Assembly: GCA_017991895.1 (NCBI GenBank)
Contig: JAGOPR010000001.1
Coordinates: forward strand, 13,089-77,088
Source of the DNA: Minisyncoccota bacterium
GTDB taxonomy: Bacteria; Patescibacteriota; Minisyncoccia; Phycocordibacterales; UBA9973
DNA length: 64,000 bases
Direction of reading: 5' to 3'
Position numbers and translations under genes: made by a program. Under the pieces are notes generated by a model. It made no database searches. It had not been told where the DNA came from and worked only from the letters and a program-made list of their open reading frames with translations. Of this stretch, positions 1 to 64,000 are shown one piece after another. The number at the start of each line of letters is the position of its first letter. Within the stretch, counting starts at the first letter, position 1.

Positions 1-2
1 TT

Positions 3-986
3 CTCGTAATTGGTCACCAGTCTTTCCTTTGTGTTATGCGTGCCGTCATGAATGGCGTCACAACTGAAGAAAAACTCTATCAATACAGAAACAAATGGCG
101 AATGGGCAATGCGACTACTCGCGAATACACTCTTTCAATTGACCCAGAGGGTGCGGATCTCACTCAGGACGAAGATACACTCGATACATGGTTCTCTTCC
201 GGACTTTGGACATTTTCTACGCTCGGTTGGCCAAATCTTACTAGTCCAGACTTCAAAACCTATCATCCGACAACGATACTCGAAACAGGACACGACACTC
301 TGTTCTTCTGGGTGGCTCGCATGATTCTTATGTCTCAATATCTTGTAGGAGATGTTCCATTTAAAACTGTATATCTACACGGACTCGTTCGAGACGAAAA
401 AGGTAGAAAAATGAGTAAGTCGCTTGGAAATATCGTTGACCCTATCATGCTAATCGACAAGTTCGGTACAGATGCCCTCCGCATGGCAATGATTGTAGGC
501 GTAGGTCCCGGCTCTGACTCAAACCTCGGCGAAGAAAAAATAAAAGCTTACTCAAAATTTGCAAACAAGCTTTGGAACATCGCTCGATTTGTGCACGAGA
601 ATACGAGTAATTTCGATGTAAAAAATATCGACACAAACTCCATCCTTCCTATCGATAAAGAATACATTGCCGAACTTGATGCTCTCGCATCTGAAATAAC
701 CAAAGAAATGAGCGAGTATAAATTTTATATCGTTGCAGAAAAGTTATATCACTATGTGTGGCACACTTTTGCCGATAAAATTATCGAGGAAACAAAAATC
801 AGACTTAGCGGAGAAGACGAGCAAGCTCGACGTTCTGCTCAATCTACTATCTACTATCTACTAGTTACTAACTTGAAATTATTGCATCCATTTATGCCGT
901 ACATCACAGAAGAGCTCTGGCACCTTACATCTCACAAAAAAGATAGTATGCTTATGGTAGAAAAATGGCCGACAGTTGCTAAATAA
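3..986 (+). CDS. valS: Valyl-tRNA synthetase, C-terminal part (gene starts upstream of the window)
   Basis: Open frame from window start; class I aaRS KMSKS motif (KMSKSLGN) and anticodon-binding region resembling ValRS. Confidence 0.8.
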   Translation, partial: LVIGHQSFLCVMRAVMNGVTTEEKLYQYRNKWRMGNATTREYTLSIDPEGADLTQDEDTLDTWFSSGLWTFSTLGWPNLTSPDFKTYHPTTILETGHDTLFFWVARMILMSQYLVGDVPFKTVYLHGLVRDEKGRKMSKSLGNIVDPIMLIDKFGTDALRMAMIVGVGPGSDSNLGEEKIKAYSKFANKLWNIARFVHENTSNFDVKNIDTNSILPIDKEYIAELDALASEITKEMSEYKFYIVAEKLYHYVWHTFADKIIEETKIRLSGEDEQARRSAQSTIYYLLVTNLKLLHPFMPYITEELWHLTSHKKDSMLMVEKWPTVAK

Positions 987-991
987 CAAAC

Positions 992-1750
992 ATGCAAAAT
1001 GTAACCGCAAGTGGATTTTCGCACGACCCTAAAGTAATTGCTCTTGCAATACTTTTTGGCTTGATTCCGTCAGTACTCTGGCTTATTTTTTGGCTTCGTG
1101 AGGATAAAGACGGAAACAAAGAACCTCTCGGTCTAATACTTTTTACTTTCATTGCGGGAATGCTCTCAGTTGTATGTGTACTTCCGGTTGAGCGAATACT
1201 CTCGGCGTTTACATCAAACAATACTCAACTAATAATTTTGTGGTCATTAGCTGAGGAGTTATTCAAGTACGGAGCCTTCGCTCTCATAATGAGTAGCAAT
1301 AGCCATCTCGATGAGCCAGTAGACTATCCTATATATCTTATGACCGCTGCGCTTGGATTCGCCGCACTTGAAAATATCATGTATCTCATCAAGCCACTGT
1401 CTGTAAGCACTGCGACCGTTTCTTTTCTAACTGGGCACTTACGTTTCCTTGGTTCGACACTACTTCACTCTGTTGCGAGTGGAATAATAGGAATATCAAT
1501 CGGACTTGCCTTCTTCAAGTCAAGCGGTACTAGAACTTTATACACTTTTATCGGAATAGTTGGTGCCGTTACCTTGCACAGTCTCTTCAATTTTTTTATA
1601 ATACAGAACAGCGGAAAGAATTTCCTACAGATCTTCGGATTCTTGTGGGTGATCACCATTATCATAATGCTTCTCTTTGAGAAGCTACGACGCATGAGCC
1701 GATATGTAAATCAAGAATCGGACGACACTGCGCTAAATTCACAAACATAA
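992..1750 (+). CDS. PrsW-like intramembrane protease (multi-TM)
   Basis: Multiple TM helices; EELFKYGAF (EExxK-like) and HS..SG motifs typical of the PrsW family. Confidence 0.45.
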   Translation: MQNVTASGFSHDPKVIALAILFGLIPSVLWLIFWLREDKDGNKEPLGLILFTFIAGMLSVVCVLPVERILSAFTSNNTQLIILWSLAEELFKYGAFALIMSSNSHLDEPVDYPIYLMTAALGFAALENIMYLIKPLSVSTATVSFLTGHLRFLGSTLLHSVASGIIGISIGLAFFKSSGTRTLYTFIGIVGAVTLHSLFNFFIIQNSGKNFLQIFGFLWVITIIIMLLFEKLRRMSRYVNQESDDTALNSQT

Positions 1751-1752
1751 TC

Positions 1753-2226
1753 ATGGCAAAAGAAAAAAAGAGATCATTTTTCGAACGACTCACAGGTGGA
1801 GTTCGTCTACATGATGAAGACGAAGCAGAAAAAGCCACTCGCATCAATCCAAAATCTGAAGATGGTGAAGACCTATGGAACAAAGACGAGGAAACGGATG
1901 GCGAGCTTGCTCTCGACGTCTATCAAACACCATCTGATATCATGGTACACACATTCGTGGCTGGAGTTCGTCCTGAAGATCTAGAAATCAACATCACTCG
2001 AGACATGCTCACTATCCGTGGCAAGCGCCAAGAAAGTCGTACCGTATCAGAAAATGATTACTTTAGTCGTGAACTTTACTGGGGTTCATTCTCTCGTACA
2101 GTTTCCCTTCCGCAAGAAGTTGAGCCCGAAGAAGCAGAAGCAATCGAACGTCATGGTCTTCTCACTATTCGTTTGCCGAAAATTGATAAGAACAAGAAGT
2201 CGAATTTGAAGGTTAAATCGGTATAA
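1753..2226 (+). CDS. Hsp20/alpha-crystallin small heat shock protein
   Basis: Alpha-crystallin domain signature (DVYQT..., GLLTIRLPK); 3-nt spacing after the previous gene, followed by a terminator. Confidence 0.85.
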   Translation: MAKEKKRSFFERLTGGVRLHDEDEAEKATRINPKSEDGEDLWNKDEETDGELALDVYQTPSDIMVHTFVAGVRPEDLEINITRDMLTIRGKRQESRTVSENDYFSRELYWGSFSRTVSLPQEVEPEEAEAIERHGLLTIRLPKIDKNKKSNLKVKSV

Positions 2227-2269
2227 TAACTAGCTTATAGTTAATAGCTGTTAGCCTGTAGCTTCATAC

Positions 2270-2305
2270 AAAATGCCCCGAGCTTATACGCGGGGCATTT
2301 TGTAT
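2270..2305 (+). terminator. Rho-independent terminator after the Hsp20 gene
   Basis: Stem aatgccccg / cggggcatt with a 10-nt loop and a T-run. Confidence 0.7.
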
Positions 2306-2338
2306 GTATACATTTCACTATAAGCTAAAAGCTGACAG

Positions 2339-2737
2339 CTATACGCTATTCCCGTTATGATGCTCATCGTACACGGCAGGATTTAGTGTTTCCATTTCCT
2401 CCATGCATCGGTAATACAAATCCCGATTACCTATAACCCCTGCAATATCAGAAATTTGTGACCAAAGCGTTATTGAAATATCGGGTGCTCCAAGCTCTCC
2501 GTATGTTTTTGCAATTTGAATAAGTTCTTCAACGGCACTTTTTCCTGAATCTCCGGGCATCCTAGCGCCACCTAGCAATCTATCAGTAAGAAGCTTTATT
2601 TTTTCTTCCTCCTTTATCGTACGACTCTCTTTCTGCAGCATTCCTATGATACGCTCGGCATCAGTCTTTCCGACGTCCTCGAGCTCATTTTCTTCCTCGT
2701 CGAGGTAGCTATCTTCAAATCGTTTTCTGTATCCCAT
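2339..2737 (-). CDS. Hypothetical acidic protein
   Basis: ORF 2339..2806 trimmed to the internal Met (MGYRK...) to avoid overlap with the dinB 3' end. Confidence 0.35.
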   Translation of the reverse strand: MGYRKRFEDSYLDEEENELEDVGKTDAERIIGMLQKESRTIKEEEKIKLLTDRLLGGARMPGDSGKSAVEELIQIAKTYGELGAPDISITLWSQISDIAGVIGNRDLYYRCMEEMETLNPAVYDEHHNGNSV

Positions 2738-2783
2738 GGTTACATAGTAAATACTAAATAGAAAATAGTAAATAGGTATAAAT

Positions 2784-3998
2784 CTAGCCAAAAAACGAAT
2801 TACCACGATTTTTTTTCGCTGTCTTTAAAGCTGACGCGTGCTTTATCGCATTCCTGCCATACTTTGCCCGCATTCTATCGGCAACTTCTTCAACTACAAG
2901 CTTCTCATTTGCTTTTTTTTGATTTCCAAATAAATCATCAGGTATTGTTTCGATTTTAGTTAGAGCGTGTAGTGTTATGCCTGTCGAGCGTATCATTTCA
3001 CCCTTCTTGAGAACTTTTTTAAATATCGGTTCAATTGCATTTAATATCACCCCTGCATCAGCCGAATAAAATGAAAGCTTTGCGCTTCCTTCACGATGAA
3101 TAAAATCCGTATTTTTAACAAAAAATGAAACCGATTTTGTAAGCAAGTGAAGCTCTCGTGCACGTTCACACGCCTCTTCTACATTGTCTGATAATTCCGC
3201 CCAAATATATTCCTTGTCCGAAGACGACGGTTTGAAGGTCGCAGTAGATTGTAAAGACTTCTGATCTCTCGGGTCTACATTCGACTCAACACTACTTCGT
3301 ACCTCGCCCATAAGTTCCTTTTGTAAATCAAGCAACGGCTCCGAAAAGTGCTTTTCAATTTGCTTGCTATCCATTTTTACAAAATCATACGCAGTCATAA
3401 TTGCTCTATTTAAAAGTCTCGGTACAGTTTTACGCCCAATACCCCAAACATCCTCTACTTTAGTTTTTTTAAGCGCCGACACCTCGTCCTTTTCATTCAA
3501 AAGCACAACAAGTCCATTTGGCTTATTAAGCTTTGAAGCAGTTTTCGCTAGCGTCTTTGTCCGCGCCAAGCCGAATGAATAAGTGACTCCGAGCTTATCT
3601 TGTATTTCGTTTTTTATTTCACGTACAAATTTTTCTGCGCCTTTTGCGTATTTAATATCTGCTGGCGTTGCGACTGCAAAACACTCATCGATACTATAAC
3701 GCTCAACCTCGCTCATATAAGACAACAAAATTTCATACACCTTATCTGAAATTTCTCGATACAACCCAAAACTGTGAGGAAGAATAATTACTTTAGGAAA
3801 TTTCTTTTTAATTTCAAATACGGGCATACCACGAGTGACTCCGAGTTTTTTTGCTTCGGCACTCATAGCTACAGCAATTCCACGGTCTTCGCCAACAACT
3901 ACGGGCTTACCTCGGAGCTCTGGACGGCTTACTAGCTCACACGCGACAAAAAATGAGTCGCCGTCTGCATGTAAGAATAGATCATTTTTCGTCGCCAT
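2784..3998 (-). CDS. dinB: Y-family DNA polymerase IV
   Basis: N-terminal HADGDSFFVACE (DxD..FF..VE) catalytic motif and overall ImpB/UmuC/DinB architecture. Confidence 0.85.
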   Translation of the reverse strand: MATKNDLFLHADGDSFFVACELVSRPELRGKPVVVGEDRGIAVAMSAEAKKLGVTRGMPVFEIKKKFPKVIILPHSFGLYREISDKVYEILLSYMSEVERYSIDECFAVATPADIKYAKGAEKFVREIKNEIQDKLGVTYSFGLARTKTLAKTASKLNKPNGLVVLLNEKDEVSALKKTKVEDVWGIGRKTVPRLLNRAIMTAYDFVKMDSKQIEKHFSEPLLDLQKELMGEVRSSVESNVDPRDQKSLQSTATFKPSSSDKEYIWAELSDNVEEACERARELHLLTKSVSFFVKNTDFIHREGSAKLSFYSADAGVILNAIEPIFKKVLKKGEMIRSTGITLHALTKIETIPDDLFGNQKKANEKLVVEEVADRMRAKYGRNAIKHASALKTAKKNRGNSFFG

Positions 3999-4026
3999 AA
4001 GCTTATTTTACAACATATTTTAGAGT

Positions 4027-4055
4027 TTGACAATACTACAAAAATATGCTATTAT
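4027..4055 (+). promoter_or_regulatory. Sigma70-type promoter TTGACA-N17-TATTAT
   Basis: Exact TTGACA (4027-4032), 17-nt spacer, TATTAT (4050-4055), 25 nt upstream of the small ORF at 4081. Confidence 0.5.
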
Positions 4056-4080
4056 ATAGTATAACCAATCTTTCAAAAAC

Positions 4081-4224
4081 ATGAGCTTGTATTACGAGGA
4101 AGGCGAAATAAAGAAGGACTTCATAGAACTTCCGCCCCAAATAAATTGCCCATCATATATCTGGTTCCTCGTGGACCAAGAGAAAATTACTGAAGAGGAA
4201 GCAAAGCGCATCCTCAACAATTAA
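4081..4224 (+). CDS. Small hypothetical protein (47 aa, MSLYYEEGEIKK...), not in the ORF track
   Basis: Read by hand; preceded by a canonical promoter and followed by two hairpin terminators (4242-4272, 4293-4324). Confidence 0.35.
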   Translation: MSLYYEEGEIKKDFIELPPQINCPSYIWFLVDQEKITEEEAKRILNN

Positions 4225-4292
4225 ATCTATTTCATCATCTTAATCCCCGCCACTTTATTGTGGCGGATTTTACTATCTACCCAAATAGAATA

Positions 4293-4324
4293 AGAGCGGC
4301 TGAATTTCAGCCGCTCTTTTTTGT
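4293..4324 (+). terminator. Rho-independent terminator
   Basis: agagcggctg / cagccgctct 10-bp stem followed by TTTTTT. Confidence 0.65.
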
Positions 4325-4504
4325 CTAAACCATAAAAACACAAACACACAAAACTATGATAAATCATAAGGAAGCCCGAGGGGGCAATATAACCATCCTT
4401 AACCAAAACAAAAAATCGCCCACGCTCGAGCCCCTTATGATAAATGTAAAATTACAATAGAATATAAAAATACACTATTATATCAATCTTGTCAACTCAT
4501 GTAC

Positions 4505-4537
4505 TCTCAGCCGGTAACCCGGTTACCGGCTGAGAGT
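4505..4537. repeat. REP-like perfect palindrome (copy 1), ctctcagccggtaacc-c-ggttaccggctgagag
   Basis: 16-bp perfect inverted repeat with core ccggtaacc/ggttaccgg; overlaps the last codons and stop of the RAYT gene. Confidence 0.85.
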
Positions 4538-5218
4538 AATCCACTCAATGATCTCCTTTCTGAAGTCGTTTTTGTTTGGAAAATAATCTGGAAACACATT
4601 CGTATCAAGTATCCTACTTTGCGGTCTTTTTTTATTATTAAAATCAGCAAAACTACTCCATTTATAATCCTTTAAATAATTTAGGGCTTCGTTCGTATCT
4701 CGAATACCCTTCTCCTTCCAGTCGCCCTGAATTAATTTTACAGGATTCAAATGAATATACGAAAACAGATATTTTGCGTAATTATCGTTATTAACATGAG
4801 TCGACTTGAATCGACCCTCAAAAAGTGATCCCGTGCGTTTGTGACGAGCATTAAAATATCGAGAGTAAGCCTTCTCAACTCTGTGCATATAATCTGAAAT
4901 AGGATTACTTAGCTCACCCCGCTTGCCGGTAACCGGGTTACCGGCTGGTATCGTTGCGTAAATATGAAAATGATTGGGCATCAATACCCAAGCTCCGATT
5001 GCAATAACTGTATTACCTCTTTCAAAATCAAAAGCACTTATTTTACTTTTAACAATATCATCTCTAAAATCAAACTTAGTGCTCGAATTACATAAGTATA
5101 GTAATTTTACAAATCTATCCCTATCAATATCATCAACAAAAATTAGTTGCTTACTATTCCCGCGATTATACAGGTGATAAAATTCACCCTCTACAAATGT
5201 GACAGTTCTCTGTGACAT
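4523..5218 (-). CDS. REP-associated tyrosine transposase (RAYT) / IS200-like Y1 HUH transposase
   Basis: HUH motif (MPNHFHIY) and catalytic Tyr region (AYSRYFNARH); flanked and interrupted by REP palindromes. Confidence 0.7.
   Translation of the reverse strand: MSQRTVTFVEGEFYHLYNRGNSKQLIFVDDIDRDRFVKLLYLCNSSTKFDFRDDIVKSKISAFDFERGNTVIAIGAWVLMPNHFHIYATIPAGNPVTGKRGELSNPISDYMHRVEKAYSRYFNARHKRTGSLFEGRFKSTHVNNDNYAKYLFSYIHLNPVKLIQGDWKEKGIRDTNEALNYLKDYKWSSFADFNNKKRPQSRILDTNVFPDYFPNKNDFRKEIIEWITLSR
4924..4944. repeat. REP-like palindrome (copy 2) inside the RAYT CDS
   Basis: gccggtaacc-g-ggttaccggc; in frame it encodes PAGNPVTGKR within the transposase. Confidence 0.8.
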
Positions 5219-5233
5219 ATGCCTAATTATATT

Positions 5234-5252
5234 CCGGTAACCGGGTTACCGG
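5234..5252. repeat. REP-like palindrome (copy 3), 15 bp upstream of the RAYT start
   Basis: ccggtaacc-g-ggttaccgg lies between the RAYT start (5218) and the helicase stop (5259). Confidence 0.8.
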
Positions 5253-5258
5253 CAAGCA

Positions 5259-7028
5259 TCATTTTGTCTTTTTTACATATGTTGTCTTGGAGGCCTTGGC
5301 AATTTTTTGACGTTCAAGAAAAGATTTTGTATCTTCATCAGGCTCAATTAAATTATGACTAACAAGACGCAAATTTATAGAACTCGGCCGTCGCCCAAGA
5401 ATTACAGCAATTTCCTCAATTGATTTCCCGTTCTTAAACTCGCGCACCAGCACAAAGTCTTCTTCATCCTTCCATGGCTTTCCTGCATTTGGATAAACAG
5501 AACGAATTTTTTCCATTTTTTCAATCCATTCTGGACTTGCTTTGGACTTTTTGATGCTTGATGTTTTGTATTTTTTCTCTTCGATTTTTCCTCCCATTTT
5601 TAATATGAAGCCATGCTCAAGTTTTTCGAGCTCTTCCTTTGAAAGCCTCGAAAACATTTTTTTATTTTCTTCACTTTCGCTTTGAAAATTTTCATCTAGT
5701 GCAAGCACTGCCGGATCCATTGATAACGCATTATCCGAATATCCCACTAGCCTAATACCAGATAGCGTACGTACACGTGAAAGCGCCACATACCCCATTC
5801 CGTATGTAAATGTCTTTGATAAATCTATTTCTGCGCTATCCATGCTCATTCCTTGGCTCTTGTGGATTGTAATAGCCCACGCAAGACGAAGCGGGTATTG
5901 AGTGATTGAGGCCTTAACTCGTCCATTTTCTTCTACCTCCCAGTCCATCGCTCCTACAGTAAGTTTTCTGCCAGTAGAATATATTTCGACGATCGGCTCG
6001 CCTCTGCTATCAAATCCAGAAACTTTTCCTCGCGTCCCATTAAAATATCCGAGTTCGTAGTTGTTTTTTATAAACATGACTTCTGCGCCAATCTTTAGCG
6101 CGAGTCGCTCCGGAGCAAGGCAGGCTTTTTTGAGTGCCTCAACTATAAATTCACTTCCCTTCCCCGCCATTACAAATTCTTTTGTATCTCCAGAAATCTT
6201 TGCGAGTTCCGCATGATTTATAGAATCAACATCAATATTATGTGTATACAACTTGGTCGGAAGTGTTCCGATATTCTCCGCGTTCATTCTGCCTTTTACG
6301 AGAGCCTTATGTGTATCATCCACAGTATTTGTCCGCATTGCATTTAGGATTTCCAGAAATACGTCGTCCTCCTGTCTGTGCTGTTCCGTAAGATAACAAA
6401 TAGCAGGCTTCATCGCGCGCCATGCTCGAGAATGCACCACCATGTCAGATTCAGGTATTTCTTCCTTGATTTCCCCACTATCGTAGTCAATGAATAACTC
6501 GCTTTGAGATTGTATTTTTGATTCACTATTTTCTATTTTCGATTTACTATTTACAGATTTTGTCACAGGCGGTAGCTGAAAAAAATCTCCAGACAAAATC
6601 ACCTGAAGCCCGCCAAACGGCAAATCGTTGCGCTTAAACCTGCGACATACCCGCTCCACCATGTCGAGCCGATGCGCGTGAAGCATAGAAACTTCATCAA
6701 TAATAAGTACTCTCGCTTTTTCAAATCGTTTCCAAAGATACTGCTTTTGCTCAAGTTGTTCGAGCGCAAAATCATCGAGTGTCTCACGTATGCCAATTCC
6801 AGACCATCCATGTATCGTCTGGCCGTTCATATGTGTCGCTGCGATGCCCGTAGACGCGGTTATGGCGACAGGAATCTCATGTTCATCTAGCCATCGTATA
6901 TACTCTCGTAAAGTATGTGTTTTACCGCTCCCAGCCGAACCAGTTAAGTATACGTTGAGGCCTGTCTTCATTATCGCTAGAGCTTCTGTTTGAGTCATAT
7001 ATTGAGTTTGTATTATACACGAGGACAA
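5259..7028 (-). CDS. PIF1/RecD-like ATP-dependent DNA helicase
   Basis: Walker A GSAGSGKT, Walker B LIIDEVSML, C-terminal HKSQGMS motif typical of RecD/Pif1 SF1B helicases. Confidence 0.75.
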   Translation of the reverse strand: MSSCIIQTQYMTQTEALAIMKTGLNVYLTGSAGSGKTHTLREYIRWLDEHEIPVAITASTGIAATHMNGQTIHGWSGIGIRETLDDFALEQLEQKQYLWKRFEKARVLIIDEVSMLHAHRLDMVERVCRRFKRNDLPFGGLQVILSGDFFQLPPVTKSVNSKSKIENSESKIQSQSELFIDYDSGEIKEEIPESDMVVHSRAWRAMKPAICYLTEQHRQEDDVFLEILNAMRTNTVDDTHKALVKGRMNAENIGTLPTKLYTHNIDVDSINHAELAKISGDTKEFVMAGKGSEFIVEALKKACLAPERLALKIGAEVMFIKNNYELGYFNGTRGKVSGFDSRGEPIVEIYSTGRKLTVGAMDWEVEENGRVKASITQYPLRLAWAITIHKSQGMSMDSAEIDLSKTFTYGMGYVALSRVRTLSGIRLVGYSDNALSMDPAVLALDENFQSESEENKKMFSRLSKEELEKLEHGFILKMGGKIEEKKYKTSSIKKSKASPEWIEKMEKIRSVYPNAGKPWKDEEDFVLVREFKNGKSIEEIAVILGRRPSSINLRLVSHNLIEPDEDTKSFLERQKIAKASKTTYVKKTK

Positions 7029-7086
7029 CGCATTCCATGGTAAGATAAGGAGGTCGCATTCCTACAGGTGATGTGTTCTAAAATAT

Positions 7087-7332
7087 ATGGACACACTTAT
7101 AAAAGCAGACATTTTCTTTTTTATCAGCTCTATCTCTGCTGTCGTTTTTCTCATACTCGGCTGTATAGTATTTTATTACGTTATCCGGATACTAGTGAAT
7201 TTCAAAGAAGTAACCGAGGTACTGAAATCTAAGATAGAAATTGTGGGCGACGACGTACACGCCTTGGCCCGTGATGTTCGTGAGAGTTTTGTTTTTGCAC
7301 TTCTCTTTGGCAAAAAGAAGAAAAAGAAATAA
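7087..7332 (+). CDS. Small membrane protein with poly-Lys tail
   Basis: Single N-terminal TM helix; ends in KKKKKK. Confidence 0.35.
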   Translation: MDTLIKADIFFFISSISAVVFLILGCIVFYYVIRILVNFKEVTEVLKSKIEIVGDDVHALARDVRESFVFALLFGKKKKKK

Positions 7333-7394
7333 CAAATCATGCCTGCTGTGTGTAGTAGATACACACGCCGTTATTCGATTAATACATTAAATCT

Positions 7395-7748
7395 ATGGTA
7401 AAAAAATCAGGCAGTAATGCAGGAAAAGTATTGGCAGTGAGCATTGGCATCGCAGCAGTTTCTGCTGCAGCATATCTTCTCATGGGTAAAAACGGAAAGA
7501 CAAATCGTAAAAATCTAAAAGGCTGGATGCTCAAAATGAAAGGCGAAGTCGTTGAAAAACTTGAAAAAATGAAAGAGGTCACGGAAGAAAAATTTGAAAA
7601 CGTTGTTAGTGATATTTCAGAAAAATATCGTGCGATGAGCCATGTTGATTCAGACGATTTAGAAAAAGAAGTAAAGTTACTACGAAGCGATTGGAAAGCC
7701 CTTGTTAAAAAACACAAAAGTGGAATAAGAAAGGTTGTTAAAAATTAA
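7395..7748 (+). CDS. YtxH-like (DUF948) membrane-anchored coiled-coil protein
   Basis: N-terminal TM followed by a Lys/Glu-rich coiled coil; terminator directly downstream. Confidence 0.4.
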   Translation: MVKKSGSNAGKVLAVSIGIAAVSAAAYLLMGKNGKTNRKNLKGWMLKMKGEVVEKLEKMKEVTEEKFENVVSDISEKYRAMSHVDSDDLEKEVKLLRSDWKALVKKHKSGIRKVVKN

Positions 7749-7767
7749 TTTAGACCAAACAACAATG

Positions 7768-7803
7768 TGAAAGCCGCCGGAATTTCCGGCGGCTTTTATT
7801 TCG
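7768..7803 (+). terminator. Rho-independent terminator
   Basis: aaagccgccggaa / ttccggcggcttt stem followed by a T-run. Confidence 0.75.
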
Positions 7804-7992
7804 ATAGGGACCCACAAATCAATGGCACGATAAAAGCAGGGCAACAAGCGAGGCTACAGCTAGTAGCCAGCTACGATTTTGTGAGCGCTTCTGATGAATA
7901 CGCTCAATTAGTCGATGCTTCATATGCACAATTTAATAAAGAGGAAACCTCCTTATCGAAAAGGATATCATTTGCCGATTTCGTGTCAATAA

Positions 7993-8745
7993 CTATTTTA
8001 AAATGTCGGATATTTTAGATAATGGAATCTTGGCCTCGAATGTTCCGGCAGCGTACGCAGATACTTGATATGGCGGAAAAATTAATACTAGATTTTCTCC
8101 ATTTACATAATAGAATTGCAGGGTTTCAGGAGTTGGCGCGGTCCCCATTCGAATCCAATCGATTTGATCATCATCGAGCGTAGACTCAAATCTTTTTGTT
8201 GCCTCCTTTGTTATAAAATTATATGAAAGATCAGAAAGTCTATCTAAATATCTTGCATCATTTTTAAATAAATCTGCGAGCTCTACTTTTTCTCCATTTT
8301 TATTAAAGTTAAGTGTAGCGTAGTAGCTATTTGGGTGCGCTCCGCCGGTATCTTCGTATATATTAAAAACATATGAAATATATTTTGTTGATGTATAAGC
8401 ATTGTAATCAATACCCATCGCGTATTTTCGATTTGATTCAAGAAGTCTCGCCTTCTCTTGTTCAGTTAGCATTTCTGTATATACCATATTCAAAAATGCG
8501 TCCGTCCTATCAACTATAAATTTTTTGATTGATTCCTTCGCGCGAATACCAGCTTCACCAGAAAGTGAGGTACTCGTTGGATAAGTTACATCAATATCAA
8601 CAAAATCTGTAGTTTTTGAAATTGTTTCTTCGGTCGAGTCCAAAATGTCTACTACATTCTCTGGGCTTTTTTTGAAATTAGTCAGCAAAAAATACATTGC
8701 AATCAAAAATATGAAAACCAATCCCACCGCTTTTTTTATATTCAT
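7993..8745 (-). CDS. Membrane-anchored DUF3298/DUF4163 (RsiV-like) domain protein
   Basis: N-terminal TM; TGGAHP motif and composition resembling the RsiV/PdaC C-terminal domain. Confidence 0.4.
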   Translation of the reverse strand: MNIKKAVGLVFIFLIAMYFLLTNFKKSPENVVDILDSTEETISKTTDFVDIDVTYPTSTSLSGEAGIRAKESIKKFIVDRTDAFLNMVYTEMLTEQEKARLLESNRKYAMGIDYNAYTSTKYISYVFNIYEDTGGAHPNSYYATLNFNKNGEKVELADLFKNDARYLDRLSDLSYNFITKEATKRFESTLDDDQIDWIRMGTAPTPETLQFYYVNGENLVLIFPPYQVSAYAAGTFEAKIPLSKISDILK

Positions 8746-8767
8746 ATTTAGATTATATCACCCATCA

Positions 8768-8800
8768 AACAAAAATGACCCTCTCGGGTCATTTTTGTTT
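8768..8800 (-). terminator. Terminator downstream of dnaK
   Basis: aaaaatgaccc tctc gggtcattttt hairpin between the dnaK stop and the next gene. Confidence 0.6.
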
Positions 8801-8803
8801 TCC

Positions 8804-10711
8804 TTATTTACCTTCTGTATCCTTTTTAACCTCTGCATCTTGAACAGGATCATCATTTTTTATTTCCTCTGGCTGAGGCTCGGCTGTTGTTCCAGTTTCA
8901 GTAGCTTGGCCTGCTTTCTGCATTGCCTCCCCTATCTTCATCATTTCATTTGAGAGGGCTTCAGTAGCTTTCTTGATAGCATCCATGTCGCTTCCATCTT
9001 TTGCTGTCTTAAGCTCAGCAATCTTTGCCTCAACAGCGGTCTTTACATCAGCTGGTACTTTGTCACCAGCATCCTTGAGACCTTTTTCTGCAGTAAAGAG
9101 AATCATGTCGGCTGTGTTCTTCACATCGGCAACTTCCTTCTTCTTCGCATCTTCATCTGCATGAAGCTCGGCGTCTTTTTGCATCTTTTCAATTTCTTCT
9201 TTTGAAAGACCTGAAGATGCTTCGATGCGAATAGATTGAGATTTTCCTGAAGCCTTGTCTTTTGCTGTTACTGAAAGGATTCCGTTCGCGTCCACATCAA
9301 ATGAAACTTCAACCTGTGGCATTCCGCGTGGTGCGGGTGGAATTCCATCAAGAATAAATTTTCCAAGAGATTTGTTGTCAGCAGCCATTGGACGTTCACC
9401 TTGAGAAATATGAATTTCTACGCTTGTCTGATTGTCTGCCGCAGTTGAGAATACTTGCGATTTCTGTGCAGGAATCGTGGTGTTCTTCTCAATGAGCTTC
9501 GTCGACACACCTCCCAATGTTTCTATTCCAAGAGAAAGCGGGATCACATCAAGAAGAAGAACGTCGCGTACTTCACCCTTAAGGACTCCACCTTGCACAG
9601 CCGCACCGAGAGCTACAACTTCATCAGGATTTACACCCATGTGAGGTTTCTTTCCGAAGAATTTTTCTACTTCAGCAATAATCGCAGGCATACGAGTCTG
9701 TCCTCCTACAAGAATTACTTCATTGATTTCAGAAACTTTAAATGGTGATGCTTCCACAGCGCGCTTGGTGATCATCATTGCACGGTCGATGTATTCACGA
9801 GTAAGATCTTCGAGTTCTGCACGCTTCATGGTGCGAACCAAGTGCATTGGACCAGCCTCGCCTGATGTGACGAATGGAATATTGATTTCAGTTTCAATTG
9901 CAGTTGAAAGCTCAATCTTTGCTTTTTCGGCAGCATCATCGAGACGCTGACGAGCGAGCGGGTCTTTTCGCAAATCAATTCCATTTTCTTTTTGGAATCC
10001 TTCTGCAAGCCAGTTCATGATTTTCTGGTCGACATCTTTTCCTCCGAGGTGTGAGTCACCGTCTGTAGATTTTACTTCGATGACATCATCGCCCACTTCG
10101 AGCACTGATACGTCGAATGTTCCTCCTCCGAAGTCGAAGACAGCGATCTTTTCATTTTTGTTTTTATTAAATCCGTATGCAAGCGCCGCAGCCGTTGGCT
10201 CGTTGATTATGCGCTTCACGTCAAGACCGGCAATCTTACCTGCGTCTTTTGTAGCCTGACGTTGTGCGTCGTTGAAGTATGCTGGCACAGTGATGACAGC
10301 TTCTGTAACAGTCTCGCCAAGTCGAGCTTCTACATCAGCTTTGATCTTTTGCAAAATCATCGCAGAGAGTTCTTCTGGACGGTAGAATTTGTCGCCCATT
10401 TTCACTTCCACTCCGCCATTGTCTGCCTTTCGCATTTCGAAAGGAATCATACTCAAATCTTTCTGCACTTCCGGATCGTTGAAATTGTGACCAATAAAGC
10501 GCTTGATTTGATAGATCGTATTTTTAGGATTTGTTATGCTCTGGCGTTTTGCGGTAACTCCCACCATTCGGTCGCCATTTTTTGCGAGCGCGATGATAGA
10601 AGGAGTAGTGCGCATACCCTCTGCATTTTCTATGATTTTTGGTGCACCTCCTTCAATGATTGCAACTGCACTGTTTGTTGTACCCAAGTCAATTCCGATG
10701 ATTTTTGACAT
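8804..10711 (-). CDS. dnaK: Chaperone DnaK (Hsp70)
   Basis: [18 protein letters not shown] and the full Hsp70 architecture. Confidence 0.97.
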
Positions 10712-10778
10712 ATGATTTATGTGTAATTACTAATAATTTTATACCGTGCGCTGATTATATACTTCAACTTATTTTTTG

Positions 10779-10808
10779 ACAAGTTTTTAGCGGTCGCAAA
10801 AAACTTGT
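10779..10808. promoter_or_regulatory. 10-bp perfect inverted repeat ACAAGTTTTT-N10-AAAAACTTGT between divergent dnaK and the PaaX-like gene
   Basis: Overlaps the -35 regions of both divergent promoters (TTGTCA-N17-TATAAT for dnaK; TTGAAA-N17-TAAAAT for 10842). Confidence 0.4.
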
Positions 10809-10841
10809 TGAAATTATATTCAGGTATGCTAAAATGTCAAC

Positions 10842-11363
10842 ATGCAAAAAAAGCCCGATTTTACCAAGAAAATCCTCAATTCTCTTTCTGGGAAGAAGGC
10901 CGTTAGCGTACCTGAAATTAAGGCAAATTTTGAGCTACCCGAACAAAAATATGCAGTTACTCGTAGTATCAAAAATCTCGCTGATTCAGGGCTTGTAGAG
11001 CTTCTAGAGGGTGGTCAGGGTGAATATGCCCGCCTCACAAAGTCAGGTAGAATGAAGGCTACAAGTCATAAACTAGACTCTACAAGCTCCCTTGTTAACC
11101 CGGCATGGGACGGCAAATGGCGTATTATCCTCCTCGATCTACCAGAAGCCAGAAAAGCAGAACGCGAAGCGCTCCGCTACCTCCTCAAAAAAGCAGGATT
11201 CATAATGCTCAAAAACAGCGCTTGGATCTCCCCTTTTCCATTCGAATTCCTTTTCCAAAATCTGAAAAAAGATTTTGGTCTTTCAACTGAACTCATGATT
11301 ATAGTTACTGACTCCCTCGACCCCGAAACAGAGCTCGAGCTACGCAAATCATACAGCATGTAA
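10842..11363 (+). CDS. PaaX-family-like winged-helix transcriptional regulator
   Basis: N-terminal wHTH; C-terminal WDGKWRIILLDLPE...GF..L.NS.WISP resembles PaaX_C. Confidence 0.5.
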   Translation: MQKKPDFTKKILNSLSGKKAVSVPEIKANFELPEQKYAVTRSIKNLADSGLVELLEGGQGEYARLTKSGRMKATSHKLDSTSSLVNPAWDGKWRIILLDLPEARKAEREALRYLLKKAGFIMLKNSAWISPFPFEFLFQNLKKDFGLSTELMIIVTDSLDPETELELRKSYSM

Positions 11364-11370
11364 TTTCTTC

Positions 11371-11395
11371 TAGCCGGTAACCGGGTTACCGGCTA
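11371..11395. repeat. REP-like palindrome (copy 4), tagccggtaacc-g-ggttaccggcta
   Basis: Same core as the copies around the RAYT gene, 8 bp after the stop of the PaaX-like gene. Confidence 0.8.
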
Positions 11396-11446
11396 CTTGT
11401 AATCTGTCTTTTTTTGAAAAATGTGGTACAGTTTTGAAAAATAAAA

Positions 11447-11818
11447 TTGTACACTATGTGCGATTTCAACAAGCCCAGCTTCACGATTAATTCTGACAAG
11501 GGAAAAGTAAAATTGGTTCACTATCATCAGGAAGAGCATCAGCTCTTCGGTCTAGCAATACTTGAAGATGAAATATCTATCCGTCAGTTTGAAGGTAAAA
11601 TTTCAGACAAACGAATTGAACTATTTATTCAAGCATCAATGTACGACTCAGATAATAATGGCCAAACTTGTACCTTGTACGAATTTCCGGGTGAAGCATG
11701 GAAGGAAGGAGCTATAACAGAAGGAACATTTGTTCGTTCTGAAAAATCTTCTTCGAGAAACAAGACAGCGTGCAAACTCACAACGCACGCGACAAATTTA
11801 GTTCCATATCAGGAATAA
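11447..11818 (+). CDS. Hypothetical protein
   Basis: ORF only. Confidence 0.35.
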   Translation: MYTMCDFNKPSFTINSDKGKVKLVHYHQEEHQLFGLAILEDEISIRQFEGKISDKRIELFIQASMYDSDNNGQTCTLYEFPGEAWKEGAITEGTFVRSEKSSSRNKTACKLTTHATNLVPYQE

Positions 11819-11862
11819 CAGAGCCGGCAACACAAGTGTTGCCGGCTCAAAAACTATCTACA

Positions 11863-12468
11863 CTAAAAGTTTTGTCTGTTACCTTTGACTGTAAGCATGA
11901 ACAAGATAGCTCCAAACACGGCACCAATTGTATCCATAAGAATATCTTTTTGTGCATCCCAAATATCCCCTTGCGCCCCAAGTATTGCTATACCAGCAGA
12001 TGGATCAGAGAGCACTGCATATTGCCATTCAAATATTTCATATGCACCCGCTATTGCCATAATTACAAAAAGTCCGTAACTCCATGCTATTGCACGAGTT
12101 TTAACTAAACCTTTCATATAAAGAATCTCTGCAATTCCAAGCGAGTAAAATCCCACGCTCATATGAGCCACGCGGTCATACATGTTTCGAGTAAATCCAA
12201 ACAAATCGTTAAACCAGTCAAAAGGCACGTTTGCAAATGTATAGTGTGAACCAATAATGTGCATTACTGGGAACACTGCCATTAAAATATATGCGAGTGC
12301 TGAAACTCGTGTGCCCCGAATATACATTATAAAAAGGATGAGAACAGGAACTAGTGAAGTAAGAGCTTCCGCAAACCAAACACCTTTATCGAAAGGGTTG
12401 ATACCCGACCAAATAAAAAGCACAACATAAATAGTAAGCAAAATCGCCGGCACTAGATTTTTTCTCAT
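11863..12468 (-). CDS. Integral membrane protein (possibly YjdF/DUF2238-like)
   Basis: About 6 TM segments. Confidence 0.4.
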   Translation of the reverse strand: MRKNLVPAILLTIYVVLFIWSGINPFDKGVWFAEALTSLVPVLILFIMYIRGTRVSALAYILMAVFPVMHIIGSHYTFANVPFDWFNDLFGFTRNMYDRVAHMSVGFYSLGIAEILYMKGLVKTRAIAWSYGLFVIMAIAGAYEIFEWQYAVLSDPSAGIAILGAQGDIWDAQKDILMDTIGAVFGAILFMLTVKGNRQNF

Positions 12469-12504
12469 ACATAAATTATATCAAACATATAAAGCAAAAG
12501 CCTG

Positions 12505-12756
12505 CTATTCTGCAGGCTCTTCGCTACTATCATCTTTGGACCATGTCCACGAGTGAAAAAATGTACCCTTGATAAACATTACTGATATGCTAGCTATTAA
12601 TAGCACTGAGAAGAAAATAAATACTTCAATATTGTCATTGAGGCTATCAGTAAAGTACATATAAGGAATAAATATGATGCCGGAAGAAATCCCAGCGATT
12701 GCGAGTATATAAAGACAAACTCGCAAAACTGTTGGTTCGTGAGTTTGGTCTTTCAT
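12505..12756 (-). CDS. Small membrane protein
   Basis: Two TM helices; hairpin terminator at 12489-12512. Confidence 0.35.
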   Translation of the reverse strand: MKDQTHEPTVLRVCLYILAIAGISSGIIFIPYMYFTDSLNDNIEVFIFFSVLLIASISVMFIKGTFFHSWTWSKDDSSEEPAE

Positions 12757-12827
12757 AGCCGTAATATTTTGATTTAACCTATACTCACAAAAATCCGCTG
12801 TTTGGTCAACAACGGATTTTTTATGCT

Positions 12828-13436
12828 CTAGCTCTTTAACTCGTACACCTTCACCCGTGCTGGGCGGATAATGCGGTCGCCGTTTTTATATCCCTTCTGC
12901 ATTACTACTGCGATTGTGTGTTCTTTTGATTCGTCATCAGTCGGAATTGTATCTACACCCTCATGCAACGTTGCATCAAGTGCATCTCCTTCTTTGGGTG
13001 CGATTTCATCCACACCATTTTCGGACAAGACCTTGAGAAGCTGGGAATGAATATATTCAACACCCGTACTCCAAGCCTTATCTACTTTGCTCCAAGCCTC
13101 CTTGTTGGCAGACATCATGTCGTAGGCATCAAGCACAGGAAGAAGCTCCTCCACAAACTGTTCACGGGCGAAAGAAAGTGTTTGCTTTTTCCGTTCGTCT
13201 TCTCCTTTTTTGTAGTTTATAAAGTCTGCACGCTCTTTCTGCCAATTTGTAAGATAGTCAGCTTTCTCTGTCTGAGCAGTTTTAAGATCTTCGCGAAGTT
13301 TTTTTATCTTATCCTTAGATAAAGCCTCACCTTCCCCTTCAGCGGTTTCCTCAAAAACGACATCGTCGTTTGATACTTCATTTATTTCATTCTCGTTATT
13401 GTCTGACATCCCGTTAGAGATAGGTCGCGATCGCAT
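12828..13436 (-). CDS. grpE: Nucleotide exchange factor GrpE
   Basis: Coiled-coil N-terminus and the conserved C-terminal beta domain (IRPARVKV). Confidence 0.88.
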   Translation of the reverse strand: MRSRPISNGMSDNNENEINEVSNDDVVFEETAEGEGEALSKDKIKKLREDLKTAQTEKADYLTNWQKERADFINYKKGEDERKKQTLSFAREQFVEELLPVLDAYDMMSANKEAWSKVDKAWSTGVEYIHSQLLKVLSENGVDEIAPKEGDALDATLHEGVDTIPTDDESKEHTIAVVMQKGYKNGDRIIRPARVKVYELKS

Positions 13437-13657
13437 AATTGCAAATACTAACTATCAAATTATTGACTTATAAGACTTCCATTTATTACTACCCGCATAT
13501 CGTGACCGCGATCTCTAACGGGAACATGCGTCTATTCTAGCTACATTAGATTTTTTATCAAGAGCCATAAATTTGAATCATATACCTCAATTGACAAAAT
13601 TACGCCGAGAAGTAAAGTTAAAATCAAGTACTATCTCTAACAAATAAAACATATCGT

Positions 13658-14026
13658 ATGCAACTGCACAATGGAGTAACTCGTCTAGCTTTTGAAGAGC
13701 ATTCATTTTTTTCACAGATTATCTGTATGTCATTACCTGAAATAGAAAAAATTATTGAGGGCCTAATTGACACTGATACATTTGAAGGTCACGAAAAACA
13801 CGAAACCTTACTCGACGAAGCCGAAAGAGCTGTTATCGCTTACAGCTTAAAAATTGAAGAAGAAGCAGGTAATGATGCAAATTTACTCGTTAAGGCCAGA
13901 ACAATAAGAGCATTTGGCCACACCATGATTAAACACGCACGCGAAATTGAGCAGACTCGCGAAATCAAAGTTACGCGTGGTGGTGCAATTTTTGTGCAAC
14001 ACAAACCAATATTAATGCTTGAGTAG
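13658..14026 (+). CDS. Hypothetical protein
   Basis: ORF; terminator at 14049-14082. Confidence 0.35.
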   Translation: MQLHNGVTRLAFEEHSFFSQIICMSLPEIEKIIEGLIDTDTFEGHEKHETLLDEAERAVIAYSLKIEEEAGNDANLLVKARTIRAFGHTMIKHAREIEQTREIKVTRGGAIFVQHKPILMLE

Positions 14027-14087
14027 ACCTATCTTTCCCTATCTCTACCGCCCCAGAACAACGGGGCGGTAAAATTTTGTCCATTTT

Positions 14088-14459
14088 TTGTTTGACAAAA
14101 CAGGTATTTTAGGTTATAAATATACAAACTTAAAAAATAGCCAAATGCAACCAAACCATCAAAAAGTACTCGGAAGTTACCTAGACACAAAGCAAGACGT
14201 TGCTTTAAGCAAGATGCTGGTGTCTAAACTAGGCATTAAAGATGAGCAAGAAATACTTGTTTGTATGCTCTTTGGAAAACTCGGCAAGCACAAAACAGTC
14301 GATTTCCTTAATGAACATGAAACAAGCATCGTCCAAAGTATCTGCGACGAGCTAGAAATCACGCTCAACGAAGCAGAAACCATTACCGATATGGCCGGTG
14401 TTATGGGTATTCTTCTAACAAGAGAAAGCCTTCTTAAAAATGCGGTTAAAATGCAGTAG
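14088..14459 (+). CDS. Hypothetical protein
   Basis: ORF; terminator at 14474-14505. Confidence 0.35.
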   Translation: MFDKTGILGYKYTNLKNSQMQPNHQKVLGSYLDTKQDVALSKMLVSKLGIKDEQEILVCMLFGKLGKHKTVDFLNEHETSIVQSICDELEITLNEAETITDMAGVMGILLTRESLLKNAVKMQ

Positions 14460-14473
14460 AAGAAATTATGGCT

Positions 14474-14505
14474 AAAATGCCACCCGCCAACGGGTGGCAT
14501 TTTCT
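14474..14505 (+). terminator. Rho-independent terminator
   Basis: aaaatgccacccg / cgggtggcatttt. Confidence 0.7.
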
Positions 14506-14582
14506 ATGGTTGACCCAGTAGTAGGTTTTGGCTAGGTTCGAAGAACGCGCCCTCGGCGCATAACCAAAATTCACTACTGGGT

Positions 14583-14612
14583 TGACTTTTTCAACTGGAG
14601 ATGATATAATGG
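14583..14612 (+). promoter_or_regulatory. Promoter TTGACT-N17-TATAAT for the cold-shock gene, about 75-nt 5'UTR
   Basis: Hexamers read directly; long leader is typical for csp genes. Confidence 0.5.
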
Positions 14613-14692
14613 ATGTACAGAGAAGTTGGGTTCGAAAAGAGTCGATTTGAAGAGCAGATTTCAATGTATTTAGAAGACTAATCAAAAAATCA

Positions 14693-14890
14693 ATGACTGG
14701 AACAATCAAAAAGCTCACAGACAAAGGTTTCGGATTCATCGCGGCAGAAGGTCTTGAAAAAGATCTTTTCTTCCACTCAAAGAATCTCGTCGGCGTTATG
14801 TTCGACGAACTTCGAGAAGGTGAAGCTGTTTCTTTCGAAACAGAAGACTCTCCGAAAGGTATGAACGCTGTAAACGTACAGCGCGCATAG
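14693..14890 (+). CDS. cspA: Cold-shock protein (CspA family)
   Basis: KGFGFI RNP1 motif; 65 aa. Confidence 0.95.
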   Translation: MTGTIKKLTDKGFGFIAAEGLEKDLFFHSKNLVGVMFDELREGEAVSFETEDSPKGMNAVNVQRA

Positions 14891-14905
14891 TCACTCGTGA
14901 CTAAA

Positions 14906-14936
14906 AAATCCCCTTAGTTGGGGATTTTTTAGTACA
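14906..14936 (+). terminator. Rho-independent terminator after csp
   Basis: aaaaaatccccttagttggggattttttag. Confidence 0.75.
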
Positions 14937-15052
14937 CGGTGAAGCCACAGCGATGTCGGCTCGCCGACCGCGAGGCGGGGTCGAGAACACTTAGTCCGCA
15001 CAGGATGTAATCATCCGAGCAGACTTAGTGATTCGTGACTCTAAGAGCTAAC

Positions 15053-15088
15053 AAAAGCCCCGCCACGAAAGTGGCGGGGCTTTTGTAT
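15053..15088. terminator. Hairpin terminator (bidirectional)
   Basis: aaagccccgccac gaaa gtggcggggcttt, T-runs on both sides. Confidence 0.65.
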
Positions 15089-15290
15089 TGTGTTTCGAAA
15101 AAAAATTATTTTTTCTTATCCTTCTTTGGCTTTTTTGCCTCCTTCTTATGTGATACTCCTTTTGCCATATGATTAGTAAGTAGGTAGTAGAAAGTAGTTA
15201 GTAGTAAAAATGCGAATGAATTCCTACTATCTACTAATTACTTACTACTAACTTTAAAAGTTAATAATTATGAACATTTAAAGTATATCA

Positions 15291-15833
15291 CTAATTTCCC
15301 AAAAAATTAGCAACAAAGTCAGCAGGGAAATTTGCGATAAATATTACCAAGTACAAAACAATAAATATAACTGGTATAACCTTTTCAATATGAGACATCG
15401 GGCGGTATTTTTTCTTGTCAGTACCACCACCAAGTATTCTCCACTCTGTCTTATACAGTGTGGCAGGTAGCTTTGATTCTAACGCGTGAATCACTTTAAA
15501 TTTGGCACGGTTGAGCTGAGTGTAGGAATTTATTATAAGATACCAAGAATAACAAAGTGCGATACCGATAAGCGGTACGAGCGTAAAAATACTTGGAATA
15601 TTTGCACCGGAGCTACCTTCGCTAGCATCAATGTAGCCCAAGAAAGCCATGATTGCCGTATTTAAACCGAGGAAGAATTCGTTCGCTTTTTGTCTGCGCT
15701 CCACTGTGTGATTGAAAATATGCAAATACAAACGATACTGCTCGATGTAGTGATCGATGTATTCTTTTGGATGTTCGCTTTTGTGATGCGAAGGATCCGG
15801 AACAAGCATTTTGTCTATCTCTTGATCGTCCAT
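15291..15833 (-). CDS. Hypothetical membrane protein
   Basis: ORF with TM segments. Confidence 0.4.
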   Translation of the reverse strand: MDDQEIDKMLVPDPSHHKSEHPKEYIDHYIEQYRLYLHIFNHTVERRQKANEFFLGLNTAIMAFLGYIDASEGSSGANIPSIFTLVPLIGIALCYSWYLIINSYTQLNRAKFKVIHALESKLPATLYKTEWRILGGGTDKKKYRPMSHIEKVIPVIFIVLYLVIFIANFPADFVANFLGN

Positions 15834-15973
15834 CCTGTAGTGAAAAATGACATAACCTTGCGGTTTAAATGTTCATAATTTTGCTAATTTGATAAATATC
15901 GACGATGAAATCTCCTCTTCAATTTCTACACACCCGCAATGTCATTTTCTACTACGGGATCCATATTTTAATT

Positions 15974-16747
15974 CTATATTAGAAATATAAAAAATACGAT
16001 AGCAAGCAATATTCGATAAACCCCAAACGGTATAAATGTACTAGTCTGTACAAATTTCAGCAACAATTTAATTGAGATAATTGCCGACACAAATGCTGTA
16101 AGTAATCCGATTCCGAGTAAAACTGTCTCGCTCGAACTGAATGAAAATCCACTTTTAAGCAGGTCGAGCCCTGTCGCTCCAATCATTGTAGGAATCGCAA
16201 GTAAAAACGAAAACTCGACAATAGTTACTCTCGAAATCCCGAGAAACAAACCTCCAACAATAGTTGAGGCTGATCGAGAAACCCCCGGAACAATGGCGAG
16301 CGTTTGCCATAGCCCTATTATAAATGCCTGCTTGTACGTAATCGATTCGATTTCTGAGACCGTATCACCTTTCCCCTTTTTCCAGATCTCGAAAGCAATC
16401 AAAGCTACTCCCCCTATTGCAAGCGACCAAAGTACGACGTTTGAATTACCGAGTAAATATTGCTTGATGTACCGATAGAATATGAGCCCTACGATAACAG
16501 TTGGAATAAACGCCACGGCAACCCTTTTAAAAATTTTAAAATTAAGAAATATTTTTTTGAAATATAGTACAACGACCGCTAGTATTGCGCCGAGCTGAAT
16601 TATTATCTCAAAGCTTTTTACAAAATCTGTAGACTGTATACCAAGCGCTTTTGTAGTAAGTATCAAATGCCCAGTTGATGAAATAGGGAGAAATTCAGTA
16701 ACTCCTTCTATGAGGCCGAGAACAATTGCGTGAAAAAAATTAAACAT
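15974..16747 (-). CDS. uppP: Undecaprenyl-diphosphatase
   Basis: N-terminal LGLIEGVTEFLPISSTGHL signature of BacA/UppP. Confidence 0.9.
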   Translation of the reverse strand: MFNFFHAIVLGLIEGVTEFLPISSTGHLILTTKALGIQSTDFVKSFEIIIQLGAILAVVVLYFKKIFLNFKIFKRVAVAFIPTVIVGLIFYRYIKQYLLGNSNVVLWSLAIGGVALIAFEIWKKGKGDTVSEIESITYKQAFIIGLWQTLAIVPGVSRSASTIVGGLFLGISRVTIVEFSFLLAIPTMIGATGLDLLKSGFSFSSSETVLLGIGLLTAFVSAIISIKLLLKFVQTSTFIPFGVYRILLAIVFFIFLI

Positions 16748-16765
16748 TTGTTGATTGATTATATA

Positions 16766-17275
16766 TTAGGCACGCCTTGTATCATAAGCCCAATGTAGTA
16801 GTGCCTGCTTTTGCTTTGGGCGACATAGCGCATCCCCTGTTTTGCAGTTCTGTTTTATCTGAGCAATATGCCGTCTCATAGCCTTCCAGCGCTTTATCTG
16901 CCTCGTGTCCTCGTCCTGTATACGCCTGCCCATATAATACCGGCAATACCACTGAAACCAGCCTCTAGGATCGTCTTTGTATATCCAGCCCTTCCTTCGC
17001 CATTCAGACAAAGTCTGCGATGCATTGACCTTAAAATAGTTCAAATTTGGATCATGTTTATGCGGAGAAAGCTTGGCTTTCGTAAACCAGCTTTTCGGAA
17101 ACTCATTTTTCCCGTCTGTCATATATTCTCCACCAAATACTCCAAGTTCAAGCATTTGCTTCGGCGTAAGTTCTGGACGAAACTCCGGATGAAAATTCTT
17201 ACCCTCTTTTTCGATGAGTTCGTACTTATAGCCCTTCTGCATTCTGTCATTAACGTGGATAATTTTTGGCTTCAT
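16766..17275 (-). CDS. Conserved hypothetical protein (Trp/Arg-rich)
   Basis: ORF; no family recognised with confidence. Confidence 0.35.
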   Translation of the reverse strand: MKPKIIHVNDRMQKGYKYELIEKEGKNFHPEFRPELTPKQMLELGVFGGEYMTDGKNEFPKSWFTKAKLSPHKHDPNLNYFKVNASQTLSEWRRKGWIYKDDPRGWFQWYCRYYMGRRIQDEDTRQIKRWKAMRRHIAQIKQNCKTGDALCRPKQKQALLHWAYDTRRA

Positions 17276-17818
17276 TTACTTGCTTGCGAGATAATTTTCT
17301 GCCTCCTTTTGCTTCCTGCGTTTCCTATAGTCATGAATAAGTATGCCAAGAAACACAATAAGCAGGAGAGAGTAGTTGATGATCATAAACCATTTGTTTG
17401 CCCACGAAACACCGTACGGAAATCTATATTCGGAGATTGGAAATAAAAACGGTGTTGGGTAAAAATTTATCGAATGCGACGGGATATCAATTAAAATATG
17501 AAGTGCCCATCCAAATAAAAACAACGCGGGGCGTCTAAATACTATCCACAGGAATATAAAAACTAGAGCCCAAACTACAATTGAATGACTATATTGATAA
17601 AGTATCGGCGAAAGATCGTGGTGAGAGTGTCTAAAAAAACTTACTCCATCTCTTATCATACTCGGAGCAGAAAGTAGCAGTGGAATTCCAAACGCAAAAA
17701 AATCTGGGAATACCCCAAAAAAGGCCGTCCAGCCGACGTTAAACTTATGCTTGGTAGATTTAGCATTCAATCCCCTCGCTCCTGCAGCTGCCCATAATGT
17801 GTGTGCAAAAATATCCAT
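17276..17818 (-). CDS. Membrane-bound metal-dependent hydrolase, YdjM/DUF457-like
   Basis: TM helices and His clusters (HSHHD, HILIDIPSH). Confidence 0.45.
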   Translation of the reverse strand: MDIFAHTLWAAAGARGLNAKSTKHKFNVGWTAFFGVFPDFFAFGIPLLLSAPSMIRDGVSFFRHSHHDLSPILYQYSHSIVVWALVFIFLWIVFRRPALFLFGWALHILIDIPSHSINFYPTPFLFPISEYRFPYGVSWANKWFMIINYSLLLIVFLGILIHDYRKRRKQKEAENYLASK

Positions 17819-17830
17819 ACAGTAATGAAA

Positions 17831-18160
17831 TTATCTAATAGCTCCTTCTGCTTTTAACTTTATTAGTTTACCAGTATATCCTCCGCGATTATAATCTCCA
17901 ATTTTTCCGTCACTTCTTATTACTCTGTGACACGGGATATTTTCGTCATAATTAGACTTCATTATCGAACCCACAGCACGGGAGGCGTTGGGGCTTCCAG
18001 CCATCTTGGCGACCTCCTTATAGGTCATCGTACTGCCTTTTGGGATACTAGCTACAACTGATTTTACTCTCTCGGAAAATATCATTTTTTTCACGCAGAT
18101 ATTATACCTTTTCCCCACATTTAAAATTATTGACAAATACCCACTTAGTGGTAAATTCAC
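17831..18160 (-). CDS. Methylated-DNA-[protein]-cysteine S-methyltransferase family protein (DNA-binding domain only)
   Basis: Active-site PCHRV motif; 109 aa. Confidence 0.75.
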   Translation of the reverse strand: MNLPLSGYLSIILNVGKRYNICVKKMIFSERVKSVVASIPKGSTMTYKEVAKMAGSPNASRAVGSIMKSNYDENIPCHRVIRSDGKIGDYNRGGYTGKLIKLKAEGAIR

Positions 18161-18195
18161 GTCAAATCTAACGTAAACAATTAAATATTAGCGAT

Positions 18196-18768
18196 ATGCA
18201 AACACGTAAACATGTACCGGAAATTATTTTAACAGCAATACACATTGCTGAACAAAATGAAATTGAACAGCTCTTGGTAACAGCTTCCCAAATGGCTGGG
18301 GTTGATATTAGAAAAATGTCGAGCGAAATTGGGATTCATCCCGATAAAGTAATCAGGCACCTACTATCGATCGTAAGAAAATCCCAAAAAGGTATATCAT
18401 TTAATGACTTGAGAATTTCGAGTGTAAACGCAACAACGCTCGAGCCAACAGATGATAAGTTGGACAGCCGTTTTCTTGAATACTTTAAAGATGCAAGTAA
18501 TGCGAAACTTGCCTACCTACAGGAAGCATTTGAAACAAATGATCCAAGGGTAGCAATGCTTGAGAACGCATGCGACCTATTGCGTTCTGTCGCATCTGGA
18601 CCAAGACAAGTTTACTACGCGACAAAATATGCATTCAGTTTTGTCGAAACCATCTCAGAAGCAAGAAAAGTTTACGGCCTTATTTCCGAAAACTACCAAC
18701 TTTCTGAAAAGTACGCAATTAAATATATTGCAAAATATTTTTACTGCAAAACCAAAGCTGAAGCTTAA
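18196..18768 (+). CDS. Hypothetical protein
   Basis: ORF; terminator at 18793-18827. Confidence 0.35.
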   Translation: MQTRKHVPEIILTAIHIAEQNEIEQLLVTASQMAGVDIRKMSSEIGIHPDKVIRHLLSIVRKSQKGISFNDLRISSVNATTLEPTDDKLDSRFLEYFKDASNAKLAYLQEAFETNDPRVAMLENACDLLRSVASGPRQVYYATKYAFSFVETISEARKVYGLISENYQLSEKYAIKYIAKYFYCKTKAEA

Positions 18769-18869
18769 GAATTATTATCTGCATTATTTACACCAACCCC
18801 CGCTCGATGAGCGGGGGTAAGTTTTTGCCTGAATTCAATTCTTAATTTTTAATTCCTAATTCTTAATTA

Positions 18870-18929
18870 GAGTAAGCGTTAAAAAGAAAAAACACCCTTT
18901 CGGGTGTTTTTTCTTTTTAACGCTTACTC
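18870..18929. terminator. 28-bp perfect palindrome hairpin overlapping the rpsI stop (bidirectional terminator)
   Basis: gagtaagcgttaaaaagaaaaaacaccc tttc gggtgttttttctttttaacgcttactc. Confidence 0.7.
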
Positions 18930-19318
18930 CACTGTGGTGCCTTACGGGCCTTTTTGAGACCGAACTTGCGGCGTTCCTTAGATCGAGGATCGCGTTTGAG
19001 GTATCCTTCCTTCTTGAGTTTAAGTTTATTGTCTTCTGACTTTTCAGAAAAGAAACGTGATAGTCCATGACGGATTGCCTCGGCCTGAGAATGAATCCCG
19101 CCACCTGAAACAACTACAGTAATTTCATATTTCTCGTCTGGCTTAACAAGCGTCATCGCATCATTTACCACCTTTGCGAGTGCTGGAGTTTTAAAATAGT
19201 CCTTTACATCGATTCCATTTACAGTAAATGAATTCTTGCTTGCAGGTGTTAGACGTACGCGACTTGTAGAAGTCTTACGGCGTCCAATTTTCTCTGTGTA
19301 TGTTTTCTTTTCTGACAT
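18917..19318 (-). CDS. rpsI: 30S ribosomal protein S9
   Basis: GGG..SQA.A...G...AL, C-terminal ...RKF.K.AR. Confidence 0.95.
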   Translation of the reverse strand: MSEKKTYTEKIGRRKTSTSRVRLTPASKNSFTVNGIDVKDYFKTPALAKVVNDAMTLVKPDEKYEITVVVSGGGIHSQAEAIRHGLSRFFSEKSEDNKLKLKKEGYLKRDPRSKERRKFGLKKARKAPQWSKR

Positions 19319-19331
19319 ATATTTATAAATA

Positions 19332-19700
19332 TTATTCTGTTACAGTAAGCTTTTTCATAATCTCTGGTCGGAGTTTGTTTGGAGGAAGCATTCCGTATAC
19401 TGCACGTCGAAGTACTTCTTCAATGCCCTTCTTCTCAAGTACCTGAGCTAGAGTTTCATAACGAAGACCACCTGGGTATCCAGAATACTGAGCATACTTT
19501 ACTGTATCTAGCTTTCTTGGATCAATCTTTATGTCTTTAGCATTCTCGATGATTACCTTACCACCAGTTATTTTATGGCGCTCAAAAGTAGCTTCGTCCT
19601 TACCCATGAGCAATTTTGCAACTGCACTTGAGAGACGTCCAATAGTCATGCCCTTAGCATCGATTGTTGTTATTTTACTGTTGTTGTTTGTTGGTTTCAT
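19332..19700 (-). CDS. rplM: 50S ribosomal protein L13
   Basis: GRLSSAVAKLLMGK..., YSGYPGG, GMLP motifs. Confidence 0.9.
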   Translation of the reverse strand: MKPTNNNSKITTIDAKGMTIGRLSSAVAKLLMGKDEATFERHKITGGKVIIENAKDIKIDPRKLDTVKYAQYSGYPGGLRYETLAQVLEKKGIEEVLRRAVYGMLPPNKLRPEIMKKLTVTE

Positions 19701-19701
19701 A

Positions 19702-20064
19702 TTATTTTTCTTCTACAAACTCAATTACAGCCATACGACTTGCATCTGACTTTCGTACTGGAAGTTTAAGCACACGCGTATAGCCACCTCGTCGGCTCTT
19801 GTACAATGGTGCAATTTCTTCAAAAAGCTTCTTTGTCTCAGTCTTGCGATTGAGGAGTCTTGATACTGTAAGTCGGTGACTAGCTGTATCTCCCTTCTTT
19901 GCAAGAGTTACAAGAGGTTCAATATACTTGCGAAGCTCTTTAGCTCGTGCTTCTGTCGTAGTAATTTTTCCGTGACGAATAAGATCGAGCATGAGACCTT
20001 TCAAAAAGGTACTGCGTACTTTGCGTTCTCGTCCGAATTTTCTGTTTTTGTTTGAATGTCTCAT
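19702..20064 (-). CDS. rplQ: 50S ribosomal protein L17
   Basis: MRH..K.RKFGR...R. Confidence 0.95.
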   Translation of the reverse strand: MRHSNKNRKFGRERKVRSTFLKGLMLDLIRHGKITTTEARAKELRKYIEPLVTLAKKGDTASHRLTVSRLLNRKTETKKLFEEIAPLYKSRRGGYTRVLKLPVRKSDASRMAVIEFVEEK

Positions 20065-20086
20065 GGCTTAATAAATACTTAATTGA

Positions 20087-21052
20087 TTACTTTAGTGTAA
20101 TACCGTAGTTGGATAATATCTTTTTGATTTCCTGAATACCCTTTTCACCCATCCCTTCTATTTCAAGAAGATCTTCCTTTTTCTTGCGTGCAAGACCGCC
20201 AAGTGTGCGGATACCTGCTCCTGCAAGAGCGTTTAGGATGCGGGCTGAAAAGTCGAGAGTATCAATACGAGTTTTTAGAACTTCGCTCATGTCATCTTTA
20301 TCGCCTGATGAATCATCGTTTGATTCTACATCAGAAACAATTTCTGTTTCGTTCATTTCATCAGAAAATTCAAGTACGGCCTTAAGCTGATCGATCATGA
20401 TTTTGATTGAGCGCTCAAGTGCAACTCGTGGAGAGATTGTTCCATCAGTTTCAATTTGCATTCGAAGACGGTTGTGGTTTGTTTTGTCTCCGACACGCAT
20501 GTTTTCTACTTCGTAAGAAACACGACGAATAGGAGTAAAGATTGCATCAACTGCGATAGTACCGATATCTACTTTGCCTTTCTCGTGCATATCTCGAGGC
20601 ATAAATCCAAGACCTTTCTCTACACGAACCTCGATAGAAAGAGACGCGCTCTTGTCTGTGAGTTCTGCTATATAAAGCTCTGGGTTTAACACTTCAAGCT
20701 GACCAGAAACACTCATTTCACCAGCTGTAACTTTCTTTGCACCTTTTACTGAAAGTGTTGCTGTCTGAGGTTCATCAGATGTCATTTTAAATCGAACCTT
20801 CTTCAAATGTAGGAGAATAAGCACAACGTCTTCCTTGACGCCTGCGATGGTGGAGAATTCATGTGGCACACCGTCTATCTTAACGGATGTAATTGCAGCA
20901 CCCGGAAGTGAGGAGAGCACGATGCGACGGAGAGAGTTACCTAGAGTATGACCATACCCAGGGTAAAGACCGTCGATTTCATACACACCCTTCGTGTCGT
21001 TTTCTGAAACGACGCGAGGCTTCGATGGAAGAATGATGTTGTGTTCCGACAT
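20087..21052 (-). CDS. rpoA: DNA-directed RNA polymerase alpha subunit
   Basis: NTD/CTD architecture and conserved operon position. Confidence 0.93.
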   Translation of the reverse strand: MSEHNIILPSKPRVVSENDTKGVYEIDGLYPGYGHTLGNSLRRIVLSSLPGAAITSVKIDGVPHEFSTIAGVKEDVVLILLHLKKVRFKMTSDEPQTATLSVKGAKKVTAGEMSVSGQLEVLNPELYIAELTDKSASLSIEVRVEKGLGFMPRDMHEKGKVDIGTIAVDAIFTPIRRVSYEVENMRVGDKTNHNRLRMQIETDGTISPRVALERSIKIMIDQLKAVLEFSDEMNETEIVSDVESNDDSSGDKDDMSEVLKTRIDTLDFSARILNALAGAGIRTLGGLARKKKEDLLEIEGMGEKGIQEIKKILSNYGITLK

Positions 21053-21097
21053 AGTATATAAGTTAAGTAAATAATAATGCTTTGACGCAAAAAGATA

Positions 21098-21712
21098 TTA
21101 ACGACTGTAAAACTCGAACACTGCATTAAGATTGATAGCAGAACCAGATTCAAGAACGGGAGTACCTTCTACTGTTGCTTTGATGTTTTCTGCATCAAAC
21201 TTAAGCCATTTAGGAACTGAATAATTTTCTAGTTTCTTCGGGAGATTTGCAAAAAGGACACTTTTCTTTGAACCCTCGCGAGCAGTGATAACATCGCCGA
21301 TAGATACAGTGTGTGATGGAACCTTTGTACGCTTTCCGTTTACTACGAAGTGTCCGTGAGAAACCATCTGTCGTGCGAGTCTTCGTGTGTGTGCAATACC
21401 AAGTCGGTAGACTACGTTATCAAGACGTGACTCAAGTGAAGCAAAAAGTTTTTCTGCGGGATTGCCTCCTTTTGTATCAATAGACTTGTTTACATAGTTA
21501 CTTAGCTGACGCTCAGTAATTCCGTATGAAAAACGAACACGCTGTTTTTCGATAAGCTGTAGACCGAAATCAGAAAGTGCTTTACCGCGCTTGTCTTTTC
21601 GCTTACCTGCAGCGTGACGAGCCTCAGAAAGAGCAAACTTCTGTGTTTGTGTTTTCTCGAAGACCGCTGGGCCGAGACGTCGTGCAATTTTATATTTTGG
21701 ACCGATTTTCAT
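21098..21712 (-). CDS. rpsD: 30S ribosomal protein S4
   Basis: Conserved S4 N-terminus and operon position. Confidence 0.93.
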   Translation of the reverse strand: MKIGPKYKIARRLGPAVFEKTQTQKFALSEARHAAGKRKDKRGKALSDFGLQLIEKQRVRFSYGITERQLSNYVNKSIDTKGGNPAEKLFASLESRLDNVVYRLGIAHTRRLARQMVSHGHFVVNGKRTKVPSHTVSIGDVITAREGSKKSVLFANLPKKLENYSVPKWLKFDAENIKATVEGTPVLESGSAINLNAVFEFYSR

Positions 21713-21745
21713 AAATTAGTTAGAGATAGTAAGTGATTATTAGGA

Positions 21746-22183
21746 CTATACGCGACGAGGCTTCTTTGCCTTTGGACCATTGTGAGGTACTGGAGTAGCG
21801 TCCTTGATACCTGTGATGTCGATACCATGACTCATAAATCCTCGTATTGCTGGTTCGCGACCACTACCAACACCTTTAACAATAACGTCAGATTCTTTAA
21901 TTCCTAGAGCAATAACTTTTTCACCAACAGTTTCTCCGACTTTTGAAGCTGCAAAAGGAGTACCCTTTTTTGCACCTTTGAATCCAAGACTACCTGACGA
22001 TGACCAGAAAATAGTATTTCCTACTTTGTCAGAAAAACTTACTTTTGTATTATTGAAAGTTGCCTCAACATGAAGAGTACCTGATAGTAGTTTCTTTTTA
22101 GGTACTTTTACAGCCACCGGAGCTTGTACTGCTCCTTCTGCTTTTTCGGCGACGTCTTCAGTTGTAATTTTTTTCTTTGCCAT
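21746..22183 (-). CDS. rpsK: 30S ribosomal protein S11
   Basis: S11 signature and operon position. Confidence 0.93.
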   Translation of the reverse strand: MAKKKITTEDVAEKAEGAVQAPVAVKVPKKKLLSGTLHVEATFNNTKVSFSDKVGNTIFWSSSGSLGFKGAKKGTPFAASKVGETVGEKVIALGIKESDVIVKGVGSGREPAIRGFMSHGIDITGIKDATPVPHNGPKAKKPRRV

Positions 22184-22284
22184 AATGTTAGTTAGTAGAT
22201 AGTAGTTAGTAATTAGTAGTTTAGTTATTTTCGAATTCGGATTTTATTTCCTACTATCTACTAATTACTAACTACTTACTAGCT

Positions 22285-22665
22285 CTAAGTCTTTTCAAGT
22301 TTGCGCTTACCAGATCCCATAGTGTGACGAACGTTTCCACGAATTGTTCGTGAGTTTGTCTTTGTACGTTGTCCTCGTACTGGGAGACGTCGAGCATGGC
22401 GACTACCTCGGTATGATTTGATATCTTTCAATCGCTTAACGTTCGCAGAAACTTCGCGTTTAAGCGTACCTTCTGTTTTCATTGTTTCGATTGCCTTACG
22501 GATTGTATTTTCCTCTTCAGCAGAAATTTCTGTTGGCTTTTTTAGTGGAGAAACACCTGCGTCATTAAGAATACTTACAGCCATTGAACGACCAATACCA
22601 TAGATGGCAGTGAGGCCAAATTCAAGGCGCTTGTTGTCTGGAATTGTTATACCTGAGATACGCAT
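22285..22665 (-). CDS. rpsM: 30S ribosomal protein S13
   Basis: MRI.G..IP....E..LT.IYGIG. Confidence 0.95.
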   Translation of the reverse strand: MRISGITIPDNKRLEFGLTAIYGIGRSMAVSILNDAGVSPLKKPTEISAEEENTIRKAIETMKTEGTLKREVSANVKRLKDIKSYRGSRHARRLPVRGQRTKTNSRTIRGNVRHTMGSGKRKLEKT

Positions 22666-22721
22666 GAAATTAGTTAGTAGATAGTAGTTAGTAATTAGTA
22701 GTAATTAAATTTCAACTGGGC

Positions 22722-22832
22722 TTACTGTTTTTGCTTGTGTTTAGGATTCGAACAAATGACACGCAAATGGCGGTCACGACGGACCATTTTGCATTTATCG
22801 CACATTAGTTTTACCCGAGCTCGTACTTTCAT
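22722..22832 (-). CDS. rpmJ: 50S ribosomal protein L36 (36 aa), missed by the ORF track
   Basis: Hand translation [36 protein letters not shown] matches the L36 C-x2-C...C...H zinc ribbon; lies between infA and rpsM as expected. Confidence 0.85.
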
Positions 22833-22938
22833 AATAAAATTGATTACTGATATTTTATATAATTAAAATTGCACATTACGATAAAAAGATTCCAACAACT
22901 CAATATCCGTAGAGCAGTTGCTTCTCAATATTTAAATT

Positions 22939-23157
22939 TTACATTCGTCGGACTATCCGACCTCGTCCTCCGTCTGGAGCCATTACTAGCTCTACGGTAT
23001 CACCGACCAAAACTTTGATTCGATGAAGACGCATCTTGCCACCTAAGTACGCGAGTGTTTCCCGCTCGTCAGGAGATAGCTTCACTCTAAAGAGTAAATT
23101 AGGAAGTGTCTCAGTGACTGTTCCTACTACCGGTTTTTCATCTTGGTTTTTACCCAT
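22939..23157 (-). CDS. infA: Translation initiation factor IF-1
   Basis: S1-like fold; GKMR...I.VL.GD.V. Confidence 0.9.
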   Translation of the reverse strand: MGKNQDEKPVVGTVTETLPNLLFRVKLSPDERETLAYLGGKMRLHRIKVLVGDTVELVMAPDGGRGRIVRRM

Positions 23158-23222
23158 TGGCAGACAAAGCTTAGACTAACAAATATATCTAATAAGGTCA
23201 AGTACGACGGTGGATTGCCAGA

Positions 23223-24557
23223 TTAGACGGCGGGGTTTGTGATGGTTACTTTTATTCGATCTATGTTTTTCGGGAAAGATCTTTTCCAAAAAGGCTTGAG
23301 AACAACCTGCGCTTTATCTACCCCACTAAATGTAGCTATAAGTGCCTCGAAGTCCGATTTCTTTCTTGAAACCAAAAGACGCTGTATGTTTTCAGGACTT
23401 AAAATCCATAAGATATCAGCCTTTCCATTCAGGCTAAATTGAAAAGGAGCATTATCATCTTCGCTTAAAACTGATCCAGATTTTGGTAACAGAGAAAGTG
23501 ATGCAAGTTTTGGAATACTTACTGGCTCGTCTTTGTACTGGCTAATAGATTGAAGAGCGAGAGCTCGAATTAGTGTATCTTGTTTCAAAAGATACACAGT
23601 CAGCGAACCATTCAAAACCACAGGAACCTCTGATTCTTTTGAGTACGAGACCTGAACTGCTGGATCAGAAATAAATACAGTAGCGCCCTCATAAAAGAGG
23701 TAACCCTCCGGAACCTGTACTCGAGCCTTCGCGATTAGCGAGCCCTTTAGTTTTTCCAGCAATGTTGAGTGGGCTCCGTCCGCAGTACTTTTCTCAATCA
23801 TGTAAACTTTACCAGAAGCCCCTCCAACAAATGGACGTTTTATTTTAGCCGTTATTTTTTGACCTTGAGGCAATTTTGAAAGCTTCTGTATCGATAAATC
23901 TCCACTTTCAATATTCCCTTCCTCTCCAGCAAGTACAGCTTCGGCCCCAACTTCAATTGTACCAGCAGTTACCTTGCCCGCCTTGCTCGTAATATAACCA
24001 GGGATTTTTACAGTTTTTTCGGTTACGTATATTCGTCCGTCACTAGACACGAGAGCTGTGCCTTTTGTTACAGTGTACGTCCCCTTTGTGTAAGTATTTG
24101 AAAGAAGCACCGAGCCTTTAGCACGATCAGATAGTACTTTTGATTGCGACGAAGGCAACCGTAATGTTTCACTTCCTGAGAGCCTCATTACTGTATAAAC
24201 AATACCTGGATCTGTCGTATCCTTTAATGCTGTAAATGTGTCGCTTGTATCATAAACAATCGTCATGACCTTCGGTGTGACGTTTACCGAAGCAGATTCA
24301 AACAAGAAAGAGAGCGATAGGAGTAATCCCACCAAACAGATAACCGCAACATACCATAACGCGTAACGAGGCGAAGATTTTGATGGAACTGGCTCGAAAG
24401 GTATTTCCCGTGGAATCGAGCTTGCGCGAGAAGCATTCTCACGAATCTTCATGGGTGTAACCACGCGAGCGTCACGTGAAAGCGGTTTTATATCTTCAAT
24501 AATATTTTTTCTTATCATTATTTTATTTCTGCTTACGAGCACTAGCCAAAACTTCAA
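23223..24557 (-). CDS. Hypothetical membrane-anchored protein (single N-terminal TM, large extracytoplasmic domain)
   Basis: ORF downstream of the PilM/FtsA-like gene. Confidence 0.4.
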   Translation of the reverse strand: MKFWLVLVSRNKIMIRKNIIEDIKPLSRDARVVTPMKIRENASRASSIPREIPFEPVPSKSSPRYALWYVAVICLVGLLLSLSFLFESASVNVTPKVMTIVYDTSDTFTALKDTTDPGIVYTVMRLSGSETLRLPSSQSKVLSDRAKGSVLLSNTYTKGTYTVTKGTALVSSDGRIYVTEKTVKIPGYITSKAGKVTAGTIEVGAEAVLAGEEGNIESGDLSIQKLSKLPQGQKITAKIKRPFVGGASGKVYMIEKSTADGAHSTLLEKLKGSLIAKARVQVPEGYLFYEGATVFISDPAVQVSYSKESEVPVVLNGSLTVYLLKQDTLIRALALQSISQYKDEPVSIPKLASLSLLPKSGSVLSEDDNAPFQFSLNGKADILWILSPENIQRLLVSRKKSDFEALIATFSGVDKAQVVLKPFWKRSFPKNIDRIKVTITNPAV

Positions 24558-25701
24558 TCATGCTAAAAGGATTACGCGGTACTCCTTCCTCAAAATCTAG
24601 TGCTGTGTGAAAAAAAGTTGCGTCTAATGGGATTATCTTAAATTCTTTCTCGGTCAAAGCATACTGACCAAACTTTTCTGTTTTTATCGCATCAACAAAC
24701 CATGGCCCAACATAACTATCTACTGTAATAAGTATTGTATCAGGAAGTGAGAGTTCATTCGAGGTTGAAAACAAAGCTTTCTGAAAATGTTCCAACCATT
24801 CTTCTTTCGCCTTAGTCAAAATTTTTTCACATGTTTCCTTAATGGAATTTTCAACCTTATTTTCCATGTACAGCATACAAAGAGTTACGGACTCGGGAAT
24901 ACTACGCTTAAGCTCTATACTCAATCGTCTTAACATAAAATTTTTACCTTCAGGAAATGAAGTCGACTGAATAAGAGTACCGTCCTTTACGTATGACACG
25001 TCTGTTACTTCTCCTCCAATATCAACGAGTATGTAGGACTGCTGATGCGGAAAGAAGTCTCTAGAAACTACAAATGATGCGCCGATAAACGACGAAAAGA
25101 TTACTTTTCTGTGACCAAAGTTTACTGAAAGATGGTCTTCTATCTTTTTTAGAATATGCTCTGAGGAAATCGCTAGAAAGATTGAAAGCTCTAGTTCGTG
25201 GGCTATTACTGAAATTGGATCATTGTGTGCGTACCCGTTTAATTTTACCTGTAACGTATTTGACTCAATGACTCGTATAGCTTCATTAGTATGCATTTTC
25301 TTCGTTACTTCCTCATCTTCAAATGCTTTAAGCTCTTTCGCTATTATATCTCCTAGCATTACCTTTGTAACAACAAAAGGCGTGGGTCGAGAAACTTTAG
25401 CCACACGCACCTGCGATGCGTACCATGGTGAGGCAAGGTAAACTTGAATTCTATCCGGCGGTACTCTTTTTTTTCCATGCAGTCCCGATATAGAGTGTTG
25501 GAGGGCTCGCATCATCTCACTTTCAAATCGAGAAAAAGATAAATCTGAGAGGACTGAAATTTCAGAAGTTACCGAAGCAGAAATAATTGGAGTCGCGCCT
25601 CCGAAAACAACATAAGATGCTGTTACAGACGAGCTTCCAATATCAATAACAAGCACGTTCTCTGCCGTATTTTTCTTCTTTAAGAAAGAGAAAATTCCCA
25701 T
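24523..25701 (-). CDS. Actin-like ATPase, PilM/FtsA family
   Basis: N-terminal VLVIDIGSSSV phosphate-1 motif; start moved to the internal ATG (MGIFSF) that sits 6 nt after a TATAAT box. Confidence 0.5.
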   Translation of the reverse strand: MGIFSFLKKKNTAENVLVIDIGSSSVTASYVVFGGATPIISASVTSEISVLSDLSFSRFESEMMRALQHSISGLHGKKRVPPDRIQVYLASPWYASQVRVAKVSRPTPFVVTKVMLGDIIAKELKAFEDEEVTKKMHTNEAIRVIESNTLQVKLNGYAHNDPISVIAHELELSIFLAISSEHILKKIEDHLSVNFGHRKVIFSSFIGASFVVSRDFFPHQQSYILVDIGGEVTDVSYVKDGTLIQSTSFPEGKNFMLRRLSIELKRSIPESVTLCMLYMENKVENSIKETCEKILTKAKEEWLEHFQKALFSTSNELSLPDTILITVDSYVGPWFVDAIKTEKFGQYALTEKEFKIIPLDATFFHTALDFEEGVPRNPFSMIEVLASARKQK

Positions 25702-25744
25702 GCAGATATTATACCTGCACACTTACATTTTTGAAATAGCAAAA

Positions 25745-27481
25745 CTAGCTAAGAACAGCTTTAATACGGCGTACACCTTGAGATGAGGCTTCTTCTTTTT
25801 GTATTTTAAAAACTCCTAGCTCACTTGTATTGTTTACGTGTGGACCTCCGCAGAATTCTTTCGAAACAGCATTAGCATTTTTGTCTTCAATAAAGTAAAC
25901 GGAAACAGTGTCGGGATACTTCACCCCAAATTCCATTTCAGCACCGAGTTTTTCAGCTTCGGCACGAGGCATTTCACGGCGTATAACTGAAAGGCCATCA
26001 GAAATTCGTTTGTTCACGATATCTTCCACTTTCTTTTTTTCTTCGTCGGTCATTTTACGGTCAAATGCGAAATCGATACGGAGACGTTCTTCGGTGATAT
26101 TACTTCCCCGCTGTTTTACTTCTTTTCCGAGCACTTCTTGAAGTGCAGACAAGAGAAGATGGTGAGCGGTGTGGAGGCGAATTGTTTTTTCGTTATGATT
26201 TGCGAGTCCACCTTTGAACATTCCGGCAGATGATGTCTGAGAAAGCTTTTGGTGCTCAGCCATTTTTTTCTTAAAATCTTCCATATCAATTACCTGTCCT
26301 TTTTCCTGTGCGAGTTCAAGCGTAAGCTCAATTGGAAATCCAAATGTCGTTGCAAGAATAAAAGGATCCTCCCCTTTTTCAAATTCTTTCATTCCATCTT
26401 CAACTGTTTTTTTGAATTTAATTATTTCATCTGCTATTACCTTGATATTTTCCGGTGAAGCAACTTCAGGATACATCGTTTTGTATTTACCAACAAAAGC
26501 CTCAACTATTTCGATTGAGAGATTTCCGGAAAAACCGAGTTTCAACGAACGCACAATCGCGCGACGAAGAAGTCGACGAAGGATATACCCCCGATCTTTG
26601 TTTGAAGGCACGACACCGTCTGCAACCATAAAGAGAGAGGTGCGCAAATGATCTGTAACTACACGAGCGTATGATTCGTTATAATTACTCGAACCATTTT
26701 TAATCATCATCATTACATCTGACAATATATCCGTGTCATAAGCAGTTTGTTTTCCCTGCATAACAGCAGTAATGCGTTCAAGACCAGCGCCCGTGTCTAC
26801 GTTTCGTTGTGCAAGTTTTCCGACAACTTTATCATCCTTCTTTTCGTATTCCATGAATACGTCATTCCAGATTTCAATTATTGATTCGTCGTCGGTCGCT
26901 TTAACAAACTCCTCTTTAGTGAGATCTCCTTTATTTCCAGTCATGTCGTAAAACATTTCGCTTGATGGGCCACACGGGCCATTCGGCCCCGGACTCCACC
27001 AATTGTCTTTGCCGAGCGCATAAATGCGATGTTCAGGAATTCCCATACTCATCCACAAATCTTTTGATTCCTGATCGTACGGTGCATTTTCGTCACCTTC
27101 AAAAATCGTGAAGTAAAGACGATTCACATCGAGCCCAAGTCCTTCTTCTTTTGAAGTAAGGAATTCATAGCTCCACTTGATTGCGTCTTCTTTGAAGTAG
27201 TCACCAAGTGACCAATTGCCGAGCATTTCAAAAAATGAAAAATGGCGATTGTCGCCTATGTCTTCTAGGTCACCTGTACGAACGCATTTCTGCACATTAG
27301 CGATGCGCACACCTTGTGGATGCTTTTGTCCAAGAAGATACGGAACAAGCGGTTGCATACCTGCAGTATTAAATAGTACAGAGGGGTCGTTAAGTGGCAC
27401 AAGTGGCGCAGATGGAACAATCGCGTGTCCACGTTTTTCAAAAAAAGCTAGGAATCTTTTACGAATTTCTTCTGAAGTCAT
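25745..27481 (-). CDS. alaS: Alanyl-tRNA synthetase (short form, 578 aa)
   Basis: Class II AlaRS catalytic N-terminus; editing-site motifs HTAHHLL and CGGPHV; no C-Ala domain. Confidence 0.85.
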   Translation of the reverse strand: MTSEEIRKRFLAFFEKRGHAIVPSAPLVPLNDPSVLFNTAGMQPLVPYLLGQKHPQGVRIANVQKCVRTGDLEDIGDNRHFSFFEMLGNWSLGDYFKEDAIKWSYEFLTSKEEGLGLDVNRLYFTIFEGDENAPYDQESKDLWMSMGIPEHRIYALGKDNWWSPGPNGPCGPSSEMFYDMTGNKGDLTKEEFVKATDDESIIEIWNDVFMEYEKKDDKVVGKLAQRNVDTGAGLERITAVMQGKQTAYDTDILSDVMMMIKNGSSNYNESYARVVTDHLRTSLFMVADGVVPSNKDRGYILRRLLRRAIVRSLKLGFSGNLSIEIVEAFVGKYKTMYPEVASPENIKVIADEIIKFKKTVEDGMKEFEKGEDPFILATTFGFPIELTLELAQEKGQVIDMEDFKKKMAEHQKLSQTSSAGMFKGGLANHNEKTIRLHTAHHLLLSALQEVLGKEVKQRGSNITEERLRIDFAFDRKMTDEEKKKVEDIVNKRISDGLSVIRREMPRAEAEKLGAEMEFGVKYPDTVSVYFIEDKNANAVSKEFCGGPHVNNTSELGVFKIQKEEASSQGVRRIKAVLS

Positions 27482-27713
27482 ATAGAGTCAAACTAAAAAA
27501 TAATCGTTACTAATATATAAATGTAGACCTAAACTTGCCCGCCTGAACGCTATAATCTCGATTGCAAAACGAGTTTCGTCCGTCAACGATGCCTTAGCAT
27601 CGCCTCCATCCTCATCCTCGTTTTTCACTTCGAAATTCTACCCTTCATCTCGGGCATTATTTTTGAGGTTGACTCTCCGATAGTATCAAAAGTTTGCTCT
27701 ATCTCAAAATACA

Positions 27714-27752
27714 CAAAAAGACGCCCAGCCTAGGCTGGGCGTCTTTTATTTT
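27714..27752. terminator. Hairpin terminator
   Basis: aaaagacgcccagcc tag ggctgggcgtctttt. Confidence 0.65.
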
Positions 27753-27756
27753 GAAT

Positions 27757-28257
27757 TTAAAAATGCGTATTATCTGGATGCTTGTCGTCAGGTTTAAGCG
27801 CTATTTTCTTTATTCCTTGTTCAACTTGCCATAAAACGATAAAGACAAAAAGAGTTAGGATCGTCGCAAGAAATGCCGGCATAAAAAGTCCAACGCCACA
27901 CGCCATTCCAATACCCGCAGCCACCCATAGTCCTGATGCAGTCGTAAGTCCTGTGATATTGGTATCACGGAAAATAATAATCCCTGCACCCATAAATCCG
28001 ATACCGCTAATTATCATAGATGGAATTTGTAGAGGGTCTCCTACATTCATCCCGAGAAGTGTGTATTTCTGTATTATTAATTCACTAATAATCACAAAAA
28101 GTGCCGCTCCCATTGAAACAAGCGCGTACGTTCGCATTCCTGCAGCTTTATGAGAAATAATACGTTCAGTGCCGATAATAATTCCAAATAAAAGTGCAAA
28201 ACCTAGCTTGGTAAGAATGTCTAACGTAGATGCATCAAAAATAAAATGGCTTATCAT
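27757..28257 (-). CDS. MgtC/SapB family membrane protein
   Basis: Conserved MgtC N-terminal region; start set to the internal ATG (MISHFIF) 6 nt after a TATAAT box. Confidence 0.75.
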   Translation of the reverse strand: MISHFIFDASTLDILTKLGFALLFGIIIGTERIISHKAAGMRTYALVSMGAALFVIISELIIQKYTLLGMNVGDPLQIPSMIISGIGFMGAGIIIFRDTNITGLTTASGLWVAAGIGMACGVGLFMPAFLATILTLFVFIVLWQVEQGIKKIALKPDDKHPDNTHF

Positions 28258-28381
28258 GTCTAAATTATACCCGCACACCTACTTTTTTAAAAGGGTAACG
28301 AATGTGCATTAACCCCAACGAACCCTAGGACATGACCTCCGTGCAGAGTACTTTAAAAAAGTAGGTGTGCGGGGTATATCA

Positions 28382-29500
28382 CTAGACAATTCCACCTCCA
28401 AGACAAATATCCTTGTCATAAAGAACGATGGACTGACCAGAAGCAACCCTTGTTCCATTTTCAAATATCACGGTAGCTGTGTTTTCATCCAAAGTTATGA
28501 CTCTGCATAGCAAATATTCTCCATGGTATCTAATCTGTGCTGTATATTTTTTGTCCTTCTCTGGCGCAAGACCCACCCAACTGCAATTTTCTATTCTGTA
28601 ATTCTCTTCAGTTTTAGTATGACCTTCAGATGAATCATTTTTATTTGAAACCGTGATTGTATTTTTCTCAATATCTTTAGCAACGATATAATATCGTGAG
28701 TCGCTTGGAGTCTTCTTCGTAATAGTAAATCCATGGCGCTCACCGAGAGTAAGGAAAAGCACGCCGTCATGATACCCAACAATTTCCCCTTTTTCATTCA
28801 AAACGTCGCCACGCTGTGATGGAATATAGTGTTCAAGAAATTTTTTGAGGTCCAAATCTCCAAGCATACAAATTCCCTGACTATCCTTTTTTACTGCGTT
28901 AGGTAAGCCAAATTTTTCGGCGAGCTTTCGTACATCTGTTTTCTTCAAATGACCTATTGGAAAAATAACATGCTCCAAGTCCGTACTTGTAAGCCTGTAT
29001 AAAAAATATGCTTGATCTTTTGTAGTGTCTGCTCCTTTTTGAAGTTTGAAGTTTGGTGTTTGATGTTTTACCTGAGCGTAATGTCCCGTCGCAATAAAAT
29101 CTGCGCCATGAGCCTTTGCAAACTCCCAAAAAACTCCAAATTTTATCTCACGATTGCACATAACGTCAGGATTGGGTGTTCTTCCCTTTTTATATTCTTC
29201 AATCATGTATTCTGCTACTGCTTTTTTATATTTCTCCTCAGCATCACACTCGAGAAATGGAATATCAAGAAATGTTGCAACACGCATTGCATCCAAACGG
29301 TCTTCACGGAAAGTACACTCAATAAAATCTGGTTGCCACGTACGGATAAAAACACCGACTACGTTGTAGCCTTGTTGTTTCAAGAGCGCGGCGGAAACGG
29401 CAGAGTCTACCCCGCCTGAAAGCCCCACGAATACGGTTTTGTACGATTCTTTTTTCACTTTCTTGATACTACAGTTGCATGAGCTTTTTGAAAAGCTCAA
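28382..29500 (-). CDS. mnmA: tRNA-specific 2-thiouridylase
   Basis: PP-loop SGGVDS and the conserved MnmA core. Confidence 0.9.
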   Translation of the reverse strand: MSFSKSSCNCSIKKVKKESYKTVFVGLSGGVDSAVSAALLKQQGYNVVGVFIRTWQPDFIECTFREDRLDAMRVATFLDIPFLECDAEEKYKKAVAEYMIEEYKKGRTPNPDVMCNREIKFGVFWEFAKAHGADFIATGHYAQVKHQTPNFKLQKGADTTKDQAYFLYRLTSTDLEHVIFPIGHLKKTDVRKLAEKFGLPNAVKKDSQGICMLGDLDLKKFLEHYIPSQRGDVLNEKGEIVGYHDGVLFLTLGERHGFTITKKTPSDSRYYIVAKDIEKNTITVSNKNDSSEGHTKTEENYRIENCSWVGLAPEKDKKYTAQIRYHGEYLLCRVITLDENTATVIFENGTRVASGQSIVLYDKDICLGGGIV

Positions 29501-30074
29501 AGTCGGCTTTGGTATCAGCGAGAGCAGAGTGTGCGTTTTCGTTTACTATCCCAAAATGTTTACAGAGTTCAGCCAATGAAAACCTTGTTACGAGGGGTGT
29601 GCTGTGCAATTTTGCATATGCCATTGAAACTGTATCGAGTCGGTGATAATGCATCTTGTTCTGTATTCCAAAAGCTGAAAAAGCGGAGTCGAGAAATCCG
29701 GCATCAAATGCGACATTATGAGCTACCATAATTGCACCTGCTGTTTTTTCAGAAAATTCTCGAAGTGCCTCTTCCAAACGAACTGCGTCTTTCCATCCTG
29801 TAACTGTATATCCGTTTACTCGTAGCGATGCAGGGTCGGCCGTTTTAAGATTTTCAGGAAATATTTTTTTAGACCATTCCTCGCGCACCGTAAATGTTGG
29901 AGTTTCGCCTGAGCTCCAGTCCTGAGTGACTCGAATGAGTGCAATTTCAATAATCTCGTGAATTTTGCAATCAAGACCAGTGGTTTCAAGATCGACAAAA
30001 ACAAGGTCCGTGCCTTTCATGGCGCCTCCTACTCGACTCACTGTATCTACTTTAAGAATCTCGTTTCCATCCAT
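29469..30074 (-). CDS. DnaQ-like 3'-5' exonuclease (DEDDh)
   Basis: VFVDLETTG (Exo I), HNVAFD (Exo II), HSALADT (Exo III); true start may be the internal Met at 30017. Confidence 0.75.
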   Translation of the reverse strand: MDGNEILKVDTVSRVGGAMKGTDLVFVDLETTGLDCKIHEIIEIALIRVTQDWSSGETPTFTVREEWSKKIFPENLKTADPASLRVNGYTVTGWKDAVRLEEALREFSEKTAGAIMVAHNVAFDAGFLDSAFSAFGIQNKMHYHRLDTVSMAYAKLHSTPLVTRFSLAELCKHFGIVNENAHSALADTKADFELFKKLMQL

Positions 30075-30089
30075 ATGGAGACAAGTATA

Positions 30090-31085
30090 CTATTTTTTTA
30101 GGAATCTTAGGATCTCGTCGCCAAACGTCTTAATTGAAGAGTCATCGTAGAGTGAAATTGTATAAACAGTATTTCCAAGTTTTTGAAACTCCTTCAATTT
30201 TTTTACCACGATTTTTTCTTTCTCGTCGTCAGGCAACACATCAGTCTTAGTTAAAAGAATTATTTCTTCCTTTTCATTAAGTCCATTCCCGTATGATTCA
30301 AGTTCATTTCTTACCTCTTTATAGGCTTTCATCATTCCACCTGTAGCTGTCATTTCATTTTCAAATGAAACAAGATGAAGAAGAACTTTAGTGCGTTTTA
30401 TATGTCTCAAAAATTTTACGCCAAGTCCTTTTCCTTCCGATGCACCTTCAATAAGCCCCGGAATATCGGCAAGGGTGTATCCAAAAAGGTCTCCCAAGTT
30501 TGGGTCGAGCGTTGTGAAAGCATAATCTCCAACCTTTGCTTTTGCACGTGTAATAGAGTTTAGTAGTGACGACTTACCAGCGTTTGGAAGTCCGATGAGC
30601 CCAATATCAGCAATAATTTCTAGCTCGACATGGTAGTCGGCCTCCTGTCCTTCTCTTCCCGGAGTCCAATCGAGCGGAGAAACATTCGTTGAACTTTTAA
30701 AATGTTCATTTCCTTTTCCTCCACCTCCACCTTCGAGAATTTTTATTTTTTCACCCTCGTTTAAAAGCTGGATTTTTTCACCAGTTTCCGTGTTTGTTAG
30801 TATCGATCCGATAGGAAGCTTTATCGTAAAATCATCGCCGTTTGCTCCATGAAGACTTCGTGACCCTCCAGCAACACCATCTTTAGCTGTAAATTCAATA
30901 ATATGACGATATTGAGCCAAGAGCTGATTGTCACGCACAGCCATAATGTAGACGTCGCCTCCACGACCTCCGTTACCTCCAGCTGGTCCGCCTTTCTCGA
31001 TAAATTTTTCTCGGCGCCAACGAACAACCCCGTCGCCACCGCGACCGGCCTTTGCATGAAATTTAAATTCGTCGATTAGAGCCAT
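30090..31085 (-). CDS. obg: GTPase Obg
   Basis: Gly-rich Obg fold N-terminus plus G1-G4 GTPase motifs. Confidence 0.95.
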   Translation of the reverse strand: MALIDEFKFHAKAGRGGDGVVRWRREKFIEKGGPAGGNGGRGGDVYIMAVRDNQLLAQYRHIIEFTAKDGVAGGSRSLHGANGDDFTIKLPIGSILTNTETGEKIQLLNEGEKIKILEGGGGGKGNEHFKSSTNVSPLDWTPGREGQEADYHVELEIIADIGLIGLPNAGKSSLLNSITRAKAKVGDYAFTTLDPNLGDLFGYTLADIPGLIEGASEGKGLGVKFLRHIKRTKVLLHLVSFENEMTATGGMMKAYKEVRNELESYGNGLNEKEEIILLTKTDVLPDDEKEKIVVKKLKEFQKLGNTVYTISLYDDSSIKTFGDEILRFLKK

Positions 31086-31173
31086 ATAGCTAGTAAATAG
31101 TAAATAGATAGTAGAAAATAGTAAAATACCTATTACAATTACAGCTTACTCGATTTTTGGCTTTTTAGCTAGG

Positions 31174-32067
31174 TTACTCGAGAGCCAATTTGGCAAGAGC
31201 AATTGCAGATTCCTTTGTTTTTGCTACACAAAGAAAACAAGCATTGTGGCAAAAAGTTGCATCGGTAACGCCAGAGACTTTTGCGAGCTCTTGGTCGCGA
31301 AGACCTGCCCAAGCTTTTGGAAATGATTTTCTATTTTCAAAGCTGGAATGACTTACTCGCATTGTGGAAATATTCCATTTTGTATCACCGAATCTTGGGT
31401 GAACGACAAAAAGTGGCTCGGGATACTGCGCTAGAACCTCTTGGTATGGACATGCTGTATCTAGCACGATGAGGCGCTTATCTTCTGCATCGGCGTAGGC
31501 TTTTTCAACAATACTTTTTGCGAGAAGTACGTCGCGGGAAATGATGACCTCACGTGAAATTATCCGCTCAGCAATTTTTACAAGCTCATTAAAAGACTCA
31601 TCAAATTTCTTTGGATCTTCCCTCCATGTAGGACGATATGTTGAAAGAAAATTCTGAATGCTATACGGAGCAACGTCACCTGTAACAGTCGCAAGCGAAA
31701 TGCCATTATCATCTGCATCGATTGCTGCAACAAGATGTGAGTTGACACGTGATGCTATTTCGGACGATCCGGCGATTTTTTCTCCATACTCTTTCCATAC
31801 AAGCCCAAATGCTGCATATGGAATACCTTTCTCTCCTACACCAGCTCCGCCCGGCATATGATGATCAAAACGTTTATTTAATGGATCGTAAACACAACCA
31901 ACATCAACAACATAGTCTGCTTTATCAATAATAGCTTGATCACGAGTACGAACAATTTTTATATTTCCGTTATTTAAAAGACTAAGTGTCGCACATGCAA
32001 AAATATCGTCGGCATGAAATTTACCGTCATGAACTGCTATAATTTTTTTCTTTTTGAATAATTGCAT
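31174..32067 (-). CDS. MYG1/UPF0160 family metal-dependent hydrolase
   Basis: N-terminal HDGKFHADDIFACATL signature. Confidence 0.7.
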   Translation of the reverse strand: MQLFKKKKIIAVHDGKFHADDIFACATLSLLNNGNIKIVRTRDQAIIDKADYVVDVGCVYDPLNKRFDHHMPGGAGVGEKGIPYAAFGLVWKEYGEKIAGSSEIASRVNSHLVAAIDADDNGISLATVTGDVAPYSIQNFLSTYRPTWREDPKKFDESFNELVKIAERIISREVIISRDVLLAKSIVEKAYADAEDKRLIVLDTACPYQEVLAQYPEPLFVVHPRFGDTKWNISTMRVSHSSFENRKSFPKAWAGLRDQELAKVSGVTDATFCHNACFLCVAKTKESAIALAKLALE

Positions 32068-32091
32068 TTGGATTTTTTTATTTACTACTAT

Positions 32092-32721
32092 CTACTTACT
32101 CTTTCCCTGACTGCGTATTTCTTCAAATATTTCGATGATAATATTGATTGTTTTCTGCAGAATAACCACCCCAATCGTAAACAATAAAATTATAAAAATA
32201 AAATTGCGGACATTGTGACTGATAGAAAGAGCCTTCTGGCTGAATAGATTACCAAGTACAAACATACCTCCGAGCCAGATTATAGAGGAAACCCCTTCCG
32301 CAATGCAGTATATCTTAAAATTTGCCTTTACATATCCTGCAAATATTAATGCAGCATTATTTACTCCATATATAAATTTTGATAGAAATATTGACCAAAA
32401 TGGTCTTTCACGGAAACGAGGCAAGTAATAAAAAACTCTTCGTTCAAAATACTTTAGTATTTGACTATTCGGAAAAGTTTTTCCAAGAAAGCTACCAATA
32501 TAATATCCAAGCACTGTCTTAACTGCGGCCGCAGAGCTAGCAATCGCGAGAGTAGGAAATAGAGAAAATATTTTAAGATGGACCAATATTCCAGCCATAA
32601 TCAAAATAAATTCCCCTTCCCATAGAACACCTAGAAAAAGAATCGCGTAGGCAAGTTCGGGGTTTGTAGTAATAAACGTTGAAAATGGATCGAGAAATTG
32701 GTGCATCCCAGTTAGAAGCAA
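32092..32721 (-). CDS. DedA/VTT-family membrane protein
   Basis: TM topology and composition typical of DedA. Confidence 0.55.
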   Translation of the reverse strand: MLLTGMHQFLDPFSTFITTNPELAYAILFLGVLWEGEFILIMAGILVHLKIFSLFPTLAIASSAAAVKTVLGYYIGSFLGKTFPNSQILKYFERRVFYYLPRFRERPFWSIFLSKFIYGVNNAALIFAGYVKANFKIYCIAEGVSSIIWLGGMFVLGNLFSQKALSISHNVRNFIFIILLFTIGVVILQKTINIIIEIFEEIRSQGKSK

Positions 32722-32818
32722 ATCACGGTCACAAAACCGTTGTTCTTACTTTTTATTTTATTTTCGACTTTGTGCTTTTTCATATATTTTTGTAACCGTA
32801 GCTCTAACGGGACTTGTA

Positions 32819-33154
32819 TTAAAAAATCATCTCAAGAATCCAATTGACGAATGAAACAATAAGCGCGCCAATTATCGCCGCCGTAATACTCGCAATATGA
32901 AAACCACTAATCACATACGTTAGGGAGTAAAAAACTAGACCATTCATGACGATTGAAAATAGCCCGATTGTCAGAAAATTTATCGAAAATGTCAGAAACC
33001 CAATAATCGGCTTAATCGTTGCATTCACAAAGTACAGACACGCTCCGACAACAAGTACTACGTATGCATGTTCAAAAGTAATCTCATTCGGCATGAAGCG
33101 CGATGCTACATAAAGCGCAGCAGAAAAAATTAGCCAGTGCCAGATGATTTTCAT
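32819..33154 (-). CDS. Small 4-TM membrane protein (phage-holin-4-like/DUF360)
   Basis: 111 aa with four TM helices. Confidence 0.4.
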   Translation of the reverse strand: MKIIWHWLIFSAALYVASRFMPNEITFEHAYVVLVVGACLYFVNATIKPIIGFLTFSINFLTIGLFSIVMNGLVFYSLTYVISGFHIASITAAIIGALIVSFVNWILEMIF

Positions 33155-33194
33155 AAACTAGTAAGTAATTAGTAGGTAGTAGTAAGTAGAAATA

Positions 33195-33644
33195 CTAAAA
33201 CATGCTGTCGACGACTGCTTTTACAACCATGCCGTCAGCTTTTCCTTTCAAATCTTTCATGACAGCGGCCATAAGCATTCCCTTTTTTGATGGATCAATA
33301 ATACCGGTTTCAATCTGCTTAGCACGAGCTATTTTTTCAACCTCCTCTTTGCTCATTAGCTCAGGTAAAAATGTTTCGATAATCGCAAGCTGGGCTCTCT
33401 CCTCTACTGCCAAATCTTCACGCCCACCTGCAGTATATTGCTCTATAGAGTCTTTTCGTTGTTTTGAAAGGCGGGTTATAACAGCAAGTGCCTCTTCGTC
33501 GGAGAGCGTATCTTGAGGCTTTCGTCCTTTAGCAACAAGCTCGTTTGTAAAAGCAGAACTCATTCCTCGTAGTACCTCTAGGCGGACAGTATCACGAGCA
33601 AGCATAGCTTCTTTTATTTTTGATTTTATATCTTCATGTAACAT
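33195..33644 (-). CDS. GatB/YqeY domain protein
   Basis: Matches YqeY along its full length. Confidence 0.85.
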   Translation of the reverse strand: MLHEDIKSKIKEAMLARDTVRLEVLRGMSSAFTNELVAKGRKPQDTLSDEEALAVITRLSKQRKDSIEQYTAGGREDLAVEERAQLAIIETFLPELMSKEEVEKIARAKQIETGIIDPSKKGMLMAAVMKDLKGKADGMVVKAVVDSMF

Positions 33645-33680
33645 ATAGAAAAGTAATTTAGTATATTAGAAATTAGTATA

Positions 33681-34037
33681 TTAGACTTTCGACTCAATTA
33701 ACTTATTTAGCATCCTCAATATTTCCTGCATAAGCTCTTCTATTTCCAAATACTTATCAAGTTTACCAAATTCTAATCTTTTTGCTATTTTTAACTGTGT
33801 CTCAAGTTCTCCGGCTGAACCAAATGAAATAATAAGAAAGTGGGCAAAATCTTTCTTTGTTCCCCGCCTGCTACCCTCAGCAATATTTGATGGTATAGAA
33901 ACTGCACATCTCCGCATTTGAGAAATAATTCCGTACTGCTCCTCTTTGGGAAACTCATATGTTAATCGATAAACCTTCTCTACTAGGTCCATAGATTTTT
34001 GCCAAACGATGAGTTTTTCATAACTATGAACTAACAT
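33681..34037 (-). CDS. Four-helix-bundle protein (23S rRNA IVS-type family)
   Basis: Typical LVHSYEKLIVWQKS...IPSNIAEG signature. Confidence 0.75.
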   Translation of the reverse strand: MLVHSYEKLIVWQKSMDLVEKVYRLTYEFPKEEQYGIISQMRRCAVSIPSNIAEGSRRGTKKDFAHFLIISFGSAGELETQLKIAKRLEFGKLDKYLEIEELMQEILRMLNKLIESKV

Positions 34038-34801
34038 TGTTGTCTAATATACTAACATACTATATTCTATATTCTATGAGAACCATCGTCTTTTTTGATA
34101 CTGAAACAACAGGCAACGAGCCGAAAGATTATTTATGCCAAATAGCTTGGATGATCAAAGGCAAGGAAATGCGTGCAGGTCTTTTTAAGCCACCACTTCC
34201 TATTCCCGCCGAAACTTCTGCCATACACCATATCTCAAATAAAATGGTGGCCGACAAGCCAGCATTTAAAGATTCGCCGGAGTGGAAAGAGGTAAAACAA
34301 CTTTTTGAAAGTGACGATACTGTAGTTGTTGCACACAATGCAAAGTTTGATATCGCAATGCTCGCAAAAGAAGACATTGTTCCAAAGCATTTCATCTGCA
34401 CTCTACGTGTTGCCCGGGCAATGGATCCAGATAGCAAGCTCACAAACTACCGCCTACAATACTTGCGCTATGCGCTTGATTTAGAAGTAGACGAAAATGC
34501 AGCGGCGCATAGTGCCGACGGCGATGTACTTGTTTTAGAGAAACTATTCGAAAGACTAGTTAAAAAGCTCGCCGAACAGAAAAACGGTGATGAGCCAATA
34601 AAAGAAATGATTGAAATTTCGAGCTTACCTTCAATAATTAAAACTATTCCGTTTGGAAAACATATTGGAAAGGCCGTTGCTGAGATAGCAAGCACAGATC
34701 GTGGATATCTTGAATGGCTTCTTGACCAAAAATTAAAAAATCCAGCCGACGAGGAAGACTGGATTTTTACACTGAAAACTTATTTAGGAAAACTGATGTA
34801 A
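34037..34801 (+). CDS. ExoX-like 3'-5' exonuclease with a C-terminal PFGKHxGK...YLEWLL domain
   Basis: FFDTETTG, HNAKFD, HSADGD exonuclease motifs; C-terminal domain resembles the QSregVF_b-type domain; likely start at the internal Met 34076. Confidence 0.75.
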   Translation: MLSNILTYYILYSMRTIVFFDTETTGNEPKDYLCQIAWMIKGKEMRAGLFKPPLPIPAETSAIHHISNKMVADKPAFKDSPEWKEVKQLFESDDTVVVAHNAKFDIAMLAKEDIVPKHFICTLRVARAMDPDSKLTNYRLQYLRYALDLEVDENAAAHSADGDVLVLEKLFERLVKKLAEQKNGDEPIKEMIEISSLPSIIKTIPFGKHIGKAVAEIASTDRGYLEWLLDQKLKNPADEEDWIFTLKTYLGKLM

Positions 34802-34830
34802 AAAAGCCCCGCGATTGCGGGGCTTTAAAA
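34802..34830 (+). terminator. Rho-independent terminator
   Basis: aaagccccgc gatt gcggggcttt. Confidence 0.7.
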
Positions 34831-34855
34831 AGAAAGGATTGTGCTACCAACAGAC

Positions 34856-35086
34856 TTAATAATCTAAGCATAAATTTGATGGATGATACGCCATCTGTGC
34901 GTAGATTGAGCTACCGCCTAGATTTAAAATCTCGAGCGTTTGCTCTTTTTGCTCATCGTTACCTGTGTTAAAAACAGCACGGGCTAGAGAAGCGACACGG
35001 TTAACCTTAGCTGGCGTGTTACCGCCAAACATCATTGAGGCAAGACCCTGATTTAAAGGGTGTACCTGCGGAAAAGTGTTTTTCAT
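34856..35086 (-). CDS. Hypothetical small protein
   Basis: ORF only. Confidence 0.25.
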   Translation of the reverse strand: MKNTFPQVHPLNQGLASMMFGGNTPAKVNRVASLARAVFNTGNDEQKEQTLEILNLGGSSIYAQMAYHPSNLCLDY

Positions 35087-35199
35087 AACTGTAAATTTAC
35101 GGGTTAAACAATAGAATTGTGAAAGAAGCCTCTATTATAGCCATATTTATTGGCTTCTGTCAATTATTGCACGCCTTAAATTAAGCGTACAATATCCGT

Positions 35200-36030
35200 A
35201 TGTCTGAATACTATAAAGGTAAACGCACACGAAATATTTTTGATCCAGAGGATACGAAACCTTTCGCTCTTTCCCGCTCAAAAATTGATCTTTTTTTAGA
35301 ATGTCCAAAATGTTTTTATCTAGACAGAAGACTTGGTGTCGGACGTCCACCCGGCTTCCCTTTCAATCTAAACTCTGCAGTCGATACACTTCTAAAAAAA
35401 GAATTTGATACTCATCGTGCAAAAGGCAATCCACATCCTCTAATGAAGCACTACGGTATAAAAGCTGTTCCCTTCGCACACGATGACCTAGATACATGGA
35501 GAGAAAATTTTAAAGGTGTGCGCTTTACTCACACACCTACAAATATCACCGTCACTGGTGCAGTGGATGACATTTGGATAAATGACAACGACGAACTTCA
35601 TATCGTAGATTACAAATCGACGTCTAAGACAACAGAAGTGAATCTCGATGCCGACTGGCAGATAGGATACAAGCGCCAAATGGAAGTGTACCAGTGGCTT
35701 CTCCGCCACAATGGCTTTTCTGTATCTGACACGGGCTATTTCGTGTACTGCAATGGCAGAACAGACCTAGAAGCATTTGATGGAAAACTTGAGTTTGATA
35801 TAAAGGTCATTCCGTATGACGGCGATGACTCATGGATAGACAAAACTCTTTTTGATATTCAACGATGTTTAATTTCTGACACAATTCCTGAAGCCGGAGC
35901 CGACTGCGATTATTGTACTTATCGTGATGCAACAGAAGATGAAATAAAATCTCACACAAAATCTACAAAATCCCCTTCCGAGAAACCGCTAAAAATAAAA
36001 AGGCTAGACGAGCCTAAAACATTATTTTAA
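35200..36030 (+). CDS. PD-(D/E)XK nuclease with 4-Cys cluster (Cas4/RecB-nuclease-like)
   Basis: N-terminal CPKC, central IVDYK(S), C-terminal CDYCTY; same arrangement as Cas4/AddB nuclease domains. Confidence 0.65.
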   Translation: MSEYYKGKRTRNIFDPEDTKPFALSRSKIDLFLECPKCFYLDRRLGVGRPPGFPFNLNSAVDTLLKKEFDTHRAKGNPHPLMKHYGIKAVPFAHDDLDTWRENFKGVRFTHTPTNITVTGAVDDIWINDNDELHIVDYKSTSKTTEVNLDADWQIGYKRQMEVYQWLLRHNGFSVSDTGYFVYCNGRTDLEAFDGKLEFDIKVIPYDGDDSWIDKTLFDIQRCLISDTIPEAGADCDYCTYRDATEDEIKSHTKSTKSPSEKPLKIKRLDEPKTLF

Positions 36031-36039
36031 TTTATAAAA

Positions 36040-36070
36040 ATACACCGCGCGATTGCGCGGTGCTTTTTTA
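36040..36070 (+). terminator. Rho-independent terminator
   Basis: caccgcgc gatt gcgcggtg followed by TTTTTT. Confidence 0.7.
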
Positions 36071-36088
36071 ATTCGTTTGCAGTTTTTA

Positions 36089-36445
36089 TCACTCCTCTCC
36101 GATTGGGCCATCAAGGTCAATAAATTCCGGGGGTTTAGTGCCAGAATAAATATTACCTTCAGTATCGATAGCTAAGGTAGTACGCCCTGATATTTTTTCG
36201 GGATACCTATTAATTGCAGAAACAAATGCTTCATTAAGAAAGAAAATGCCTTCTGTTTTATTACCAGCATTCAATCTTTCCTGACCGAGTGTCCAAAATA
36301 TTCTTTCTGCAGAATTAAGTTTACCAATATTTGTGATATTGAGTAGTTCATTTACTAAACAATATTTTTCGTCAAATATTTCGGGGATTTCTCCATTGAA
36401 ATTTGTCGCCTCGTTCCGTAGGCGCTCTTGTGTATCTTGATCCAT
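36089..36445 (-). CDS. Hypothetical protein
   Basis: ORF only. Confidence 0.35.
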   Translation of the reverse strand: MDQDTQERLRNEATNFNGEIPEIFDEKYCLVNELLNITNIGKLNSAERIFWTLGQERLNAGNKTEGIFFLNEAFVSAINRYPEKISGRTTLAIDTEGNIYSGTKPPEFIDLDGPIGEE

Positions 36446-36537
36446 TTTAATGAATTTTGTGGTGAATTAACAATTTAAAACAGAATTGATTTACTGTCAA
36501 CAGATTACTCTATGCGTTACTGTGATAGAATTTTCAC

Positions 36538-37587
36538 ATGCAAACGACACTTTTTTTAATCGGCGGTATTGTAGCTGGTATAGTAATCACAGCTTTTTTA
36601 CTTAAGAAAAGGAATATTGTCGAACCAAAAGATGATACTGCTCTCAAGCTATTGCTTGAGCAGATGAACAACCTCACACGCACTGTAGACCAAAAGCTTG
36701 GCGATTCTGCAAAAGAAATAAACCAAGCTATGCGTCATCAGGCAAGTGAGTCGACAAAAATTATTCAGGAAGTTACAGAAAAACTCACGCTTCTTGATGT
36801 GACCAACAAGCAGGTTGTCGGATTTACCGAACAACTCGAAGAGTTGCAAGACATCTTGAAAAACCCAAAACAGCGCGGGATTTTAGGCGAATACTATCTT
36901 GAAGCGCTTCTTAAAAATATTCTTCCATCAAATGGGTACCAAATGCAGTATGGATTTCCAGATGGAACAATCGTTGACGCCGCTGTTTTTATTAAGGATA
37001 AAATTATTCCAGTTGACTCAAAATTCTCACTCGATAATTACAATAGACTTGCTGGAGAAAAGGACCCGATCCGAAAATTGGAATATGAAAAAATGTTCGT
37101 AAATGATCTAAAGCTTCGTATTACTGAAACAAGTAAATATATCCAGCCAGAGAACGGCACCATGGACTTTGCATTCATGTTTATTCCGCATGAAGCTATA
37201 TATTACGACCTACTCGTAAATAACGTTGGTTCCACAGATGAAAATGCTGAAAATTTAATTCAACGCGCCGGCTCAAAGTATAAAGTTATCATTGTATCCC
37301 CTACATCTTTCTTGGCGTACCTGCAGACAGTAATGCAAGGTCTTCGTGCGCTCCAGATTGAGGAAACTGCAAAAGATATCATCAAACGCGTAGGAGAACT
37401 TGGAAAACACCTAAAAGCCTACGACGAGTACCATCTAAAGCTTGGTAATGCCCTCGGTACTGCTGTAAGCCACTACAACAATTCTGGAAAAGAATTTAAA
37501 AAACTCGACAAAGACGTCATGAGAATTTCTGAAGTTTCTCCAGAGCTGGAAACTTTATCGCTCGAGAAGCCAAATCTTGAAGACTAA
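36538..37587 (+). CDS. rmuC: DNA recombination protein RmuC
   Basis: N-terminal TM, coiled coils and the conserved RmuC C-terminal region (FMFIPHEAIYYDLL). Confidence 0.8.
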   Translation: MQTTLFLIGGIVAGIVITAFLLKKRNIVEPKDDTALKLLLEQMNNLTRTVDQKLGDSAKEINQAMRHQASESTKIIQEVTEKLTLLDVTNKQVVGFTEQLEELQDILKNPKQRGILGEYYLEALLKNILPSNGYQMQYGFPDGTIVDAAVFIKDKIIPVDSKFSLDNYNRLAGEKDPIRKLEYEKMFVNDLKLRITETSKYIQPENGTMDFAFMFIPHEAIYYDLLVNNVGSTDENAENLIQRAGSKYKVIIVSPTSFLAYLQTVMQGLRALQIEETAKDIIKRVGELGKHLKAYDEYHLKLGNALGTAVSHYNNSGKEFKKLDKDVMRISEVSPELETLSLEKPNLED

Positions 37588-37986
37588 TTAATTTTTCTTA
37601 ACAAGATTTTTTAGAAAATCAAAAAAACCACTTTTTTTGTTTGCATTTTCAATCGCTTGATTCACTTCTATTTGAGTTGGTTCATCATCAGTAATTACTA
37701 CAACGCGTTCACCTTCTTTTACTACAGGAAACTGCTCACGTAGAGCCGTTTCCTGACCCTCCATAGTATTTAGTGCATCGATTTTTTTAGTAAGCTCAAT
37801 TTGTCTTTGCGTAAGCGATAGTGCTTGATCCTCTGCTATCTTTCTATTTTTCGAGGCCTGCATGCTCTTTTGAGCCATCGATACCAGCCCAAATCCAACC
37901 AAAACAACAAGTACGATAACAAACAAGGCAAAACCTCTTGAGAAAATTACTTTATGAAAAAAATTGGTTTTTTTGTAATAAGACAT
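37588..37986 (-). CDS. FtsB/DivIC-like septum formation initiator
   Basis: N-terminal TM, then a coiled coil and a short beta region. Confidence 0.5.
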   Translation of the reverse strand: MSYYKKTNFFHKVIFSRGFALFVIVLVVLVGFGLVSMAQKSMQASKNRKIAEDQALSLTQRQIELTKKIDALNTMEGQETALREQFPVVKEGERVVVITDDEPTQIEVNQAIENANKKSGFFDFLKNLVKKN

Positions 37987-38120
37987 ACAAGCTAGGTTTT
38001 AGGTGCTAGGTTTTAGGTGCTAGCTTGAAATACAAACCCAAACACGGTAAACTTTAGTCGCCTCTTATTGTATTACTATACGCTGTTAGCTACAAGCTGA
38101 CAGCAATATCCTATTAACCT

Positions 38121-38234
38121 ATGTCTATATTTTCACACAAACACAAGAAGAAGGTACGAATCGTCTGGGGTATACTTTCTGTAATCATGATTGTACTCAT
38201 GGTGGTTATGTACATGCCGATTCTTTTTAGCTAG
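38121..38234 (+). CDS. Putative 37-aa membrane peptide (MSIFSHKHKKKVRIVWGILSVIMIVLMVVMYMPILFS), not in the ORF track
   Basis: Read by hand; preceded by the AGCTACAAGCTGACAGC motif shared with the 55856 gene leader; followed by the terminator at 38255-38290. Confidence 0.3.
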   Translation: MSIFSHKHKKKVRIVWGILSVIMIVLMVVMYMPILFS

Positions 38235-38254
38235 AAAGAACACTCTAAAAATAT

Positions 38255-38290
38255 CAAAAAAGCCTGAATTACTCAGGCTTTTTTGATATT
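38255..38290. terminator. Bidirectional hairpin terminator (also ends lepA)
   Basis: aagcctga attac tcaggctt with flanking A/T runs. Confidence 0.7.
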
Positions 38291-38310
38291 TGCTATTTGA
38301 AGTTTTAAAT

Positions 38311-40134
38311 TTAGTTATCATTCCCACCTCGCATCATTTTGAGGAATACTTCATGAGGAATGTTTACTTTTGCGTACTCGCGCTGGCGAGCCTTACCCTT
38401 CTTTTGTTTTTCGAGCACCTTTTTCTTACGACTTACGTCGCCACCTCCCACCATCTTACTGCCGAACATAAGCACATCTTTGCGAAAAGCTTTGATTGTT
38501 TTTGATGACAAGATTTTTCCGAGCGCGACGCCCTGCACTTTCATTTCATATTGCTGTCGTGGTAATACTGATTGCAATTTCTCAGTAGAAAAATCGGCTT
38601 CCTCCTGTGCGCGACGACGAGCAATAACCCGAGTAAATGCAGGTACAACTTCGTCAGCGAGAACAATATCCATTCGAGTTACTGAAGCTGGACGAAGTCC
38701 AGCGATAGTATAAGTAATAGAAGCATAGCCACTTGTTATACTTTTAAGCTCATCAAAAAATCCACGCATCATTTCTCGAAGTGGCATCACGACAGTAACA
38801 GCTGAGCGTCCTTCTCCGAAGGTTTCCGTCTCTCCCACTTCTGCTTCATGCTCATACAAAAATGGCATAAGAATACCGATGTACCGCTCGGGTGTGATAA
38901 TCCGAACGTTTGCCCACGGTTCTTCAACAGAAATTATCTCACTGTCGTTTGGAAATAGATGTGGCGAATAGATGGTCTCTACTTTTCCGTTTCTCTTCGT
39001 CACCATGTATGTAATCGAAGGAGTTGTGACCACAAGTTCCAAATTGTACTCACGACGCAATCGCTCGGTAATAATTTCTAGGTGAAGCATTCCAAGAAAT
39101 CCAGCACGAAAACCACGACCGAGTGCACCGCTTGATTCCTCTTCGAAAGTAAAGGCTGAGTCAGAAAGTTTTAGTCGTGAAAGCGCCGTACGAAGTGTCG
39201 GAAAATCGTCCTGACTTTCTGGATATATTGATGCCCACACGACTGGTCGAGGATTGTCATAGCCAGCAAGTGCCGGTAGTGGATTTTTTTCTGTAGTAAT
39301 CGTATCTCCGACAGAAGCGATACCTGGTTGCTTAACTCCGGTCACGATATAGCCAATCTCTCCTGCGCCGATACTATCGCGAGCCTCTTCTCCGGGCGCG
39401 AAAATTCCCACCTCGAGTGCGATAAATTTTTCTTTGGCGATTGAAAAAAGCAATCTATCATTTCTTTTTACAGAACCCTGAAATATACGAACGTAAACGA
39501 TAACCCCTCGGTGGTCGTCGTATTTAAAATCAAAAACTAGTGCCTTGAGCCCGCCTGTTGATGGCAGGTCCTCTTCTAGTGTGGGTGACGGAACGCGCTC
39601 AATCACGGCCTTAAGAAGCTCGGGTACACCTTCACCTGTTCGCCCTGAAACGGCAAGAACCGTATCTGGATCTATGTCTAGCAATGCACCAATTTCCAGT
39701 TTTACTTCATCGACACGAGCAAGTGGCGAATCAATTTTTGAAACGACAGGCACAATAACAAGCCCTTCTGCCCGTGCAGCCTCAAGGGTTGTTAGAGTTT
39801 GTGCTTGGACACCCTGAGTCGAGTCTACGAGCAAAATTGAGCCTTCTACGGCCTTTAGTGCACGCGATACCTCGTATGAAAAGTCGATGTGCCCAGGGGT
39901 GTCGATGAGATTCAGTTGGTAGTTTTCGTTACCGAGCTTATGTTCCATACGCACAGGTTGCATCTTGATTGTAATGCCACGCTCACGTTCAAGTTCCATG
40001 TTATCAAGGACCTGATCACGCATTTTTCGTGCTTCAATTGTTCCAGTTACCTCAAGCATTCTATCGGCAAGCGTAGACTTGCCGTGATCGATGTGCGCGA
40101 TAATACTAAAGTTTCGAATGTGTTTTAAATCCAT
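38311..40134 (-). CDS. lepA: Elongation factor 4
   Basis: N-terminal NFSIIAHIDHGKSTLADR and full LepA length. Confidence 0.97.
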   Translation of the reverse strand: MDLKHIRNFSIIAHIDHGKSTLADRMLEVTGTIEARKMRDQVLDNMELERERGITIKMQPVRMEHKLGNENYQLNLIDTPGHIDFSYEVSRALKAVEGSILLVDSTQGVQAQTLTTLEAARAEGLVIVPVVSKIDSPLARVDEVKLEIGALLDIDPDTVLAVSGRTGEGVPELLKAVIERVPSPTLEEDLPSTGGLKALVFDFKYDDHRGVIVYVRIFQGSVKRNDRLLFSIAKEKFIALEVGIFAPGEEARDSIGAGEIGYIVTGVKQPGIASVGDTITTEKNPLPALAGYDNPRPVVWASIYPESQDDFPTLRTALSRLKLSDSAFTFEEESSGALGRGFRAGFLGMLHLEIITERLRREYNLELVVTTPSITYMVTKRNGKVETIYSPHLFPNDSEIISVEEPWANVRIITPERYIGILMPFLYEHEAEVGETETFGEGRSAVTVVMPLREMMRGFFDELKSITSGYASITYTIAGLRPASVTRMDIVLADEVVPAFTRVIARRRAQEEADFSTEKLQSVLPRQQYEMKVQGVALGKILSSKTIKAFRKDVLMFGSKMVGGGDVSRKKKVLEKQKKGKARQREYAKVNIPHEVFLKMMRGGNDN

Positions 40135-40181
40135 ATTACGAATGCCACTCTACCATATGCTCTAAAAATTATGTACCTGTC

Positions 40182-41858
40182 TTATTCTTGACCGTCAACA
40201 ACTTTAAGTTTAACCTTCCAGAATTTCTGTCGGAGTACATTTACCAAATCGAGAAATTGCTCATTGCCCATAAAGTAAAGAATTATAATTCCAGCAAAAA
40301 TTCCGCCAATTCCAGCAAACAAACCTTGAAGAAAAACTCCGAGTGTCGTAGATATTGTGACGTAGTTTGTAAAAATATTTAATAGAAAATATGAAACCAA
40401 TCCTATCCCAAACGAAGCTGCGATGCTCTCAATAAACGCTCTTCTAAGTCCGTGTGAAGCAGTGAGATAATTCGCTCTTAGGTGTCTCCAGTGGAGCCAC
40501 GCATTTAAAATTACTCCGATTGAATAAGCAAATGGAAGCATGATGACTACCCCTCCCGACATATCATCTATACGAAGGAGAGATTCCATAAAATACCTGA
40601 AAGTCGGTACAGACTTGAAAAGATACACAAAAATAAATGCGAGTGCGATACTAAACAGTGAACAAAATGTATTTATTAGAAGTGGAGTTTTTGAATTGTG
40701 TGCGGAATAAAAACCTCTGACAATTACCAAAATCATATTTTGTGCAAATACCGATATAGAAAAAAGTGCGAGAGCGGCAGCGACAAGCTTAGTGTGTTCC
40801 CATGTAAAAACACCACTACCCAACACGACACGAACGATTTGCGCGCGTAGAACTATAAGGAGGGTTGAAAGTGGAAGCGACCAAAAAATAATCTGTCGAA
40901 TTGATGAAAGAATACAATCTGTCCATTTCGTCATGTCCCCTTTTGAAAAAGTTTCAGAAAGTATAGGAAACGATGCTACAGCAAATGAAACTCCTATAAT
41001 CATGATAGGTACAGTCTGTAAGTTGTACGATAGACTAAAAATTGAAATAGAACCAACGGTTAGTGTTGAACCAATTGCGATTAGGACCAAGACCAAAAGA
41101 CTGTTCATAGACAGCCCAAGCGTACGAGGAAGTGAAAGTTTTGCTACTTCAATAAGAGTTTTAAACTGAAGCCTTGGAAGAAATTTAGGAGTAAAACCAC
41201 CTGCAACGATAGTAGGAATTTGAACAAGTAAATGCAAAATTGCACCTAGCGCCACTCCTATACCCAAACCGTACACACCAAATTTTGGATAAAATAATAC
41301 TATTCCAAGAATGATACCTACATTGTAGAAAATCGGTGATAATGAAAAAATGAAAAACTTTCTAAGAAGCTGGGTTATGGTTCCAAGCATATTGGAAAAT
41401 CCCATAAAAATTGGAGATAGGAGCATTATCCGACTCGTTCCAACAAGCAACTTTAGCTGTTCTTCTGAGAATCCAGGAGCAATCTTTGTTGCGATAAATG
41501 GCATGAAGATAAATACGATAAGTGCTACAGCTACAAGTAGCAACAAAAATCCCGCGAGAACTTCACCTAGGAAAATTTTGGCTTTTTCTTTACCTTCTGC
41601 ATTTATCCGATCAACCAAAAATGGCATGAGCACCGTAATCGATGCGAGCGATGCAACTGAAATATACAAAAAATCTGGAATTCGAAATGCAGCATAATAG
41701 ACATCGAGCGTAGACGATGGTCCAATTAAATTTGCAAAAAGTCTGTCGCGTACAAGTCCTAGGAGTTGCGAGAGCAAAGAAAAGACGCCGAGAAGCAGTG
41801 CCGCCTCATGCATGCTTTCCCAGCGTCTGTTTACATTTTGCAGAAGACGACGAAACAT
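40182..41858 (-). CDS. murJ: Lipid II flippase MurJ/MviN
   Basis: Conserved N-terminus (LGLVRDRLFANLIG...DVYYAAFRIPDFLY) and 14-TM topology. Confidence 0.88.
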   Translation of the reverse strand: MFRRLLQNVNRRWESMHEAALLLGVFSLLSQLLGLVRDRLFANLIGPSSTLDVYYAAFRIPDFLYISVASLASITVLMPFLVDRINAEGKEKAKIFLGEVLAGFLLLLVAVALIVFIFMPFIATKIAPGFSEEQLKLLVGTSRIMLLSPIFMGFSNMLGTITQLLRKFFIFSLSPIFYNVGIILGIVLFYPKFGVYGLGIGVALGAILHLLVQIPTIVAGGFTPKFLPRLQFKTLIEVAKLSLPRTLGLSMNSLLVLVLIAIGSTLTVGSISIFSLSYNLQTVPIMIIGVSFAVASFPILSETFSKGDMTKWTDCILSSIRQIIFWSLPLSTLLIVLRAQIVRVVLGSGVFTWEHTKLVAAALALFSISVFAQNMILVIVRGFYSAHNSKTPLLINTFCSLFSIALAFIFVYLFKSVPTFRYFMESLLRIDDMSGGVVIMLPFAYSIGVILNAWLHWRHLRANYLTASHGLRRAFIESIAASFGIGLVSYFLLNIFTNYVTISTTLGVFLQGLFAGIGGIFAGIIILYFMGNEQFLDLVNVLRQKFWKVKLKVVDGQE

Positions 41859-41866
41859 TACTGTCC

Positions 41867-44221
41867 TTACTGAGAAACAGGCTTAGCTGAAGTATCTGTC
41901 GGTATTGGAAGTTTTTTAGCCTTATCCTTTTTTGTTGTAGTAGTATCTGGTTCTACTGTGTCACTATTTTTAGAATCATTTGAACTTAGGCTACTTAGTG
42001 CATTCGAAACCTCAACACTGTCTGGGAATCTTGTGCTTAACGCTTCAAGAATTTTAGTCGCCTCTTCAATTTCTCCGATCTTCTTATCGGCAAGTGCAAG
42101 GAAGTACCATGCATTCATGTATTGCGAGTTCAAATTAACAGCAGACCTAAGGGCAGAAACCGAATCACTGTACCTGCCATTTTGGTAATACAATAGTCCA
42201 AGTTCAAAATATGCATCTGGATTGTTCGGATCAACAAGTGTTGCATCTTGCAGGCGCTTTATAGCAGCACTCGTATTCCCTGTCGCAGTTTCAATTTGAG
42301 AAAGTAGGAAATATGCACCAGTATAATTTGCTTTCGCGGTTAGGGCCTTTTCTACATAAATACGAGCGTTTTTATAATCATTCGCATTGTAGTAAAGTTC
42401 GGCAATATTTAGATATGTTTTTGGATAATTTGGTGCTATCTCTATTGCTTTATTGTATGCATCGAGTGAGGATTGGAATACACCTTCGATTTTAAGTGGA
42501 GCAAGCATTCTAAACAAATCACCAAAAACTATGTAGTTTACTGGATCAGATGGATCTAGGCTTACTGCTTGTCTTGCAGCGCTTGTACCAACACTGACAG
42601 CAGATTGAAGAAGTGCCTTTGCTACGTCTTCAGAAATAGACTTCTCTGGAATCGCTAAGGTTTTCTGAATAGACTTTTCTGCAACGACTACTCGTGCACG
42701 CTGGAAAAGTGGCAAGTCTGCAAGCCCGATTGCTTGTGCTAAGCGTCTATCTGCCTTCTCGTAGTCTCCAACAGATGCACTTCTAAGCGCTTTTTGATAG
42801 AAGACAATTGAAGCAAATCTTTCCGTGACAAGATATGCAGTTCCAGCTGAGATCATAAGAAATCCTACAATCAACAGGATAGAGAAAAAGCTTGAACGCT
42901 GATCCCTGAGAAACATCACCGTACGTTCTGCGATCAATTTTTGTTCAACAAGAAATCCGAAAAATACTCCGACAAATGCGAGTGCCATGATCGTGACTGA
43001 AATTCCAGGAGAATACAAAACCAAGGCGAGCATGAAATACAGTGCAAGTATAAACAAGCTGAACATTAGACCAATATTTCGTTCAGGATTATTTTCTGTA
43101 TTAAATACCTTACGTACGCTCTCATAAAAAAATGACAGTACGAAAAATATCATCGCAAGAATTCCTACGATTCCACCTAGGAAACCAACGGTCATAAAGA
43201 GACTCGAACCTGAACTAAAAGGAATGTCCCAAAGTGTGTGCAAATTTACCCCAACTGGTCGGTAACGTAGCCATTCACCAAGGAATCTGTTTGGGCCGGC
43301 TCCAAATATTGGATTTTCCGAAAGCGACAAGCCGGAAACATGGATAGACGCCGATAGTGATGGGTGAACATCTACAAAAGAAGCATTGAGAGCGTTTGCT
43401 AAAGTACCGCCTACAAGATTGTTTGCAAGAATGAAGAACAGTGCGATAAGTGAAAGTATGAAAGCAACAAATGAAAAGTGTCTTTCTTCACTTTGGCGAT
43501 TAACGATTAACACATAAATCAAAATGAATACAGATGAAATCCCTACAAGTACCCAAACGGTCATAATGTTTGTGAGGGCTACAAAAAAGAGAGCAATAAG
43601 CGCGCCGATATATGACAAGACCTTTAGCATGCGTCCCTGATTCATAAATTGAATCATAAGGACAAATCCAATTAACGCCGCTCCAGAAATAAATCCAAAG
43701 TCACTCCATACACCGACTGGTGTGTCTACGACTGAATTAAATATATTGAAAGAAGTAACTGAAGGGAAAATTAAGTGAACAATCTGATACAGAGCCAAAA
43801 CACCATAAGTCAAAACGAGCATCTGAAGAAACTTAGACACTCTCTTCTTTGTATTAAATAGCATTGAGATAAGCGCGAGCCCAAGAAGCATCGAGCCAAA
43901 AACAGCAAATGTTCCTTGCTCGAAATTTTCGCCCAAGAGCGAAAGATACATAGTGTGAGAGAAAAGCCCAGAAAGGAAAAGCGCCAAAATGAAGAGTATC
44001 GTTCCTAAAAACATCGGCGTCCATGGAATACGGAAAGACCCCTCGAACAAACGTCCAAGAAGCCACGAGACAAACGCTACCAAAACCGAAACGATCAGGA
44101 AATACCCCTTTAGTACATTGCCGGACATAAATCCACCTGGAATGAAGGCCACGATTCCGAGAAAAACGGAAAGCGATAAGGCAACGACACTAACTCGGTC
44201 ACAGATCTCAAATTTTTTCAT
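41867..44221 (-). CDS. O-antigen ligase-like (Wzy_C) polytopic membrane protein fused to C-terminal TPR repeats
   Basis: N-terminal region of ~12 TM helices; C-terminal third is TPR-rich. Confidence 0.65.
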   Translation of the reverse strand: MKKFEICDRVSVVALSLSVFLGIVAFIPGGFMSGNVLKGYFLIVSVLVAFVSWLLGRLFEGSFRIPWTPMFLGTILFILALFLSGLFSHTMYLSLLGENFEQGTFAVFGSMLLGLALISMLFNTKKRVSKFLQMLVLTYGVLALYQIVHLIFPSVTSFNIFNSVVDTPVGVWSDFGFISGAALIGFVLMIQFMNQGRMLKVLSYIGALIALFFVALTNIMTVWVLVGISSVFILIYVLIVNRQSEERHFSFVAFILSLIALFFILANNLVGGTLANALNASFVDVHPSLSASIHVSGLSLSENPIFGAGPNRFLGEWLRYRPVGVNLHTLWDIPFSSGSSLFMTVGFLGGIVGILAMIFFVLSFFYESVRKVFNTENNPERNIGLMFSLFILALYFMLALVLYSPGISVTIMALAFVGVFFGFLVEQKLIAERTVMFLRDQRSSFFSILLIVGFLMISAGTAYLVTERFASIVFYQKALRSASVGDYEKADRRLAQAIGLADLPLFQRARVVVAEKSIQKTLAIPEKSISEDVAKALLQSAVSVGTSAARQAVSLDPSDPVNYIVFGDLFRMLAPLKIEGVFQSSLDAYNKAIEIAPNYPKTYLNIAELYYNANDYKNARIYVEKALTAKANYTGAYFLLSQIETATGNTSAAIKRLQDATLVDPNNPDAYFELGLLYYQNGRYSDSVSALRSAVNLNSQYMNAWYFLALADKKIGEIEEATKILEALSTRFPDSVEVSNALSSLSSNDSKNSDTVEPDTTTTKKDKAKKLPIPTDTSAKPVSQ

Positions 44222-44315
44222 AGGCTTTGATAGGTTAATCTACTAGTGTGATAATACTATTATATTTTTTTATTGTAGCACATCTTACCCTCATCAAACA
44301 CGCACATTTTGCCCC

Positions 44316-46691
44316 CTAAACAACAATGTTTAGGATCCTTCCTTGGACGTAAATTATCTTCTTCGGTACTTGCCCCGCAAGAGCTTTTTGAACACGATCA
44401 TCAAGCAAAGCGATCTTTTTCACCGCTTCCTCACTTTCATTGCGAGCCACTGTGATGTCACTCCTTATCTTGCCATTTACTTGAATCATTATCTTTACTG
44501 TATCAGAAACAAGTTTTGTCTCATCATATTTGGGCCATGGCGATATATGTACTGAATTCTTTTCACCAAACTCATGCCAAATTTCTTCAGCAACATGCGG
44601 AGCAAATGGTGCAAGTATTTGTATAAACTTTTTAAAGTCTTCAATAAGCACAACTTCCGATTTTTCCAACTCATTCAAACACATCATCATTCCTGATACT
44701 GCTGTATTAAATCCCATGGATTCAATATCCTCCCCAACTTTTTTAATCGTCTGATTTAGAATTATTTCGTACGTATTTTCTTTGCTATTTTCTTTTTGCC
44801 CGCCCGAACGTACCGATTCGGTACGGGCAGGCTCTTTTATTTTGCTTGCAAGCTTCCACACTCTCTCAATAAAGCGACGTGGTCCAATAATTCCATCGGA
44901 ATTCCAAACTACAGCTTGCTCAAAAGGACCCATAAACATCTGGTACATTCGAAGCGTATCCGCACCGTATGTTTTTACGATATCGTCGGGGTTTACTACA
45001 TTACCAAGCGACTTACTCATTTTTATTCCCCCTTCTGCAAGAATAAGCCCGTGACTCGTGCGTTTTGCATAGGGCTCGTGCGTCGGTACAAGCTTCATAT
45101 CATATAGAAATTTGTGCCAGAATCGTGAGTACAGCAAGTGGAGGGTCGTGTGCTCCATTCCGCCGTTGTACCAATCTACCGGAGTCCAATATTTCAATTT
45201 TTTAGCATCAGCAAAAGATTTTTTGTTTTTGGAGTCAGCGTAACGAAGATAATACCAAGAGCTTCCCGCCCAGTTTGGCATTGTATCTGTCTCGCGTTTT
45301 GCTGGACCTTTACAGGTGGGGCATTTCGTATTAACCCATTTAGTAATTATTGCGAGAGGGCTTTCTCCATTGTCTGTCGGAACATATGATTTAACTGGTG
45401 GAAGTACAACAGGAAGATCTTTCTCAGGTACAGCGACATAACCACATTTCTCACAATGGATAATCGGAATCGGCTCGCCCCAGTAACGCTGACGAGAAAA
45501 AACCCAGTCACGAAGTTTAAATTTAGTAACAATTTTACCGCCAAGTTTTTTAGTTATCTGTCCAGCATCTACTAAAGGTTTATCGATTATTGGGAGATTA
45601 TATTTTTCTGCAAATGCTCTATCGCGAGCGTCATGCTCAGGTACTGCCATAATTGCTCCGGTGCCGTAGTGAGGTAGCACATAATCTCCAACCCATACTG
45701 AGATAAGCTCATCGTTTGCGGGATTTATTGCCTTTATTCCCTCGAGTTCAACACCGGTTTTTTCTTTATCTTCAGCTGTTCTTGCTATGTCGTCTTTTTT
45801 CTTTGCTTCAACAATATACTTCTGAACTTCAGATTTATTTACAACAGTAGATAACAAGCTTTCAATAAGTGAATGCTCAGGAGCAAGTACAACATATGTT
45901 GCACCGAATATAGTATCTGCACGTGTCGTAAACACCGTAACAGATTCCTGAATGTTGTTTGAAGTTTGAAGTTTGAAGTTTATTTCACTTCCTTCACTTT
46001 TCCCTATCCAATTTCTCTGTTGAATTTTTACACGCTCTGGGTAGTCAACGTCATCCAAATCTTTATCAAGACGTTCGGCATATTTTGTAATCGCCATCAT
46101 CCACTGATCCTTTTCCTTTTTTTCTGTTGGTGTACCACAGCGCTCACAGGCGCCATCAACAACCTCTTCGTTTGCAAGACCAATCTTATCCTTTGGGCAC
46201 CAATTGATAGTCGTCTTCTTTTTGTATGCAAGCCCCTCTTTAAAAAATTGCAAAAAAATCCATTGTGTCCATTTATAGTACTCGGGATCTGTTGTGTTTA
46301 CTTCGCGAGACCAATCAAATGAAAGCCCTACAGCCTTGAGCTGTTTTCGAAACATATCAGTATTTTTCTTTGTAACAATCTTTGGCTGAACTCCAGTTTT
46401 AATTGCGTACTGTTCTGTAGGTAGCCCAAAAGCATCCCAGCCCATTGGATAAAGGACATTTTTCCCTTCCATTCTTCGTTTACGCGCAACAATATCTAAT
46501 GCCGTGTAGCTTCGAATGTGACCAGTGTGAAGACCGGCGCCAGAAGGAAACGGAAACTCTACAAGAATAAAGGATTTTTCTTGGTCGTTGTCTTTAGCGT
46601 TGTAGAGCTTTTTCTTTTCCCAGTCTTTCTGCCACTTTGATTCTATCTTCAAATGATCATATTCCTTCTGTTTTTTGGGCATTTTTTGCAT
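44316..46691 (-). CDS. leuS: Leucyl-tRNA synthetase
   Basis: HIGH motif (HTGH), KMSKS motif, CP1 editing domain. Confidence 0.97.
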   Translation of the reverse strand: MQKMPKKQKEYDHLKIESKWQKDWEKKKLYNAKDNDQEKSFILVEFPFPSGAGLHTGHIRSYTALDIVARKRRMEGKNVLYPMGWDAFGLPTEQYAIKTGVQPKIVTKKNTDMFRKQLKAVGLSFDWSREVNTTDPEYYKWTQWIFLQFFKEGLAYKKKTTINWCPKDKIGLANEEVVDGACERCGTPTEKKEKDQWMMAITKYAERLDKDLDDVDYPERVKIQQRNWIGKSEGSEINFKLQTSNNIQESVTVFTTRADTIFGATYVVLAPEHSLIESLLSTVVNKSEVQKYIVEAKKKDDIARTAEDKEKTGVELEGIKAINPANDELISVWVGDYVLPHYGTGAIMAVPEHDARDRAFAEKYNLPIIDKPLVDAGQITKKLGGKIVTKFKLRDWVFSRQRYWGEPIPIIHCEKCGYVAVPEKDLPVVLPPVKSYVPTDNGESPLAIITKWVNTKCPTCKGPAKRETDTMPNWAGSSWYYLRYADSKNKKSFADAKKLKYWTPVDWYNGGMEHTTLHLLYSRFWHKFLYDMKLVPTHEPYAKRTSHGLILAEGGIKMSKSLGNVVNPDDIVKTYGADTLRMYQMFMGPFEQAVVWNSDGIIGPRRFIERVWKLASKIKEPARTESVRSGGQKENSKENTYEIILNQTIKKVGEDIESMGFNTAVSGMMMCLNELEKSEVVLIEDFKKFIQILAPFAPHVAEEIWHEFGEKNSVHISPWPKYDETKLVSDTVKIMIQVNGKIRSDITVARNESEEAVKKIALLDDRVQKALAGQVPKKIIYVQGRILNIVV

Positions 46692-46726
46692 TTCTAATTC
46701 GCTATTTACTATTTTCTATTTAGTAT

Positions 46727-47758
46727 TTACTGCTTAAGTGGTTTTGGGTACGGAGGATATATGTCCTTATCAATTGTACGTGTAAAACATGTTCGTCCAG
46801 ATTGGTGATCCCACGATTCGTTTACTCCACCACTAGGATACGGATAAGACGAAACAGCAACGTCACCATTCATTACAGCAGGCATCGGCATAATATCACG
46901 CCCTCCTCCGTATTCTTGCCAACCTTTCGGCATAGGTTCTGCAAACGTACCACAAAGTTCGAATGACAATTTTCCAGTAGTTTTATATTCATAAACCATA
47001 CCCTTTTCAAACTCCGGATCAACTGGCAAGGAAAATCCGCTCATTGGGTTATTCATTTCAGTGAGAGTTTCAGGCAACTTCTCCTTTGTCTGCCAGAAAT
47101 TTATAACTTGGTATTGAATAGACTGCAAGTCTTGTACACGGCGTTCATCGAGACGAAGACTGCGTTGTTTAAATGGGCTCCCCATAACAACGAAACTCAT
47201 GACAAGCGCGAAAACAACAAGTAATGTGGCGACACTCGCCATGATAATTCTGTGACCCTTACACAATACTTTATCGACAAGCTCGTTGTAATAATAAAAT
47301 CCAGAAAGTCCCGCTGTTACGAATACGGCTAGAACTTTTAGAATAAAGCGAACCGTTATCTCACCAGAGACAAAATATCGCACAAGCGTGACAAGGTCGG
47401 TGATAATTACGATGCTCGCAAGAAAAAGTACCAAGTAAAGCATCCATTTTTTTATAACTGCATCAGTACTGCCGAGGCCATCGCTTACAATGCGTGTCCA
47501 AATTTTTGAAAGAATCAAAAATACAGGAAACACTATAATCAACGTCGCTAGTGCAGTACGCATAGATTCATAACTATATGTATTGTATCCGTATGTGTAA
47601 GTTCCATTTAATGCATCGGGAAAATTCTTCGCAAGGGTTTCAAATACAAGATTTAAAAAAGATGTAACTGTCGCGATGAGCGAGACTAGAACACCCAGTG
47701 ATATAAAGAAGAATTTGGGCGTCATTTTCTGTCCTGTTTGTGCGGGTGTGGTTTCCAT
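46727..47758 (-). CDS. Hypothetical polytopic membrane protein
   Basis: ORF with several TM helices. Confidence 0.4.
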   Translation of the reverse strand: METTPAQTGQKMTPKFFFISLGVLVSLIATVTSFLNLVFETLAKNFPDALNGTYTYGYNTYSYESMRTALATLIIVFPVFLILSKIWTRIVSDGLGSTDAVIKKWMLYLVLFLASIVIITDLVTLVRYFVSGEITVRFILKVLAVFVTAGLSGFYYYNELVDKVLCKGHRIIMASVATLLVVFALVMSFVVMGSPFKQRSLRLDERRVQDLQSIQYQVINFWQTKEKLPETLTEMNNPMSGFSLPVDPEFEKGMVYEYKTTGKLSFELCGTFAEPMPKGWQEYGGGRDIMPMPAVMNGDVAVSSYPYPSGGVNESWDHQSGRTCFTRTIDKDIYPPYPKPLKQ

Positions 47759-47888
47759 ATGTGTGTAAAGTAGGACTTACGCAATCGAGCGAGCAACACA
47801 GAAATGTGCCGGTTTCATAGGTCCTATAAAGTTAAATGTGAATAATAATGTTGGTTTCTATAATGCCTGTGTAGTATAATAGCACTAT

Positions 47889-48443
47889 ATGAGTCCCCGT
47901 AAAACTCCCCCTCCACGCCAAAAAGATGAGTCATTTCTTGACTACATGTCTTTTCGAGCTACACGATGGGTTGGTTCACCTGCGTCACTCGTTGTCCATA
48001 CAATACTTTTTATTTTATCCTTCCTGACATATTTCCTTGGTGCAGATATAAACAAAATATTGCTTGTTCTAACCACTATCATTTCCATGGAAGCAATATA
48101 TATTTCGATATTGATTCAACTCACAGTAAACCGTCATACAAAACAACTTCGTGAAGTTTCAAAAGACGTTGAGGACATTCAAGAAAACGTTGAAGACATT
48201 CAAGAAGACGTTGAAGAAATTCAAGAGGACATCGATGAAATCGCTGAGGACGTCGAAGACATTCAAGAAGACGTTGAAGAAATTCAAGAGGATGAAGAAA
48301 TTGAGGAAAAAGCTGAAGATGCAAAAGAAAAAGAAGTACTTGAACGTATCGAGCATTCACTAAAAGAGCTCGGACATGAAATCGCCGAAATGAAGCGTCG
48401 CGGACATACTCCGCCAAACAACCGCAGCATTTTAGGAGAGTAA
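47889..48443 (+). CDS. DUF1003-like membrane protein with an acidic tandem-repeat linker
   Basis: N-terminal RWVGSP...two-TM region; then eight repeats of (V/I)E(D/E)IQE(D/N) encoded by 21-nt DNA repeats. Confidence 0.5.
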   Translation: MSPRKTPPPRQKDESFLDYMSFRATRWVGSPASLVVHTILFILSFLTYFLGADINKILLVLTTIISMEAIYISILIQLTVNRHTKQLREVSKDVEDIQENVEDIQEDVEEIQEDIDEIAEDVEDIQEDVEEIQEDEEIEEKAEDAKEKEVLERIEHSLKELGHEIAEMKRRGHTPPNNRSILGE

Positions 48444-48472
48444 AAAAATCGAGGACATCAGTCCTCGATTTT

Positions 48473-49024
48473 TTACTTTCGCACAATTACTGGTTTTCCA
48501 GTGAGAAGCGAGATAACTCGCGATGGCTTCCCTACCTTTTTTCCACCAGATATATAAAAATCTACATGTTCTCCAAAATACTTCTTTGCCTCAAGAATCG
48601 TACTAGCAGGTTTCATTCCTTGAGGATTTGCCGATGGAGCTACTAGTGGGCCTGTTTTTTCGAGTAAAGTCCGCAACGCTTTTTTCTTGGGTACACGAAA
48701 AGCAAGCGACTTCGTTCCACGATGTAAATATTCAAATTTAGAAAGACTACACGGAACTATAATTGAAATTGAACCCTTGTATGATTGCTCAGCTTTAAGA
48801 ACGCTATCTGCTACTCCGTCATCATTTACGCCAAATTTCTTTAACCATGAAAATTTTGGAATAAGAATAATGAGTGGTTTGCTATGGCTACGGCTTTTTA
48901 TCTTATACAGACGAGTAACTGCTTTTTTCGAAAAAGCACTTCCAACAACGCCATAAAGTGTATCCGTAGGCAAAATGCCTATACCGCCCTTTTTTATTAT
49001 ATTTGCCACCTCCGGAGAATTCAT
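48473..49024 (-). CDS. tsaC: L-threonylcarbamoyladenylate synthase (YrdC/TsaC)
   Basis: ILPTDTLYG...KPLIIL YrdC signature. Confidence 0.85.
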   Translation of the reverse strand: MNSPEVANIIKKGGIGILPTDTLYGVVGSAFSKKAVTRLYKIKSRSHSKPLIILIPKFSWLKKFGVNDDGVADSVLKAEQSYKGSISIIVPCSLSKFEYLHRGTKSLAFRVPKKKALRTLLEKTGPLVAPSANPQGMKPASTILEAKKYFGEHVDFYISGGKKVGKPSRVISLLTGKPVIVRK

Positions 49025-49054
49025 GGTAAGAGTCTATCACAAGGTATAAAAATG

Positions 49055-49088
49055 AAAAATCCCGACCATTGTTAGGTCGGGATTTTCC
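49055..49088 (-). terminator. Terminator after the 49107 gene
   Basis: aaatcccgacc / ggtcgggattt. Confidence 0.6.
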
Positions 49089-49106
49089 CATTAATTGGGT
49101 ATTATT

Positions 49107-50924
49107 TTACTTCTTATAAATGATTATGACCGGTGGCGGTTTTAATTTTGCCTTTGGTTTATAAACATTTAAAGGTGGCGGTGCCGGATTATCTGAACCT
49201 CCTTCTGGTGGAATAATTTTTAATTTTCCATTCTCCAGAGTAACTTCAGGCAAATCAGATTTCGCATACTTTTCGTCCTCTTCATTTACATATTCCTTTT
49301 TGGTAACCTTACGAGCACCAATTTCTACATTATGTAGAGACTGGTTTACAAATGCTACGGAATCATACTTCCGCTTCAACTCATTAATCACAAAGGCAGT
49401 AGAATCTGCCGTGCGCTTTACCTGTGCGATAGAATCAGTTGTACGTTTAGAGCGTACAGAGTCTGCATAGGCGATTTCGCGAAGCGACTTATTTGTTGAA
49501 TCGGTAACTCGAACGAAAGCAAGTGAGTCAGCATACTTTTCATTTCGTATACTGTCAGCCATTCTTTGTTTAGCAATCTCATTCAAAAGTTGCTCGTTCT
49601 TTACTGCAAGTTGTCTATTAACTTCCGCTAACAATCTTGCATTAGCTTCAGCTTTTTTGGTGATAGAGTCATTCTTGCGTTTTTGCTCATACAACTGAGA
49701 CGCAAGTTGTTTTTCCCTATCTTTCTTTTCATTTACTTTCTGCAATGAATCCAAACGTTTTTGGTTCAACTGTGCAAGAGCTTCCGCTTTTGCATTTTTA
49801 ATTGAATCTAAACGAGCAGTTTTCAATAACTCAAGTAAATTTTTCTGTTTAGCTAATTCGTCCTTTTTCAAGGAGTCTCTAGTCTTAAATTGTTGATTAT
49901 ACCTTCGCGTTCTAGCGAGAGCCGAATCAACCTCGGCTAACAGATTCTGGTCATTTTGTTGCACTTCAGTTTTGTTCAACTCTAATGCTATTTTTTTAGC
50001 ATTTTTTATTGAATCAGCTACCCGCGCACGCTTTTCAGCATTCGCGATTTCCACGGCTAATGCATTCTTTGCGTTCTTTGTGGAGTCTGCAACAAATGCA
50101 ATGCGTGCCTGACGAACTGAATCGGCAGTTTTTACCTTTTGTGTAGAATCACGTACGAATGTGATCCTACGAACAACTGAATCTTTGTACTTAATTGAAT
50201 CGAATTGAGGTGCAAATGCTGGTTCTCCATCTTGAAGAATTTTTACAACAACCTTGCCATCTTTTTTCTTTTCCTCTGTGTACGCTAAAGCAGGAGTTGT
50301 AATTGTCTTTGCTGGGGTAACCAGCTTAGCAAGCTTTCTTCTGACTGATTCATAACCAATCATACTTTTGACTGTTACATCAAACGGGTCATCTTCAATT
50401 GTGGTGTTGTTCCCCTCAATTTTATAGCGACCAAAAAGCTTACTGTTTTTGATCTGATACCAGACCAACCCACCTGATACTTTTCCGTTATAGTACCCAA
50501 CTCGTAAATCGTAGTTGAATACATCCGGATTTTTTGTATTTAGGTAGATGACTTTTATCGAATCACCTGGGTTTGGCCTTGCACTTGGCGAGCACATCGT
50601 TATAAACATGCTATCCAAATGTTTTTGTCGTGTATCACCCATAAATCCATAGAATTTATAGGTGCTGTCGTATACTTCATACGTTTTAGATTCCTTGAGG
50701 TATTTTACGCACGGAAGCGTATCCTCAAAAAACCGTTTACACCATTCGGGCTCGTTGCCCAAATAAAAAGGCATGTTACGAACTTCTATATCCGGATCAT
50801 TAGACCGGCGTAAGTCGTAAGTGTAATAGAAGCCGTAATTTTGCTTCACTTGGCCAAATGAATTTTGGCAGAACACCAGGAACAACACTGGTATTAACGC
50901 GGATAATAAAAGTTGTTTTTTCAT
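49107..50924 (-). CDS. Secreted coiled-coil repeat protein
   Basis: Signal peptide; central tandem ADS(I/V)(K/R)NAK-type repeats; Pro-rich C-terminus. Confidence 0.45.
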   Translation of the reverse strand: MKKQLLLSALIPVLFLVFCQNSFGQVKQNYGFYYTYDLRRSNDPDIEVRNMPFYLGNEPEWCKRFFEDTLPCVKYLKESKTYEVYDSTYKFYGFMGDTRQKHLDSMFITMCSPSARPNPGDSIKVIYLNTKNPDVFNYDLRVGYYNGKVSGGLVWYQIKNSKLFGRYKIEGNNTTIEDDPFDVTVKSMIGYESVRRKLAKLVTPAKTITTPALAYTEEKKKDGKVVVKILQDGEPAFAPQFDSIKYKDSVVRRITFVRDSTQKVKTADSVRQARIAFVADSTKNAKNALAVEIANAEKRARVADSIKNAKKIALELNKTEVQQNDQNLLAEVDSALARTRRYNQQFKTRDSLKKDELAKQKNLLELLKTARLDSIKNAKAEALAQLNQKRLDSLQKVNEKKDREKQLASQLYEQKRKNDSITKKAEANARLLAEVNRQLAVKNEQLLNEIAKQRMADSIRNEKYADSLAFVRVTDSTNKSLREIAYADSVRSKRTTDSIAQVKRTADSTAFVINELKRKYDSVAFVNQSLHNVEIGARKVTKKEYVNEEDEKYAKSDLPEVTLENGKLKIIPPEGGSDNPAPPPLNVYKPKAKLKPPPVIIIYKK

Positions 50925-51097
50925 AACTCTATTTTGTTTTTAAACTGGTTTTTAAAGATGGTTATTCCAATTCCGGATCACTCCGGCACTAAAATAACCA
51001 CCCAAAAACTGTAAAAAACCTTTATTTCAAGGTACACTTATCTTTATAAGTATAGCATATTTTACATGCTATGTCAATGGAGATTTGACGTATATTT

Positions 51098-51538
51098 TTA
51101 CTGTGTTTTTGATGTTAAAACGAACTTTCCAGTGGGCTTTGTCCAGTCTGTATAACGCCACCATTTTGGCTCGAAGACGAAACAAACAAACTTTGGGTCC
51201 TTAGATTTTTCTTTCCGTTCCGGAAATTTTTGGAAATAAACACTATCGAAATGTTCTCGTTCATCATCTCGAAGCAGTCGTACTTCCCCATCAAGCTGAA
51301 AGGTTTTCATGACGCTTTCTCCAAAACCAATGACAAGCGAGGCGCGACTCGCATCACGCCCAAACAGCGCCTCTGCTTTTCGATATTCACGGTACGTTTC
51401 AAAGTAAAATAAAAATGGGTTTTCAGTATGTGTAAAATGAACTGTTGCAACGTGAGGAGAGCCATCAAGCATTTCTATGGCAAGCGCGCTTACGCGCTGT
51501 GTATTTAGAAAATCTAAAATTTCTGGGTTCATAAACAT
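51098..51538 (-). CDS. Pyridoxamine 5'-phosphate oxidase-like FMN-binding protein
   Basis: Split-barrel PNPOx-like N-terminus. Confidence 0.6.
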   Translation of the reverse strand: MFMNPEILDFLNTQRVSALAIEMLDGSPHVATVHFTHTENPFLFYFETYREYRKAEALFGRDASRASLVIGFGESVMKTFQLDGEVRLLRDDEREHFDSVYFQKFPERKEKSKDPKFVCFVFEPKWWRYTDWTKPTGKFVLTSKTQ

Positions 51539-51997
51539 TTATATATTTGATAGATCTGCGATTTGATATGTTACCCGATCACCTTCCTTTTGTATCGGAA
51601 CGAACCCGAACGACTCATACATTTTACCAGCAATTATATTTTTAGTAGATAGACGTATCGAACGAAAATTTTTCTTTGCCTCGGCAAGAATCATTTTTAA
51701 CAAAACTGTTGCCAAGCCCTGCCTTCGGTATGATTTTGTAACAAAAATATGACGTACGCGTGCAACTGTTTCATCGTCTGTGTATGGATCTTTATTTATT
51801 CCGCCCATCGCTATTGGCTCGTCATCAATAGTGAGAGCCCAAAATTTTTCACCTTTTTTCGAAAAAGTATTTCCTTCTTTCCACTCGTCTAGAAGCTTCT
51901 TTCCGAGCACATGACCCTCATCAATTGATTCATCAATAAGTTTCTGCAAAATAGCCAGATTTGAGTCGTTTATTTCGATAATTTTGTAGTCTTTCAT
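51539..51997 (-). CDS. GNAT family N-acetyltransferase
   Basis: Acetyl-CoA binding motif RRQGLATVLL. Confidence 0.8.
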   Translation of the reverse strand: MKDYKIIEINDSNLAILQKLIDESIDEGHVLGKKLLDEWKEGNTFSKKGEKFWALTIDDEPIAMGGINKDPYTDDETVARVRHIFVTKSYRRQGLATVLLKMILAEAKKNFRSIRLSTKNIIAGKMYESFGFVPIQKEGDRVTYQIADLSNI

Positions 51998-52212
51998 TTG
52001 TGTATAGAATTTTCATAGACGAATGCAGTTCTAGGTAACCGACTTCTTAGATTGTACACAATCTGTTGAAGTCGCAATGCCCGTGGGTACGCGAGTTCGT
52101 TTTGCGACCAAAACGTATAGGCATACGTTGCCGTCATACGACGACTGCTCGGCTTACGCGCGGTTGCGGGAACAAACGAACGAGCAACGCAGAAGTGCGC
52201 CGTATACGCAGG

Positions 52213-53325
52213 TTATATCTTGAATTCGATGACGTCCCCGTCTTTAACTATATACTCCTTCCCTTCCGTTCGTACTTTGCCCTTAGAACGTGCTTCTCCA
52301 TAACTTCCTGCCTCAAGTAGGTCCTTCCAAAAGACAACTTCTGCGCGGATGAATTTGTCTTTAAAATCAGTGTGTATTGCCATACCTGCAACTGGAGCCG
52401 TACTCCCTGTTTTAATAGTCCATGCACGTGTTTCTTCTACACCCGTCGTAAAATATGTATCAAGACCAAGAAGTTTGTACGCCTTTGTAATTAGGTTATT
52501 GATTCCATTTTCTCCACCGCCCATCTCGACACGAAACATTTCTTTCTCATCGCCCTCAAAATCTTTTAGCTCATCTTCAATTTTTGCATCGAGAACAACA
52601 TACTCTGCTCCAGTCGAAATAATATAATCACACAAATCCTTAAATAGCTCTGGATGAGATTCATCGAGATTTTTTGATCCGGCACGTTTGTTGAGTCCGT
52701 ATAAAATTGGCTTTGCAGTCAGAAGGCCGAGCTGTTGTACTTTTGGAAGTTCTTTCTCGTCAAACTTGATTGTATTCACCATTTTCTCTGCTTCGAGAGC
52801 TTCCATTATTTTTTTCAATGCACCCTCTTCAATTACAGCTTCTTTCTCGCCACGTTTTGCATCACGAGAGATATTTGAAAGACGTTTTGATACAGTTTCA
52901 AGATCGGCAAGAAGAAGCTCGAGATTTATCACACGAATATCTCGAAGTGGATCAATGTCGCCGTATACATGAAGAATATCGTTCCCATTTCCACCTTTAA
53001 GCGGAAAGATACGGACCATTTCGAAAATGGCATCTGTTTCGCGAATGTTTGCAAGGAATTTATTTCCGAGACCTTCGCCTTTTGATGCTCCAGCAACAAG
53101 TCCAGCAATATCTACGAATTCAATCGCCGCGGGAATTGTTTTATTTGTTTTAGAAAAATCTGCGAGCTTATACAAGCGGTCATCCGGAACCCCAACGATA
53201 CCGACTGATGGGTCGATAGTACAAAATGGATAGTTTTCTGCAGGTACGCCCTTTTTTGTAAGCGCGTTAAAAAGCGTCGATTTACCGACATTAGGCAGTC
53301 CAACAATTCCGATTGATAGTGACAT
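52213..53325 (-). CDS. ychF: Ribosome-binding ATPase YchF
   Basis: GIVGLPNVGKSTLFNALT G1 motif, TGS domain. Confidence 0.95.
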   Translation of the reverse strand: MSLSIGIVGLPNVGKSTLFNALTKKGVPAENYPFCTIDPSVGIVGVPDDRLYKLADFSKTNKTIPAAIEFVDIAGLVAGASKGEGLGNKFLANIRETDAIFEMVRIFPLKGGNGNDILHVYGDIDPLRDIRVINLELLLADLETVSKRLSNISRDAKRGEKEAVIEEGALKKIMEALEAEKMVNTIKFDEKELPKVQQLGLLTAKPILYGLNKRAGSKNLDESHPELFKDLCDYIISTGAEYVVLDAKIEDELKDFEGDEKEMFRVEMGGGENGINNLITKAYKLLGLDTYFTTGVEETRAWTIKTGSTAPVAGMAIHTDFKDKFIRAEVVFWKDLLEAGSYGEARSKGKVRTEGKEYIVKDGDVIEFKI

Positions 53326-53333
53326 ATAAAACT

Positions 53334-53648
53334 TTATTTACCCTGCATGCCTTGCATGAGTTCCATAAGTGGCGTCAAAGCCTCGCGGTGTTTTGCAATC
53401 TGGTCCTTATATTTAGACATAACGCCCATAGTGGCATACGCCTCAGGCATACCCGCCTTTGTTTTTGCTTCAATTTCTTTTTGGATGCTCTCAAAAAGAG
53501 TTTTAACTTCTTTATTCTCTTGAAGGACTTTTAGCTTTTCGGCAATAGATGGGTCGTTCGTGAGCTTTTCCGCCATCATCTCTGCCTGCTCCTTTGACGC
53601 GCCCTTTGCTTGTAATGTTTTCTTCAATAAAAATGATTTTAATCCCAT
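53334..53648 (-). CDS. Hypothetical protein
   Basis: ORF only. Confidence 0.35.
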   Translation of the reverse strand: MGLKSFLLKKTLQAKGASKEQAEMMAEKLTNDPSIAEKLKVLQENKEVKTLFESIQKEIEAKTKAGMPEAYATMGVMSKYKDQIAKHREALTPLMELMQGMQGK

Positions 53649-53756
53649 GCAGGCAATATATCACAAGAACAAGGAACATTAAAGCGCCGAGTATTTGATT
53701 TTTGGTGTTTGGTGTTTTTATGATTTACCTTTTGTTTGCTATAATAAAATGCATAT

Positions 53757-55052
53757 ATGCAGGAAACTTCACAACATGGTGTTCCACTACCACCAAAACG
53801 TATTTTGATTTTGGGAGGTGGGTTTGGTGGAGTCCGAACAGCGCTTGATCTCGCAGAATATGACCTACCGAATATAAAAATTACACTTATTTCGGACAAG
53901 CATCACTTCGAATACACTCCGTCACTATATAAAATTGCGACTGGCCACTCACCTGCCGAAACCTGTATTCCTCTTGGTGAAATTTTTTCTCACATGAAGA
54001 AGAAAAAGTTTGAATTCGTCGTAGACACTATTGTAGGAGGTTCTCTTTCAGAAAAGTATGTTACCGGAGCAAGCGGTTCACGCTACTCGTATGACTATGT
54101 CGTGCTTGGTCTCGGAGCAGAAACAGCATATTTTGGTATCTCTGGAATAAAAGAAAATTCATACGCTATAAAATCTGTCTCTTCCGCTCTCAAGCTTAAA
54201 AATCACCTTCATTACTTGTTCAACAATCATCATAAGTTAAGCAAAGGTGACTTAATGTCACAATTTCAATTTGTGATTGTGGGTGGAGGTCCCGCCGGAG
54301 TAGAGCTTGCTGGAGAAATTCGCCGATATGGAAGAAAGCTTGCAGGAGTACATGGTGTACCGAAGAAACTCGTAACTGTGGATATTATCCAAGCGGCGCC
54401 ACGTCTTCTTCCGACAATGCCTGAAGAAGTTTCTCGTCGAGCTCTAAATCGACTTAATGATCTTGGTGTAAATATTATATTAAACCGTTCGGTTTCTAGT
54501 GAGGATATGCAAGGCGTATATCTAAAAGATATTAAATTTAACGCTAAGACAATTGTATGGACTGCTGGAGTGCGTCCAAGTAGTATCTATGAAAAAATTT
54601 CAGGACTTACTCTCGAAAAAGGTGGTCGTATTGTAGTCGACGACAAAATGCGTGTACCGGAATTCCCCAATGCATTTGCTCTAGGTGACAGTGCTAGTAC
54701 TCCAAATGCCGGCACGGCGCAAACAGCAACTCACGATGGCGAATTTGTTGCTCATGCGATTGCTCGAACTATTCAAGGACACAGAGTGCCAAAATACACA
54801 TCCCACAAGTCTGCATACGTTGTACCTATCGGACAAGAATGGGCAGTATTTACAATCAACAAATTTGTTTTCTCCGGTGAAATTTTTTGGTGGCTACGAC
54901 GTTTTATTGATTTGAAATTCCTTTTTACGATACTACCTATAAGAAAAGCATTTACGGCTTGGCGATCTGGTGGAATTCTTAGTGAATCTTGCCCAACATG
55001 CCTGCAAGCACAAGATGAAAGCGAAGAAAAACCTCTATTCTTCAGGCACTAG
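53757..55052 (+). CDS. ndh: Type II NADH dehydrogenase / FAD-dependent pyridine nucleotide-disulfide oxidoreductase
   Basis: Two Rossmann GxGxxG motifs (ILGGGFGG, IVGGGPAG). Confidence 0.75.
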   Translation: MQETSQHGVPLPPKRILILGGGFGGVRTALDLAEYDLPNIKITLISDKHHFEYTPSLYKIATGHSPAETCIPLGEIFSHMKKKKFEFVVDTIVGGSLSEKYVTGASGSRYSYDYVVLGLGAETAYFGISGIKENSYAIKSVSSALKLKNHLHYLFNNHHKLSKGDLMSQFQFVIVGGGPAGVELAGEIRRYGRKLAGVHGVPKKLVTVDIIQAAPRLLPTMPEEVSRRALNRLNDLGVNIILNRSVSSEDMQGVYLKDIKFNAKTIVWTAGVRPSSIYEKISGLTLEKGGRIVVDDKMRVPEFPNAFALGDSASTPNAGTAQTATHDGEFVAHAIARTIQGHRVPKYTSHKSAYVVPIGQEWAVFTINKFVFSGEIFWWLRRFIDLKFLFTILPIRKAFTAWRSGGILSESCPTCLQAQDESEEKPLFFRH

Positions 55053-55082
55053 AATTTGTGGTTATTGATATTTGACGTTTTT

Positions 55083-55784
55083 TTACTTTATCTTTTTTAG
55101 TATTTTTGGAATCAGCGAGAAGTCTTTTTTTAAAGTATCTCTCATTCCCCCATTATAGAGTGCTGATGCCGGATGATATAGCGGCAAAAAATATTCTGTT
55201 TCTATAACTCCCGAAACTGAAGCATTTCTTTGTTGCTCACTCGTTTTCTCCTGCGGAGTAGGATTACTACACCTTAGTCGCAAGCCTCGCTCGCGCCTCG
55301 AACTGCATTCAGTTTCGGGGGTTATAGGAGTAGTTTTAAATTTTTTGTGAATAAGCTTGCCGTGCACTTCGGAAATTTTAAGCTCGGGAAAAAAATTATT
55401 CATTGAGTGCCTGCCTAGAAAAACTATTAACTTCGGTTTTATTAAATTAAGTTCTTCGTAGAGCCACGGGGCGCAAGCCTCTTTCTCGCTTGGCATAGGG
55501 TCGCGATTGTCTGGCGGACGATACTTCACAATATTTGTAATATAAACATCTTCCCTTTTCATTCCAATACCATCAAGCATCTCTGAAAGAAACTTACCCG
55601 CTGAGCCGATAAAAGGGACACCTTCCTCATCCTCTTTTTTTCCTGGGGCTTCGCCAATAAATACAATCGAAGCTGTAGCGGGTCCGTCTCCAAAAACCGG
55701 CTGAGTAGCCGTAGCCTTTAAAACACAGGAATTTTCGTTTGCCCATTTAGTATGAAGCTCTATTAGTTCTTCCTGCTTCGTCAT
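55083..55784 (-). CDS. Uracil-DNA glycosylase, family 4
   Basis: GEAPG motif and HPS-like C-terminal motif. Confidence 0.8.
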   Translation of the reverse strand: MTKQEELIELHTKWANENSCVLKATATQPVFGDGPATASIVFIGEAPGKKEDEEGVPFIGSAGKFLSEMLDGIGMKREDVYITNIVKYRPPDNRDPMPSEKEACAPWLYEELNLIKPKLIVFLGRHSMNNFFPELKISEVHGKLIHKKFKTTPITPETECSSRRERGLRLRCSNPTPQEKTSEQQRNASVSGVIETEYFLPLYHPASALYNGGMRDTLKKDFSLIPKILKKIK

Positions 55785-55855
55785 TTGGGTAGTATACTGT
55801 AACTGTATTACTTGTTAAAGCTCTAAGCTAAAAGCTGACAGCTATAAGCTATTTT

Positions 55856-56059
55856 ATGAATAAACACTATGTTTGTAACGGTGGGTGCAACGGAGTTTCA
55901 GATACAGAAGGAGTATGCGGTGCGGAAACTTGTGCAAAACACGGACAGCCACTTCTTGAATGCTCTTGCCAAGATGGCATGCATGAAGGAATTGTAACCC
56001 CATGTGTTGATTGCGGAAATTTGTGCAAGGAAAATAACAGCGAGGGTTGTAAGGCTTAG
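55856..56059 (+). CDS. Small cysteine-rich protein (67 aa, 10 Cys)
   Basis: ORF with a TATAAG box 6 nt upstream and a strong terminator at 56082-56118. Confidence 0.5.
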   Translation: MNKHYVCNGGCNGVSDTEGVCGAETCAKHGQPLLECSCQDGMHEGIVTPCVDCGNLCKENNSEGCKA

Positions 56060-56081
56060 AAGTAAACCAACGCGGAGTAAA

Positions 56082-56118
56082 AAAACCAGCAAGGTCCGAC
56101 CTTGCTGGTTTTTTTACT
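56082..56118. terminator. Bidirectional terminator
   Basis: aaaaaaccagcaaggtc cg accttgctggttttttt. Confidence 0.8.
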
Positions 56119-57634
56119 CTATTATTCTAATCTCATTTGCTATTTTTTCCGTTTCAGAAAAACCTGATTCATTTTTAGCATTTTTATTTATATAAACTTT
56201 GTACAGAACGTAAGAGGCCCCAAGCAAACCAGTAACACCAACAGCCAAAGATACATACAAAGGAATCTCGCTTTTCTCCACGGGTTTACTATTTTCCGCC
56301 GAAGCGACACTTGCCTGCATTTCTATTGGCATAATCGGAGCTGATACTTCTTTTACAGTAATCTTTGTCGAAGGCGAGGATACAGTGGGTGTACTAAAAG
56401 CGACTACTGATTTTTCGATTTTGGGTAACGTAGGATACGTAGAAACAATACTTCCTGATGGCAACACAAGCTGTAACCTAGCAAAGTCGCCGTCAGTGAA
56501 TCCTGTTAAGCTCTTTGATAAAAAAATTGACTTGCCCGAGATAATAAATGTTCCATACGGGATAATAAATTTTTTTGTTCCGCTCGAATTTATTATCCCC
56601 CAATCTGAGATATCTGCTTCACTGTCTGAAGGATTTTTTAATTCAATTGTACCGATATCACTCACTGATGAAATAAAAACATGTGGCTCCACGATTTCAA
56701 TAACTTGTCGTATTTTAATATCTGGTTCACGCAAATATGGGTTAGTTTTATATGTAAACATTGCCAAATATGTACCAGAAAATTCATACTCATGCTTAAA
56801 CGGCTCAAAATAATCCAATTTTTTTACTGTGCCATCTCCAAAAGAAAAATAGAATTCCCCACGCTGTCTAACTTCTCCGGCAAGTCCCGTAACTTTTACT
56901 GATACATCAAAAGGAATACCTGCTACTCCGGTTATAGGCATAGATAGCTCTGCCTTCATTTTTGGAGGCTCATATGCCTTTGGTGTAGTCACGGTCGTAG
57001 TAGACCCTGTCCCACCTCCTTCAGTCGTCGTACCTCCGCCGCCTCCACCGCCACTACCCGTATCCCCTCCACCTCCTCCAGATGATCCACCGCTGTTGCT
57101 AACTCCCGGGGTAGGAACTGCCCCTACCCAAGATGAGCCGACAAGCTGAAGTGAGTTGCCGTCGCCAGCACCTCCTACAGTATTTGTATATGAAACAGTG
57201 TCTACAATATTGCCTGCATCATCAATAATTTTTACATTACCACTCGTATTTCCTAGACTCATAGATGTATCTATAACTGTACCTGAATATCCTGAGTGAT
57301 CTGTCAGAAAAACGTCAGCATTGGAAGCTATAACTGCATACCCATTTACTGGTATTACCATTGTGCCTCGCGTTGCGGTATCTGCAAGTAAATGATTGCT
57401 TCCATCATTAAAACGCCATGTATCCCCGCTTCCGCCGGAAATTGTTACAGCTGTCGTTCCAGTATTCTGAATTTCTATCCACTCGTGATCAGAATCAGAT
57501 CCCGGCGCATCATAAAAAATCTCGCTGATGATGATACCGCCAGAAGCAAGCGTTGTTCCGCGTACGGAAAAAAATAATATGAGAATGAGTAGTAAACTGT
57601 AAACTATTCCGCGATTATTTATTCCACACCACAT
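56114..57634 (-). CDS. Secreted lamin-tail-domain (LTD) protein with Gly-rich linker and C-terminal TM anchor
   Basis: LTD signature IIISEIFYDAPGSDSDHEWIEIQNTG; poly-G/S/T linker; start trimmed to the Met that precedes the signal peptide (alternative start at 57766 would overlap the upstream ATPase). Confidence 0.6.
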   Translation of the reverse strand: MWCGINNRGIVYSLLLILILFFSVRGTTLASGGIIISEIFYDAPGSDSDHEWIEIQNTGTTAVTISGGSGDTWRFNDGSNHLLADTATRGTMVIPVNGYAVIASNADVFLTDHSGYSGTVIDTSMSLGNTSGNVKIIDDAGNIVDTVSYTNTVGGAGDGNSLQLVGSSWVGAVPTPGVSNSGGSSGGGGGDTGSGGGGGGGTTTEGGGTGSTTTVTTPKAYEPPKMKAELSMPITGVAGIPFDVSVKVTGLAGEVRQRGEFYFSFGDGTVKKLDYFEPFKHEYEFSGTYLAMFTYKTNPYLREPDIKIRQVIEIVEPHVFISSVSDIGTIELKNPSDSEADISDWGIINSSGTKKFIIPYGTFIISGKSIFLSKSLTGFTDGDFARLQLVLPSGSIVSTYPTLPKIEKSVVAFSTPTVSSPSTKITVKEVSAPIMPIEMQASVASAENSKPVEKSEIPLYVSLAVGVTGLLGASYVLYKVYINKNAKNESGFSETEKIANEIRIIE

Positions 57635-57644
57635 AGACAGTATA

Positions 57645-59990
57645 TTATTCTGACAATACGTTTCGTAGCACCTCTTCAGGAATTTCTCGTATTTTCTTTT
57701 CGCCAACTGGTTTCTCTTGTTCTGGTTTTTTTTCTTCTTGTATTGGAGGAACTGGTGTGGGTTCAATTTTTACCGGTTCAGGAATTTTTTTCTCTTCTAC
57801 TTTTTGTACATCTCCGACTTTGGGCGCACTATTTGTAGCTTTTGCAATTGCACTAGCGAGCGCTGACATACGTTCTTCTGAAGCCTGCTTTGATGCGAAC
57901 ACTTTTTGAGTAGGAACTACAGATGATTCTGCTTCTGGTTTTTTAAGTGAAGAAAGAGAAATTGTTTGCTTTTCTGGTTCTGGATTTCCGTTTTCTGGTT
58001 TCGTAACGTTAGAATTCTTTTCGTCTTTAATATTTGCACTTTGCATGTTTTTTGAGAGAGCATCTCCAAGAGCTGATTTCAAAATACTCTGAAGACCTTC
58101 GTGATCAGGAGTCGCACGCTCCTTTGCCGGTCGAATATTTTTTGGTCTTGGTTCAGAAACTGGCGTAGATGATGGAGCAGGTACTGGCGAAACAGGAGCT
58201 TGCTGAGTATGAGTCGCCATTGGTTTTGCCACTGACGCAACAGGTCGAACTTGTTGAGGTGGGACACTAGGGATCGAGACCGTAGGACTAGGTCGTGGAG
58301 TGGTAACCGGAGGCGGAACAGTTACGGGCCTCGACATTTGCGGTCGAGACACGAACGCTGGTGGAACTGGTTTCTTCAAAACAGCTGGACTTCGAGTCGG
58401 AGAAAGTTTTGCTGCGTCAGAATCTCCTTCAGGTAAATATTCGATACCGAGACCAGCAAGAGCTGAGTACGATTGTGGCTCGAGAGCCCGAGCACGTGAA
58501 GTACCTTTGACCGGTTTCATTTCCCCGCTCTTAATTTTCGCAATACAGTCCTTACAATACACAGGTCGGCCTTCTTCCGGCTCAAATGGAACAGTAGTTT
58601 CTTTTCCACAAGAAGAACATACGGCTTTAAATTTGCCTGTCTCTTCAAGACCAACAAGCATTCCACTCCAATCATTGATTTCTTTTTCAACAATTTCTTT
58701 CGGACGAGCGTATAGCTTTCGAGACATTTCTATAATCTCTTGAGCAACAGTACTTTCAACGGGGATTTTAAATGGTGTGAGTGTTTTTGCAGAAAAGGGT
58801 CGGCTTGTTACCCCATCTACCATAAGCTTTAGATAGATTGTGTAGTTTGGAAGGTTCACCATGTCTTGCGGTGTAAATTCCGGCTCAAATTCTTGCTCAA
58901 GATATTCGGCATCTGCGGCACCGATGCGGAAAATGATTATCGTTCCAACGTTACCGAAAACAGCATCACGAACTGCCTCAGAATCTTTTGTGACAAGCTG
59001 AGCAATGTATTGGTGAGCGAGAGTGAGGTTTAGGCGGTATTTACGAGCTTCAGAGAGAATACTCGCAAATGCGTCTGTAACGAAGTTTTGGAATTCGTCC
59101 ACATACAAATAGAAATCTTTACGGTCATCTTCAGGAATACGCACGCGCTCCATGGCGGCGAGCTGGAGCTTGGTAATAATCATACCTCCCAAGAGTGCTG
59201 AGTTGTCTTCACCGATACGTCCCTTTGAAACGTTCACGAGAAATATTTTTCCAGTGTTCATCAAACTAAAAAGATCGAGTGTGGATTTTGATTGTCCGAC
59301 AACATTACGCACGATAGAAGTTGATAGGAATTGTCCAACTTTGTTTTGAATCGGAGCGATAGCTTCGTTACGATATTGATCACGCCAGTTTTCATATTCA
59401 TGAACCCAGAAGGCTTTAATCACTGGATCTTTCAAATTATTGATGACTACCTGACGGTAGTCTTTGTCCACAAGAAGACGCGGAATACCAAGGAGTGTAG
59501 AGCCAGGCGTATCAACAAGCGCCAAGATCGCGTTGTTCAAAATATATTCCATACGAGCAGACCACGCGTTTGCCCAAATCTTTGTAAAAATTCCCATCAG
59601 ACCGGACGCCACAAGATGCTTGTAGCGTGGATCGTCGAGCTGAAGCACATTGAAACCGACGTGGTAATCCGCGTCAGCTGGGTTGAAATATATAACATCT
59701 TTTGCACGGTGAGCAGGGATTGTCGCAAGAATTGATTCGACAAGTTCTCCGTGAGGGTCGACAACGCAAACACCTTCGCCGTTCCAGACGTTTTGAACAA
59801 TCATATTTGCTAGAAGCGCAGATTTTCCGGAGCCGGATTTACCCAACAGGTACATGTGTTGCCGGCGATCTTTTCTTTTGATGCCGAAAACTTGTTCGTT
59901 GGCTCGGAAATTCGTCTTTGCCAAATACGTAAGATTTTTATTAAAGGCTATCCCGTCAGGGAGAAAGTCCATATGCCGTATATTATACAA
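57645..59990 (-). CDS. FtsK/HerA-superfamily ATPase (TraD/VirD4/AAA_10-like) with C-terminal zinc ribbon and Pro-rich disordered tail (paralog A)
   Basis: Walker A GKSGSGKS, VVDPHGE, Walker B YLYVDEFQNF; CSSCGKE...YCKDC; long P/S/T/V-rich tail. Confidence 0.6.
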   Translation of the reverse strand: MYNIRHMDFLPDGIAFNKNLTYLAKTNFRANEQVFGIKRKDRRQHMYLLGKSGSGKSALLANMIVQNVWNGEGVCVVDPHGELVESILATIPAHRAKDVIYFNPADADYHVGFNVLQLDDPRYKHLVASGLMGIFTKIWANAWSARMEYILNNAILALVDTPGSTLLGIPRLLVDKDYRQVVINNLKDPVIKAFWVHEYENWRDQYRNEAIAPIQNKVGQFLSTSIVRNVVGQSKSTLDLFSLMNTGKIFLVNVSKGRIGEDNSALLGGMIITKLQLAAMERVRIPEDDRKDFYLYVDEFQNFVTDAFASILSEARKYRLNLTLAHQYIAQLVTKDSEAVRDAVFGNVGTIIIFRIGAADAEYLEQEFEPEFTPQDMVNLPNYTIYLKLMVDGVTSRPFSAKTLTPFKIPVESTVAQEIIEMSRKLYARPKEIVEKEINDWSGMLVGLEETGKFKAVCSSCGKETTVPFEPEEGRPVYCKDCIAKIKSGEMKPVKGTSRARALEPQSYSALAGLGIEYLPEGDSDAAKLSPTRSPAVLKKPVPPAFVSRPQMSRPVTVPPPVTTPRPSPTVSIPSVPPQQVRPVASVAKPMATHTQQAPVSPVPAPSSTPVSEPRPKNIRPAKERATPDHEGLQSILKSALGDALSKNMQSANIKDEKNSNVTKPENGNPEPEKQTISLSSLKKPEAESSVVPTQKVFASKQASEERMSALASAIAKATNSAPKVGDVQKVEEKKIPEPVKIEPTPVPPIQEEKKPEQEKPVGEKKIREIPEEVLRNVLSE

Positions 59991-60026
59991 GCTTTAAAGC
60001 TGTAAAGCTATATAGCTGTTAAGCTT

Positions 60027-61727
60027 TTATAGTACCTCTTTTTGGTAACAGGATTCGCAGTAGACCACCTCAGGGCGTCCTTTTTCATATGGCGTTCTGA
60101 TATCTTTTTTGCAGTTATCACAAGTACGATCAAAGAGTTTAGTTGGCAAAAGCATTTTGTAGCGTTCTTTATGGCGCTCGGCTCCTGCTACTCGCGGAAT
60201 CGGCAAACCTGCTTGGCGATAGAAAGAAAGTTCAGCTGGCACAATACGATACGCTTTTCCAGAAACCTCACACTTTAAAATCATTTTTAGTATATCGTCG
60301 CCGACATCTTTGATATCGTCCGGAATCGTATAGTCAGAAAATTCGTAGTGAGTATCAGAAACATAGTCGCTCCATTTATATCCTTGTGCGAGCGCTTCTT
60401 CTTTTGAAAGCGGAAAAATATCGGGAGCAGTTGTTTCATTGTATCCATAGGAAGAAAATTCTGTTGGAAAAAATTCTCCATATTTATACACTCGCCCCAT
60501 CTTGTCCACATATGGCATATCCTGCATGTGTTTTTTAATTCTAGGTAAAAGCTCGTTATATTCTTCTTTCGTATATTTTTTATTAAGAATCGTATATTCT
60601 GCACCACGAACACAAACGCATCCAAAACAATTACTAACACTTCCTACCATTGTCGAATACTCGACAGTATTGATAGTCACTTTCTTAAGTGGGTCATTCG
60701 AAATGCAGAAAAGCAAAAATTTTGAATCATAGACTCCCCCACTGTGAGCACATTCATACGCGAGCTCGGCAGCGCCAAGGCAACTACAATCATACAAGTC
60801 ACGTGCCCACCCAGTAATAAAGAGATTTTTAGAATTTTCAATCTTTGTGCATTCCCAGACATTATGAGAATTCTTTGCTTCCGAAACTGCGTTACCCGTA
60901 GTGTCTACGGATTTAAAAATAGTATTTTCGCGGTGTGGAGAATTATTCCAAATAGGAACAATCTGCTCCTTCCACCATGAAAGTCCACGGTGAGATGATA
61001 TTGGATGTTCGGACAAAAATTTCTGATATTCCTCTTTTGTATACTGCTCGTTAAAAATACAGTATTGCTTGTTGCGCAGTCCGGCACAACCAATAACATT
61101 GCTACAATTGCGACAGTCATATGAGAGGACTGTATTTAAGGAATCGTGGCATTCATAGGAAAAGTGTGTGAAATAATCTCTCTCGCAGTGCACATTATTT
61201 GAAGAATGATCAGAGTTAAATATCCAATAATTATCGAAGCAGTTTTTGCACTGAACTCCGTATGTACAATATGCACAGTCTTCGTTGTACATCCCTCCTA
61301 CATTCATATAACAATTTTTACTATCATTCTCTTGATTTATCCATTCACTATTTATTGCATTTGAATTCAGTATTGATATTTGTGGAACAGCAAGGAAAAG
61401 CTCGAGCCATTGCTCGAAAAATGGTCGTAAAAAATCATACTCTTTACCGTATGAACACGGGTCCCATTTGTCGCTCCACCAGCATTTTGAACAATACATG
61501 GGGAAAGTCTTATCTGGAGATACACGAGAAACAACACTCGTGCCACACAAATCACAATCACGCTTGTAGAAATTACGTTCGTTACGAAAGGCAAGCCTGC
61601 GCTGAAAACGGCAGTCCGCACAAAACGTTGGAGGTGGAACATTTACCTTCTGGTAAAAGTCAAAGTCCTCTGGCTCAATCGTAAAGTCATTCTTACAGTT
61701 CTGGCAATTTCGGGTTTCGTTTTGCAT
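60027..61727 (-). CDS. Large cysteine-rich multi-zinc-ribbon protein (566 aa), paralog 1
   Basis: N- and C-terminal CxxC..FY..P..CxxCR..Y..CxxC double zinc ribbons; two internal Cys modules each ending in YCIxNxQYTKEEY. Confidence 0.55.
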   Translation of the reverse strand: MQNETRNCQNCKNDFTIEPEDFDFYQKVNVPPPTFCADCRFQRRLAFRNERNFYKRDCDLCGTSVVSRVSPDKTFPMYCSKCWWSDKWDPCSYGKEYDFLRPFFEQWLELFLAVPQISILNSNAINSEWINQENDSKNCYMNVGGMYNEDCAYCTYGVQCKNCFDNYWIFNSDHSSNNVHCERDYFTHFSYECHDSLNTVLSYDCRNCSNVIGCAGLRNKQYCIFNEQYTKEEYQKFLSEHPISSHRGLSWWKEQIVPIWNNSPHRENTIFKSVDTTGNAVSEAKNSHNVWECTKIENSKNLFITGWARDLYDCSCLGAAELAYECAHSGGVYDSKFLLFCISNDPLKKVTINTVEYSTMVGSVSNCFGCVCVRGAEYTILNKKYTKEEYNELLPRIKKHMQDMPYVDKMGRVYKYGEFFPTEFSSYGYNETTAPDIFPLSKEEALAQGYKWSDYVSDTHYEFSDYTIPDDIKDVGDDILKMILKCEVSGKAYRIVPAELSFYRQAGLPIPRVAGAERHKERYKMLLPTKLFDRTCDNCKKDIRTPYEKGRPEVVYCESCYQKEVL

Positions 61728-61764
61728 TTGGATTTTCTATTAACTACTATCTACTAATTACTAA

Positions 61765-63420
61765 CTAGTTAATATTCTGCTTATAACATGCCTCGCAGGC
61801 AATCTTCGTATATCCCCATTCCTTTGGGTAGTACGCACCCACCTCATTATTGCAGTAAATGCAATTATAAGATTCCGCTTTCCACGGAGCCATCGTGCGC
61901 ATACGGTTTTTTGTACGGACATCAAAATGGACACGAGGAAGCGCAATTCCCTTTCGTGAAAGGAATTTGAATTCTTCAGGTGCGATGTTGAATCGCCAGC
62001 CAGTTTCTGGACAAATAAGTGCCTGCTTAGAGATGGTTTCGTCTACTTCCGTAATACTATTTGGCAATTCGCTCGTTGGAATACCGTCTACTTGGCTCTC
62101 AACGTTGTCATTCCAGTACCCGCCTCTAGCAAGTACAAATTCCTTTGTGATTTCTGGCATATAAATCGAAGCCGTAGTGAGATTATAATCACAAAGCCCC
62201 ATGTTATACGGCAAAAACTGCCCATATTCACCATGTGCTTTCATGTCAGCGATTATCTTTTCACGAAGTGCCTCATATTCTTCTTTTGTATATTGCCTAT
62301 TTAAAATACAATATTTTTTCTTTCGAAGCCCAACACATCCAAAACAATATTCAACTTCAAGACACTCATCGAGATATTCTGAATAGCGCCCTTCGCTCCA
62401 TGAGGAATAATGAAGTCCGTACCCTCCAGTGCAACAACTGTCATTTCCGCACACCTCGACTTTCCATGAACCAAGAAGATCAATGCAGTCCTTTGCTTCA
62501 CGTCCACGAAGACAATTCACACAATTTTCTGATTCTTCCCATCCGAAAACGTTCTGGCAATTGTTGCAATCTGCAAGGTATGTTCCTTTCGATGCATAGG
62601 TGTTTAGTGTGAAATTCTCTCGATGCACTGTCTCTTCTCGCAAGATTTCAACATAGCGTGCCTTTAGCTTTTCAAGTCCTGCGTATGAACTCATGTCATA
62701 TTCTTTAAGCTTTTCAAAATATTCTTCTTTTGTGTACTGCACATTTTCGATACAATATTGCGCACCGCGGAGATTCCAACACATCGTACAATTGCTGCAG
62801 TTTCGGCAGTCGTACAAAAATCGTGAGTTCATACAGTCACGGCAATTTCTTGAAAAATAAAGTTCGAAGGAGTGAAAGGAATAGGTACACTCGTAGCAAT
62901 TGTCTAGGGTAAATGCATGGGAGATATCCATCGAATCTTTCGCATCAAAAGAACGATATCCATACAAAAGATTTTCGGAACGAGCAACTGAGCGCGTGAG
63001 GTAACAATTTTTAGAATCCCAGACATCGTCACACCAATCGCAAAGTAAGTTGTTTGTTCCTTGTTGGTGCGGACGTGGTACTTTTTCTTGCAATTCTTTT
63101 AGCTGGTCAAAAAACGGTCGTGACTCGTCATAGTCTTGCCCAAAATCCATGGCATCCCATGCATCGCTCCACCACTCTTTGGAATGGTAAATCGGATAGC
63201 GCACGCTCGCCGGAAGCATCGTTATAAGGCTTTCTCCTGAAAGTGACGATGTAGCTTTACGAAATTTACCGAATGGCCAAAATGCAAACTGCTGTGCCAT
63301 ACGGCAAGAAAAACAATTGAGTGGTATTTCAATTGCTACTTTTTCGTACAAAAGAAACTCAGGGGGTGTGATAGTAAAATCTTTCTTACAGCTCTGGCAT
63401 TGTTTCGTTTCTGTTTGCAT
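61765..63420 (-). CDS. Large cysteine-rich multi-zinc-ribbon protein (551 aa), paralog 2
   Basis: Same architecture and conserved YTKEEY modules as 60027..61727. Confidence 0.55.
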   Translation of the reverse strand: MQTETKQCQSCKKDFTITPPEFLLYEKVAIEIPLNCFSCRMAQQFAFWPFGKFRKATSSLSGESLITMLPASVRYPIYHSKEWWSDAWDAMDFGQDYDESRPFFDQLKELQEKVPRPHQQGTNNLLCDWCDDVWDSKNCYLTRSVARSENLLYGYRSFDAKDSMDISHAFTLDNCYECTYSFHSFELYFSRNCRDCMNSRFLYDCRNCSNCTMCWNLRGAQYCIENVQYTKEEYFEKLKEYDMSSYAGLEKLKARYVEILREETVHRENFTLNTYASKGTYLADCNNCQNVFGWEESENCVNCLRGREAKDCIDLLGSWKVEVCGNDSCCTGGYGLHYSSWSEGRYSEYLDECLEVEYCFGCVGLRKKKYCILNRQYTKEEYEALREKIIADMKAHGEYGQFLPYNMGLCDYNLTTASIYMPEITKEFVLARGGYWNDNVESQVDGIPTSELPNSITEVDETISKQALICPETGWRFNIAPEEFKFLSRKGIALPRVHFDVRTKNRMRTMAPWKAESYNCIYCNNEVGAYYPKEWGYTKIACEACYKQNIN

Positions 63421-63456
63421 AGTATTCTCTATTTACCATTTACTATTTAGTATTTA

Positions 63457-64000
63457 CTAAATAAGCGGTTCGGCGGTTTCTTCCACTTTCGCTGATGCAG
63501 GTGCTCCCCCACCTGACTCGTTTTTACCAGTACGCATAATTGCTGCTTTTTCTTGAGCGCTACGGATAATAGTAGACTCTTCCTCAGCAATCAAGCGCTT
63601 TGCTTCGTCTGCAGAAATTGCAAATTTTCTTCGAGATGCCTCAATTATTTTTTCCCTGTTTGATGGATATGGTGGAGTCATGACCTTCAAAGTCTCAGCA
63701 GAAAATGGGTCGTACGACTCGCCATCAATTGTCATTTTTATATAAAATTCTCCCACACCAAGGTTGATCATGTCTTTCACGTCAAAAATAGGTGCAAACT
63801 CTGGCTTTAGCTTAACTGCGTCATCGCCACCTACACGAAATGAAATCATAGACCCGACGTTTCCGAGCACGGCGGCTTCAACTTTTTCTGGAATCTGCCC
63901 CACGTACTGGTGCGCCATTGTGAGGTTGATAGCGTATTTACGAGCCTCGGAAAGAAGGTTTTCAAAAGTATCGGTCACGACGTTTTGGAACTCGTCTACG
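63457..64000 (-). CDS. FtsK/HerA-superfamily ATPase paralog B (C-terminal part; gene continues beyond the window end)
   Basis: Frame stays open to the window edge and the translation aligns with paralog A (YVDEFQNFVTD..., SEARKY.LNLT.AHQY); no zinc ribbon or Pro-rich tail. Confidence 0.6.
   Translation of the reverse strand, partial: VDEFQNVVTDTFENLLSEARKYAINLTMAHQYVGQIPEKVEAAVLGNVGSMISFRVGGDDAVKLKPEFAPIFDVKDMINLGVGEFYIKMTIDGESYDPFSAETLKVMTPPYPSNREKIIEASRRKFAISADEAKRLIAEEESTIIRSAQEKAAIMRTGKNESGGGAPASAKVEETAEPLI

What the first reader, a model, noticed from the sequence alone, without database searches (positions are those of the whole stretch)
4505..5260. RAYT (REP-associated tyrosine transposase) flanked by, and interrupted by, a perfect REP palindrome; fourth copy 6 kb away
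The core ccggtaacc-N1-ggttaccgg occurs four times in the window and nowhere else: 4505-4537 (extended to 16-bp arms, overlapping the transposase stop), 4924-4944, 5234-5252 (15 bp upstream of the ATG) and 11371-11395. The enclosed 231-aa protein has an HUH motif (HFHIY) and the Y1 transposase Tyr region (AYSRYFNARH), as in IS200/RAYT enzymes. RAYTs sitting among their cognate REPs is the classic arrangement, best known from Proteobacteria. Here one REP copy lies inside the RAYT reading frame and is translated as PAGNPVTGKR. Either the enzyme's substrate has inserted into its own gene without breaking it, or the CDS retains its recognition hairpin.
Basis: partly seen in the sequence, partly recalled or inferred. 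Interest (0 to 1): 0.65.

Follow-up and report, generated by a model that had tools for sequence, protein, structure and literature searches.

The report
RAYT gene carrying its own hairpin
A domesticated transposase-like gene of an ultra-small (CPR/Paceibacteria) bacterium carries the same short DNA palindrome in its promoter, inside its coding sequence and at its stop codon; about 80 relatives from other organisms show this three-hairpin layout, each with its own palindrome, so it is a conserved, co-evolving family trait rather than a one-off insertion.

Summary
CCGGTAACC-S-GGTTACCGG occurs exactly four times in the window against 0 expected. Three copies sit on one 231-aa ORF (4523-5218, minus strand) and one is intergenic, 6 kb away.

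The ORF is a RAYT-type Y1 HUH protein. It has HFH at residues 83-85, its predicted fold is closest to E. coli TnpAREP (4ER8), and it carries the class-2 Y---NP motif.

The new result concerns 84 homologous loci at 53-69% identity. Nearly all have a lineage-specific palindrome at the same three places:
- over the -35/spacer of the gene's promoter;
- in the disordered loop just after HUH;
- at the stop codon.

The three copies match within a locus and differ between loci, even at syntenic positions. So they evolve in concert.

In-frame REPs inside tnpAREP were already reported by Quentin et al. 2018 for subclass 2.4. This CPR clade carries subclass 2.1 motifs, a subclass reported as REP-less. 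Its palindromes are short and perfect, lack a GTAG foot and are low-copy.

Verdict: real, correctly interpreted in outline, and a new variant of a known kind. The function of the internal copy is unresolved.

The parts
4523..5218 (-). RAYT-type Y1 HUH gene, 231 aa. HUH codons are at 4972..4964 (H83-F-H85). Catalytic Tyr Y154 is at 4759..4757 and N158 at 4747..4745 (YIHLNP). A C-terminal tail carries KWSS (186-189).
   Evidence: ORF. Pfam Y1_Tnp 19.6 bits; NCBIfam REP_Tyr_transpos 43.8 bits. phmmer alignment to 4er8. Invariant residues in alignment A1. AF2 model pLDDT 83; top Foldseek PDB hit 4er8_A, E=2e-6.
5234..5252 (.). 5' (U) hairpin: CCGGTAACC-G-GGTTACCGG, 9-bp arms. It starts 6 nt after the stop of the upstream Pif1-helicase gene and ends 15 nt before the RAYT ATG. 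It fills the spacer of the promoter-like site.
   Evidence: The equivalent copy is present in most homologous loci.
5226..5255 (-). Sigma-70-like promoter of the RAYT gene. The -35 TTGCCG (5255..5250) overlaps the hairpin arm, the spacer is 18 nt, and the -10 is TATAAT (5231..5226). The ATG lies 7 nt further on, which implies a leaderless mRNA.
   Evidence: Best hit of the consensus scan, 10/12. A TATAAT-like box lies within 20 nt of the ATG in 76/82 homologous loci; in 56 it ends 6-7 nt before the ATG. This is a consensus match only; no transcript data.
4925..4945 (.). Internal (I) hairpin: GCCGGTAACC-G-GGTTACCGGC, 10-bp arms, 21 nt. It is translated in frame as A92-G98 (AGNPVTG), in the loop between the HUH strand (beta3) and the next helix.
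   Evidence: The loop has pLDDT <50 at residues 98-102. A palindrome at the same loop is found in 74-76 of 81 loci.
4502..4538 (.). 3' (D) hairpin: 18-bp arms, TACTCTCAGCCGGTAACC-C-GGTTACCGGCTGAGAGTA. Its centre base is inverted relative to the other three copies. The arm encodes the last residues TLSR and supplies the TAA stop codon. No T-run follows.
   Evidence: The equivalent copy near the stop codon is found in most homologous loci.
11371..11395 (.). Dispersed fourth copy: TAGCCGGTAACC-G-GGTTACCGGCTA, 12-bp arms. It is intergenic and starts 8 nt after the stop of a PaaX-like gene (10842-11363).
11821..11848 (.). Possible diverged relative of the palindrome: GAGCCGGCAACAC-AA-GTGTTGCCGGCTC. 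It shares AGCCGG-Y-AAC with the REP arm and lies between convergent genes. Uncertain.
   Evidence: Resemblance only; not tested statistically.

Best explanation
This is a REPtron of a Paceibacteria (CPR) bacterium. It consists of a single-copy, vertically inherited RAYT-type Y1 HUH single-strand DNA endonuclease gene and its cognate palindromic hairpin.

The hairpin sits at three fixed places:
- U overlaps the -35/spacer of the gene's own leaderless promoter.
- I lies in frame, in the disordered beta3/alphaC loop just after the HUH motif.
- D lies at the stop codon.

A few further copies lie in intergenic spacers.

Shown here: the triad is a trait of the whole protein clade; its sequence is lineage-specific; and the three copies change together, even at syntenic loci.

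Inferred:
- The enzyme recognises these hairpins as single-stranded or cruciform DNA.
- Its own cut-and-rejoin activity, or hairpin-templated conversion, keeps the three copies identical.
- The internal copy persists because the loop tolerates any peptide and because it keeps being overwritten together with the flanking copies.
- The U copy over the promoter gives the protein a way to repress its own gene.
For: Protein identity:
- HUH and Y154---N158-P motifs are invariant in 27 homologues.
- The best PDB sequence and fold match is TnpAREP 4ER8.

Triad:
- Strict criteria give U+I+D in 52 of 67 scorable loci.
- An internal palindrome with arms of at least 7 bp and at most 1 mismatch is present in 74/81 loci.
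- A locus's own palindrome is found in 90/97 of its flank zones. Palindromes of other loci are found in 148/4753.
- There are 31 distinct cores among 50 loci.

Selection acts on the nucleic acid, not the peptide:
- The centre of the palindrome falls in all three codon positions (32/12/30).

Concerted evolution at orthologous loci:
- In the lysS-RAYT-mraZ-rsmH set, the triad reads GCGGAAGC-AAG, GCGGAAGTC-G, GCGGAAGAC-S or GCCTTGCCC-T. Each form is the same at all three sites of its locus, with the same boundaries and the same frame.
- The closest relatives of the window gene share its Pif1 neighbour. They carry CCGGTGACC-W-GGTCACCGG where the window has CCGGTAACC-S-GGTTACCGG.

Hairpin rather than plain operator:
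- Copy-private palindromic extensions of at least 3 bp occur in 10/46 U and 13/47 D copies, against 1.6% by chance.

Promoter overlap.

Dispersed copies: 9/10 are intergenic.

Precedent: in-frame REPs in the same loop of subclass 2.4 TnpAREP (PMC6006769).
Against: - There is no biochemical or transcript evidence of any kind. Cleavage, binding and autorepression are all inferred.
- The hairpin is low-copy: 1 extra copy in 64 kb, and about 0.24 per 10 kb in relatives' flanks. This is far below classical REP families.
- The source genome could not be counted.
- There is no GT[AG]G foot.
- The protein scores below the curated cut-offs of Pfam Y1_Tnp and NCBIfam REP_Tyr_transpos.
- Loop orientation of U, I and D follows no single rule.
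- Mixed triads (L026, L098) and decayed internal copies (L081, L084, L101) show that homogenisation is not absolute.
- Near-universal retention of the internal copy could instead reflect direct selection for a function. The data do not separate the two.
Confidence: 0.72

Rival explanations
1. The internal hairpin is itself a selected cis-element, not just a tolerated REP. It could be a second operator or roadblock that the protein binds to shut down its own transcription. It could be a site where the enzyme nicks or rearranges its own gene. Or it could be a protected master copy from which the flanking and dispersed hairpins are renewed.
For: - It is retained at the same loop in about 95% of loci at 53-69% protein identity.
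- It stays a perfect palindrome even where it differs from the flanking copies (L026).
- It keeps the same frame and boundaries while its apical bases change within a syntenic clade.
- U overlaps the promoter.
Against: - Loss or decay of the internal copy occurs with an otherwise intact ORF (L084, L081/L086, L101).
- Homogenisation by the enzyme predicts the same pattern.
- Imperfect copies show no G.U bias that would point to an mRNA role (small sample).
- Quentin et al. modelled the equivalent loop in subclass 2.4 as peripheral to the DNA-binding and catalytic sites.
Confidence: 0.3
2. The unit from hairpin through gene to hairpin (about 750 bp) is an autonomous IS200-like insertion sequence, and the palindromes are its left and right ends.
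For: - The layout is compact, with hairpins right at both gene ends and a promoter inside the left end, as in many insertion sequences.
- There is no universal neighbour gene across the 80 loci.
Against: - The gene is single-copy in the window.
- Synteny is conserved inside sub-clades, and the window shares its Pif1 neighbour with its closest relative.
- The motif is class-2 Y---NP rather than the Y---Q of IS200.
- There is no tnpB.
- The ends are the same perfect palindrome, with no fixed relative orientation across loci, rather than distinct LE and RE hairpins on one strand.
- There are no relatives in viral contigs.
- Plasmids hold only relatives at 24-31% identity.
Confidence: 0.08
3. The palindromes are double-stranded operators or terminators. 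The protein would be a repurposed dimeric DNA-binding regulator acting through its C-terminal tail, with no single-strand cleavage involved.
For: - The sites have perfect two-fold symmetry, with 9-10 bp half-sites.
- U lies over the promoter.
- D and the dispersed copies lie at gene 3' ends.
- Subclass 2.1 tails resemble HTH domains, according to PMC6006769.
Against: - The full catalytic set (HUH, Y154, N158) is invariant across the family.
- Copy-private extensions of the stems are unexpected for an operator.
- The hairpins are not followed by T-runs, whereas the window's real terminators are.
- Concerted replacement of three sites needs a copying process.
Confidence: 0.1
4. A recent, accidental insertion of a REP into this particular gene.
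For: The insert is 21 nt, in frame, and identical to the flanking copies.
Against: Homologues from about 80 other organisms carry their own palindrome at the same loop. The closest relatives carry a compensatory variant at the same place.
Confidence: 0.02

Closest known systems
TnpAREP subclass 2.4 REPtrons (Quentin, Siguier, Chandler, Fichant 2018, PMC6006769; Bertels group 4)
   Same: REPs flank the gene and are also inserted in frame inside it. [quoted passage not shown]
   Different: - Subclass 2.4 proteins are about 194 aa, have WQ and YIxNNP motifs and no C-terminal tail.
- Their REPs are long or 'double-foot' with GT[AG]G, and occur in Cyanobacteria, Bacteroidetes and other phyla.
- Here the motifs are FE and YIHLNP, and there is a WSS tail.
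- The palindromes are short, perfect and have no GT[AG]G foot.
- There is one internal copy, at a nearly fixed place, in almost every member.
- The 5' copy sits over the promoter.
- The host is CPR.
TnpAY1 subclass 2.1 / Bertels group 1 / TIRYT
   Same: - The signature motifs of Table 1 of PMC6006769 are present: NH[YF]H, Y[IV]HLNP and an SS motif in the tail.
- The length is about 238 aa.
- There is 24-31% identity to plasmid-borne proteins; the two whose sequences were read, Iodobacter L102 (31% identity) and Skermanella L104 (30%), have NHVH/NHFH, LWEGR, YIELNP/YVEANP and WSSY.
   Different: - Subclass 2.1 was reported to have no associated REPs.
- The Iodobacter relative has identical palindromes on both sides but none inside the gene.
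- The W motif here is FE rather than W[EQ] or FQ.
- No HMM-level classification was possible.
E. coli TnpAREP / RayT (subclass 2.2; PDB 4ER8)
   Same: - It is the best sequence and fold match in the PDB.
- Both have HUH plus Y---NP.
- Both are single-copy genes flanked by cognate hairpins.
   Different: - Sequence identity over the Foldseek structural alignment is only 16%.
- The E. coli protein is 165 aa.
- E. coli REPs are imperfect, have a GTAG foot and number in the hundreds per genome.
- E. coli has no intragenic REP.
IS200/IS605 TnpA
   Same: Both are Y1 HUH proteins that recognise hairpins. Both are compact genes bounded by hairpins.
   Different: - IS200/IS605 has Y---Q, is multi-copy and mobile, and has distinct subterminal LE and RE hairpins on one strand.
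- It is often accompanied by tnpB.
- None of these features is seen here.

Membership tests
Y1 HUH endonuclease superfamily (TnpAY1) | HUH metal-binding motif on a beta strand | tested here: met
   H83-F-H85 is invariant in 27 homologues. It lies on strand 83-89 of the model.
Y1 HUH endonuclease superfamily (TnpAY1) | Catalytic Tyr on the following helix, aligned with TnpAREP Y115 | tested here: met
   Y154 in SYIHLNPVK aligns with YIYINPVK of 4er8. It is invariant and lies on helix 146-162.
Y1 HUH endonuclease superfamily (TnpAY1) | Fold similarity to solved Y1 transposases | tested here: met
   Foldseek against the PDB: 4er8_A at E=2.3e-6, followed by IS608 and ISDra2 TnpA.
Y1 HUH endonuclease superfamily (TnpAY1) | Score above the Pfam Y1_Tnp gathering threshold | tested here: not met
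   19.6 bits against a cut-off of 23. Some close homologues do carry a precomputed PF01797 hit.
RAYT / TnpAREP REPtron | Class-2 Y---NP motif | tested here: met
   Y154-I-H-L-N158-P159. The signature is as defined in PMC6006769.
RAYT / TnpAREP REPtron | Gene flanked by its own family of palindromic hairpins | tested here: met
   Window copies at 5234-5252 and 4502-4538. Own palindrome found in 90/97 flank zones of relatives.
RAYT / TnpAREP REPtron | The hairpin is dispersed in many extragenic copies across the genome | tested here: inconclusive
   There is one extra copy in 64 kb. Relatives have about 11 good extra copies in 460 kb of flanks, mostly intergenic. The source genome is absent from the genome collection.
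RAYT / TnpAREP REPtron | 5' GT[AG]G guide tetranucleotide at the foot of the hairpin | tested here: not met
   The flanks of the four window copies are ATT, TTG, TCA and CTA before the core. No conserved flank appears in 31 aligned 5' copies.
RAYT / TnpAREP REPtron | Single-copy gene, vertically inherited | tested here: met
   Single copy in the window. Synteny is shared within sub-clades and with the closest relative. Whole genomes were not available.
RAYT / TnpAREP REPtron | NCBIfam REP_Tyr_transpos equivalog cut-off | tested here: not met
   43.8 bits against a cut-off of 80.
TnpAREP subclass 2.4 (Quentin 2018) | REP inserted in frame between HuH and Y, in the beta3/alphaC loop | tested here: met
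   4925-4945 encodes A92-G98, directly after H85.
TnpAREP subclass 2.4 (Quentin 2018) | Motifs WQ and YIxNNP, no C-terminal tail, about 194 aa | tested here: not met
   The window protein has LFEGRF, YIHLNP, a 70-aa tail with KWSS, and 231 aa. The comparison is with Table 1 of PMC6006769. It is motif-level only.
TnpAY1 subclass 2.1 (Quentin 2018) / Bertels group 1 | Motifs NH[YF]H, Y[IV]HLNP, SS tail, about 238 aa | tested here: met
   NHFH, YIHLNP, W187-S-S189 and 231 aa. There is 24-31% identity to plasmid proteins; the two read, Iodobacter L102 and Skermanella L104, show the same signature.
TnpAY1 subclass 2.1 (Quentin 2018) / Bertels group 1 | Assignment by the authors' subclass HMMs or MCL clustering | not testable with these tools
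IS200/IS605 insertion sequence | Y---Q motif, several near-identical copies, tnpB partner, distinct LE and RE hairpins | tested here: not met
   The motif is Y---NP. The gene is single-copy in the window. The neighbours are a Pif1 helicase and DinB. Both ends carry the same palindrome.

The most novel reading that the evidence does not exclude
The in-gene hairpin is not a tolerated passenger but a working part of a self-contained circuit. The enzyme would act first of all on its own gene, through a promoter hairpin, a coding hairpin and a stop-codon hairpin. It would do so to throttle, rewrite or switch itself. The concerted change of the three copies would then be the visible trace of RAYT activity in vivo, in genomes that carry almost no other REPs.
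Probability: 0.25. Interest if true: 0.75.

Novelty: new variant of a known kind. Interest (0 to 1): 0.55.

Why it matters
What RAYTs do for their hosts, and how REPs are copied, are still open questions. No transposition of a REP has been watched directly.

This clade is very large (more than 5,000 database relatives) and lives in bacteria with tiny genomes. The enzyme's hairpin is nearly confined to the gene itself, and three copies provably change together across lineages. That is comparative evidence that something, most simply the enzyme, rewrites these hairpins in vivo.

It also offers a 750-bp cassette holding the enzyme and three substrates that could be tested directly. Finally, it shows that in-gene REPs are not peculiar to subclass 2.4, and that a 2.1-like lineage thought to lack REPs has them.

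Tried and rejected
- Genome-wide count of the palindrome. The source MAG is not in that collection, so the count could not be made.
- Profile of the family against PDB sequences: no hit at E<=0.01. The single-sequence hit to 4er8 (E=0.034) and the fold search carried the comparison instead.
- Rfam scan of 4200-5500: nothing near any gathering score.
- Viral contigs: no relatives. Plasmids: only relatives at 24-31% identity.
- Test for an mRNA-level role through G.U bias in imperfect internal hairpins: 14 cases, no bias, inconclusive.
- Search for a fixed orientation rule among the three copies. For 3-nt loops the 5' copy is nearly always CTT on the coding strand, but overall the same and inverted arrangements are about equally common.
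- Search for a conserved cleavage or guide motif beside the hairpins: none found. The recurrent TT on the 5' side in one sub-clade is explained by the -35 TTG.
- The idea that the encoded peptide is what is conserved was rejected, because the palindrome sits in all three frames.
- The idea that a leaderless promoter is special to this gene was rejected. In the window, 16 of 48 long ORFs have TATAAT 5-9 nt before the ATG, and only 1 has an SD-like motif.
- The CCGG and GGTNACC restriction-site content of the window palindrome was considered irrelevant, because relatives use unrelated sequences.
Full report
**1. The observation**

The 19-mer CCGGTAACC-N-GGTTACCGG occurs exactly four times in the 64-kb window: at 4511-4529, 4926-4944, 5234-5252 and 11374-11392. 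There are no further matches at up to three mismatches, and dinucleotide shuffles give essentially zero.

Reading the sequence directly gives the full palindromes:
- 4502-4538: 18-bp arms.
- 4925-4945: 10-bp arms.
- 5234-5252: 9-bp arms.
- 11371-11395: 12-bp arms.

The window contains about twenty other perfect palindromes. Each of those is unique, and most are A-run/T-run bidirectional terminators. This palindrome is the only repeated family.

The ORF 4523..5218 on the minus strand is 231 aa and intact.
- Its TAA stop (4525..4523) lies inside the 3' hairpin arm.
- The 5' hairpin ends 15 nt before the ATG.
- The internal 21 nt are read in frame as A92-G98 (AGNPVTG).

**2. The protein**

The sequence-family matches are weak:
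- Pfam Y1_Tnp scores 19.6 bits, below the gathering score of 23.
- NCBIfam REP_Tyr_transpos scores 43.8 bits, below the cut-off of 80.
- The only PDB sequence hit is E. coli TnpAREP, 4ER8, at E=0.034.

An AlphaFold model built on 27 homologues has pLDDT 83 and pTM 0.85. Its best match among solved structures is 4er8_A at E=2e-6, followed by the IS608 and ISDra2 transposases.

H83-F-H85 is invariant in the homologue alignment. So is Y154-I-H-L-N158-P. This motif aligns with Y115...N119-P of TnpAREP and is the class-2 'Y---NP' signature.

The database holds this exact protein from a 'Candidatus Pacebacteria' MAG. More than 5,000 relatives were found; the few that carry an organism name are Paceibacteria/Nomurabacteria (CPR).

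The gene is single-copy in the window. It lies between a Pif1-type helicase and a DinB-type polymerase.

**3. The decisive comparison**

In the alignment, the internal palindrome falls in a loop right after the HUH strand. That loop varies in length and sequence and is modelled with pLDDT below 50.

I fetched 80 homologous loci from metagenomes, at 53-60% protein identity, and four closer ones at 63-69%. Almost every one has a perfect or near-perfect palindrome in that same loop, and its sequence differs from locus to locus. Examples are GGAAGC-AAG-GCTTCC, CCCTAAACC-G-GGTTTAGGG, CCACATGTC-T-GACATGTGG and CCAAAAGAC-G-GTCTTTTGG.

The same palindrome recurs just upstream of the ATG and at or near the stop codon.

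The counts are:
- All three copies under strict criteria: 52 of 67 scorable loci.
- Internal palindrome with at least 7 paired bases per arm and at most 1 mismatch: 74 of 81 loci.
- A locus's own palindrome found in its own flank zones: 90 of 97.
- Palindromes of other loci found there: 148 of 4753.
- Distinct cores: 31 among 50 loci.

The centre of the palindrome lies 32-48 nt after the N codon of NHFH, and it falls in all three codon positions (32/12/30). So the nucleic-acid symmetry is conserved, not a peptide.

The three-hairpin layout is thus a trait of the clade.

**4. Concerted evolution**

No neighbour gene is universal, but sub-clades share context. Six loci share the order lysS-RAYT-mraZ-rsmH. 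Within this syntenic set the hairpin reads GCGGAAGC-AAG-GCTTCCGC, GCGGAAGTC-G-GACTTCCGC, GCGGAAGAC-S-GTCTTCCGC or GCCTTGCCC-T-GGGCAAGGC. Each form is the same at all three sites of its own locus. The internal copy keeps the same boundaries and frame while its apical 5 nt change.

The closest relatives of the window gene behave the same way:
- L098 has the same Pif1 helicase upstream. It carries CCGGTGACC-W-GGTCACCGG at the 5' and internal sites. This is the window's palindrome with a compensated A>G/T>C change. Its 3' site carries CCCCGTAACC-G-GGTTACGGGG, so the triad is mixed.
- L100 has CCCGGTGACC-W-GGTCACCGGG at all three sites.

Parallel independent substitution at three sites times two arms is not credible. 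A copying process is required.

Exceptions show that the process is not absolute:
- L026 has a perfect internal palindrome that differs from its two flanking copies.
- L081/L086 and L101 retain only the 3' half of the internal copy.
- L084 has none inside, although it has related hairpins on both sides.

**5. Hairpin or operator, DNA or RNA**

Many 5', 3' and dispersed copies extend their stems with sequence private to that copy. Extensions of at least 3 bp occur in 10/46 U, 13/47 D and 3/8 other copies, against 1.6% by chance. The window's 3' copy has a private 8-bp extension, giving arms of 18 bp. This argues for intrastrand pairing (hairpin or cruciform) rather than a simple double-stranded operator.

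The hairpins are not followed by T-runs, unlike the window's real terminators.

Imperfect internal copies show no G.U bias on the mRNA strand. The sample is only 14, so this is inconclusive.

**6. The promoter**

The best sigma-70-like site in the region is on the gene's strand. The -35 TTGCCG (5255..5250) overlaps the hairpin arm. The 18-nt spacer is essentially the hairpin. The -10 TATAAT (5231..5226) follows, and the ATG lies 7 nt beyond it.

A TATAAT-like box lies within 20 nt of the ATG in 76 of 82 loci. In 56 of them it ends 6-7 nt before the ATG, with the 5' hairpin immediately upstream.

Leaderless starts are the norm in this organism. In the window, 16 of 48 long ORFs show the same arrangement and only 1 has an SD-like motif. 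So the notable point is only that the hairpin occupies the -35/spacer region. That gives a hairpin-binding protein an obvious way to repress its own gene. This is inference; there are no transcript data.

**7. Is it a REP family?**

Only partly shown.
- The window has one extra copy, intergenic, starting 8 nt after a stop codon.
- Relatives have about 11 convincing extra copies in 460 kb of flanking DNA, and 9 of 10 examined are intergenic.
- That extrapolates to tens of copies per megabase-sized genome at most, far below classical REPs.
- A scan of representative genomes found only chance singletons in unrelated taxa, and the source genome was not in that collection.
- There is no GT[AG]G foot.

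**8. What is already known**

Quentin, Siguier, Chandler and Fichant (2018, PMC6006769) reported REPs inserted within tnpAREP genes of subclass 2.4. [quoted passage not shown] The authors called this a unique feature of subclass 2.4 and modelled the loop as peripheral to the DNA-binding and catalytic sites.

The present protein does not carry the 2.4 signature (WQ, YIxNNP, no tail, about 194 aa). It carries the 2.1 signature instead: NH[YF]H, Y[IV]HLNP, an SS motif in a C-terminal tail, and about 238 aa.

It has 24-31% identity to plasmid-borne 'transposases'. The two whose sequences I read have the same signature: Iodobacter L102 (31% identity) and Skermanella L104 (30%). The Iodobacter one is flanked by identical GTGTAGCAA-G-TTGCTACAC palindromes but has none inside.

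Quentin et al. found no REPs with subclass 2.1. Two full-text searches found no paper linking RAYT/TnpAREP with CPR. The subclass assignment here is by motifs only.

**9. Mechanism, with status**

Shown:
- RAYT-like fold and catalytic motifs.
- A conserved triad.
- Lineage specificity.
- Concerted change at orthologous loci.
- Stems extended privately.
- The 5' copy lying over a promoter-like site.
- The internal copy lying in a disordered loop.

Inferred:
- The protein binds and cuts these hairpins in single-stranded DNA.
- Its cut-and-join activity, or hairpin-templated conversion, renews the three copies together.
- The internal copy survives because the loop accepts any peptide and because it is overwritten along with the others.
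- Binding at the 5' copy autoregulates the gene.

Not resolved: whether the internal copy is itself selected for a function. Its retention in about 95% of loci, and its perfection even when it differs from the flanking copies (L026), leave that open. I put it at about 0.25-0.3.

**10. Verdict**

The tyrosine assignment needs correcting, and the 'REP family' claim needs a caution.

The phenomenon is known in kind. Here it appears in a different RAYT lineage and phylum, in a regular, nearly universal and co-evolving form. I rate it a new variant of a known kind, interest 0.55.

Noticed in passing
window, whole (e.g. 35199, 47888, 53756 on +; 38299, 51532, 55255 in minus-strand coordinates): 16 of 48 ORFs of at least 150 aa have a TATAAT-like box ending 5-9 nt before the ATG, and only 1 has a Shine-Dalgarno-like motif. 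Leaderless mRNAs appear to be the norm in this organism.
   Followed up: partly
window 4292-4318, 7770-7796, 8767-8800, 14474-14503, 15051-15086, 18870-18929, 27716-27747, 38249-38291, 48443-48474, 56075-56119: There are many unique perfect palindromes with A-runs on one side and T-runs on the other, with arms up to 28 bp. They look like bidirectional intrinsic terminators between genes.
   Followed up: no
window 11821-11848: GAGCCGGCAACAC-AA-GTGTTGCCGGCTC lies between convergent genes. Its arm resembles the REP arm (AGCCGG-Y-AAC), so it may be a diverged or older copy of the family.
   Followed up: no
L098 4841-4870 and L101 1856-1885: A 13-bp-arm palindrome, CATCGGCCGCGAC-TAAY-GTCGCGGCCGATG, is conserved about 140-185 nt downstream of the RAYT stop in two relatives. 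It lies inside the start of the next called gene and is unrelated to the RAYT hairpins.
   Followed up: no
L081 3430-3479: The 3' hairpin is duplicated in tandem: two copies of CCCACATGTC-S-GACATGTGGG, 29 nt apart, together form a 22-bp-arm palindrome. This is a REPIN/BIME-like doublet.
   Followed up: no
L102 978-996 and 2131-2149 (Iodobacter fluviatilis plasmid NZ_CP025783.1): A subclass-2.1-type 'transposase' of 235 aa is flanked on both sides by identical GTGTAGCAA-G-TTGCTACAC palindromes, which contain GTAG. The literature reports no REPs for subclass 2.1.
   Followed up: partly
window 5259-7028 (-) and L098 2161-3930: A 589-aa Pif1-family helicase lies immediately upstream of the RAYT gene, both in the window and in its closest relative. 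A single-strand DNA enzyme next to a helicase may or may not be meaningful. The pairing is not conserved in more distant loci.
   Followed up: partly

What the first reader, a model, noticed from the sequence alone, without database searches (positions are those of the whole stretch)
22187..22282. Recurrent TAGTAG/CTACTA leader element in front of ribosomal-protein and other minus-strand genes, sometimes as inverted pairs
The sequence cctactatctactaattactaactac, or its reverse complement gtagttagtaattagtagatagtagg, recurs at 15172-15254, 22187-22282, 22669-22710, 31086-31130, 32068-32100, 33155-33200, 46692-46735, 61728-61764 and 63421-63456. A 32-nt stretch is identical at 22189-22220 and 22673-22704, immediately upstream of rpsK and rpsM. 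At 15172-15254 and 22187-22282 the two orientations face each other and could fold into long imperfect hairpins in the transcript. The element abuts start codons that have no Shine-Dalgarno. It is too conserved to be mere AT-rich low complexity. It could be an inter-cistronic processing or stability hairpin, a translation-initiation enhancer in an SD-less system, or a binding site for a regulator.
Basis: seen in the sequence. Interest (0 to 1): 0.55.

Follow-up and report, generated by a model that had tools for sequence, protein, structure and literature searches.

The report
Seven-base repeat arrays between genes
The TAGTAG/CTACTA "leader" is one family of short seven-base tandem repeats that fill the gaps between genes in this tiny-genome (CPR) bacterium; similar repeats are known in other bacteria, and they behave more like fast-changing filler DNA than like a dedicated control signal.

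Summary
YTACTAW x2 (one mismatch allowed) gives 29 matches against 0.47 expected, at 12 sites, 11 of them non-coding. A 33-nt run is identical upstream of rpsK and rpsM. The two inverted pairs fold into 20-28 bp hairpins.

The motif is only the commonest of several families of imperfect period-7 (sometimes 8-9) arrays of about 30 nt. The window holds 23 such arrays, 18 of them in the 10.7% of DNA that is non-coding. The host is a Parcubacteria/Nomurabacteria-like MAG with no Shine-Dalgarno signal.

In relatives the same operon spacers are usually 1-25 nt. An array adds 30-45 nt and an inverted pair 70-115 nt. Sister genomes carry different cassettes in the same spacer.

Arrays also lie between convergent terminators and in frame inside protein loops (MnmA, LeuRS, a PIF1 helicase, a class I tRNA synthetase). 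At least 33 different units occur, with no conserved core and no fixed distance to the ATG.

Best reading: heptanucleotide simple-sequence-repeat cassettes that arise at DNA level and are filtered at mRNA level, with the G-poor strand preferred 5' of start codons.

This is a new member of a known but unexplained class: TAACTGA repeats, cyanobacterial heptamer repeats, LSSRs. A dedicated leader or regulator role is not supported, but not excluded.

The parts
22187..22223 (-). CTACTAA-family heptamer array. mRNA sense is CUACUAAUUACUAACUACUAUCUACUAACUAAC. It ends 2-3 nt before the rpsK ATG (22183) and is the 3' arm of the rpsM-rpsK inverted pair.
   Evidence: The 33 nt at 22188-22220 are identical to 22670-22702.
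22248..22282 (-). The same family in opposite orientation (mRNA sense UAG-type). It starts 2 nt after the rpsM stop codon and is the 5' arm of the hairpin.
   Evidence: Fold -29.8 kcal/mol, z = -4.9. A strain with an identical rpsM CDS has this whole spacer replaced by a period-8 inverted pair.
22666..22707 (-). Single CTACTAA-family array filling the rpmJ-rpsM spacer and abutting the rpsM ATG (22665).
   Evidence: The same 33-nt array is present in L016, but the sister genome L012 has an AATTCTT array there.
15174..15253 (.). Inverted pair (TAGTAAG-type at 15174-15207, CTACTAA-type at 15224-15253). It lies in a convergent gap between the csp terminator (15051-15086) and the stop of the 8xMP gene (15291). 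It is not upstream of any start codon.
18834..18870 (.). AATTCTT-family array lying between the rpsI terminator and the terminator of the convergent gene (18796-18818).
2740..2778 (-). CTATTTA-family array between the stop of the DinB-like gene (2784) and the ATG of the next gene (2738).
31087..31125 (-). TTTACTA-family array abutting the obg ATG (31085).
   Evidence: A relative (L087) has an unrelated element with 22-bp terminal inverted repeats in this spacer.
32068..32100 (-). Short UAG-type remnant (GUAAGUAGAUAGUAGUAAAUA) that contains the stop of the VTT-domain gene, upstream of the MYG1-like gene. The spacer is 2 nt in relative L087.
33155..33192 (-). CTTACTA/CTACTAC array between yqeY-like and holin-like genes, 7 nt before the ATG (33154).
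   Evidence: L087 keeps it with about 12% point differences and a 1-nt indel.
46697..46736 (-). TAGTAAA-type array (UAG-type in mRNA sense) that overlaps the stop of the DUF5671 gene and ends 5 nt before the leuS ATG (46691).
61736..61771 (-). CTACTAA family, UAG-type in mRNA sense. It overlaps the upstream stop codon and lies 8 nt before the ATG at 61727.
63422..63463 (-). TAGTAAA-type array that overlaps the upstream stop codon, 1 nt before the ATG at 63420.
840..871 (+). Three exact ATCTACT units inside the anticodon-binding domain of a class I tRNA synthetase, in frame (peptide QSTIYYLLVTN).
6520..6556 (-). TAGTAAA-type array in frame inside the PIF1-like helicase, just after the GDFFQLPPV motif.
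29035..29071 (-). CTTCAAA/CACCAAA array in frame in the variable loop of MnmA (peptide VKHQTPNFKLQ).
   Evidence: The same loop carries other period-7 arrays in L008, L021, L034, L044 and L045.
45948..45986 (-). 3.6 exact CTTCAAA units in frame in a variable loop of LeuRS (peptide EINFKLQTSNN).
37991..38023 (-). ACCTAGC/ACCTAAA array (14-nt super-unit) directly upstream of the DivIC-like gene (ATG at 37986).
55818..55852 (.). AAGCTAT-family array in the divergent gap between the UDG-family gene and a 67-aa ORF.
59989..60025 (-). AAGCTNTA array (period 8) filling the spacer upstream of the T4SS-coupling-protein-like gene.
   Evidence: The same family occurs in the flanks of the contig.
33645..33684 (-). 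Period-8 array (UAAUAUAC-type) filling the spacer upstream of the yqeY-like gene.
53701..53717 (.). Short TTTGGTG array (2.4 exact units) in a divergent intergenic gap.

Best explanation
The TAGTAG/CTACTA element is one family of short, imperfect heptanucleotide tandem-repeat arrays, 3-6 units and about 30 nt long. They occur singly or as inverted pairs. They litter the non-essential DNA of this Parcubacteria (Nomurabacteria-like) genome and some of its relatives.

Shown:
- The only shared property across families is the 7-nt period (occasionally 8-9).
- The arrays are extra DNA relative to the very short ancestral spacers.
- They turn over by whole-cassette gain, loss and replacement, far faster than point substitution.
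- They also survive between terminators and in frame in variable protein loops.

Inferred:
- They arise at DNA level by slipped-strand or template-switch replication with a 7-nt register. They then spread by copying to non-homologous sites and by homologous recombination between lineages.
- Selection in a 90%-coding genome leaves them only where 30-100 extra bases are harmless.
- At mRNA level there is a filter rather than a dedicated function. Immediately 5' of a start codon, in an organism without an SD signal, the orientation giving a G-poor and therefore weakly structured A/C/U leader is preferred.
- The opposite, stop-codon-rich orientation ends up at or over the upstream stop codon.
- Inverted pairs are by-products that can fold, and may incidentally couple or dampen expression of the downstream cistron.
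For: Period specificity:
- With at least 18 of 21 matches, the window has 9 period-7 and 1 period-8 arrays. There are none at other periods from 4 to 12, and none in shuffles.
- Over 1.36 Mb (the window plus relatives' loci) the counts are period 7 = 22, periods 8, 9 and 12 = 3 each, and 0-1 in shuffles.

Diversity without a core:
- 33 canonical units occur.
- Mismatches spread evenly over the seven positions (combined p = 0.79).

Insertion character:
- rpmJ-rpsM, rpsM-rpsK, rpoA-rplQ and rplM-rpsI spacers are mostly 1-25 nt in the 80 relatives' loci.
- They are 30-56 nt where a single array is present and 70-115 nt where a pair is present.

Fast cassette turnover:
- L012 and L016 are 86% identical at four-fold sites.
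- They nevertheless carry different arrays between the rpmJ stop and position -5 of the rpsM ATG.
- Their rplM-rpsI spacers are 4 nt versus an 87-nt inverted pair that rewrites the last rplM codons.
- A strain with a 100% identical rpsM CDS has a different paired cassette.
- The closest relatives L006, L007, L009 and L010 have none or almost none.

Dispersal: one period-9 inverted-pair family sits in four different spacers, and in frame in the MnmA loop of L045 and L075.

Locations that are not leaders:
- Between convergent terminators and in a convergent gap.
- In frame in MnmA, LeuRS, the PIF1 helicase and a tRNA synthetase.

Slippage signature:
- The copy-number histogram for YTACTAW arrays in metagenomes is roughly geometric: 79, 28, 8, 3....
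- L021 MnmA carries (AATTACG)x3, an in-frame 21-nt expansion of the AATTACG-AATTAAA sequence that related genomes have in this loop.

mRNA-level filter:
- The sense strand has C>G in 27 arrays next to an ATG and G>C in 10 (p = 0.008). All G>C arrays overlap the upstream stop codon.
- An independent metagenome set gives 21 against 6 (p = 0.006).

Literature:
- Mrazek 2007, as summarised in PMC4679880, found heptanucleotide repeats to be the commonest long simple-sequence-repeat class and proposed polymerase slippage.
- TAACTGA repeats of 2-6 copies lie just upstream of start codons, including inside r-protein operons without an RBS.
Against: - Intergenic arrays are imperfect (about 80-85% matches). 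Exact runs of 3 or more units are rare. No copy-number difference was seen among samples of the same strain. Ongoing slippage is therefore not directly observed.
- A 33-nt imperfect array is identical at two spacers 480 nt apart. The same array occurs in a genome whose synonymous sites are saturated relative to the window (0.46 identity). I attribute the cross-genome match to recombination. At all 6 sites where L012 and L016 differ in the last 40 nt of rpmJ, L016 matches the window sequence (my reading). Purifying selection on the sequence would also fit.
- The strand bias and the tight abutment to ATGs could reflect a real positive function, not just tolerance.
- No enzyme or mechanism that explains the number 7 was identified.
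Confidence: 0.55

Rival explanations
1. SD-independent translation-initiation enhancer or standby site. The G-free A/C/U heptad array keeps the 30 nt in front of the ATG unstructured. It may be bound by a single-strand RNA binder (ribosomal protein S1, or cold-shock-domain proteins with their 6-7 nt footprint) that recruits ribosomes in a lineage lacking SD/anti-SD pairing.
For: - Arrays end 0-11 nt before the ATG in 38 cases.
- The G-poor strand is preferred as sense: 27 against 10 here, and 21 against 6 in unrelated contigs.
- There is no SD signal, and G is depleted at -12 to -1.
- A Parcubacteria subgroup lacks the anti-SD motif (PMC9297842).
- The same proposal was made for TAACTGA repeats (PMC4679880) and for Nostoc heptamers (10.1101/2022.06.06.494920).
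- A csp gene is present at 14693-14890.
- From my own knowledge, not tested here: the G-poor TMV omega leader enhances SD-independent translation via S1.
Against: - Most genes lack arrays, and orthologues in relatives use 1-25 nt spacers.
- About a quarter of ATG-proximal arrays are in the opposite, G-containing orientation.
- Arrays also occur between terminators and inside ORFs.
- There is no conserved core and no fixed spacing to the ATG.
- Cassettes of unrelated sequence replace each other in sister genomes.
Confidence: 0.2
2. For the inverted pairs, a functional RNA hairpin. It could be an RNase III processing or stability site. Alternatively it could be a translational-coupling stem whose 5' arm, starting 0-6 nt after the upstream stop codon, is melted by the terminating ribosome to free the region in front of the next ATG.
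For: - Hairpins of 20-28 bp with z from -3 to -5.7 occur at window 22187-22282 and 15172-15254, and in L003, L008, L011 and L082.
- The rpsM-rpsK spacer keeps a hairpin with quite different sequences in the window, L003, L011, L082, L008/L012, L052/L063 and L059.
- The arms span exactly from stop to start.
Against: - The antisense strand folds as well or better: 42 G-U pairs against 15, with several stems 8-15 kcal/mol stronger in antisense. This is the opposite of what selection on the mRNA stem predicts.
- One pair lies in a convergent gap with no downstream gene.
- Many relatives have 2-20 nt rpsM-rpsK spacers and no hairpin.
- There is no U-tract, so these are not intrinsic terminators, whereas canonical GC-rich terminators exist elsewhere in the window.
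- Alignment-based covariation was uninformative because of repeat-register ambiguity.
Confidence: 0.1
3. Binding arrays for a sequence-specific heptad-reading protein. On DNA these would be operators of the omega or MetJ ribbon-helix-helix type. On RNA they would resemble HutP sites (UAG-N4 repeats) or TRAP sites. Either way they would give global regulation.
For: - The architecture is 3-6 contiguous 7-nt boxes in direct and inverted arrangement.
- Many units contain TAG or CTA at 7-nt spacing.
- From my own knowledge, not tested here: omega binds 7-bp heptads in direct or inverted order, and HutP binds UAG triplets separated by 4 nt.
Against: - 33 different units occur, and at least five families in one 64-kb window.
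- There is no conserved core within units.
- There is no excess of 4-bp palindromes (p = 0.13).
- Sites lie inside operons, inside ORFs and between terminators rather than at promoters.
- Both orientations occur on mRNA.
Confidence: 0.07
4. A true miniature mobile element (REPIN, MITE or RPE-like) moved by a dedicated transposase, rather than a product of slippage and recombination.
For: - The same imperfect cassette families sit at non-homologous sites and in different genomes, including in-frame insertions in MnmA.
- Singlets and inverted doublets occur, as for REP and REPIN (PMC3116915).
- Load is genome-specific.
Against: - No target-site duplication or sharp conserved termini were seen at the L012/L016 empty and filled sites.
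- Single arrays are not palindromic.
- No transposase or RAYT-like gene turned up among the window proteins scanned or annotated, though that coverage is incomplete.
- One cross-genome match is explained by a homologous-recombination tract.
Confidence: 0.15

Closest known systems
TAACTGA heptamer direct repeats of marine Beggiatoaceae, some Cyanobacteria and Bacteroidetes (MacGregor 2015, PMC4679880)
   Same: - Tandem 7-nt units in 2-6 copies.
- Strongly intergenic and ending within a few nt of start codons.
- Found inside ribosomal-protein operons and in spacers without a canonical RBS.
- A few copies inside ORFs.
- No predicted structure for single arrays, and function unknown.
   Different: - There, one unit (TAACTGA) dominates and related heptamers are rarely repeated. 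Here there are many units (33 in the clade).
- Only one indirect repeat was reported there. Here inverted pairs that fill whole spacers are common.
- The host here is a CPR/Parcubacteria lineage.
- Cassette replacement between sister genomes is documented here.
Contiguous heptamer repeats near start codons and promoters in Nostoc PCC 7120, and cyanobacterial STRR sequences (bioRxiv 10.1101/2022.06.06.494920; STRR from my own knowledge)
   Same: - Several distinct heptamer units per genome, for example (TTCAAAA)3 and (GACYAAT)8.
- They lie within about 30-100 nt of start codons of many unrelated genes, in both orientations, with an unresolved role.
- TTCAAAA resembles the window's CTTCAAA arrays.
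   Different: - Cyanobacterial arrays can be much longer and more perfect.
- Deletion experiments there showed effects on regulator access. Nothing experimental exists for the CPR arrays.
Long simple sequence repeats (LSSR) with 5-11 nt units (Mrazek et al. 2007, as summarised in PMC4679880)
   Same: - Heptanucleotide units are the most abundant class.
- Distribution among genomes is sporadic.
- The proposed origin is polymerase slippage with a 7-nt register. This matches the period specificity and the genome-specific load seen here.
   Different: LSSRs are defined as statistically long, mostly perfect runs. The arrays here are short and 15-25% degenerate, and they also occur as inverted pairs.
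REP/REPIN elements (PMC3116915) and Rickettsia palindromic elements / MITEs (PMC10969869)
   Same: - Short dispersed intergenic repeats occurring as singlets and as hairpin-forming inverted doublets.
- Some copies are inserted in frame in protein-coding genes, as for RPEs.
   Different: - The units here are tandem heptads, not palindromic REP sequences with a GTAG head.
- No RAYT or transposase, target-site duplication or defined termini were found.
Heptanucleotide contingency repeats in 5' regions of Haemophilus influenzae hmw genes (PMC12721329)
   Same: A 7-nt simple sequence repeat lies between promoter and start codon, with RNA structure and RNase III involved in the outcome (abstract only).
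   Different: Those are perfect, hypermutable arrays in surface-protein genes. Here the arrays are imperfect, identical across samples of one strain, and sit next to housekeeping genes.

Membership tests
Intergenic heptanucleotide tandem repeats next to start codons (TAACTGA / Nostoc heptamer / LSSR class) | Tandem direct repeats with a 7-nt unit, in excess over other periods | tested here: met
   Period 7 stands out, with 0 at the other non-multiple-of-3 periods and 0 in shuffles.
Intergenic heptanucleotide tandem repeats next to start codons (TAACTGA / Nostoc heptamer / LSSR class) | Short arrays (about 2-6 copies) enriched in non-coding DNA, typically ending a few nt upstream of a start codon | tested here: met
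   18 of 23 arrays are non-coding, p = 6e-14. Distance to the ATG is -4 to +11 nt for 38 arrays.
Intergenic heptanucleotide tandem repeats next to start codons (TAACTGA / Nostoc heptamer / LSSR class) | Spacers that carry them lack a canonical Shine-Dalgarno site | tested here: met
Intergenic heptanucleotide tandem repeats next to start codons (TAACTGA / Nostoc heptamer / LSSR class) | One dominant unit sequence per genome (TAACTGA sub-type only) | tested here: not met
   At least five unit families occur in the window and 33 in the clade. It is a member of the broad class, not of the TAACTGA sub-type.
Shine-Dalgarno-like rRNA-complementary initiation element | Motif at a fixed distance (about 5-10 nt) from the start codon | tested here: not met
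   TACTA, CTAA and ACTA spread from -40 to -6 with no peak.
Shine-Dalgarno-like rRNA-complementary initiation element | Complementarity to the 3' tail (or another accessible segment) of the organism's 16S rRNA | not testable with these tools
   No rRNA was found in the window, in the +-10 kb flanks or in the 80 relatives' loci.
Intrinsic (Rho-independent) terminator | GC-rich stem followed by a U-tract | tested here: not met
   The stems are A/U-rich and have no U-tract. Canonical terminators are found elsewhere in the window.
REP/REPIN | Each unit is itself an imperfect palindrome with a conserved GTAG-type head, and is mobilised by a RAYT transposase | tested here: not met
   Single arrays use three-letter alphabets and cannot self-pair. 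No RAYT or transposase appears among the scanned or annotated genes. The whole genome was not available.
REP/REPIN | Inverted doublets forming hairpins, dispersed at many intergenic sites | tested here: met
Ribbon-helix-helix heptad operators (omega / MetJ type) | Contiguous 7-8 bp boxes sharing one consensus recognised by one repressor, placed at promoters | tested here: not met
   The periodic architecture is present. But there are many unrelated units, no conserved core, and the locations are inside operons, inside ORFs and between terminators.
Contingency-locus SSR (phase variation) | Perfect repeats with copy-number polymorphism within a population | tested here: not met
   The arrays are imperfect. 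They are 100% identical across assemblies from different samples. Read-level data were not available.
Known structured RNA family (Rfam) | Match to a curated covariance model | tested here: not met
   0 hits at gathering threshold in the window and flanks.

The most novel reading that the evidence does not exclude
The heptad arrays are a lineage-specific substitute for Shine-Dalgarno-based initiation in anti-SD-less Parcubacteria. A G-free leader would be read in 7-nt register by an abundant single-strand binder (cold-shock-domain protein or S1), or would pair with a non-canonical rRNA segment. The stop-to-start inverted pairs would act as ribosome-opened coupling hairpins that keep r-protein cistrons stoichiometric. 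The cassettes would then be exchangeable because only period and base composition matter, not sequence.
Probability: 0.13. Interest if true: 0.7.

Novelty: new member of a known kind. Interest (0 to 1): 0.4.

Why it matters
Heptanucleotide repeats next to start codons have been noted in sulfur bacteria, cyanobacteria and Bacteroidetes for years, with no agreed origin or role.

This finding places them in a CPR/Parcubacteria genome, where they make up about 9% of all intergenic DNA. There is no SD signal, first genes look leaderless, and operon spacers are otherwise 1-25 nt.

That gives an unusually clean natural experiment:
- Sister genomes show empty, single-array and paired-array states of the same spacer.
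- The same loop of MnmA repeatedly hosts arrays.

This helps to separate mutational origin from function. It warns annotators that long ORF extensions, odd C-termini and loop insertions in CPR genes can be repeat cassettes. It also provides concrete test cases for SD-independent initiation and translational coupling.

If the arrays are only tolerated filler, the result is ordinary.

Tried and rejected
1. SD substitute at fixed spacing: rejected. No positional peak.
2. Promoter: rejected.
   - No excess of sigma-70-like sites (52 against 46.8 expected), and none lie in the arrays.
   - By eye, the -10-like hexamers in arrays lack the key A2/T6 bases or sit too close to the ATG.
   - Real -10 boxes sit 6-9 nt upstream of first-gene ATGs.
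3. Intrinsic terminator: rejected.
4. Known RNA family, tRNA or tmRNA: none found.
5. Conserved core plus variable spacer within units, the signature of a protein-binding array: not supported (p = 0.79).
6. Excess of 4-bp palindromes (restriction- or operator-like) in units: not significant (p = 0.13).
7. Selection for the sense-strand hairpin through G-U wobble: the trend is the opposite.
8. Alignment-based covariation of the period-9 hairpin family: uninformative because of repeat-register ambiguity.
9. A fixed array length of about 31 nt: this is largely a detection-threshold effect. Copy numbers in the metagenome set decay roughly geometrically.
10. Phase variation: no copy-number differences among assemblies of the same strain.
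11. Retrieving the 16S 3' end to test alternative anti-SD pairing: failed. No rRNA was present in any sequence held.
12. Functional coherence of neighbouring genes: none. They include r-proteins, Obg, tRNA synthetases, a holin-like gene, UDG, T4SS-like genes and unknowns.
13. Literature search for the unit sequences or for such repeats in Parcubacteria/Patescibacteria: nothing found in the library.
Full report
**1. What is there**

The window is part of contig JAHZTO010000157.1 of MAG GCA_020049755.1. It has 40% GC and genes mostly on the minus strand. Its RpoA is 65-84% identical to that of MAGs labelled Candidatus Nomurabacteria, Paceibacteria or Parcubacteria, some of them mislabelled Saccharibacteria. 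The host is therefore a CPR/Patescibacteria bacterium.

The finding's region lies inside the infA-rpmJ-rpsM-rpsK-rpsD-rpoA-rplQ-rplM-rpsI operon.

The repeat is real:
- YTACTAWYTACTAW with at most 1 mismatch matches 29 times against 0.47 expected. The matches fall at 12 sites, 11 of them non-coding.
- The quoted 26-mer recurs three times with at most 2 mismatches, against 0 expected.
- A 33-nt run is identical at 22188-22220 and 22670-22702, directly upstream of rpsK and rpsM.
- The two inverted pairs fold at -29.8 and -24.3 kcal/mol, with z about -4.5 to -4.9.

**2. The motif is one case of something more general**

Tandem Repeats Finder lists about 20 period-7 arrays of roughly 4.5 copies, with different units. 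These include TAGTTAG/CTACTAA, TAGTAAA, AATTCTT, GCTAGGT, AAGCTAT, TTTGGTG and GTTTGAA.

- A strict autocorrelation scan (at least 18 of 21 matches) finds 9 period-7 and 1 period-8 arrays in the window. It finds none at other periods from 4 to 12, and none in shuffles.
- Over 1.36 Mb (the window plus 80 related species' loci), period 7 again stands out: 22, against 3 for periods 8, 9 and 12, and 0-1 in shuffles.
- In the window, 18 of 23 arrays lie in the 10.7% of DNA that is non-coding (p = 6e-14). They make up 9.4% of all intergenic bases.
- The flanks of the same contig continue at the same density.

**3. Translation context**

Upstream regions show no Shine-Dalgarno signal.
- G is 5-13% at positions -12 to -1.
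- T is 62-68% at position -1.
- The region from -10 to -2 is A-rich.
- TATAAT-like words are the most enriched 5-mers at -30 to -6 in the more distant relatives. Many first genes in the window have a -10-like box 6-9 nt before the ATG, which suggests leaderless or very short-leader mRNAs.

A subgroup of Parcubacteria is reported to lack the anti-SD motif (PMC9297842). TACTA-type words have no preferred distance from the ATG, so the repeat is not an SD replacement in the usual sense.

**4. The arrays are extra DNA with fast cassette turnover**

In most of the 80 relatives the spacers are short. rpmJ-rpsM is 2-8 nt, rpsM-rpsK 2-25 nt, rpoA-rplQ 1-30 nt and rplM-rpsI 1-20 nt. Where a single array is present the spacer is 30-56 nt. 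Where an inverted pair is present it is 70-115 nt.

The closest relatives by RpoA (L006, L007, L009, L010) have essentially no arrays, while L008, L011, L012 and L016 have many. The load is therefore genome-specific.

L012 and L016 are sister genomes, with 86% identity at four-fold sites and r-proteins 98-100% identical.
- Their 124-nt infA-rpmJ spacer differs at one base. The rpmJ-rpsM cassette, however, is swapped exactly between the stop codon and position -5 of the ATG. L012 has an AATTCTT array and L016 a CTACTAA array.
- rplM-rpsI is 4 nt in L012. In L016 it is an 87-nt period-9 inverted pair that also rewrites the last codons and the stop of rplM.

A strain whose rpsM CDS is 100% identical to the window has the rpsM-rpsK spacer replaced by a different, period-8 inverted pair.

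The L016 array upstream of rpsM is identical over 33 nt to the window's, although synonymous sites between the two genomes are saturated (0.46 identity). At all six sites where L012 and L016 differ in the last 40 nt of rpmJ, L016 matches the window sequence (my reading). I take this as a homologous-recombination tract that carried the array allele between lineages.

**5. Places where a leader function is impossible**

- Array 18834-18870 lies between the rpsI terminator and the terminator of the convergent gene.
- The pair at 15172-15254 lies in a convergent gap next to the csp terminator.
- Four arrays are in frame inside genuine ORFs:
  - a class I tRNA synthetase anticodon-binding helix (840-871);
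  - the PIF1-like helicase (6520-6556);
  - the variable loop of MnmA (29035-29071);
  - a loop of LeuRS (45948-45986).
- The MnmA loop is a recurrent host. Period-7 arrays with other units occur there in L008, L021, L034, L044 and L045.
- The period-9 inverted-pair family that fills spacers in L008, L012, L016, L059 and L074 sits in frame in that loop in L045 and L075.

This shows dispersal to non-homologous sites, with survival wherever extra sequence is tolerated.

**6. Tests for a specific binding site or a selected RNA structure**

- The arrays comprise 33 canonical units.
- Mismatches within arrays are spread evenly over the seven positions, with no conserved core (p = 0.79).
- 4-bp palindromes are not enriched (p = 0.13).
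- For 17 inverted pairs the antisense strand folds as well or better than the mRNA strand. G-U pairs number 42 against 15, and several stems are 8-15 kcal/mol stronger in antisense. This argues against selection for a stable mRNA stem.
- Alignment-based covariation was uninformative because of register ambiguity.
- The stems lack U-tracts, while canonical GC-rich terminators exist elsewhere.
- There are no Rfam or tRNA hits.

**7. Evidence for an mRNA-level filter**

Among 38 arrays that abut an ATG, the sense strand has C>G in 27 and G>C in 10 (p = 0.008). Every G>C (UAG/UAA-rich) array overlaps the upstream stop codon.

A scan of metagenome contigs for (YTACTAW)x3 hit the 120-locus limit. 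The contigs range from 29% to 68% GC, and the arrays are often next to other heptamer arrays or inverted partners.
- A start codon follows the array within 20 nt in the CTA sense in 21 cases, against 6 in the TAG sense (p = 0.006).
- Copy numbers decay roughly geometrically: 79, 28, 8, 3....

The polarity is therefore reproducible outside this clade. The apparent length of about 31 nt is mostly a detection threshold.

**8. Interpretation**

The best-supported reading (confidence about 0.55) has three parts:
- These are heptanucleotide simple-sequence-repeat cassettes generated at DNA level. Slippage or template switching with a 7-nt register would generate them, as proposed for LSSRs.
- They are spread by copying and by homologous recombination.
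- They are retained only in the few permissive places of a 90%-coding genome.

The mRNA level adds a filter. The G-poor, weakly structured orientation is favoured just 5' of start codons in an SD-less organism, and the stop-rich orientation ends at the upstream stop.

Steps shown: period specificity, insertion character, cassette turnover, non-leader locations, unit diversity, strand bias.

Steps inferred: the slippage mechanism, the reason for the number 7, and neutrality.

Rivals:
- SD-independent enhancer or standby site bound by S1 or Csp: 0.2.
- Dedicated miniature mobile element: 0.15.
- Functional hairpin for processing or coupling: 0.1.
- Heptad-reading regulator: 0.07.

**9. Comparison with known systems**

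The closest described phenomena are these:
- TAACTGA repeats of Beggiatoaceae, Cyanobacteria and Bacteroidetes. They have 2-6 copies, lie just upstream of start codons, occur inside r-protein operons, lack an RBS, and have unknown function (PMC4679880).
- Contiguous heptamer repeats near start codons in Nostoc PCC 7120 (bioRxiv 10.1101/2022.06.06.494920).
- The LSSR class.

The present arrays meet the defining features of that broad class: period 7, short arrays, intergenic and ATG-proximal, no SD. They differ in having many unit families, frequent stop-to-start inverted pairs, in-frame copies in protein loops, and a CPR host.

REP/REPIN and RPE/MITE elements resemble them only in lifestyle. 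They fail on unit structure, and no transposase was found.

I found no description of such repeats in Parcubacteria/Patescibacteria in the searchable library. That is absence from this library, not proof of absence.

**10. Verdict**

The interpretation as a dedicated leader or regulatory element is only partly supported. This is a new member of a known, still unexplained class, of moderate interest. Its main value is as a clean comparative system for asking whether such repeats are junk or SD-independent initiation aids.

Noticed in passing
window-wide, e.g. 8746-8765, 12469-12490, 47870-47888, 53735-53756: Many first genes of operons have an extended -10-like box (TGnTATAAT or TAtAAT) ending 6-9 nt before the ATG, and T at position -1 in 62-68% of genes. 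TATAAT-like 5-mers are the most enriched words at -30 to -6 in the relatives. This suggests widespread leaderless or very short-leader mRNAs in this clade.
   Followed up: partly
window 22833-22938 (infA-rpmJ spacer); the same spacer in L006, L007, L010, L011, L012, L016: A conserved segment (GGCTCTACGGATATTGAGTTG) persists in the roughly 100-124-nt infA-rpmJ spacer across species whose synonymous sites are saturated. It differs at only one base between L012 and L016. It could be a structured leader or attenuator. It has no Rfam hit.
   Followed up: no
window 29035-29071 and the MnmA loop (between TGHYA and KDQ) in about 40 related loci: This loop varies from 14 to 56 residues. It repeatedly hosts repeat or hairpin-like insertions: period-7 arrays, a period-9 inverted pair in L045 and L075, and GC-rich palindromic inserts in L057, L068, L080 and L083. 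It looks like an insertion hot spot comparable to in-frame palindromic elements in Rickettsia.
   Followed up: partly
L087 2745-2934 (MYG1-obg spacer of a related strain): A 222-nt spacer is bounded by a perfect 22-bp inverted repeat (GGTAGAATCCCTGTTAAAAATAA ... TTATTTTTAACAGGGATTCTAC). This MITE-like insertion occupies the place where the window has a heptamer array.
   Followed up: no
L008 5170-5197 and L012 13109-13136: An identical 28-mer, GTATACCGTATACTAAATACTGTATACT (GTATAC palindromes at 7-nt spacing), sits 6 nt upstream of ORFs of different length at non-syntenic positions in two species. It may be a genuine operator rather than filler.
   Followed up: no
window 48158-48289: A 21-nt tandem repeat of 6.3 copies (TTCAAGAAGACGTTGAAGAAA, 79% matches) lies inside overlapping ORFs 47889-48443 (+) and 48121-48486 (-). 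It probably encodes a 7-residue protein repeat.
   Followed up: no
window 3999-4522; L218 6327-7263: These gene-free stretches of about 520 and 940 nt are unusual in a 90%-coding genome. They have no Rfam or tRNA hit. They could hold an unannotated RNA or a decayed gene.
   Followed up: no
window 36-986 (3' part of a 910-aa gene; L218 7263-9995): The class I aminoacyl-tRNA synthetase carries a histidine-phosphatase (His_Phos_1) domain hit between its catalytic-domain hits, as well as three exact ATCTACT units in its anticodon-binding domain.
   Followed up: no
window 57645-63978 and L215 8492-9964: A cluster of T4SS coupling-protein/HerA-like ATPase genes (TrwB/TraG-D, DUF87) sits beside large proteins with no Pfam match. 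Heptamer or octamer arrays fill every spacer between them.
   Followed up: no
window 33681-34037: A bAvd / 23S-rRNA-intervening-sequence-protein family gene (PF05635/PF22296) has no reverse transcriptase nearby, so it is probably not part of a diversity-generating retroelement here.
   Followed up: no
window 2784-3998: A Y-family (DinB/ImpB) translesion polymerase gene lies immediately upstream of array 2740-2778. This is probably coincidence, but such polymerases are slippage-prone.
   Followed up: no
L012 17429-17519: A poly-G/poly-C low-complexity run lies close to the end of the fetched locus. It is probably an assembly artefact and should be ignored in repeat counts.
   Followed up: no

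What the first reader, a model, noticed from the sequence alone, without database searches (positions are those of the whole stretch)
47775..47830. ~60-nt GC-rich element present twice (47775-47830 and 52150-52215)
Copy A: ggaCTTACGCaatcgagCGAGCAACaCAGAAaTGtGCCGgtttcatAGGTcctATA. Copy B: cggCTTACGCgcggttgcgggaacaaacgaaCGAGCAACgCAGAAgTGcGCCGtatacgcAGGTtATA. The shared blocks are CTTACGC, a 22-nt CGAGCAACRCAGAARTGYGCCG core, then AGGT and ATA at the same spacing. Copy A lies between divergent genes 46727..47758 (-) and 47889..48443 (+). Copy B lies at the 3' end of ychF, in a 200-bp GC-rich hairpin-dense spacer (stems gtcgcaa/ttgcgac, cgtttt/aaaacg, acgtat/atacgt). The spacer sits upstream of the GNAT gene and also contains a 14-bp palindrome GATTGTACACAATC at 52050-52063. 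This is a conserved non-coding element of unknown function: possibly a regulatory RNA, a transcription-factor site, or a small repeat.
Basis: seen in the sequence. Interest (0 to 1): 0.5.

Follow-up and report, generated by a model that had tools for sequence, protein, structure and literature searches.

The report
Decayed MITE copies in a CPR bacterium
The two look-alike GC-rich stretches are worn-down copies of a small non-coding "jumping" DNA element (a MITE with the end sequences of IS701-family insertion sequences); a third, intact copy sits in-frame inside the uracil-DNA glycosylase gene nearby, and the same element occurs in several other Candidate Phyla Radiation (CPR) bacteria.

Summary
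The 22-nt core occurs twice (47790-47811 and 52181-52202, 19/22 identical) and in no shuffle of the window.

It is not a two-copy oddity. A third, full-length copy (124 nt, 55203-55326, minus strand) lies in-frame inside the UDG gene. Thirteen full-length copies were recovered from at least eight other CPR contigs, including Magasanikbacteria, Taylorbacteria and Parcubacteria.

The element is a ~125-nt rod-like imperfect palindrome with terminal inverted repeats TAGGACTTACGCAnTTGG. Young copies carry perfect 5-bp target-site duplications. Copy A is flanked by TAAAG on both sides.

The same terminal repeats and 5-bp duplications bound ISMesi2-like IS701-family insertion sequences in Meiothermus, Methanosarcina and Gloeocapsa. 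They also bound two other short elements with unrelated interiors.

- Copy A is an internally deleted copy.
- Copy B is a decayed, probably composite copy whose end overlaps the ychF stop codon.
- Relatives of this genome have empty sites at all three positions.

Verdict: an apparently undescribed MITE family of a well-known kind. It resembles the Rickettsia palindromic elements in its in-frame genic insertions.

One point is unexplained. The interior is more conserved than the arms (85% vs 62%), with compensatory changes along the whole hairpin. No Rfam family matched. No transposase was found in the DNA held.

The parts
47766..47770 (.). Left 5-bp target-site duplication (TAAAG) of copy A
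   Evidence: Read directly. A flush 5/5 direct repeat with 47827-47831.
47771..47826 (+). Copy A: a 56-nt internally deleted MITE. The left terminal repeat TAGGACTTACGC(AATCGAG) is joined directly to the 3' interior CGAGCAAC..GAAATGTGCC and then to the right terminal repeat (..TAGGTCCTA).
   Evidence: The left arm is an exact 12/12 match to the family terminal-repeat consensus. The 3' part aligns to family HMM positions 83-131 (E=1.3e-4). The arms pair 8/9. The relatives' spacer is 44 nt against 130 nt here and lacks the element.
47827..47831 (.). Right 5-bp target-site duplication (TAAAG) of copy A
52070..52217 (+). Copy B: a decayed, rearranged copy. The left boundary is uncertain. It matches family HMM positions 36-131 but carries about 36 extra nt (about 52127-52165).
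   Evidence: nhmmer: 34.3 bits, E=1.5e-9, alignment 52090-52219, envelope 52070-52221. Covariance model: 19.5-24.2 bits. Absent downstream of ychF in L005, L007 and L008.
52149..52217 (+). A left-repeat-like stretch TCGGCTTACGCGCGGT is joined to TGCGGGAACAAACGAACGAGCAAC..GTGCGCC and a degenerate right repeat CGTATACGCAGGTTATA. This is the same kind of internally deleted layout as copy A.
   Evidence: Read by eye against the family alignment; about 10/12 match to the left terminal repeat with one gap. The nested or tandem parse is an inference.
52213..52215 (-). ychF stop codon (TAA), overlapped by the right terminus of copy B
   Evidence: ORF 52213..53325 on the minus strand; sequence; relatives end in the same ..EFKI*.
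55203..55326 (-). Copy C: a full-length 124-nt copy (TATAACC...GGTTATA arms) that folds as one long hairpin. It is translated in-frame as a 42-aa insert in UDG.
   Evidence: Covariance model 137.8 bits, E=4e-36. HMM 105 bits. Fold -50 kcal/mol. The insert is absent from the UDG of L005 and L007.
55083..55784 (-). Host gene of copy C: family-4-type uracil-DNA glycosylase, 233 aa against 191-198 aa in relatives. The ORF is intact on both sides of the insert.
   Evidence: Pfam PF03167, E=1e-33, one stretch covering 185 residues for 129 profile positions. Alignment.

Best explanation
The two stretches are fossil copies of a non-autonomous transposable element (a MITE). The family is a ~124-126-nt imperfect palindrome. 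Its terminal inverted repeats, TAGGACTTACGCAnTTGG, are those of ISMesi2-like insertion sequences of the IS701 family.

Mechanism, inferred by analogy with DDE-transposase elements: an IS701-family DDE transposase supplied in trans binds the two terminal repeats, excises or copies the element, and inserts it into AT-rich 5-bp targets, which become duplicated.

Shown here:
- the terminal repeats;
- the 5-bp duplications;
- empty orthologous sites in related genomes;
- multiple dispersed copies in several CPR genomes;
- identical ends on full-length insertion sequences and on two other short elements with unrelated interiors.

Inferred, not shown: that a cognate transposase exists or existed in these CPR genomes, and that it acts in trans.

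In this window:
- Copy A (47771-47826) is an internally deleted copy that still has its TAAAG duplication.
- Copy B (about 52070-52217) is an old, rearranged copy abutting the ychF stop codon.
- Copy C (55203-55326) is full length and adds 42 residues to UDG without breaking the reading frame. A 124-nt element plus a 5-bp duplication is 129 nt, which is 3 x 43.
For: - Family size: the covariance-model search gives 13 full-length copies at 81-148 bits (E 5e-20 to 7e-39) in nine loci from different assemblies, plus window copy B and copy A in the earlier search.
- Terminal repeats: the consensus TAGGACTTACGC is found exactly or with one mismatch at both ends of most copies and at the left end of copy A.
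- Flush perfect 5-bp duplications: TAAAG (copy A), TTAAA (L017 7066-7198), TTTAT (L017 7375-7506), AGTGA (L022). L015 has 4/5. The chance of at least 4 of 16 perfect flush repeats is about 4e-9.
- Same ends, different interiors: L017 7375-7506 and the L022 element. The latter still holds a 37-aa remnant of the transposase C-terminus (tblastn E=5.5e-5).
- Autonomous relatives: the L020 ORF is an IS701-family transposase (NCBIfam NF049921, 405 bits, cut-off 250). It is 100% identical to the annotated ISMesi2-family transposase of Allomeiothermus silvanus.
- ISMesi2-like elements of Meiothermus (two species), Methanosarcina barkeri and Gloeocapsa all end in TAGGASTTACGCAGTTGG and carry 5-bp duplications: GCGGA, ATGGT and ATGCT, and GGAGG under one reading of the boundary.
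- Empty sites in relatives at all three window positions.
- Copies occur in both orientations and in genic, 5' and 3' positions.
Against: - No IS701-like transposase was found in the window or in any CPR locus held. tblastn found only the L022 remnant, so the mobilising enzyme in CPR is not shown.
- The element's interior is more conserved than its arms: 85% against 62% mean pairwise identity. This is the reverse of what simple transposase-driven conservation predicts.
- Compensatory changes occur along the whole hairpin: 30 of 44 pairs, 0 of 500 shuffles as high. This suggests an additional constraint on structure.
- Most older copies, including B and C, have no recognisable duplication (and the manual reading).
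- For one ISMesi2 copy the flush repeat reads as 7 bp unless the end is moved by one base.
Confidence: 0.88

Rival explanations
1. A functional structured RNA, either a cis-regulatory leader or trailer or a small RNA gene. Its conserved core is the ~90-nt interior and its outer stem only needs to pair. On this view the window copies are RNA genes or pseudogenes rather than transposon relics.
For: - Covariation is strong: 93.8% of cells are paired, against 80.4% in shuffles and 28-43% when partners are slid. 30 of 44 pairs show double changes.
- The interior is more conserved than the arms.
- A conserved T.G wobble is present in 12 of 13 copies.
- G.T occurs in 11 column pairs against A.C in 6 on the aligned strand.
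- Copy A folds better than shuffles (z = -3.0).
Against: - No Rfam family matches, even at E up to 10.
- Orientation relative to transcription is mixed. Copies B, L010a, L010b, L016a and L016b are antisense to their neighbours.
- Copies sit inside ORFs in different reading frames.
- The 5-bp duplications, and ends identical to those of insertion sequences, are not explained by an RNA gene.
- Syntenic sites in relatives are empty.
- The G.T versus A.C bias is weak.
Confidence: 0.07
2. A recombination or attachment site left by acquisition of the GNAT-PNPOx gene pair, with copy A as a second target of the same recombinase.
For: Copy B lies exactly at the ychF-side boundary of a ~1.1-kb block (GNAT + PNPOx) that is missing from the syntenic site of three relatives.
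Against: - There is no matching copy at the other boundary (about 51100-51115).
- No recombinase gene is nearby.
- The other copies (C, and those in L009-L019) are not associated with gene cassettes.
- The 5-bp duplications point to DDE transposition.
Confidence: 0.03
3. Chance similarity between two GC-rich spacers.
For: A rough hand calculation (not a tool result) suggests that a 22-mer with 3 mismatches is not rare among all position pairs of a 64-kb window.
Against: - No match in 100 shuffles.
- An independent family HMM finds both copies (E=1.5e-9 and 1.3e-4).
- The left arm of copy A is 12/12 identical to the family terminal repeat.
Confidence: 0.01

Closest known systems
ISMesi2-like insertion sequences (IS701 family) and MITEs derived from insertion sequences in general
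   Same: - The terminal inverted repeat TAGGA(C/G)TTACGCAGTTGG is nearly identical: 17-18 of 18 against the MITE consensus.
- The duplication is 5 bp.
- Both MITE ends look like the right end of the insertion sequence (..TTGG).
- One short relative (L022) still carries a piece of the transposase gene.
   Different: - The main family has no coding remnant, and its interior is unrelated to the insertion-sequence interior by eye.
- The autonomous elements found are in Deinococcota, Cyanobacteria and an archaeon, not in CPR.
- No paper in the searched library describes an IS701-derived MITE in CPR or mentions ISMesi2.
Rickettsia palindromic elements (RPEs)
   Same: Both are short palindromic repeats that insert into protein-coding genes in-frame and are carried as extra peptide segments in otherwise conserved enzymes, in a reduced genome (RPE description: PMC10969869). 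Here the hosts are UDG, a His_Phos_1 phosphatase and an NTP_transferase.
   Different: - RPEs are reported to encode a conserved peptide. Here different genes read the element in different frames: ECSSRRERGLR in UDG, DAVRGASEACD in the other two.
- Most copies here are intergenic.
- This family has clear insertion-sequence-type terminal repeats and duplications.
- The sequences are unrelated.
ERIC / Correia-type MITEs of proteobacteria
   Same: - About 125-nt imperfect palindromes that fold into one long hairpin.
- They are found in transcribed intergenic regions and occasionally inside genes.
- Size variants carry internal deletions or insertions, as copies A and B do.
- Hairpins in transcripts can be RNase targets (PMC10969869). 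That ERIC shows conservation across genera is from my own knowledge.
   Different: - ERIC and Correia elements are associated with TA duplications (own knowledge). Here the duplication is 5 bp.
- The sequence and the host lineage differ.
- No processing data exist for this family.

Membership tests
Prokaryotic MITE | Short (under about 300 bp) and without its own transposase gene | tested here: met
   Copies are 124-127 nt between the terminal repeats. Six-frame translations give only short peptides.
Prokaryotic MITE | Terminal inverted repeats | tested here: met
   Consensus TAGGACTTACGCAnTTGG at both ends. The arms match 9-12 of 12.
Prokaryotic MITE | Target-site duplications of fixed length | tested here: met
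   Flush perfect 5-bp repeats in 4 of 16 elements with these ends, and 4/5 in one more. Chance is about 4e-9. Older copies have lost them.
Prokaryotic MITE | Several dispersed copies, and presence/absence differences between related genomes | tested here: met
   Three copies in 8 kb of the window, two in L010, three in L017, two in L016. Sites are empty in L005, L007 and L008.
Prokaryotic MITE | Ends shared with an autonomous insertion sequence that can supply the transposase | tested here: met
   ISMesi2-like IS701 elements carry the same ends.
Prokaryotic MITE | Cognate transposase present in the same genome | tested here: not met
   tblastn with the ISMesi2 transposase found nothing in the window or in the CPR loci held. 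Only 64 kb of this genome was visible, so the whole genome could not be tested.
IS701 family (ISMesi2 group) derivative | Same terminal repeat sequence and same duplication length as full-length members | tested here: met
   TAGGASTTACGCAGTTGG and 5 bp in the Meiothermus taiwanensis, Methanosarcina barkeri and Gloeocapsa copies. ISMesi2 itself is ambiguous between 5 and 7 bp.
IS701 family (ISMesi2 group) derivative | Interior derived from the parent insertion sequence by deletion | tested here: inconclusive
   This holds for the L022 element, which has a 37-aa transposase remnant. No similarity was seen for the main family's interior, but that comparison was by eye only.
Rickettsia palindromic elements | Palindromic repeat inserted in-frame in conserved protein genes | tested here: met
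   Seen in UDG, His_Phos_1 and NTP_transferase. Pfam domains are split or stretched around the insert.
Rickettsia palindromic elements | Each family encodes one conserved peptide, read in one frame | tested here: not met
   Different frames are used in different host genes, and frame shifts occur inside the element.
Described structured RNA family (Rfam 15) | Match to a curated covariance model | tested here: not met
   No hit at the gathering threshold in the window. At E up to 10, only chance-level hits around A, B, C and L009.
Cis-regulatory RNA | Constant orientation and position relative to a class of genes | tested here: not met
   Copies are sense, antisense, genic, 5' and 3', next to unrelated genes.

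The most novel reading that the evidence does not exclude
The element may be more than selfish DNA. Its ~90-nt interior is kept at about 85% identity across different CPR lineages while the arms drift to about 62%, yet the arms stay complementary, and compensatory changes run along the whole rod. The evidence does not exclude that the hairpin has been recruited for a function at the RNA or single-stranded DNA level. Examples would be an RNase III/E processing or transcript-stabilising or terminating module, or a structure that makes insertions inside genes harmless. That would make it a CPR-wide structured element spread by transposition.
Probability: 0.12. Interest if true: 0.6.

Novelty: new member of a known kind. 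Interest (0 to 1): 0.35.

Why it matters
- CPR (Patescibacteria) genomes are tiny and thought to be poor in mobile DNA. The searched literature holds no description of a MITE in them.
- This family gives a concrete marker of transposition and horizontal spread across CPR lineages.
- The terminal repeat is shared with insertion sequences of Deinococcota, Cyanobacteria and an archaeon.
- Conserved enzymes in these reduced genomes (UDG, a phosphatase, a nucleotidyltransferase) carry about 42 extra residues of transposon-derived peptide, as in Rickettsia.
- There is a practical consequence for annotation. The conserved ATG in GGATGCAG, together with open frames, makes gene callers extend or invent ORFs across copies. 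Several proteins appear to start or end inside the element.

Tried and rejected
- Rfam, at the gathering threshold over the whole window and in sensitive mode on four regions: only chance-level hits.
- Genome-collection scan with CGAGCAACNCAGAANTGNGCCG: three unrelated hits of the number expected by chance. In hindsight the pattern was too specific to the A/B variant, because most copies read GCGAAGCAAC.
- Metagenome scan with AANCGARYGAGCAACRMAGAARTGY: one true hit (L009), again limited by the same indel.
- Viral-contig scans for the interior: nothing.
- blastn of the element against plasmids and phages: nothing.
- The idea that the outer stem comes from the host target, with insertion into pre-existing terminator hairpins: rejected. 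The arms are part of the inserted DNA at the empty-site comparisons, and they are homologous between copies.
- The idea of a TA duplication: dropped in favour of 5 bp once young copies were seen.
- The covariance-model hit at 56077-56117: an ordinary bidirectional terminator hairpin, not a family member.
- A hammerhead or other ribozyme core: looked for by eye only, and nothing was found.
- The extra 37 aa of ychF relative to its homologues: an ordinary protein-level difference, not an element insertion.
- Single-sequence AlphaFold model of the UDG: too poor to place the insert (pLDDT 46).
- Literature searches for MITEs or palindromic elements in CPR, and for ISMesi2: nothing relevant.

Full report
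**1. Observation**

The window comes from a 123-kb contig of a Candidatus Pacebacteria metagenome-assembled genome (GCA_020049755.1) in the Candidate Phyla Radiation, CPR.

The 22-nt core CGAGCAACRCAGAARTGYGCCG occurs at 47790-47811 and 52181-52202. It occurs nowhere else in the window, even with three mismatches allowed, and in none of 100 shuffles. The similarity extends to 25/30 nt. Two of the three core differences form a compensatory pair in a small hairpin (CACAgaaaTGTG versus CGCAgaagTGCG). No Rfam family matches either site.

**2. A third copy, and what the neighbours look like elsewhere**

A short-word BLAST of copy A against the window gave a 19/21 match on the opposite strand at 55223-55243. 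Reading that region showed a 124-nt near-perfect hairpin at 55203-55326 on the minus strand. It lies inside the uracil-DNA glycosylase (UDG) gene, 55083..55784 on the minus strand. A 45-nt block aligns without gaps among the three copies.

Three syntenic relatives were reached through the 605-aa protein that lies between the sites (L005/L006, L007 and L008; about 50% protein identity). All three positions are empty in them:

- Their UDG lacks exactly the 42 residues encoded by the hairpin, while both flanks stay conserved.
- Their spacer between the DUF948-like gene and the gene upstream of leuS (DUF5671 in the window) is 44 nt, against 130 nt here.
- Their ychF is followed directly by a terminator and promoter, without the GC-rich spacer.

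**3. The family**

A metagenome scan gave one more copy, L009, just after a DnaE-like ORF (by eye) in a 53%-GC organism. Its interior is 33/34 identical to that of copy C (by eye).

Copies are often spuriously or genuinely translated. I therefore searched the protein database with profiles made of six-frame translations of the element. This returned 19 further proteins at E up to 10, about 13 of them at E below 0.05. Sources named them as Candidatus Magasanikbacteria, Candidatus Taylorbacteria and Parcubacteria-group genomes.

Fetching their contigs and searching with a covariance model gave 13 full-length copies at 81-148 bits, from L009, L010 (two), L011, L014, L015, L016 (two), L017 (three), L019 and window copy C.

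- Copy B: E=1.5e-9, aligned over 52090-52219 with about 36 extra nt.
- Copy A: E=1.3e-4, aligned over 47781-47828.

**4. Anatomy**

The element is 124-127 nt and folds as one rod-like imperfect hairpin. RNAalifold predicts 44 pairs, 30 of them with compensatory changes. On an independent MAFFT alignment:

- 93.8% of cells pair, against 80.4% in shuffles and 28-43% when partners are slid.
- 0 of 500 shuffles reach the observed values.

The ends are inverted repeats with consensus TAGGACTTACGCAnTTGG. The 22-nt core is the interior next to the right repeat. AGGT..ATA is the right repeat (TAGGTCCTA in copy A).

- **Copy A** has the left repeat (12/12 to consensus) joined directly to the last third of the interior and the right repeat. 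It is an internal-deletion derivative.
- **Copy B** holds most of the family consensus in decayed form, plus an inserted stretch. That stretch itself looks like a left repeat (TCGGCTTACGCGCGGT) joined to the 3' interior. B is therefore probably two partial copies, nested or in tandem. This parse is an inference. Its right end supplies or overlaps the ychF stop codon.
- **Copy C** has divergent but fully complementary arms (TATAACCCCCGAAACTGA / TCAGTTTCGGGAGTTATA).

**5. Evidence of transposition**

Flush, perfect 5-bp direct repeats flank the copies with the best-preserved ends:

- TAAAG at copy A;
- TTAAA at L017 7066-7198;
- 4/5 at L015.

Two further short elements have the same ends, unrelated interiors and perfect 5-bp repeats:

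- L017 7375-7506, with TTTAT;
- an element wrapping the ends of viral contig L022, with AGTGA.

Four perfect cases among 16 elements have a chance probability of about 4e-9.

**6. The parent kind**

The same terminal repeat abuts the 3' end of a 333-aa ORF in L020. That ORF is an IS701-family transposase (NCBIfam NF049921, 405 bits against a cut-off of 250). It is 100% identical to the annotated "IS701-like element ISMesi2 family transposase" of Allomeiothermus silvanus plasmid pMESIL01.

ISMesi2 and its relatives in Meiothermus taiwanensis, Methanosarcina barkeri and Gloeocapsa sp. PCC 7428 are 1.05-1.14 kb. All end in TAGGA(C/G)TTACGCAGTTGG (CAGGAG... in Gloeocapsa). They are flanked by 5-bp repeats: GCGGA, ATGGT and ATGCT. 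For ISMesi2 itself the repeat reads GGAGG if the end is taken one base further out, and otherwise reads as a 7-bp repeat.

The L022 element still contains a 37-aa remnant of such a transposase.

The family is therefore a MITE of the ISMesi2 / IS701 lineage. No transposase of this kind is present in the window or the CPR loci I hold. Which enzyme moves it in CPR remains open.

**7. Where copies sit**

- Three are true mid-gene, in-frame insertions: UDG (window), a His_Phos_1 phosphatase (L011) and an NTP_transferase (L015). Pfam domains are split or stretched around the insert.
- These genes read the element in different frames.
- A 124-nt element plus a 5-bp duplication adds 129 nt, so this length class keeps the frame.
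- Other copies lie a few bases after stop codons (B, L009, L017a), overlap a gene's 3' end (L016a), or lie just upstream of start codons (L014, L017b/c, and others inferred).
- Both orientations occur. The conserved ATG in GGATGCAG leads gene callers to start ORFs inside the element.

**8. What remains odd**

Among 12 copies, the interior averages 85% identity and the arms only 62%. Yet the arms stay complementary, and compensatory changes also occur in the interior helix (10 of 15 pairs).

Simple decay after insertion would not produce this. Possible causes are:

- sub-families with co-evolved ends;
- repair templated between the two arms;
- selection on a hairpin at the RNA or DNA level.

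G.T versus A.C mismatches (11 versus 6 column pairs) give only a weak hint of strand preference. I rate a selected RNA or DNA function as possible but unproven.

**9. Comparison and verdict**

It works like, and passes the tests for, a prokaryotic MITE derived from an IS701-family element. It resembles the Rickettsia palindromic elements in inserting in-frame into conserved genes of a reduced genome (PMC10969869). Unlike them, it does not encode one conserved peptide. It resembles ERIC/Correia elements in size, rod shape and deletion or insertion variants, but it has a 5-bp duplication. That ERIC/Correia duplicate TA is from my own knowledge.

I found no description of it in Rfam 15 or in the searched literature.

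This is a new member of a known kind and is moderately interesting.

Noticed in passing
window 51098-51997 (and the spacer 51998-52212): The GNAT acetyltransferase and PNPOx-like genes form a ~1.1-kb block between ychF and the 605-aa gene. The block is absent from the syntenic site of three relatives (L005, L007, L008). The conserved promoter region resumes right at the PNPOx stop codon. MITE copy B sits at the ychF-side boundary.
   Followed up: partly
It could be an operator, a terminator without a T-run, or the remnant of the left arm of copy B.
   Followed up: no
window 842, 2733, 6521, 15166, 15215, 22181, 22242, 22663, 31083, 33151, 46697, 61721, 63424 (each about 30-47 nt): A second, AT-rich dispersed repeat family made of TAGTAAATAG / CTACTATCTACTAAT-like units. 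It occurs at many intergenic sites in both orientations (families D2-D4 and I2-I10).
   Followed up: no
window 4509-4541, 4924-4956, 5232-5264, 11372-11404: The palindrome (A/T)GCCGGTAACC(C/G)GGTTACCGGC is repeated four times. It may be a REP-like or terminator-type repeat (D6/D13/I14).
   Followed up: no
window 48131-48338: Seven tandem 21-nt repeats lie inside the DUF948-like gene (47889..48443, + strand). They encode acidic heptad-like repeats of the EDIQEDV type.
   Followed up: no
window 56077-56117; also 18870-18929: Perfect long hairpins. GTAAAAAAACCAGCAAGGTC/GACCTTGCTGGTTTTTTTAC lies between convergent genes and is a bidirectional terminator; it scored 22.9 bits with the MITE covariance model purely as a hairpin. 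A 28-bp perfect inverted repeat lies at 18870-18929.
   Followed up: partly
L017 7066-10112: A 3-kb insertion hot spot in a Parcubacteria contig. It holds three copies of the main family plus a second MITE type with the same ends (7375-7506, duplication TTTAT) and a solo terminal repeat at 9130.
   Followed up: partly
L022 14912-14966 plus 1-125 (IMGVR_UViG_3300046710_000257): A ~180-nt element with the same terminal repeats spans the ends of a 15-kb viral contig, which is probably circular. Its duplication is AGTGA, and it holds a 37-aa remnant of an ISMesi2-like transposase. This may be a vehicle for spread.
   Followed up: partly
L023-L026 (Meiothermus, Methanosarcina barkeri, Gloeocapsa plasmids): ISMesi2-like IS701 elements keep an almost invariant 18-bp terminal repeat across bacterial phyla and an archaeon, although their transposases are only 55-77% identical.
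   Followed up: partly
window 52213-53325 (ychF): The window's YchF is 370 aa, against 333 aa in the relatives. The relatives lack about 32 residues of the middle (helical) region. This is a protein-level difference and is unrelated to the element.
   Followed up: yes
window 60549-60631, 61023-61093, 62266-62348, 62719-62759: Four related 40-83-nt segments (71-83% identity) are spaced 0.45-1.25 kb apart. They are probably the conserved ends of tandem paralogous genes (D5/D12/D14).
   Followed up: no
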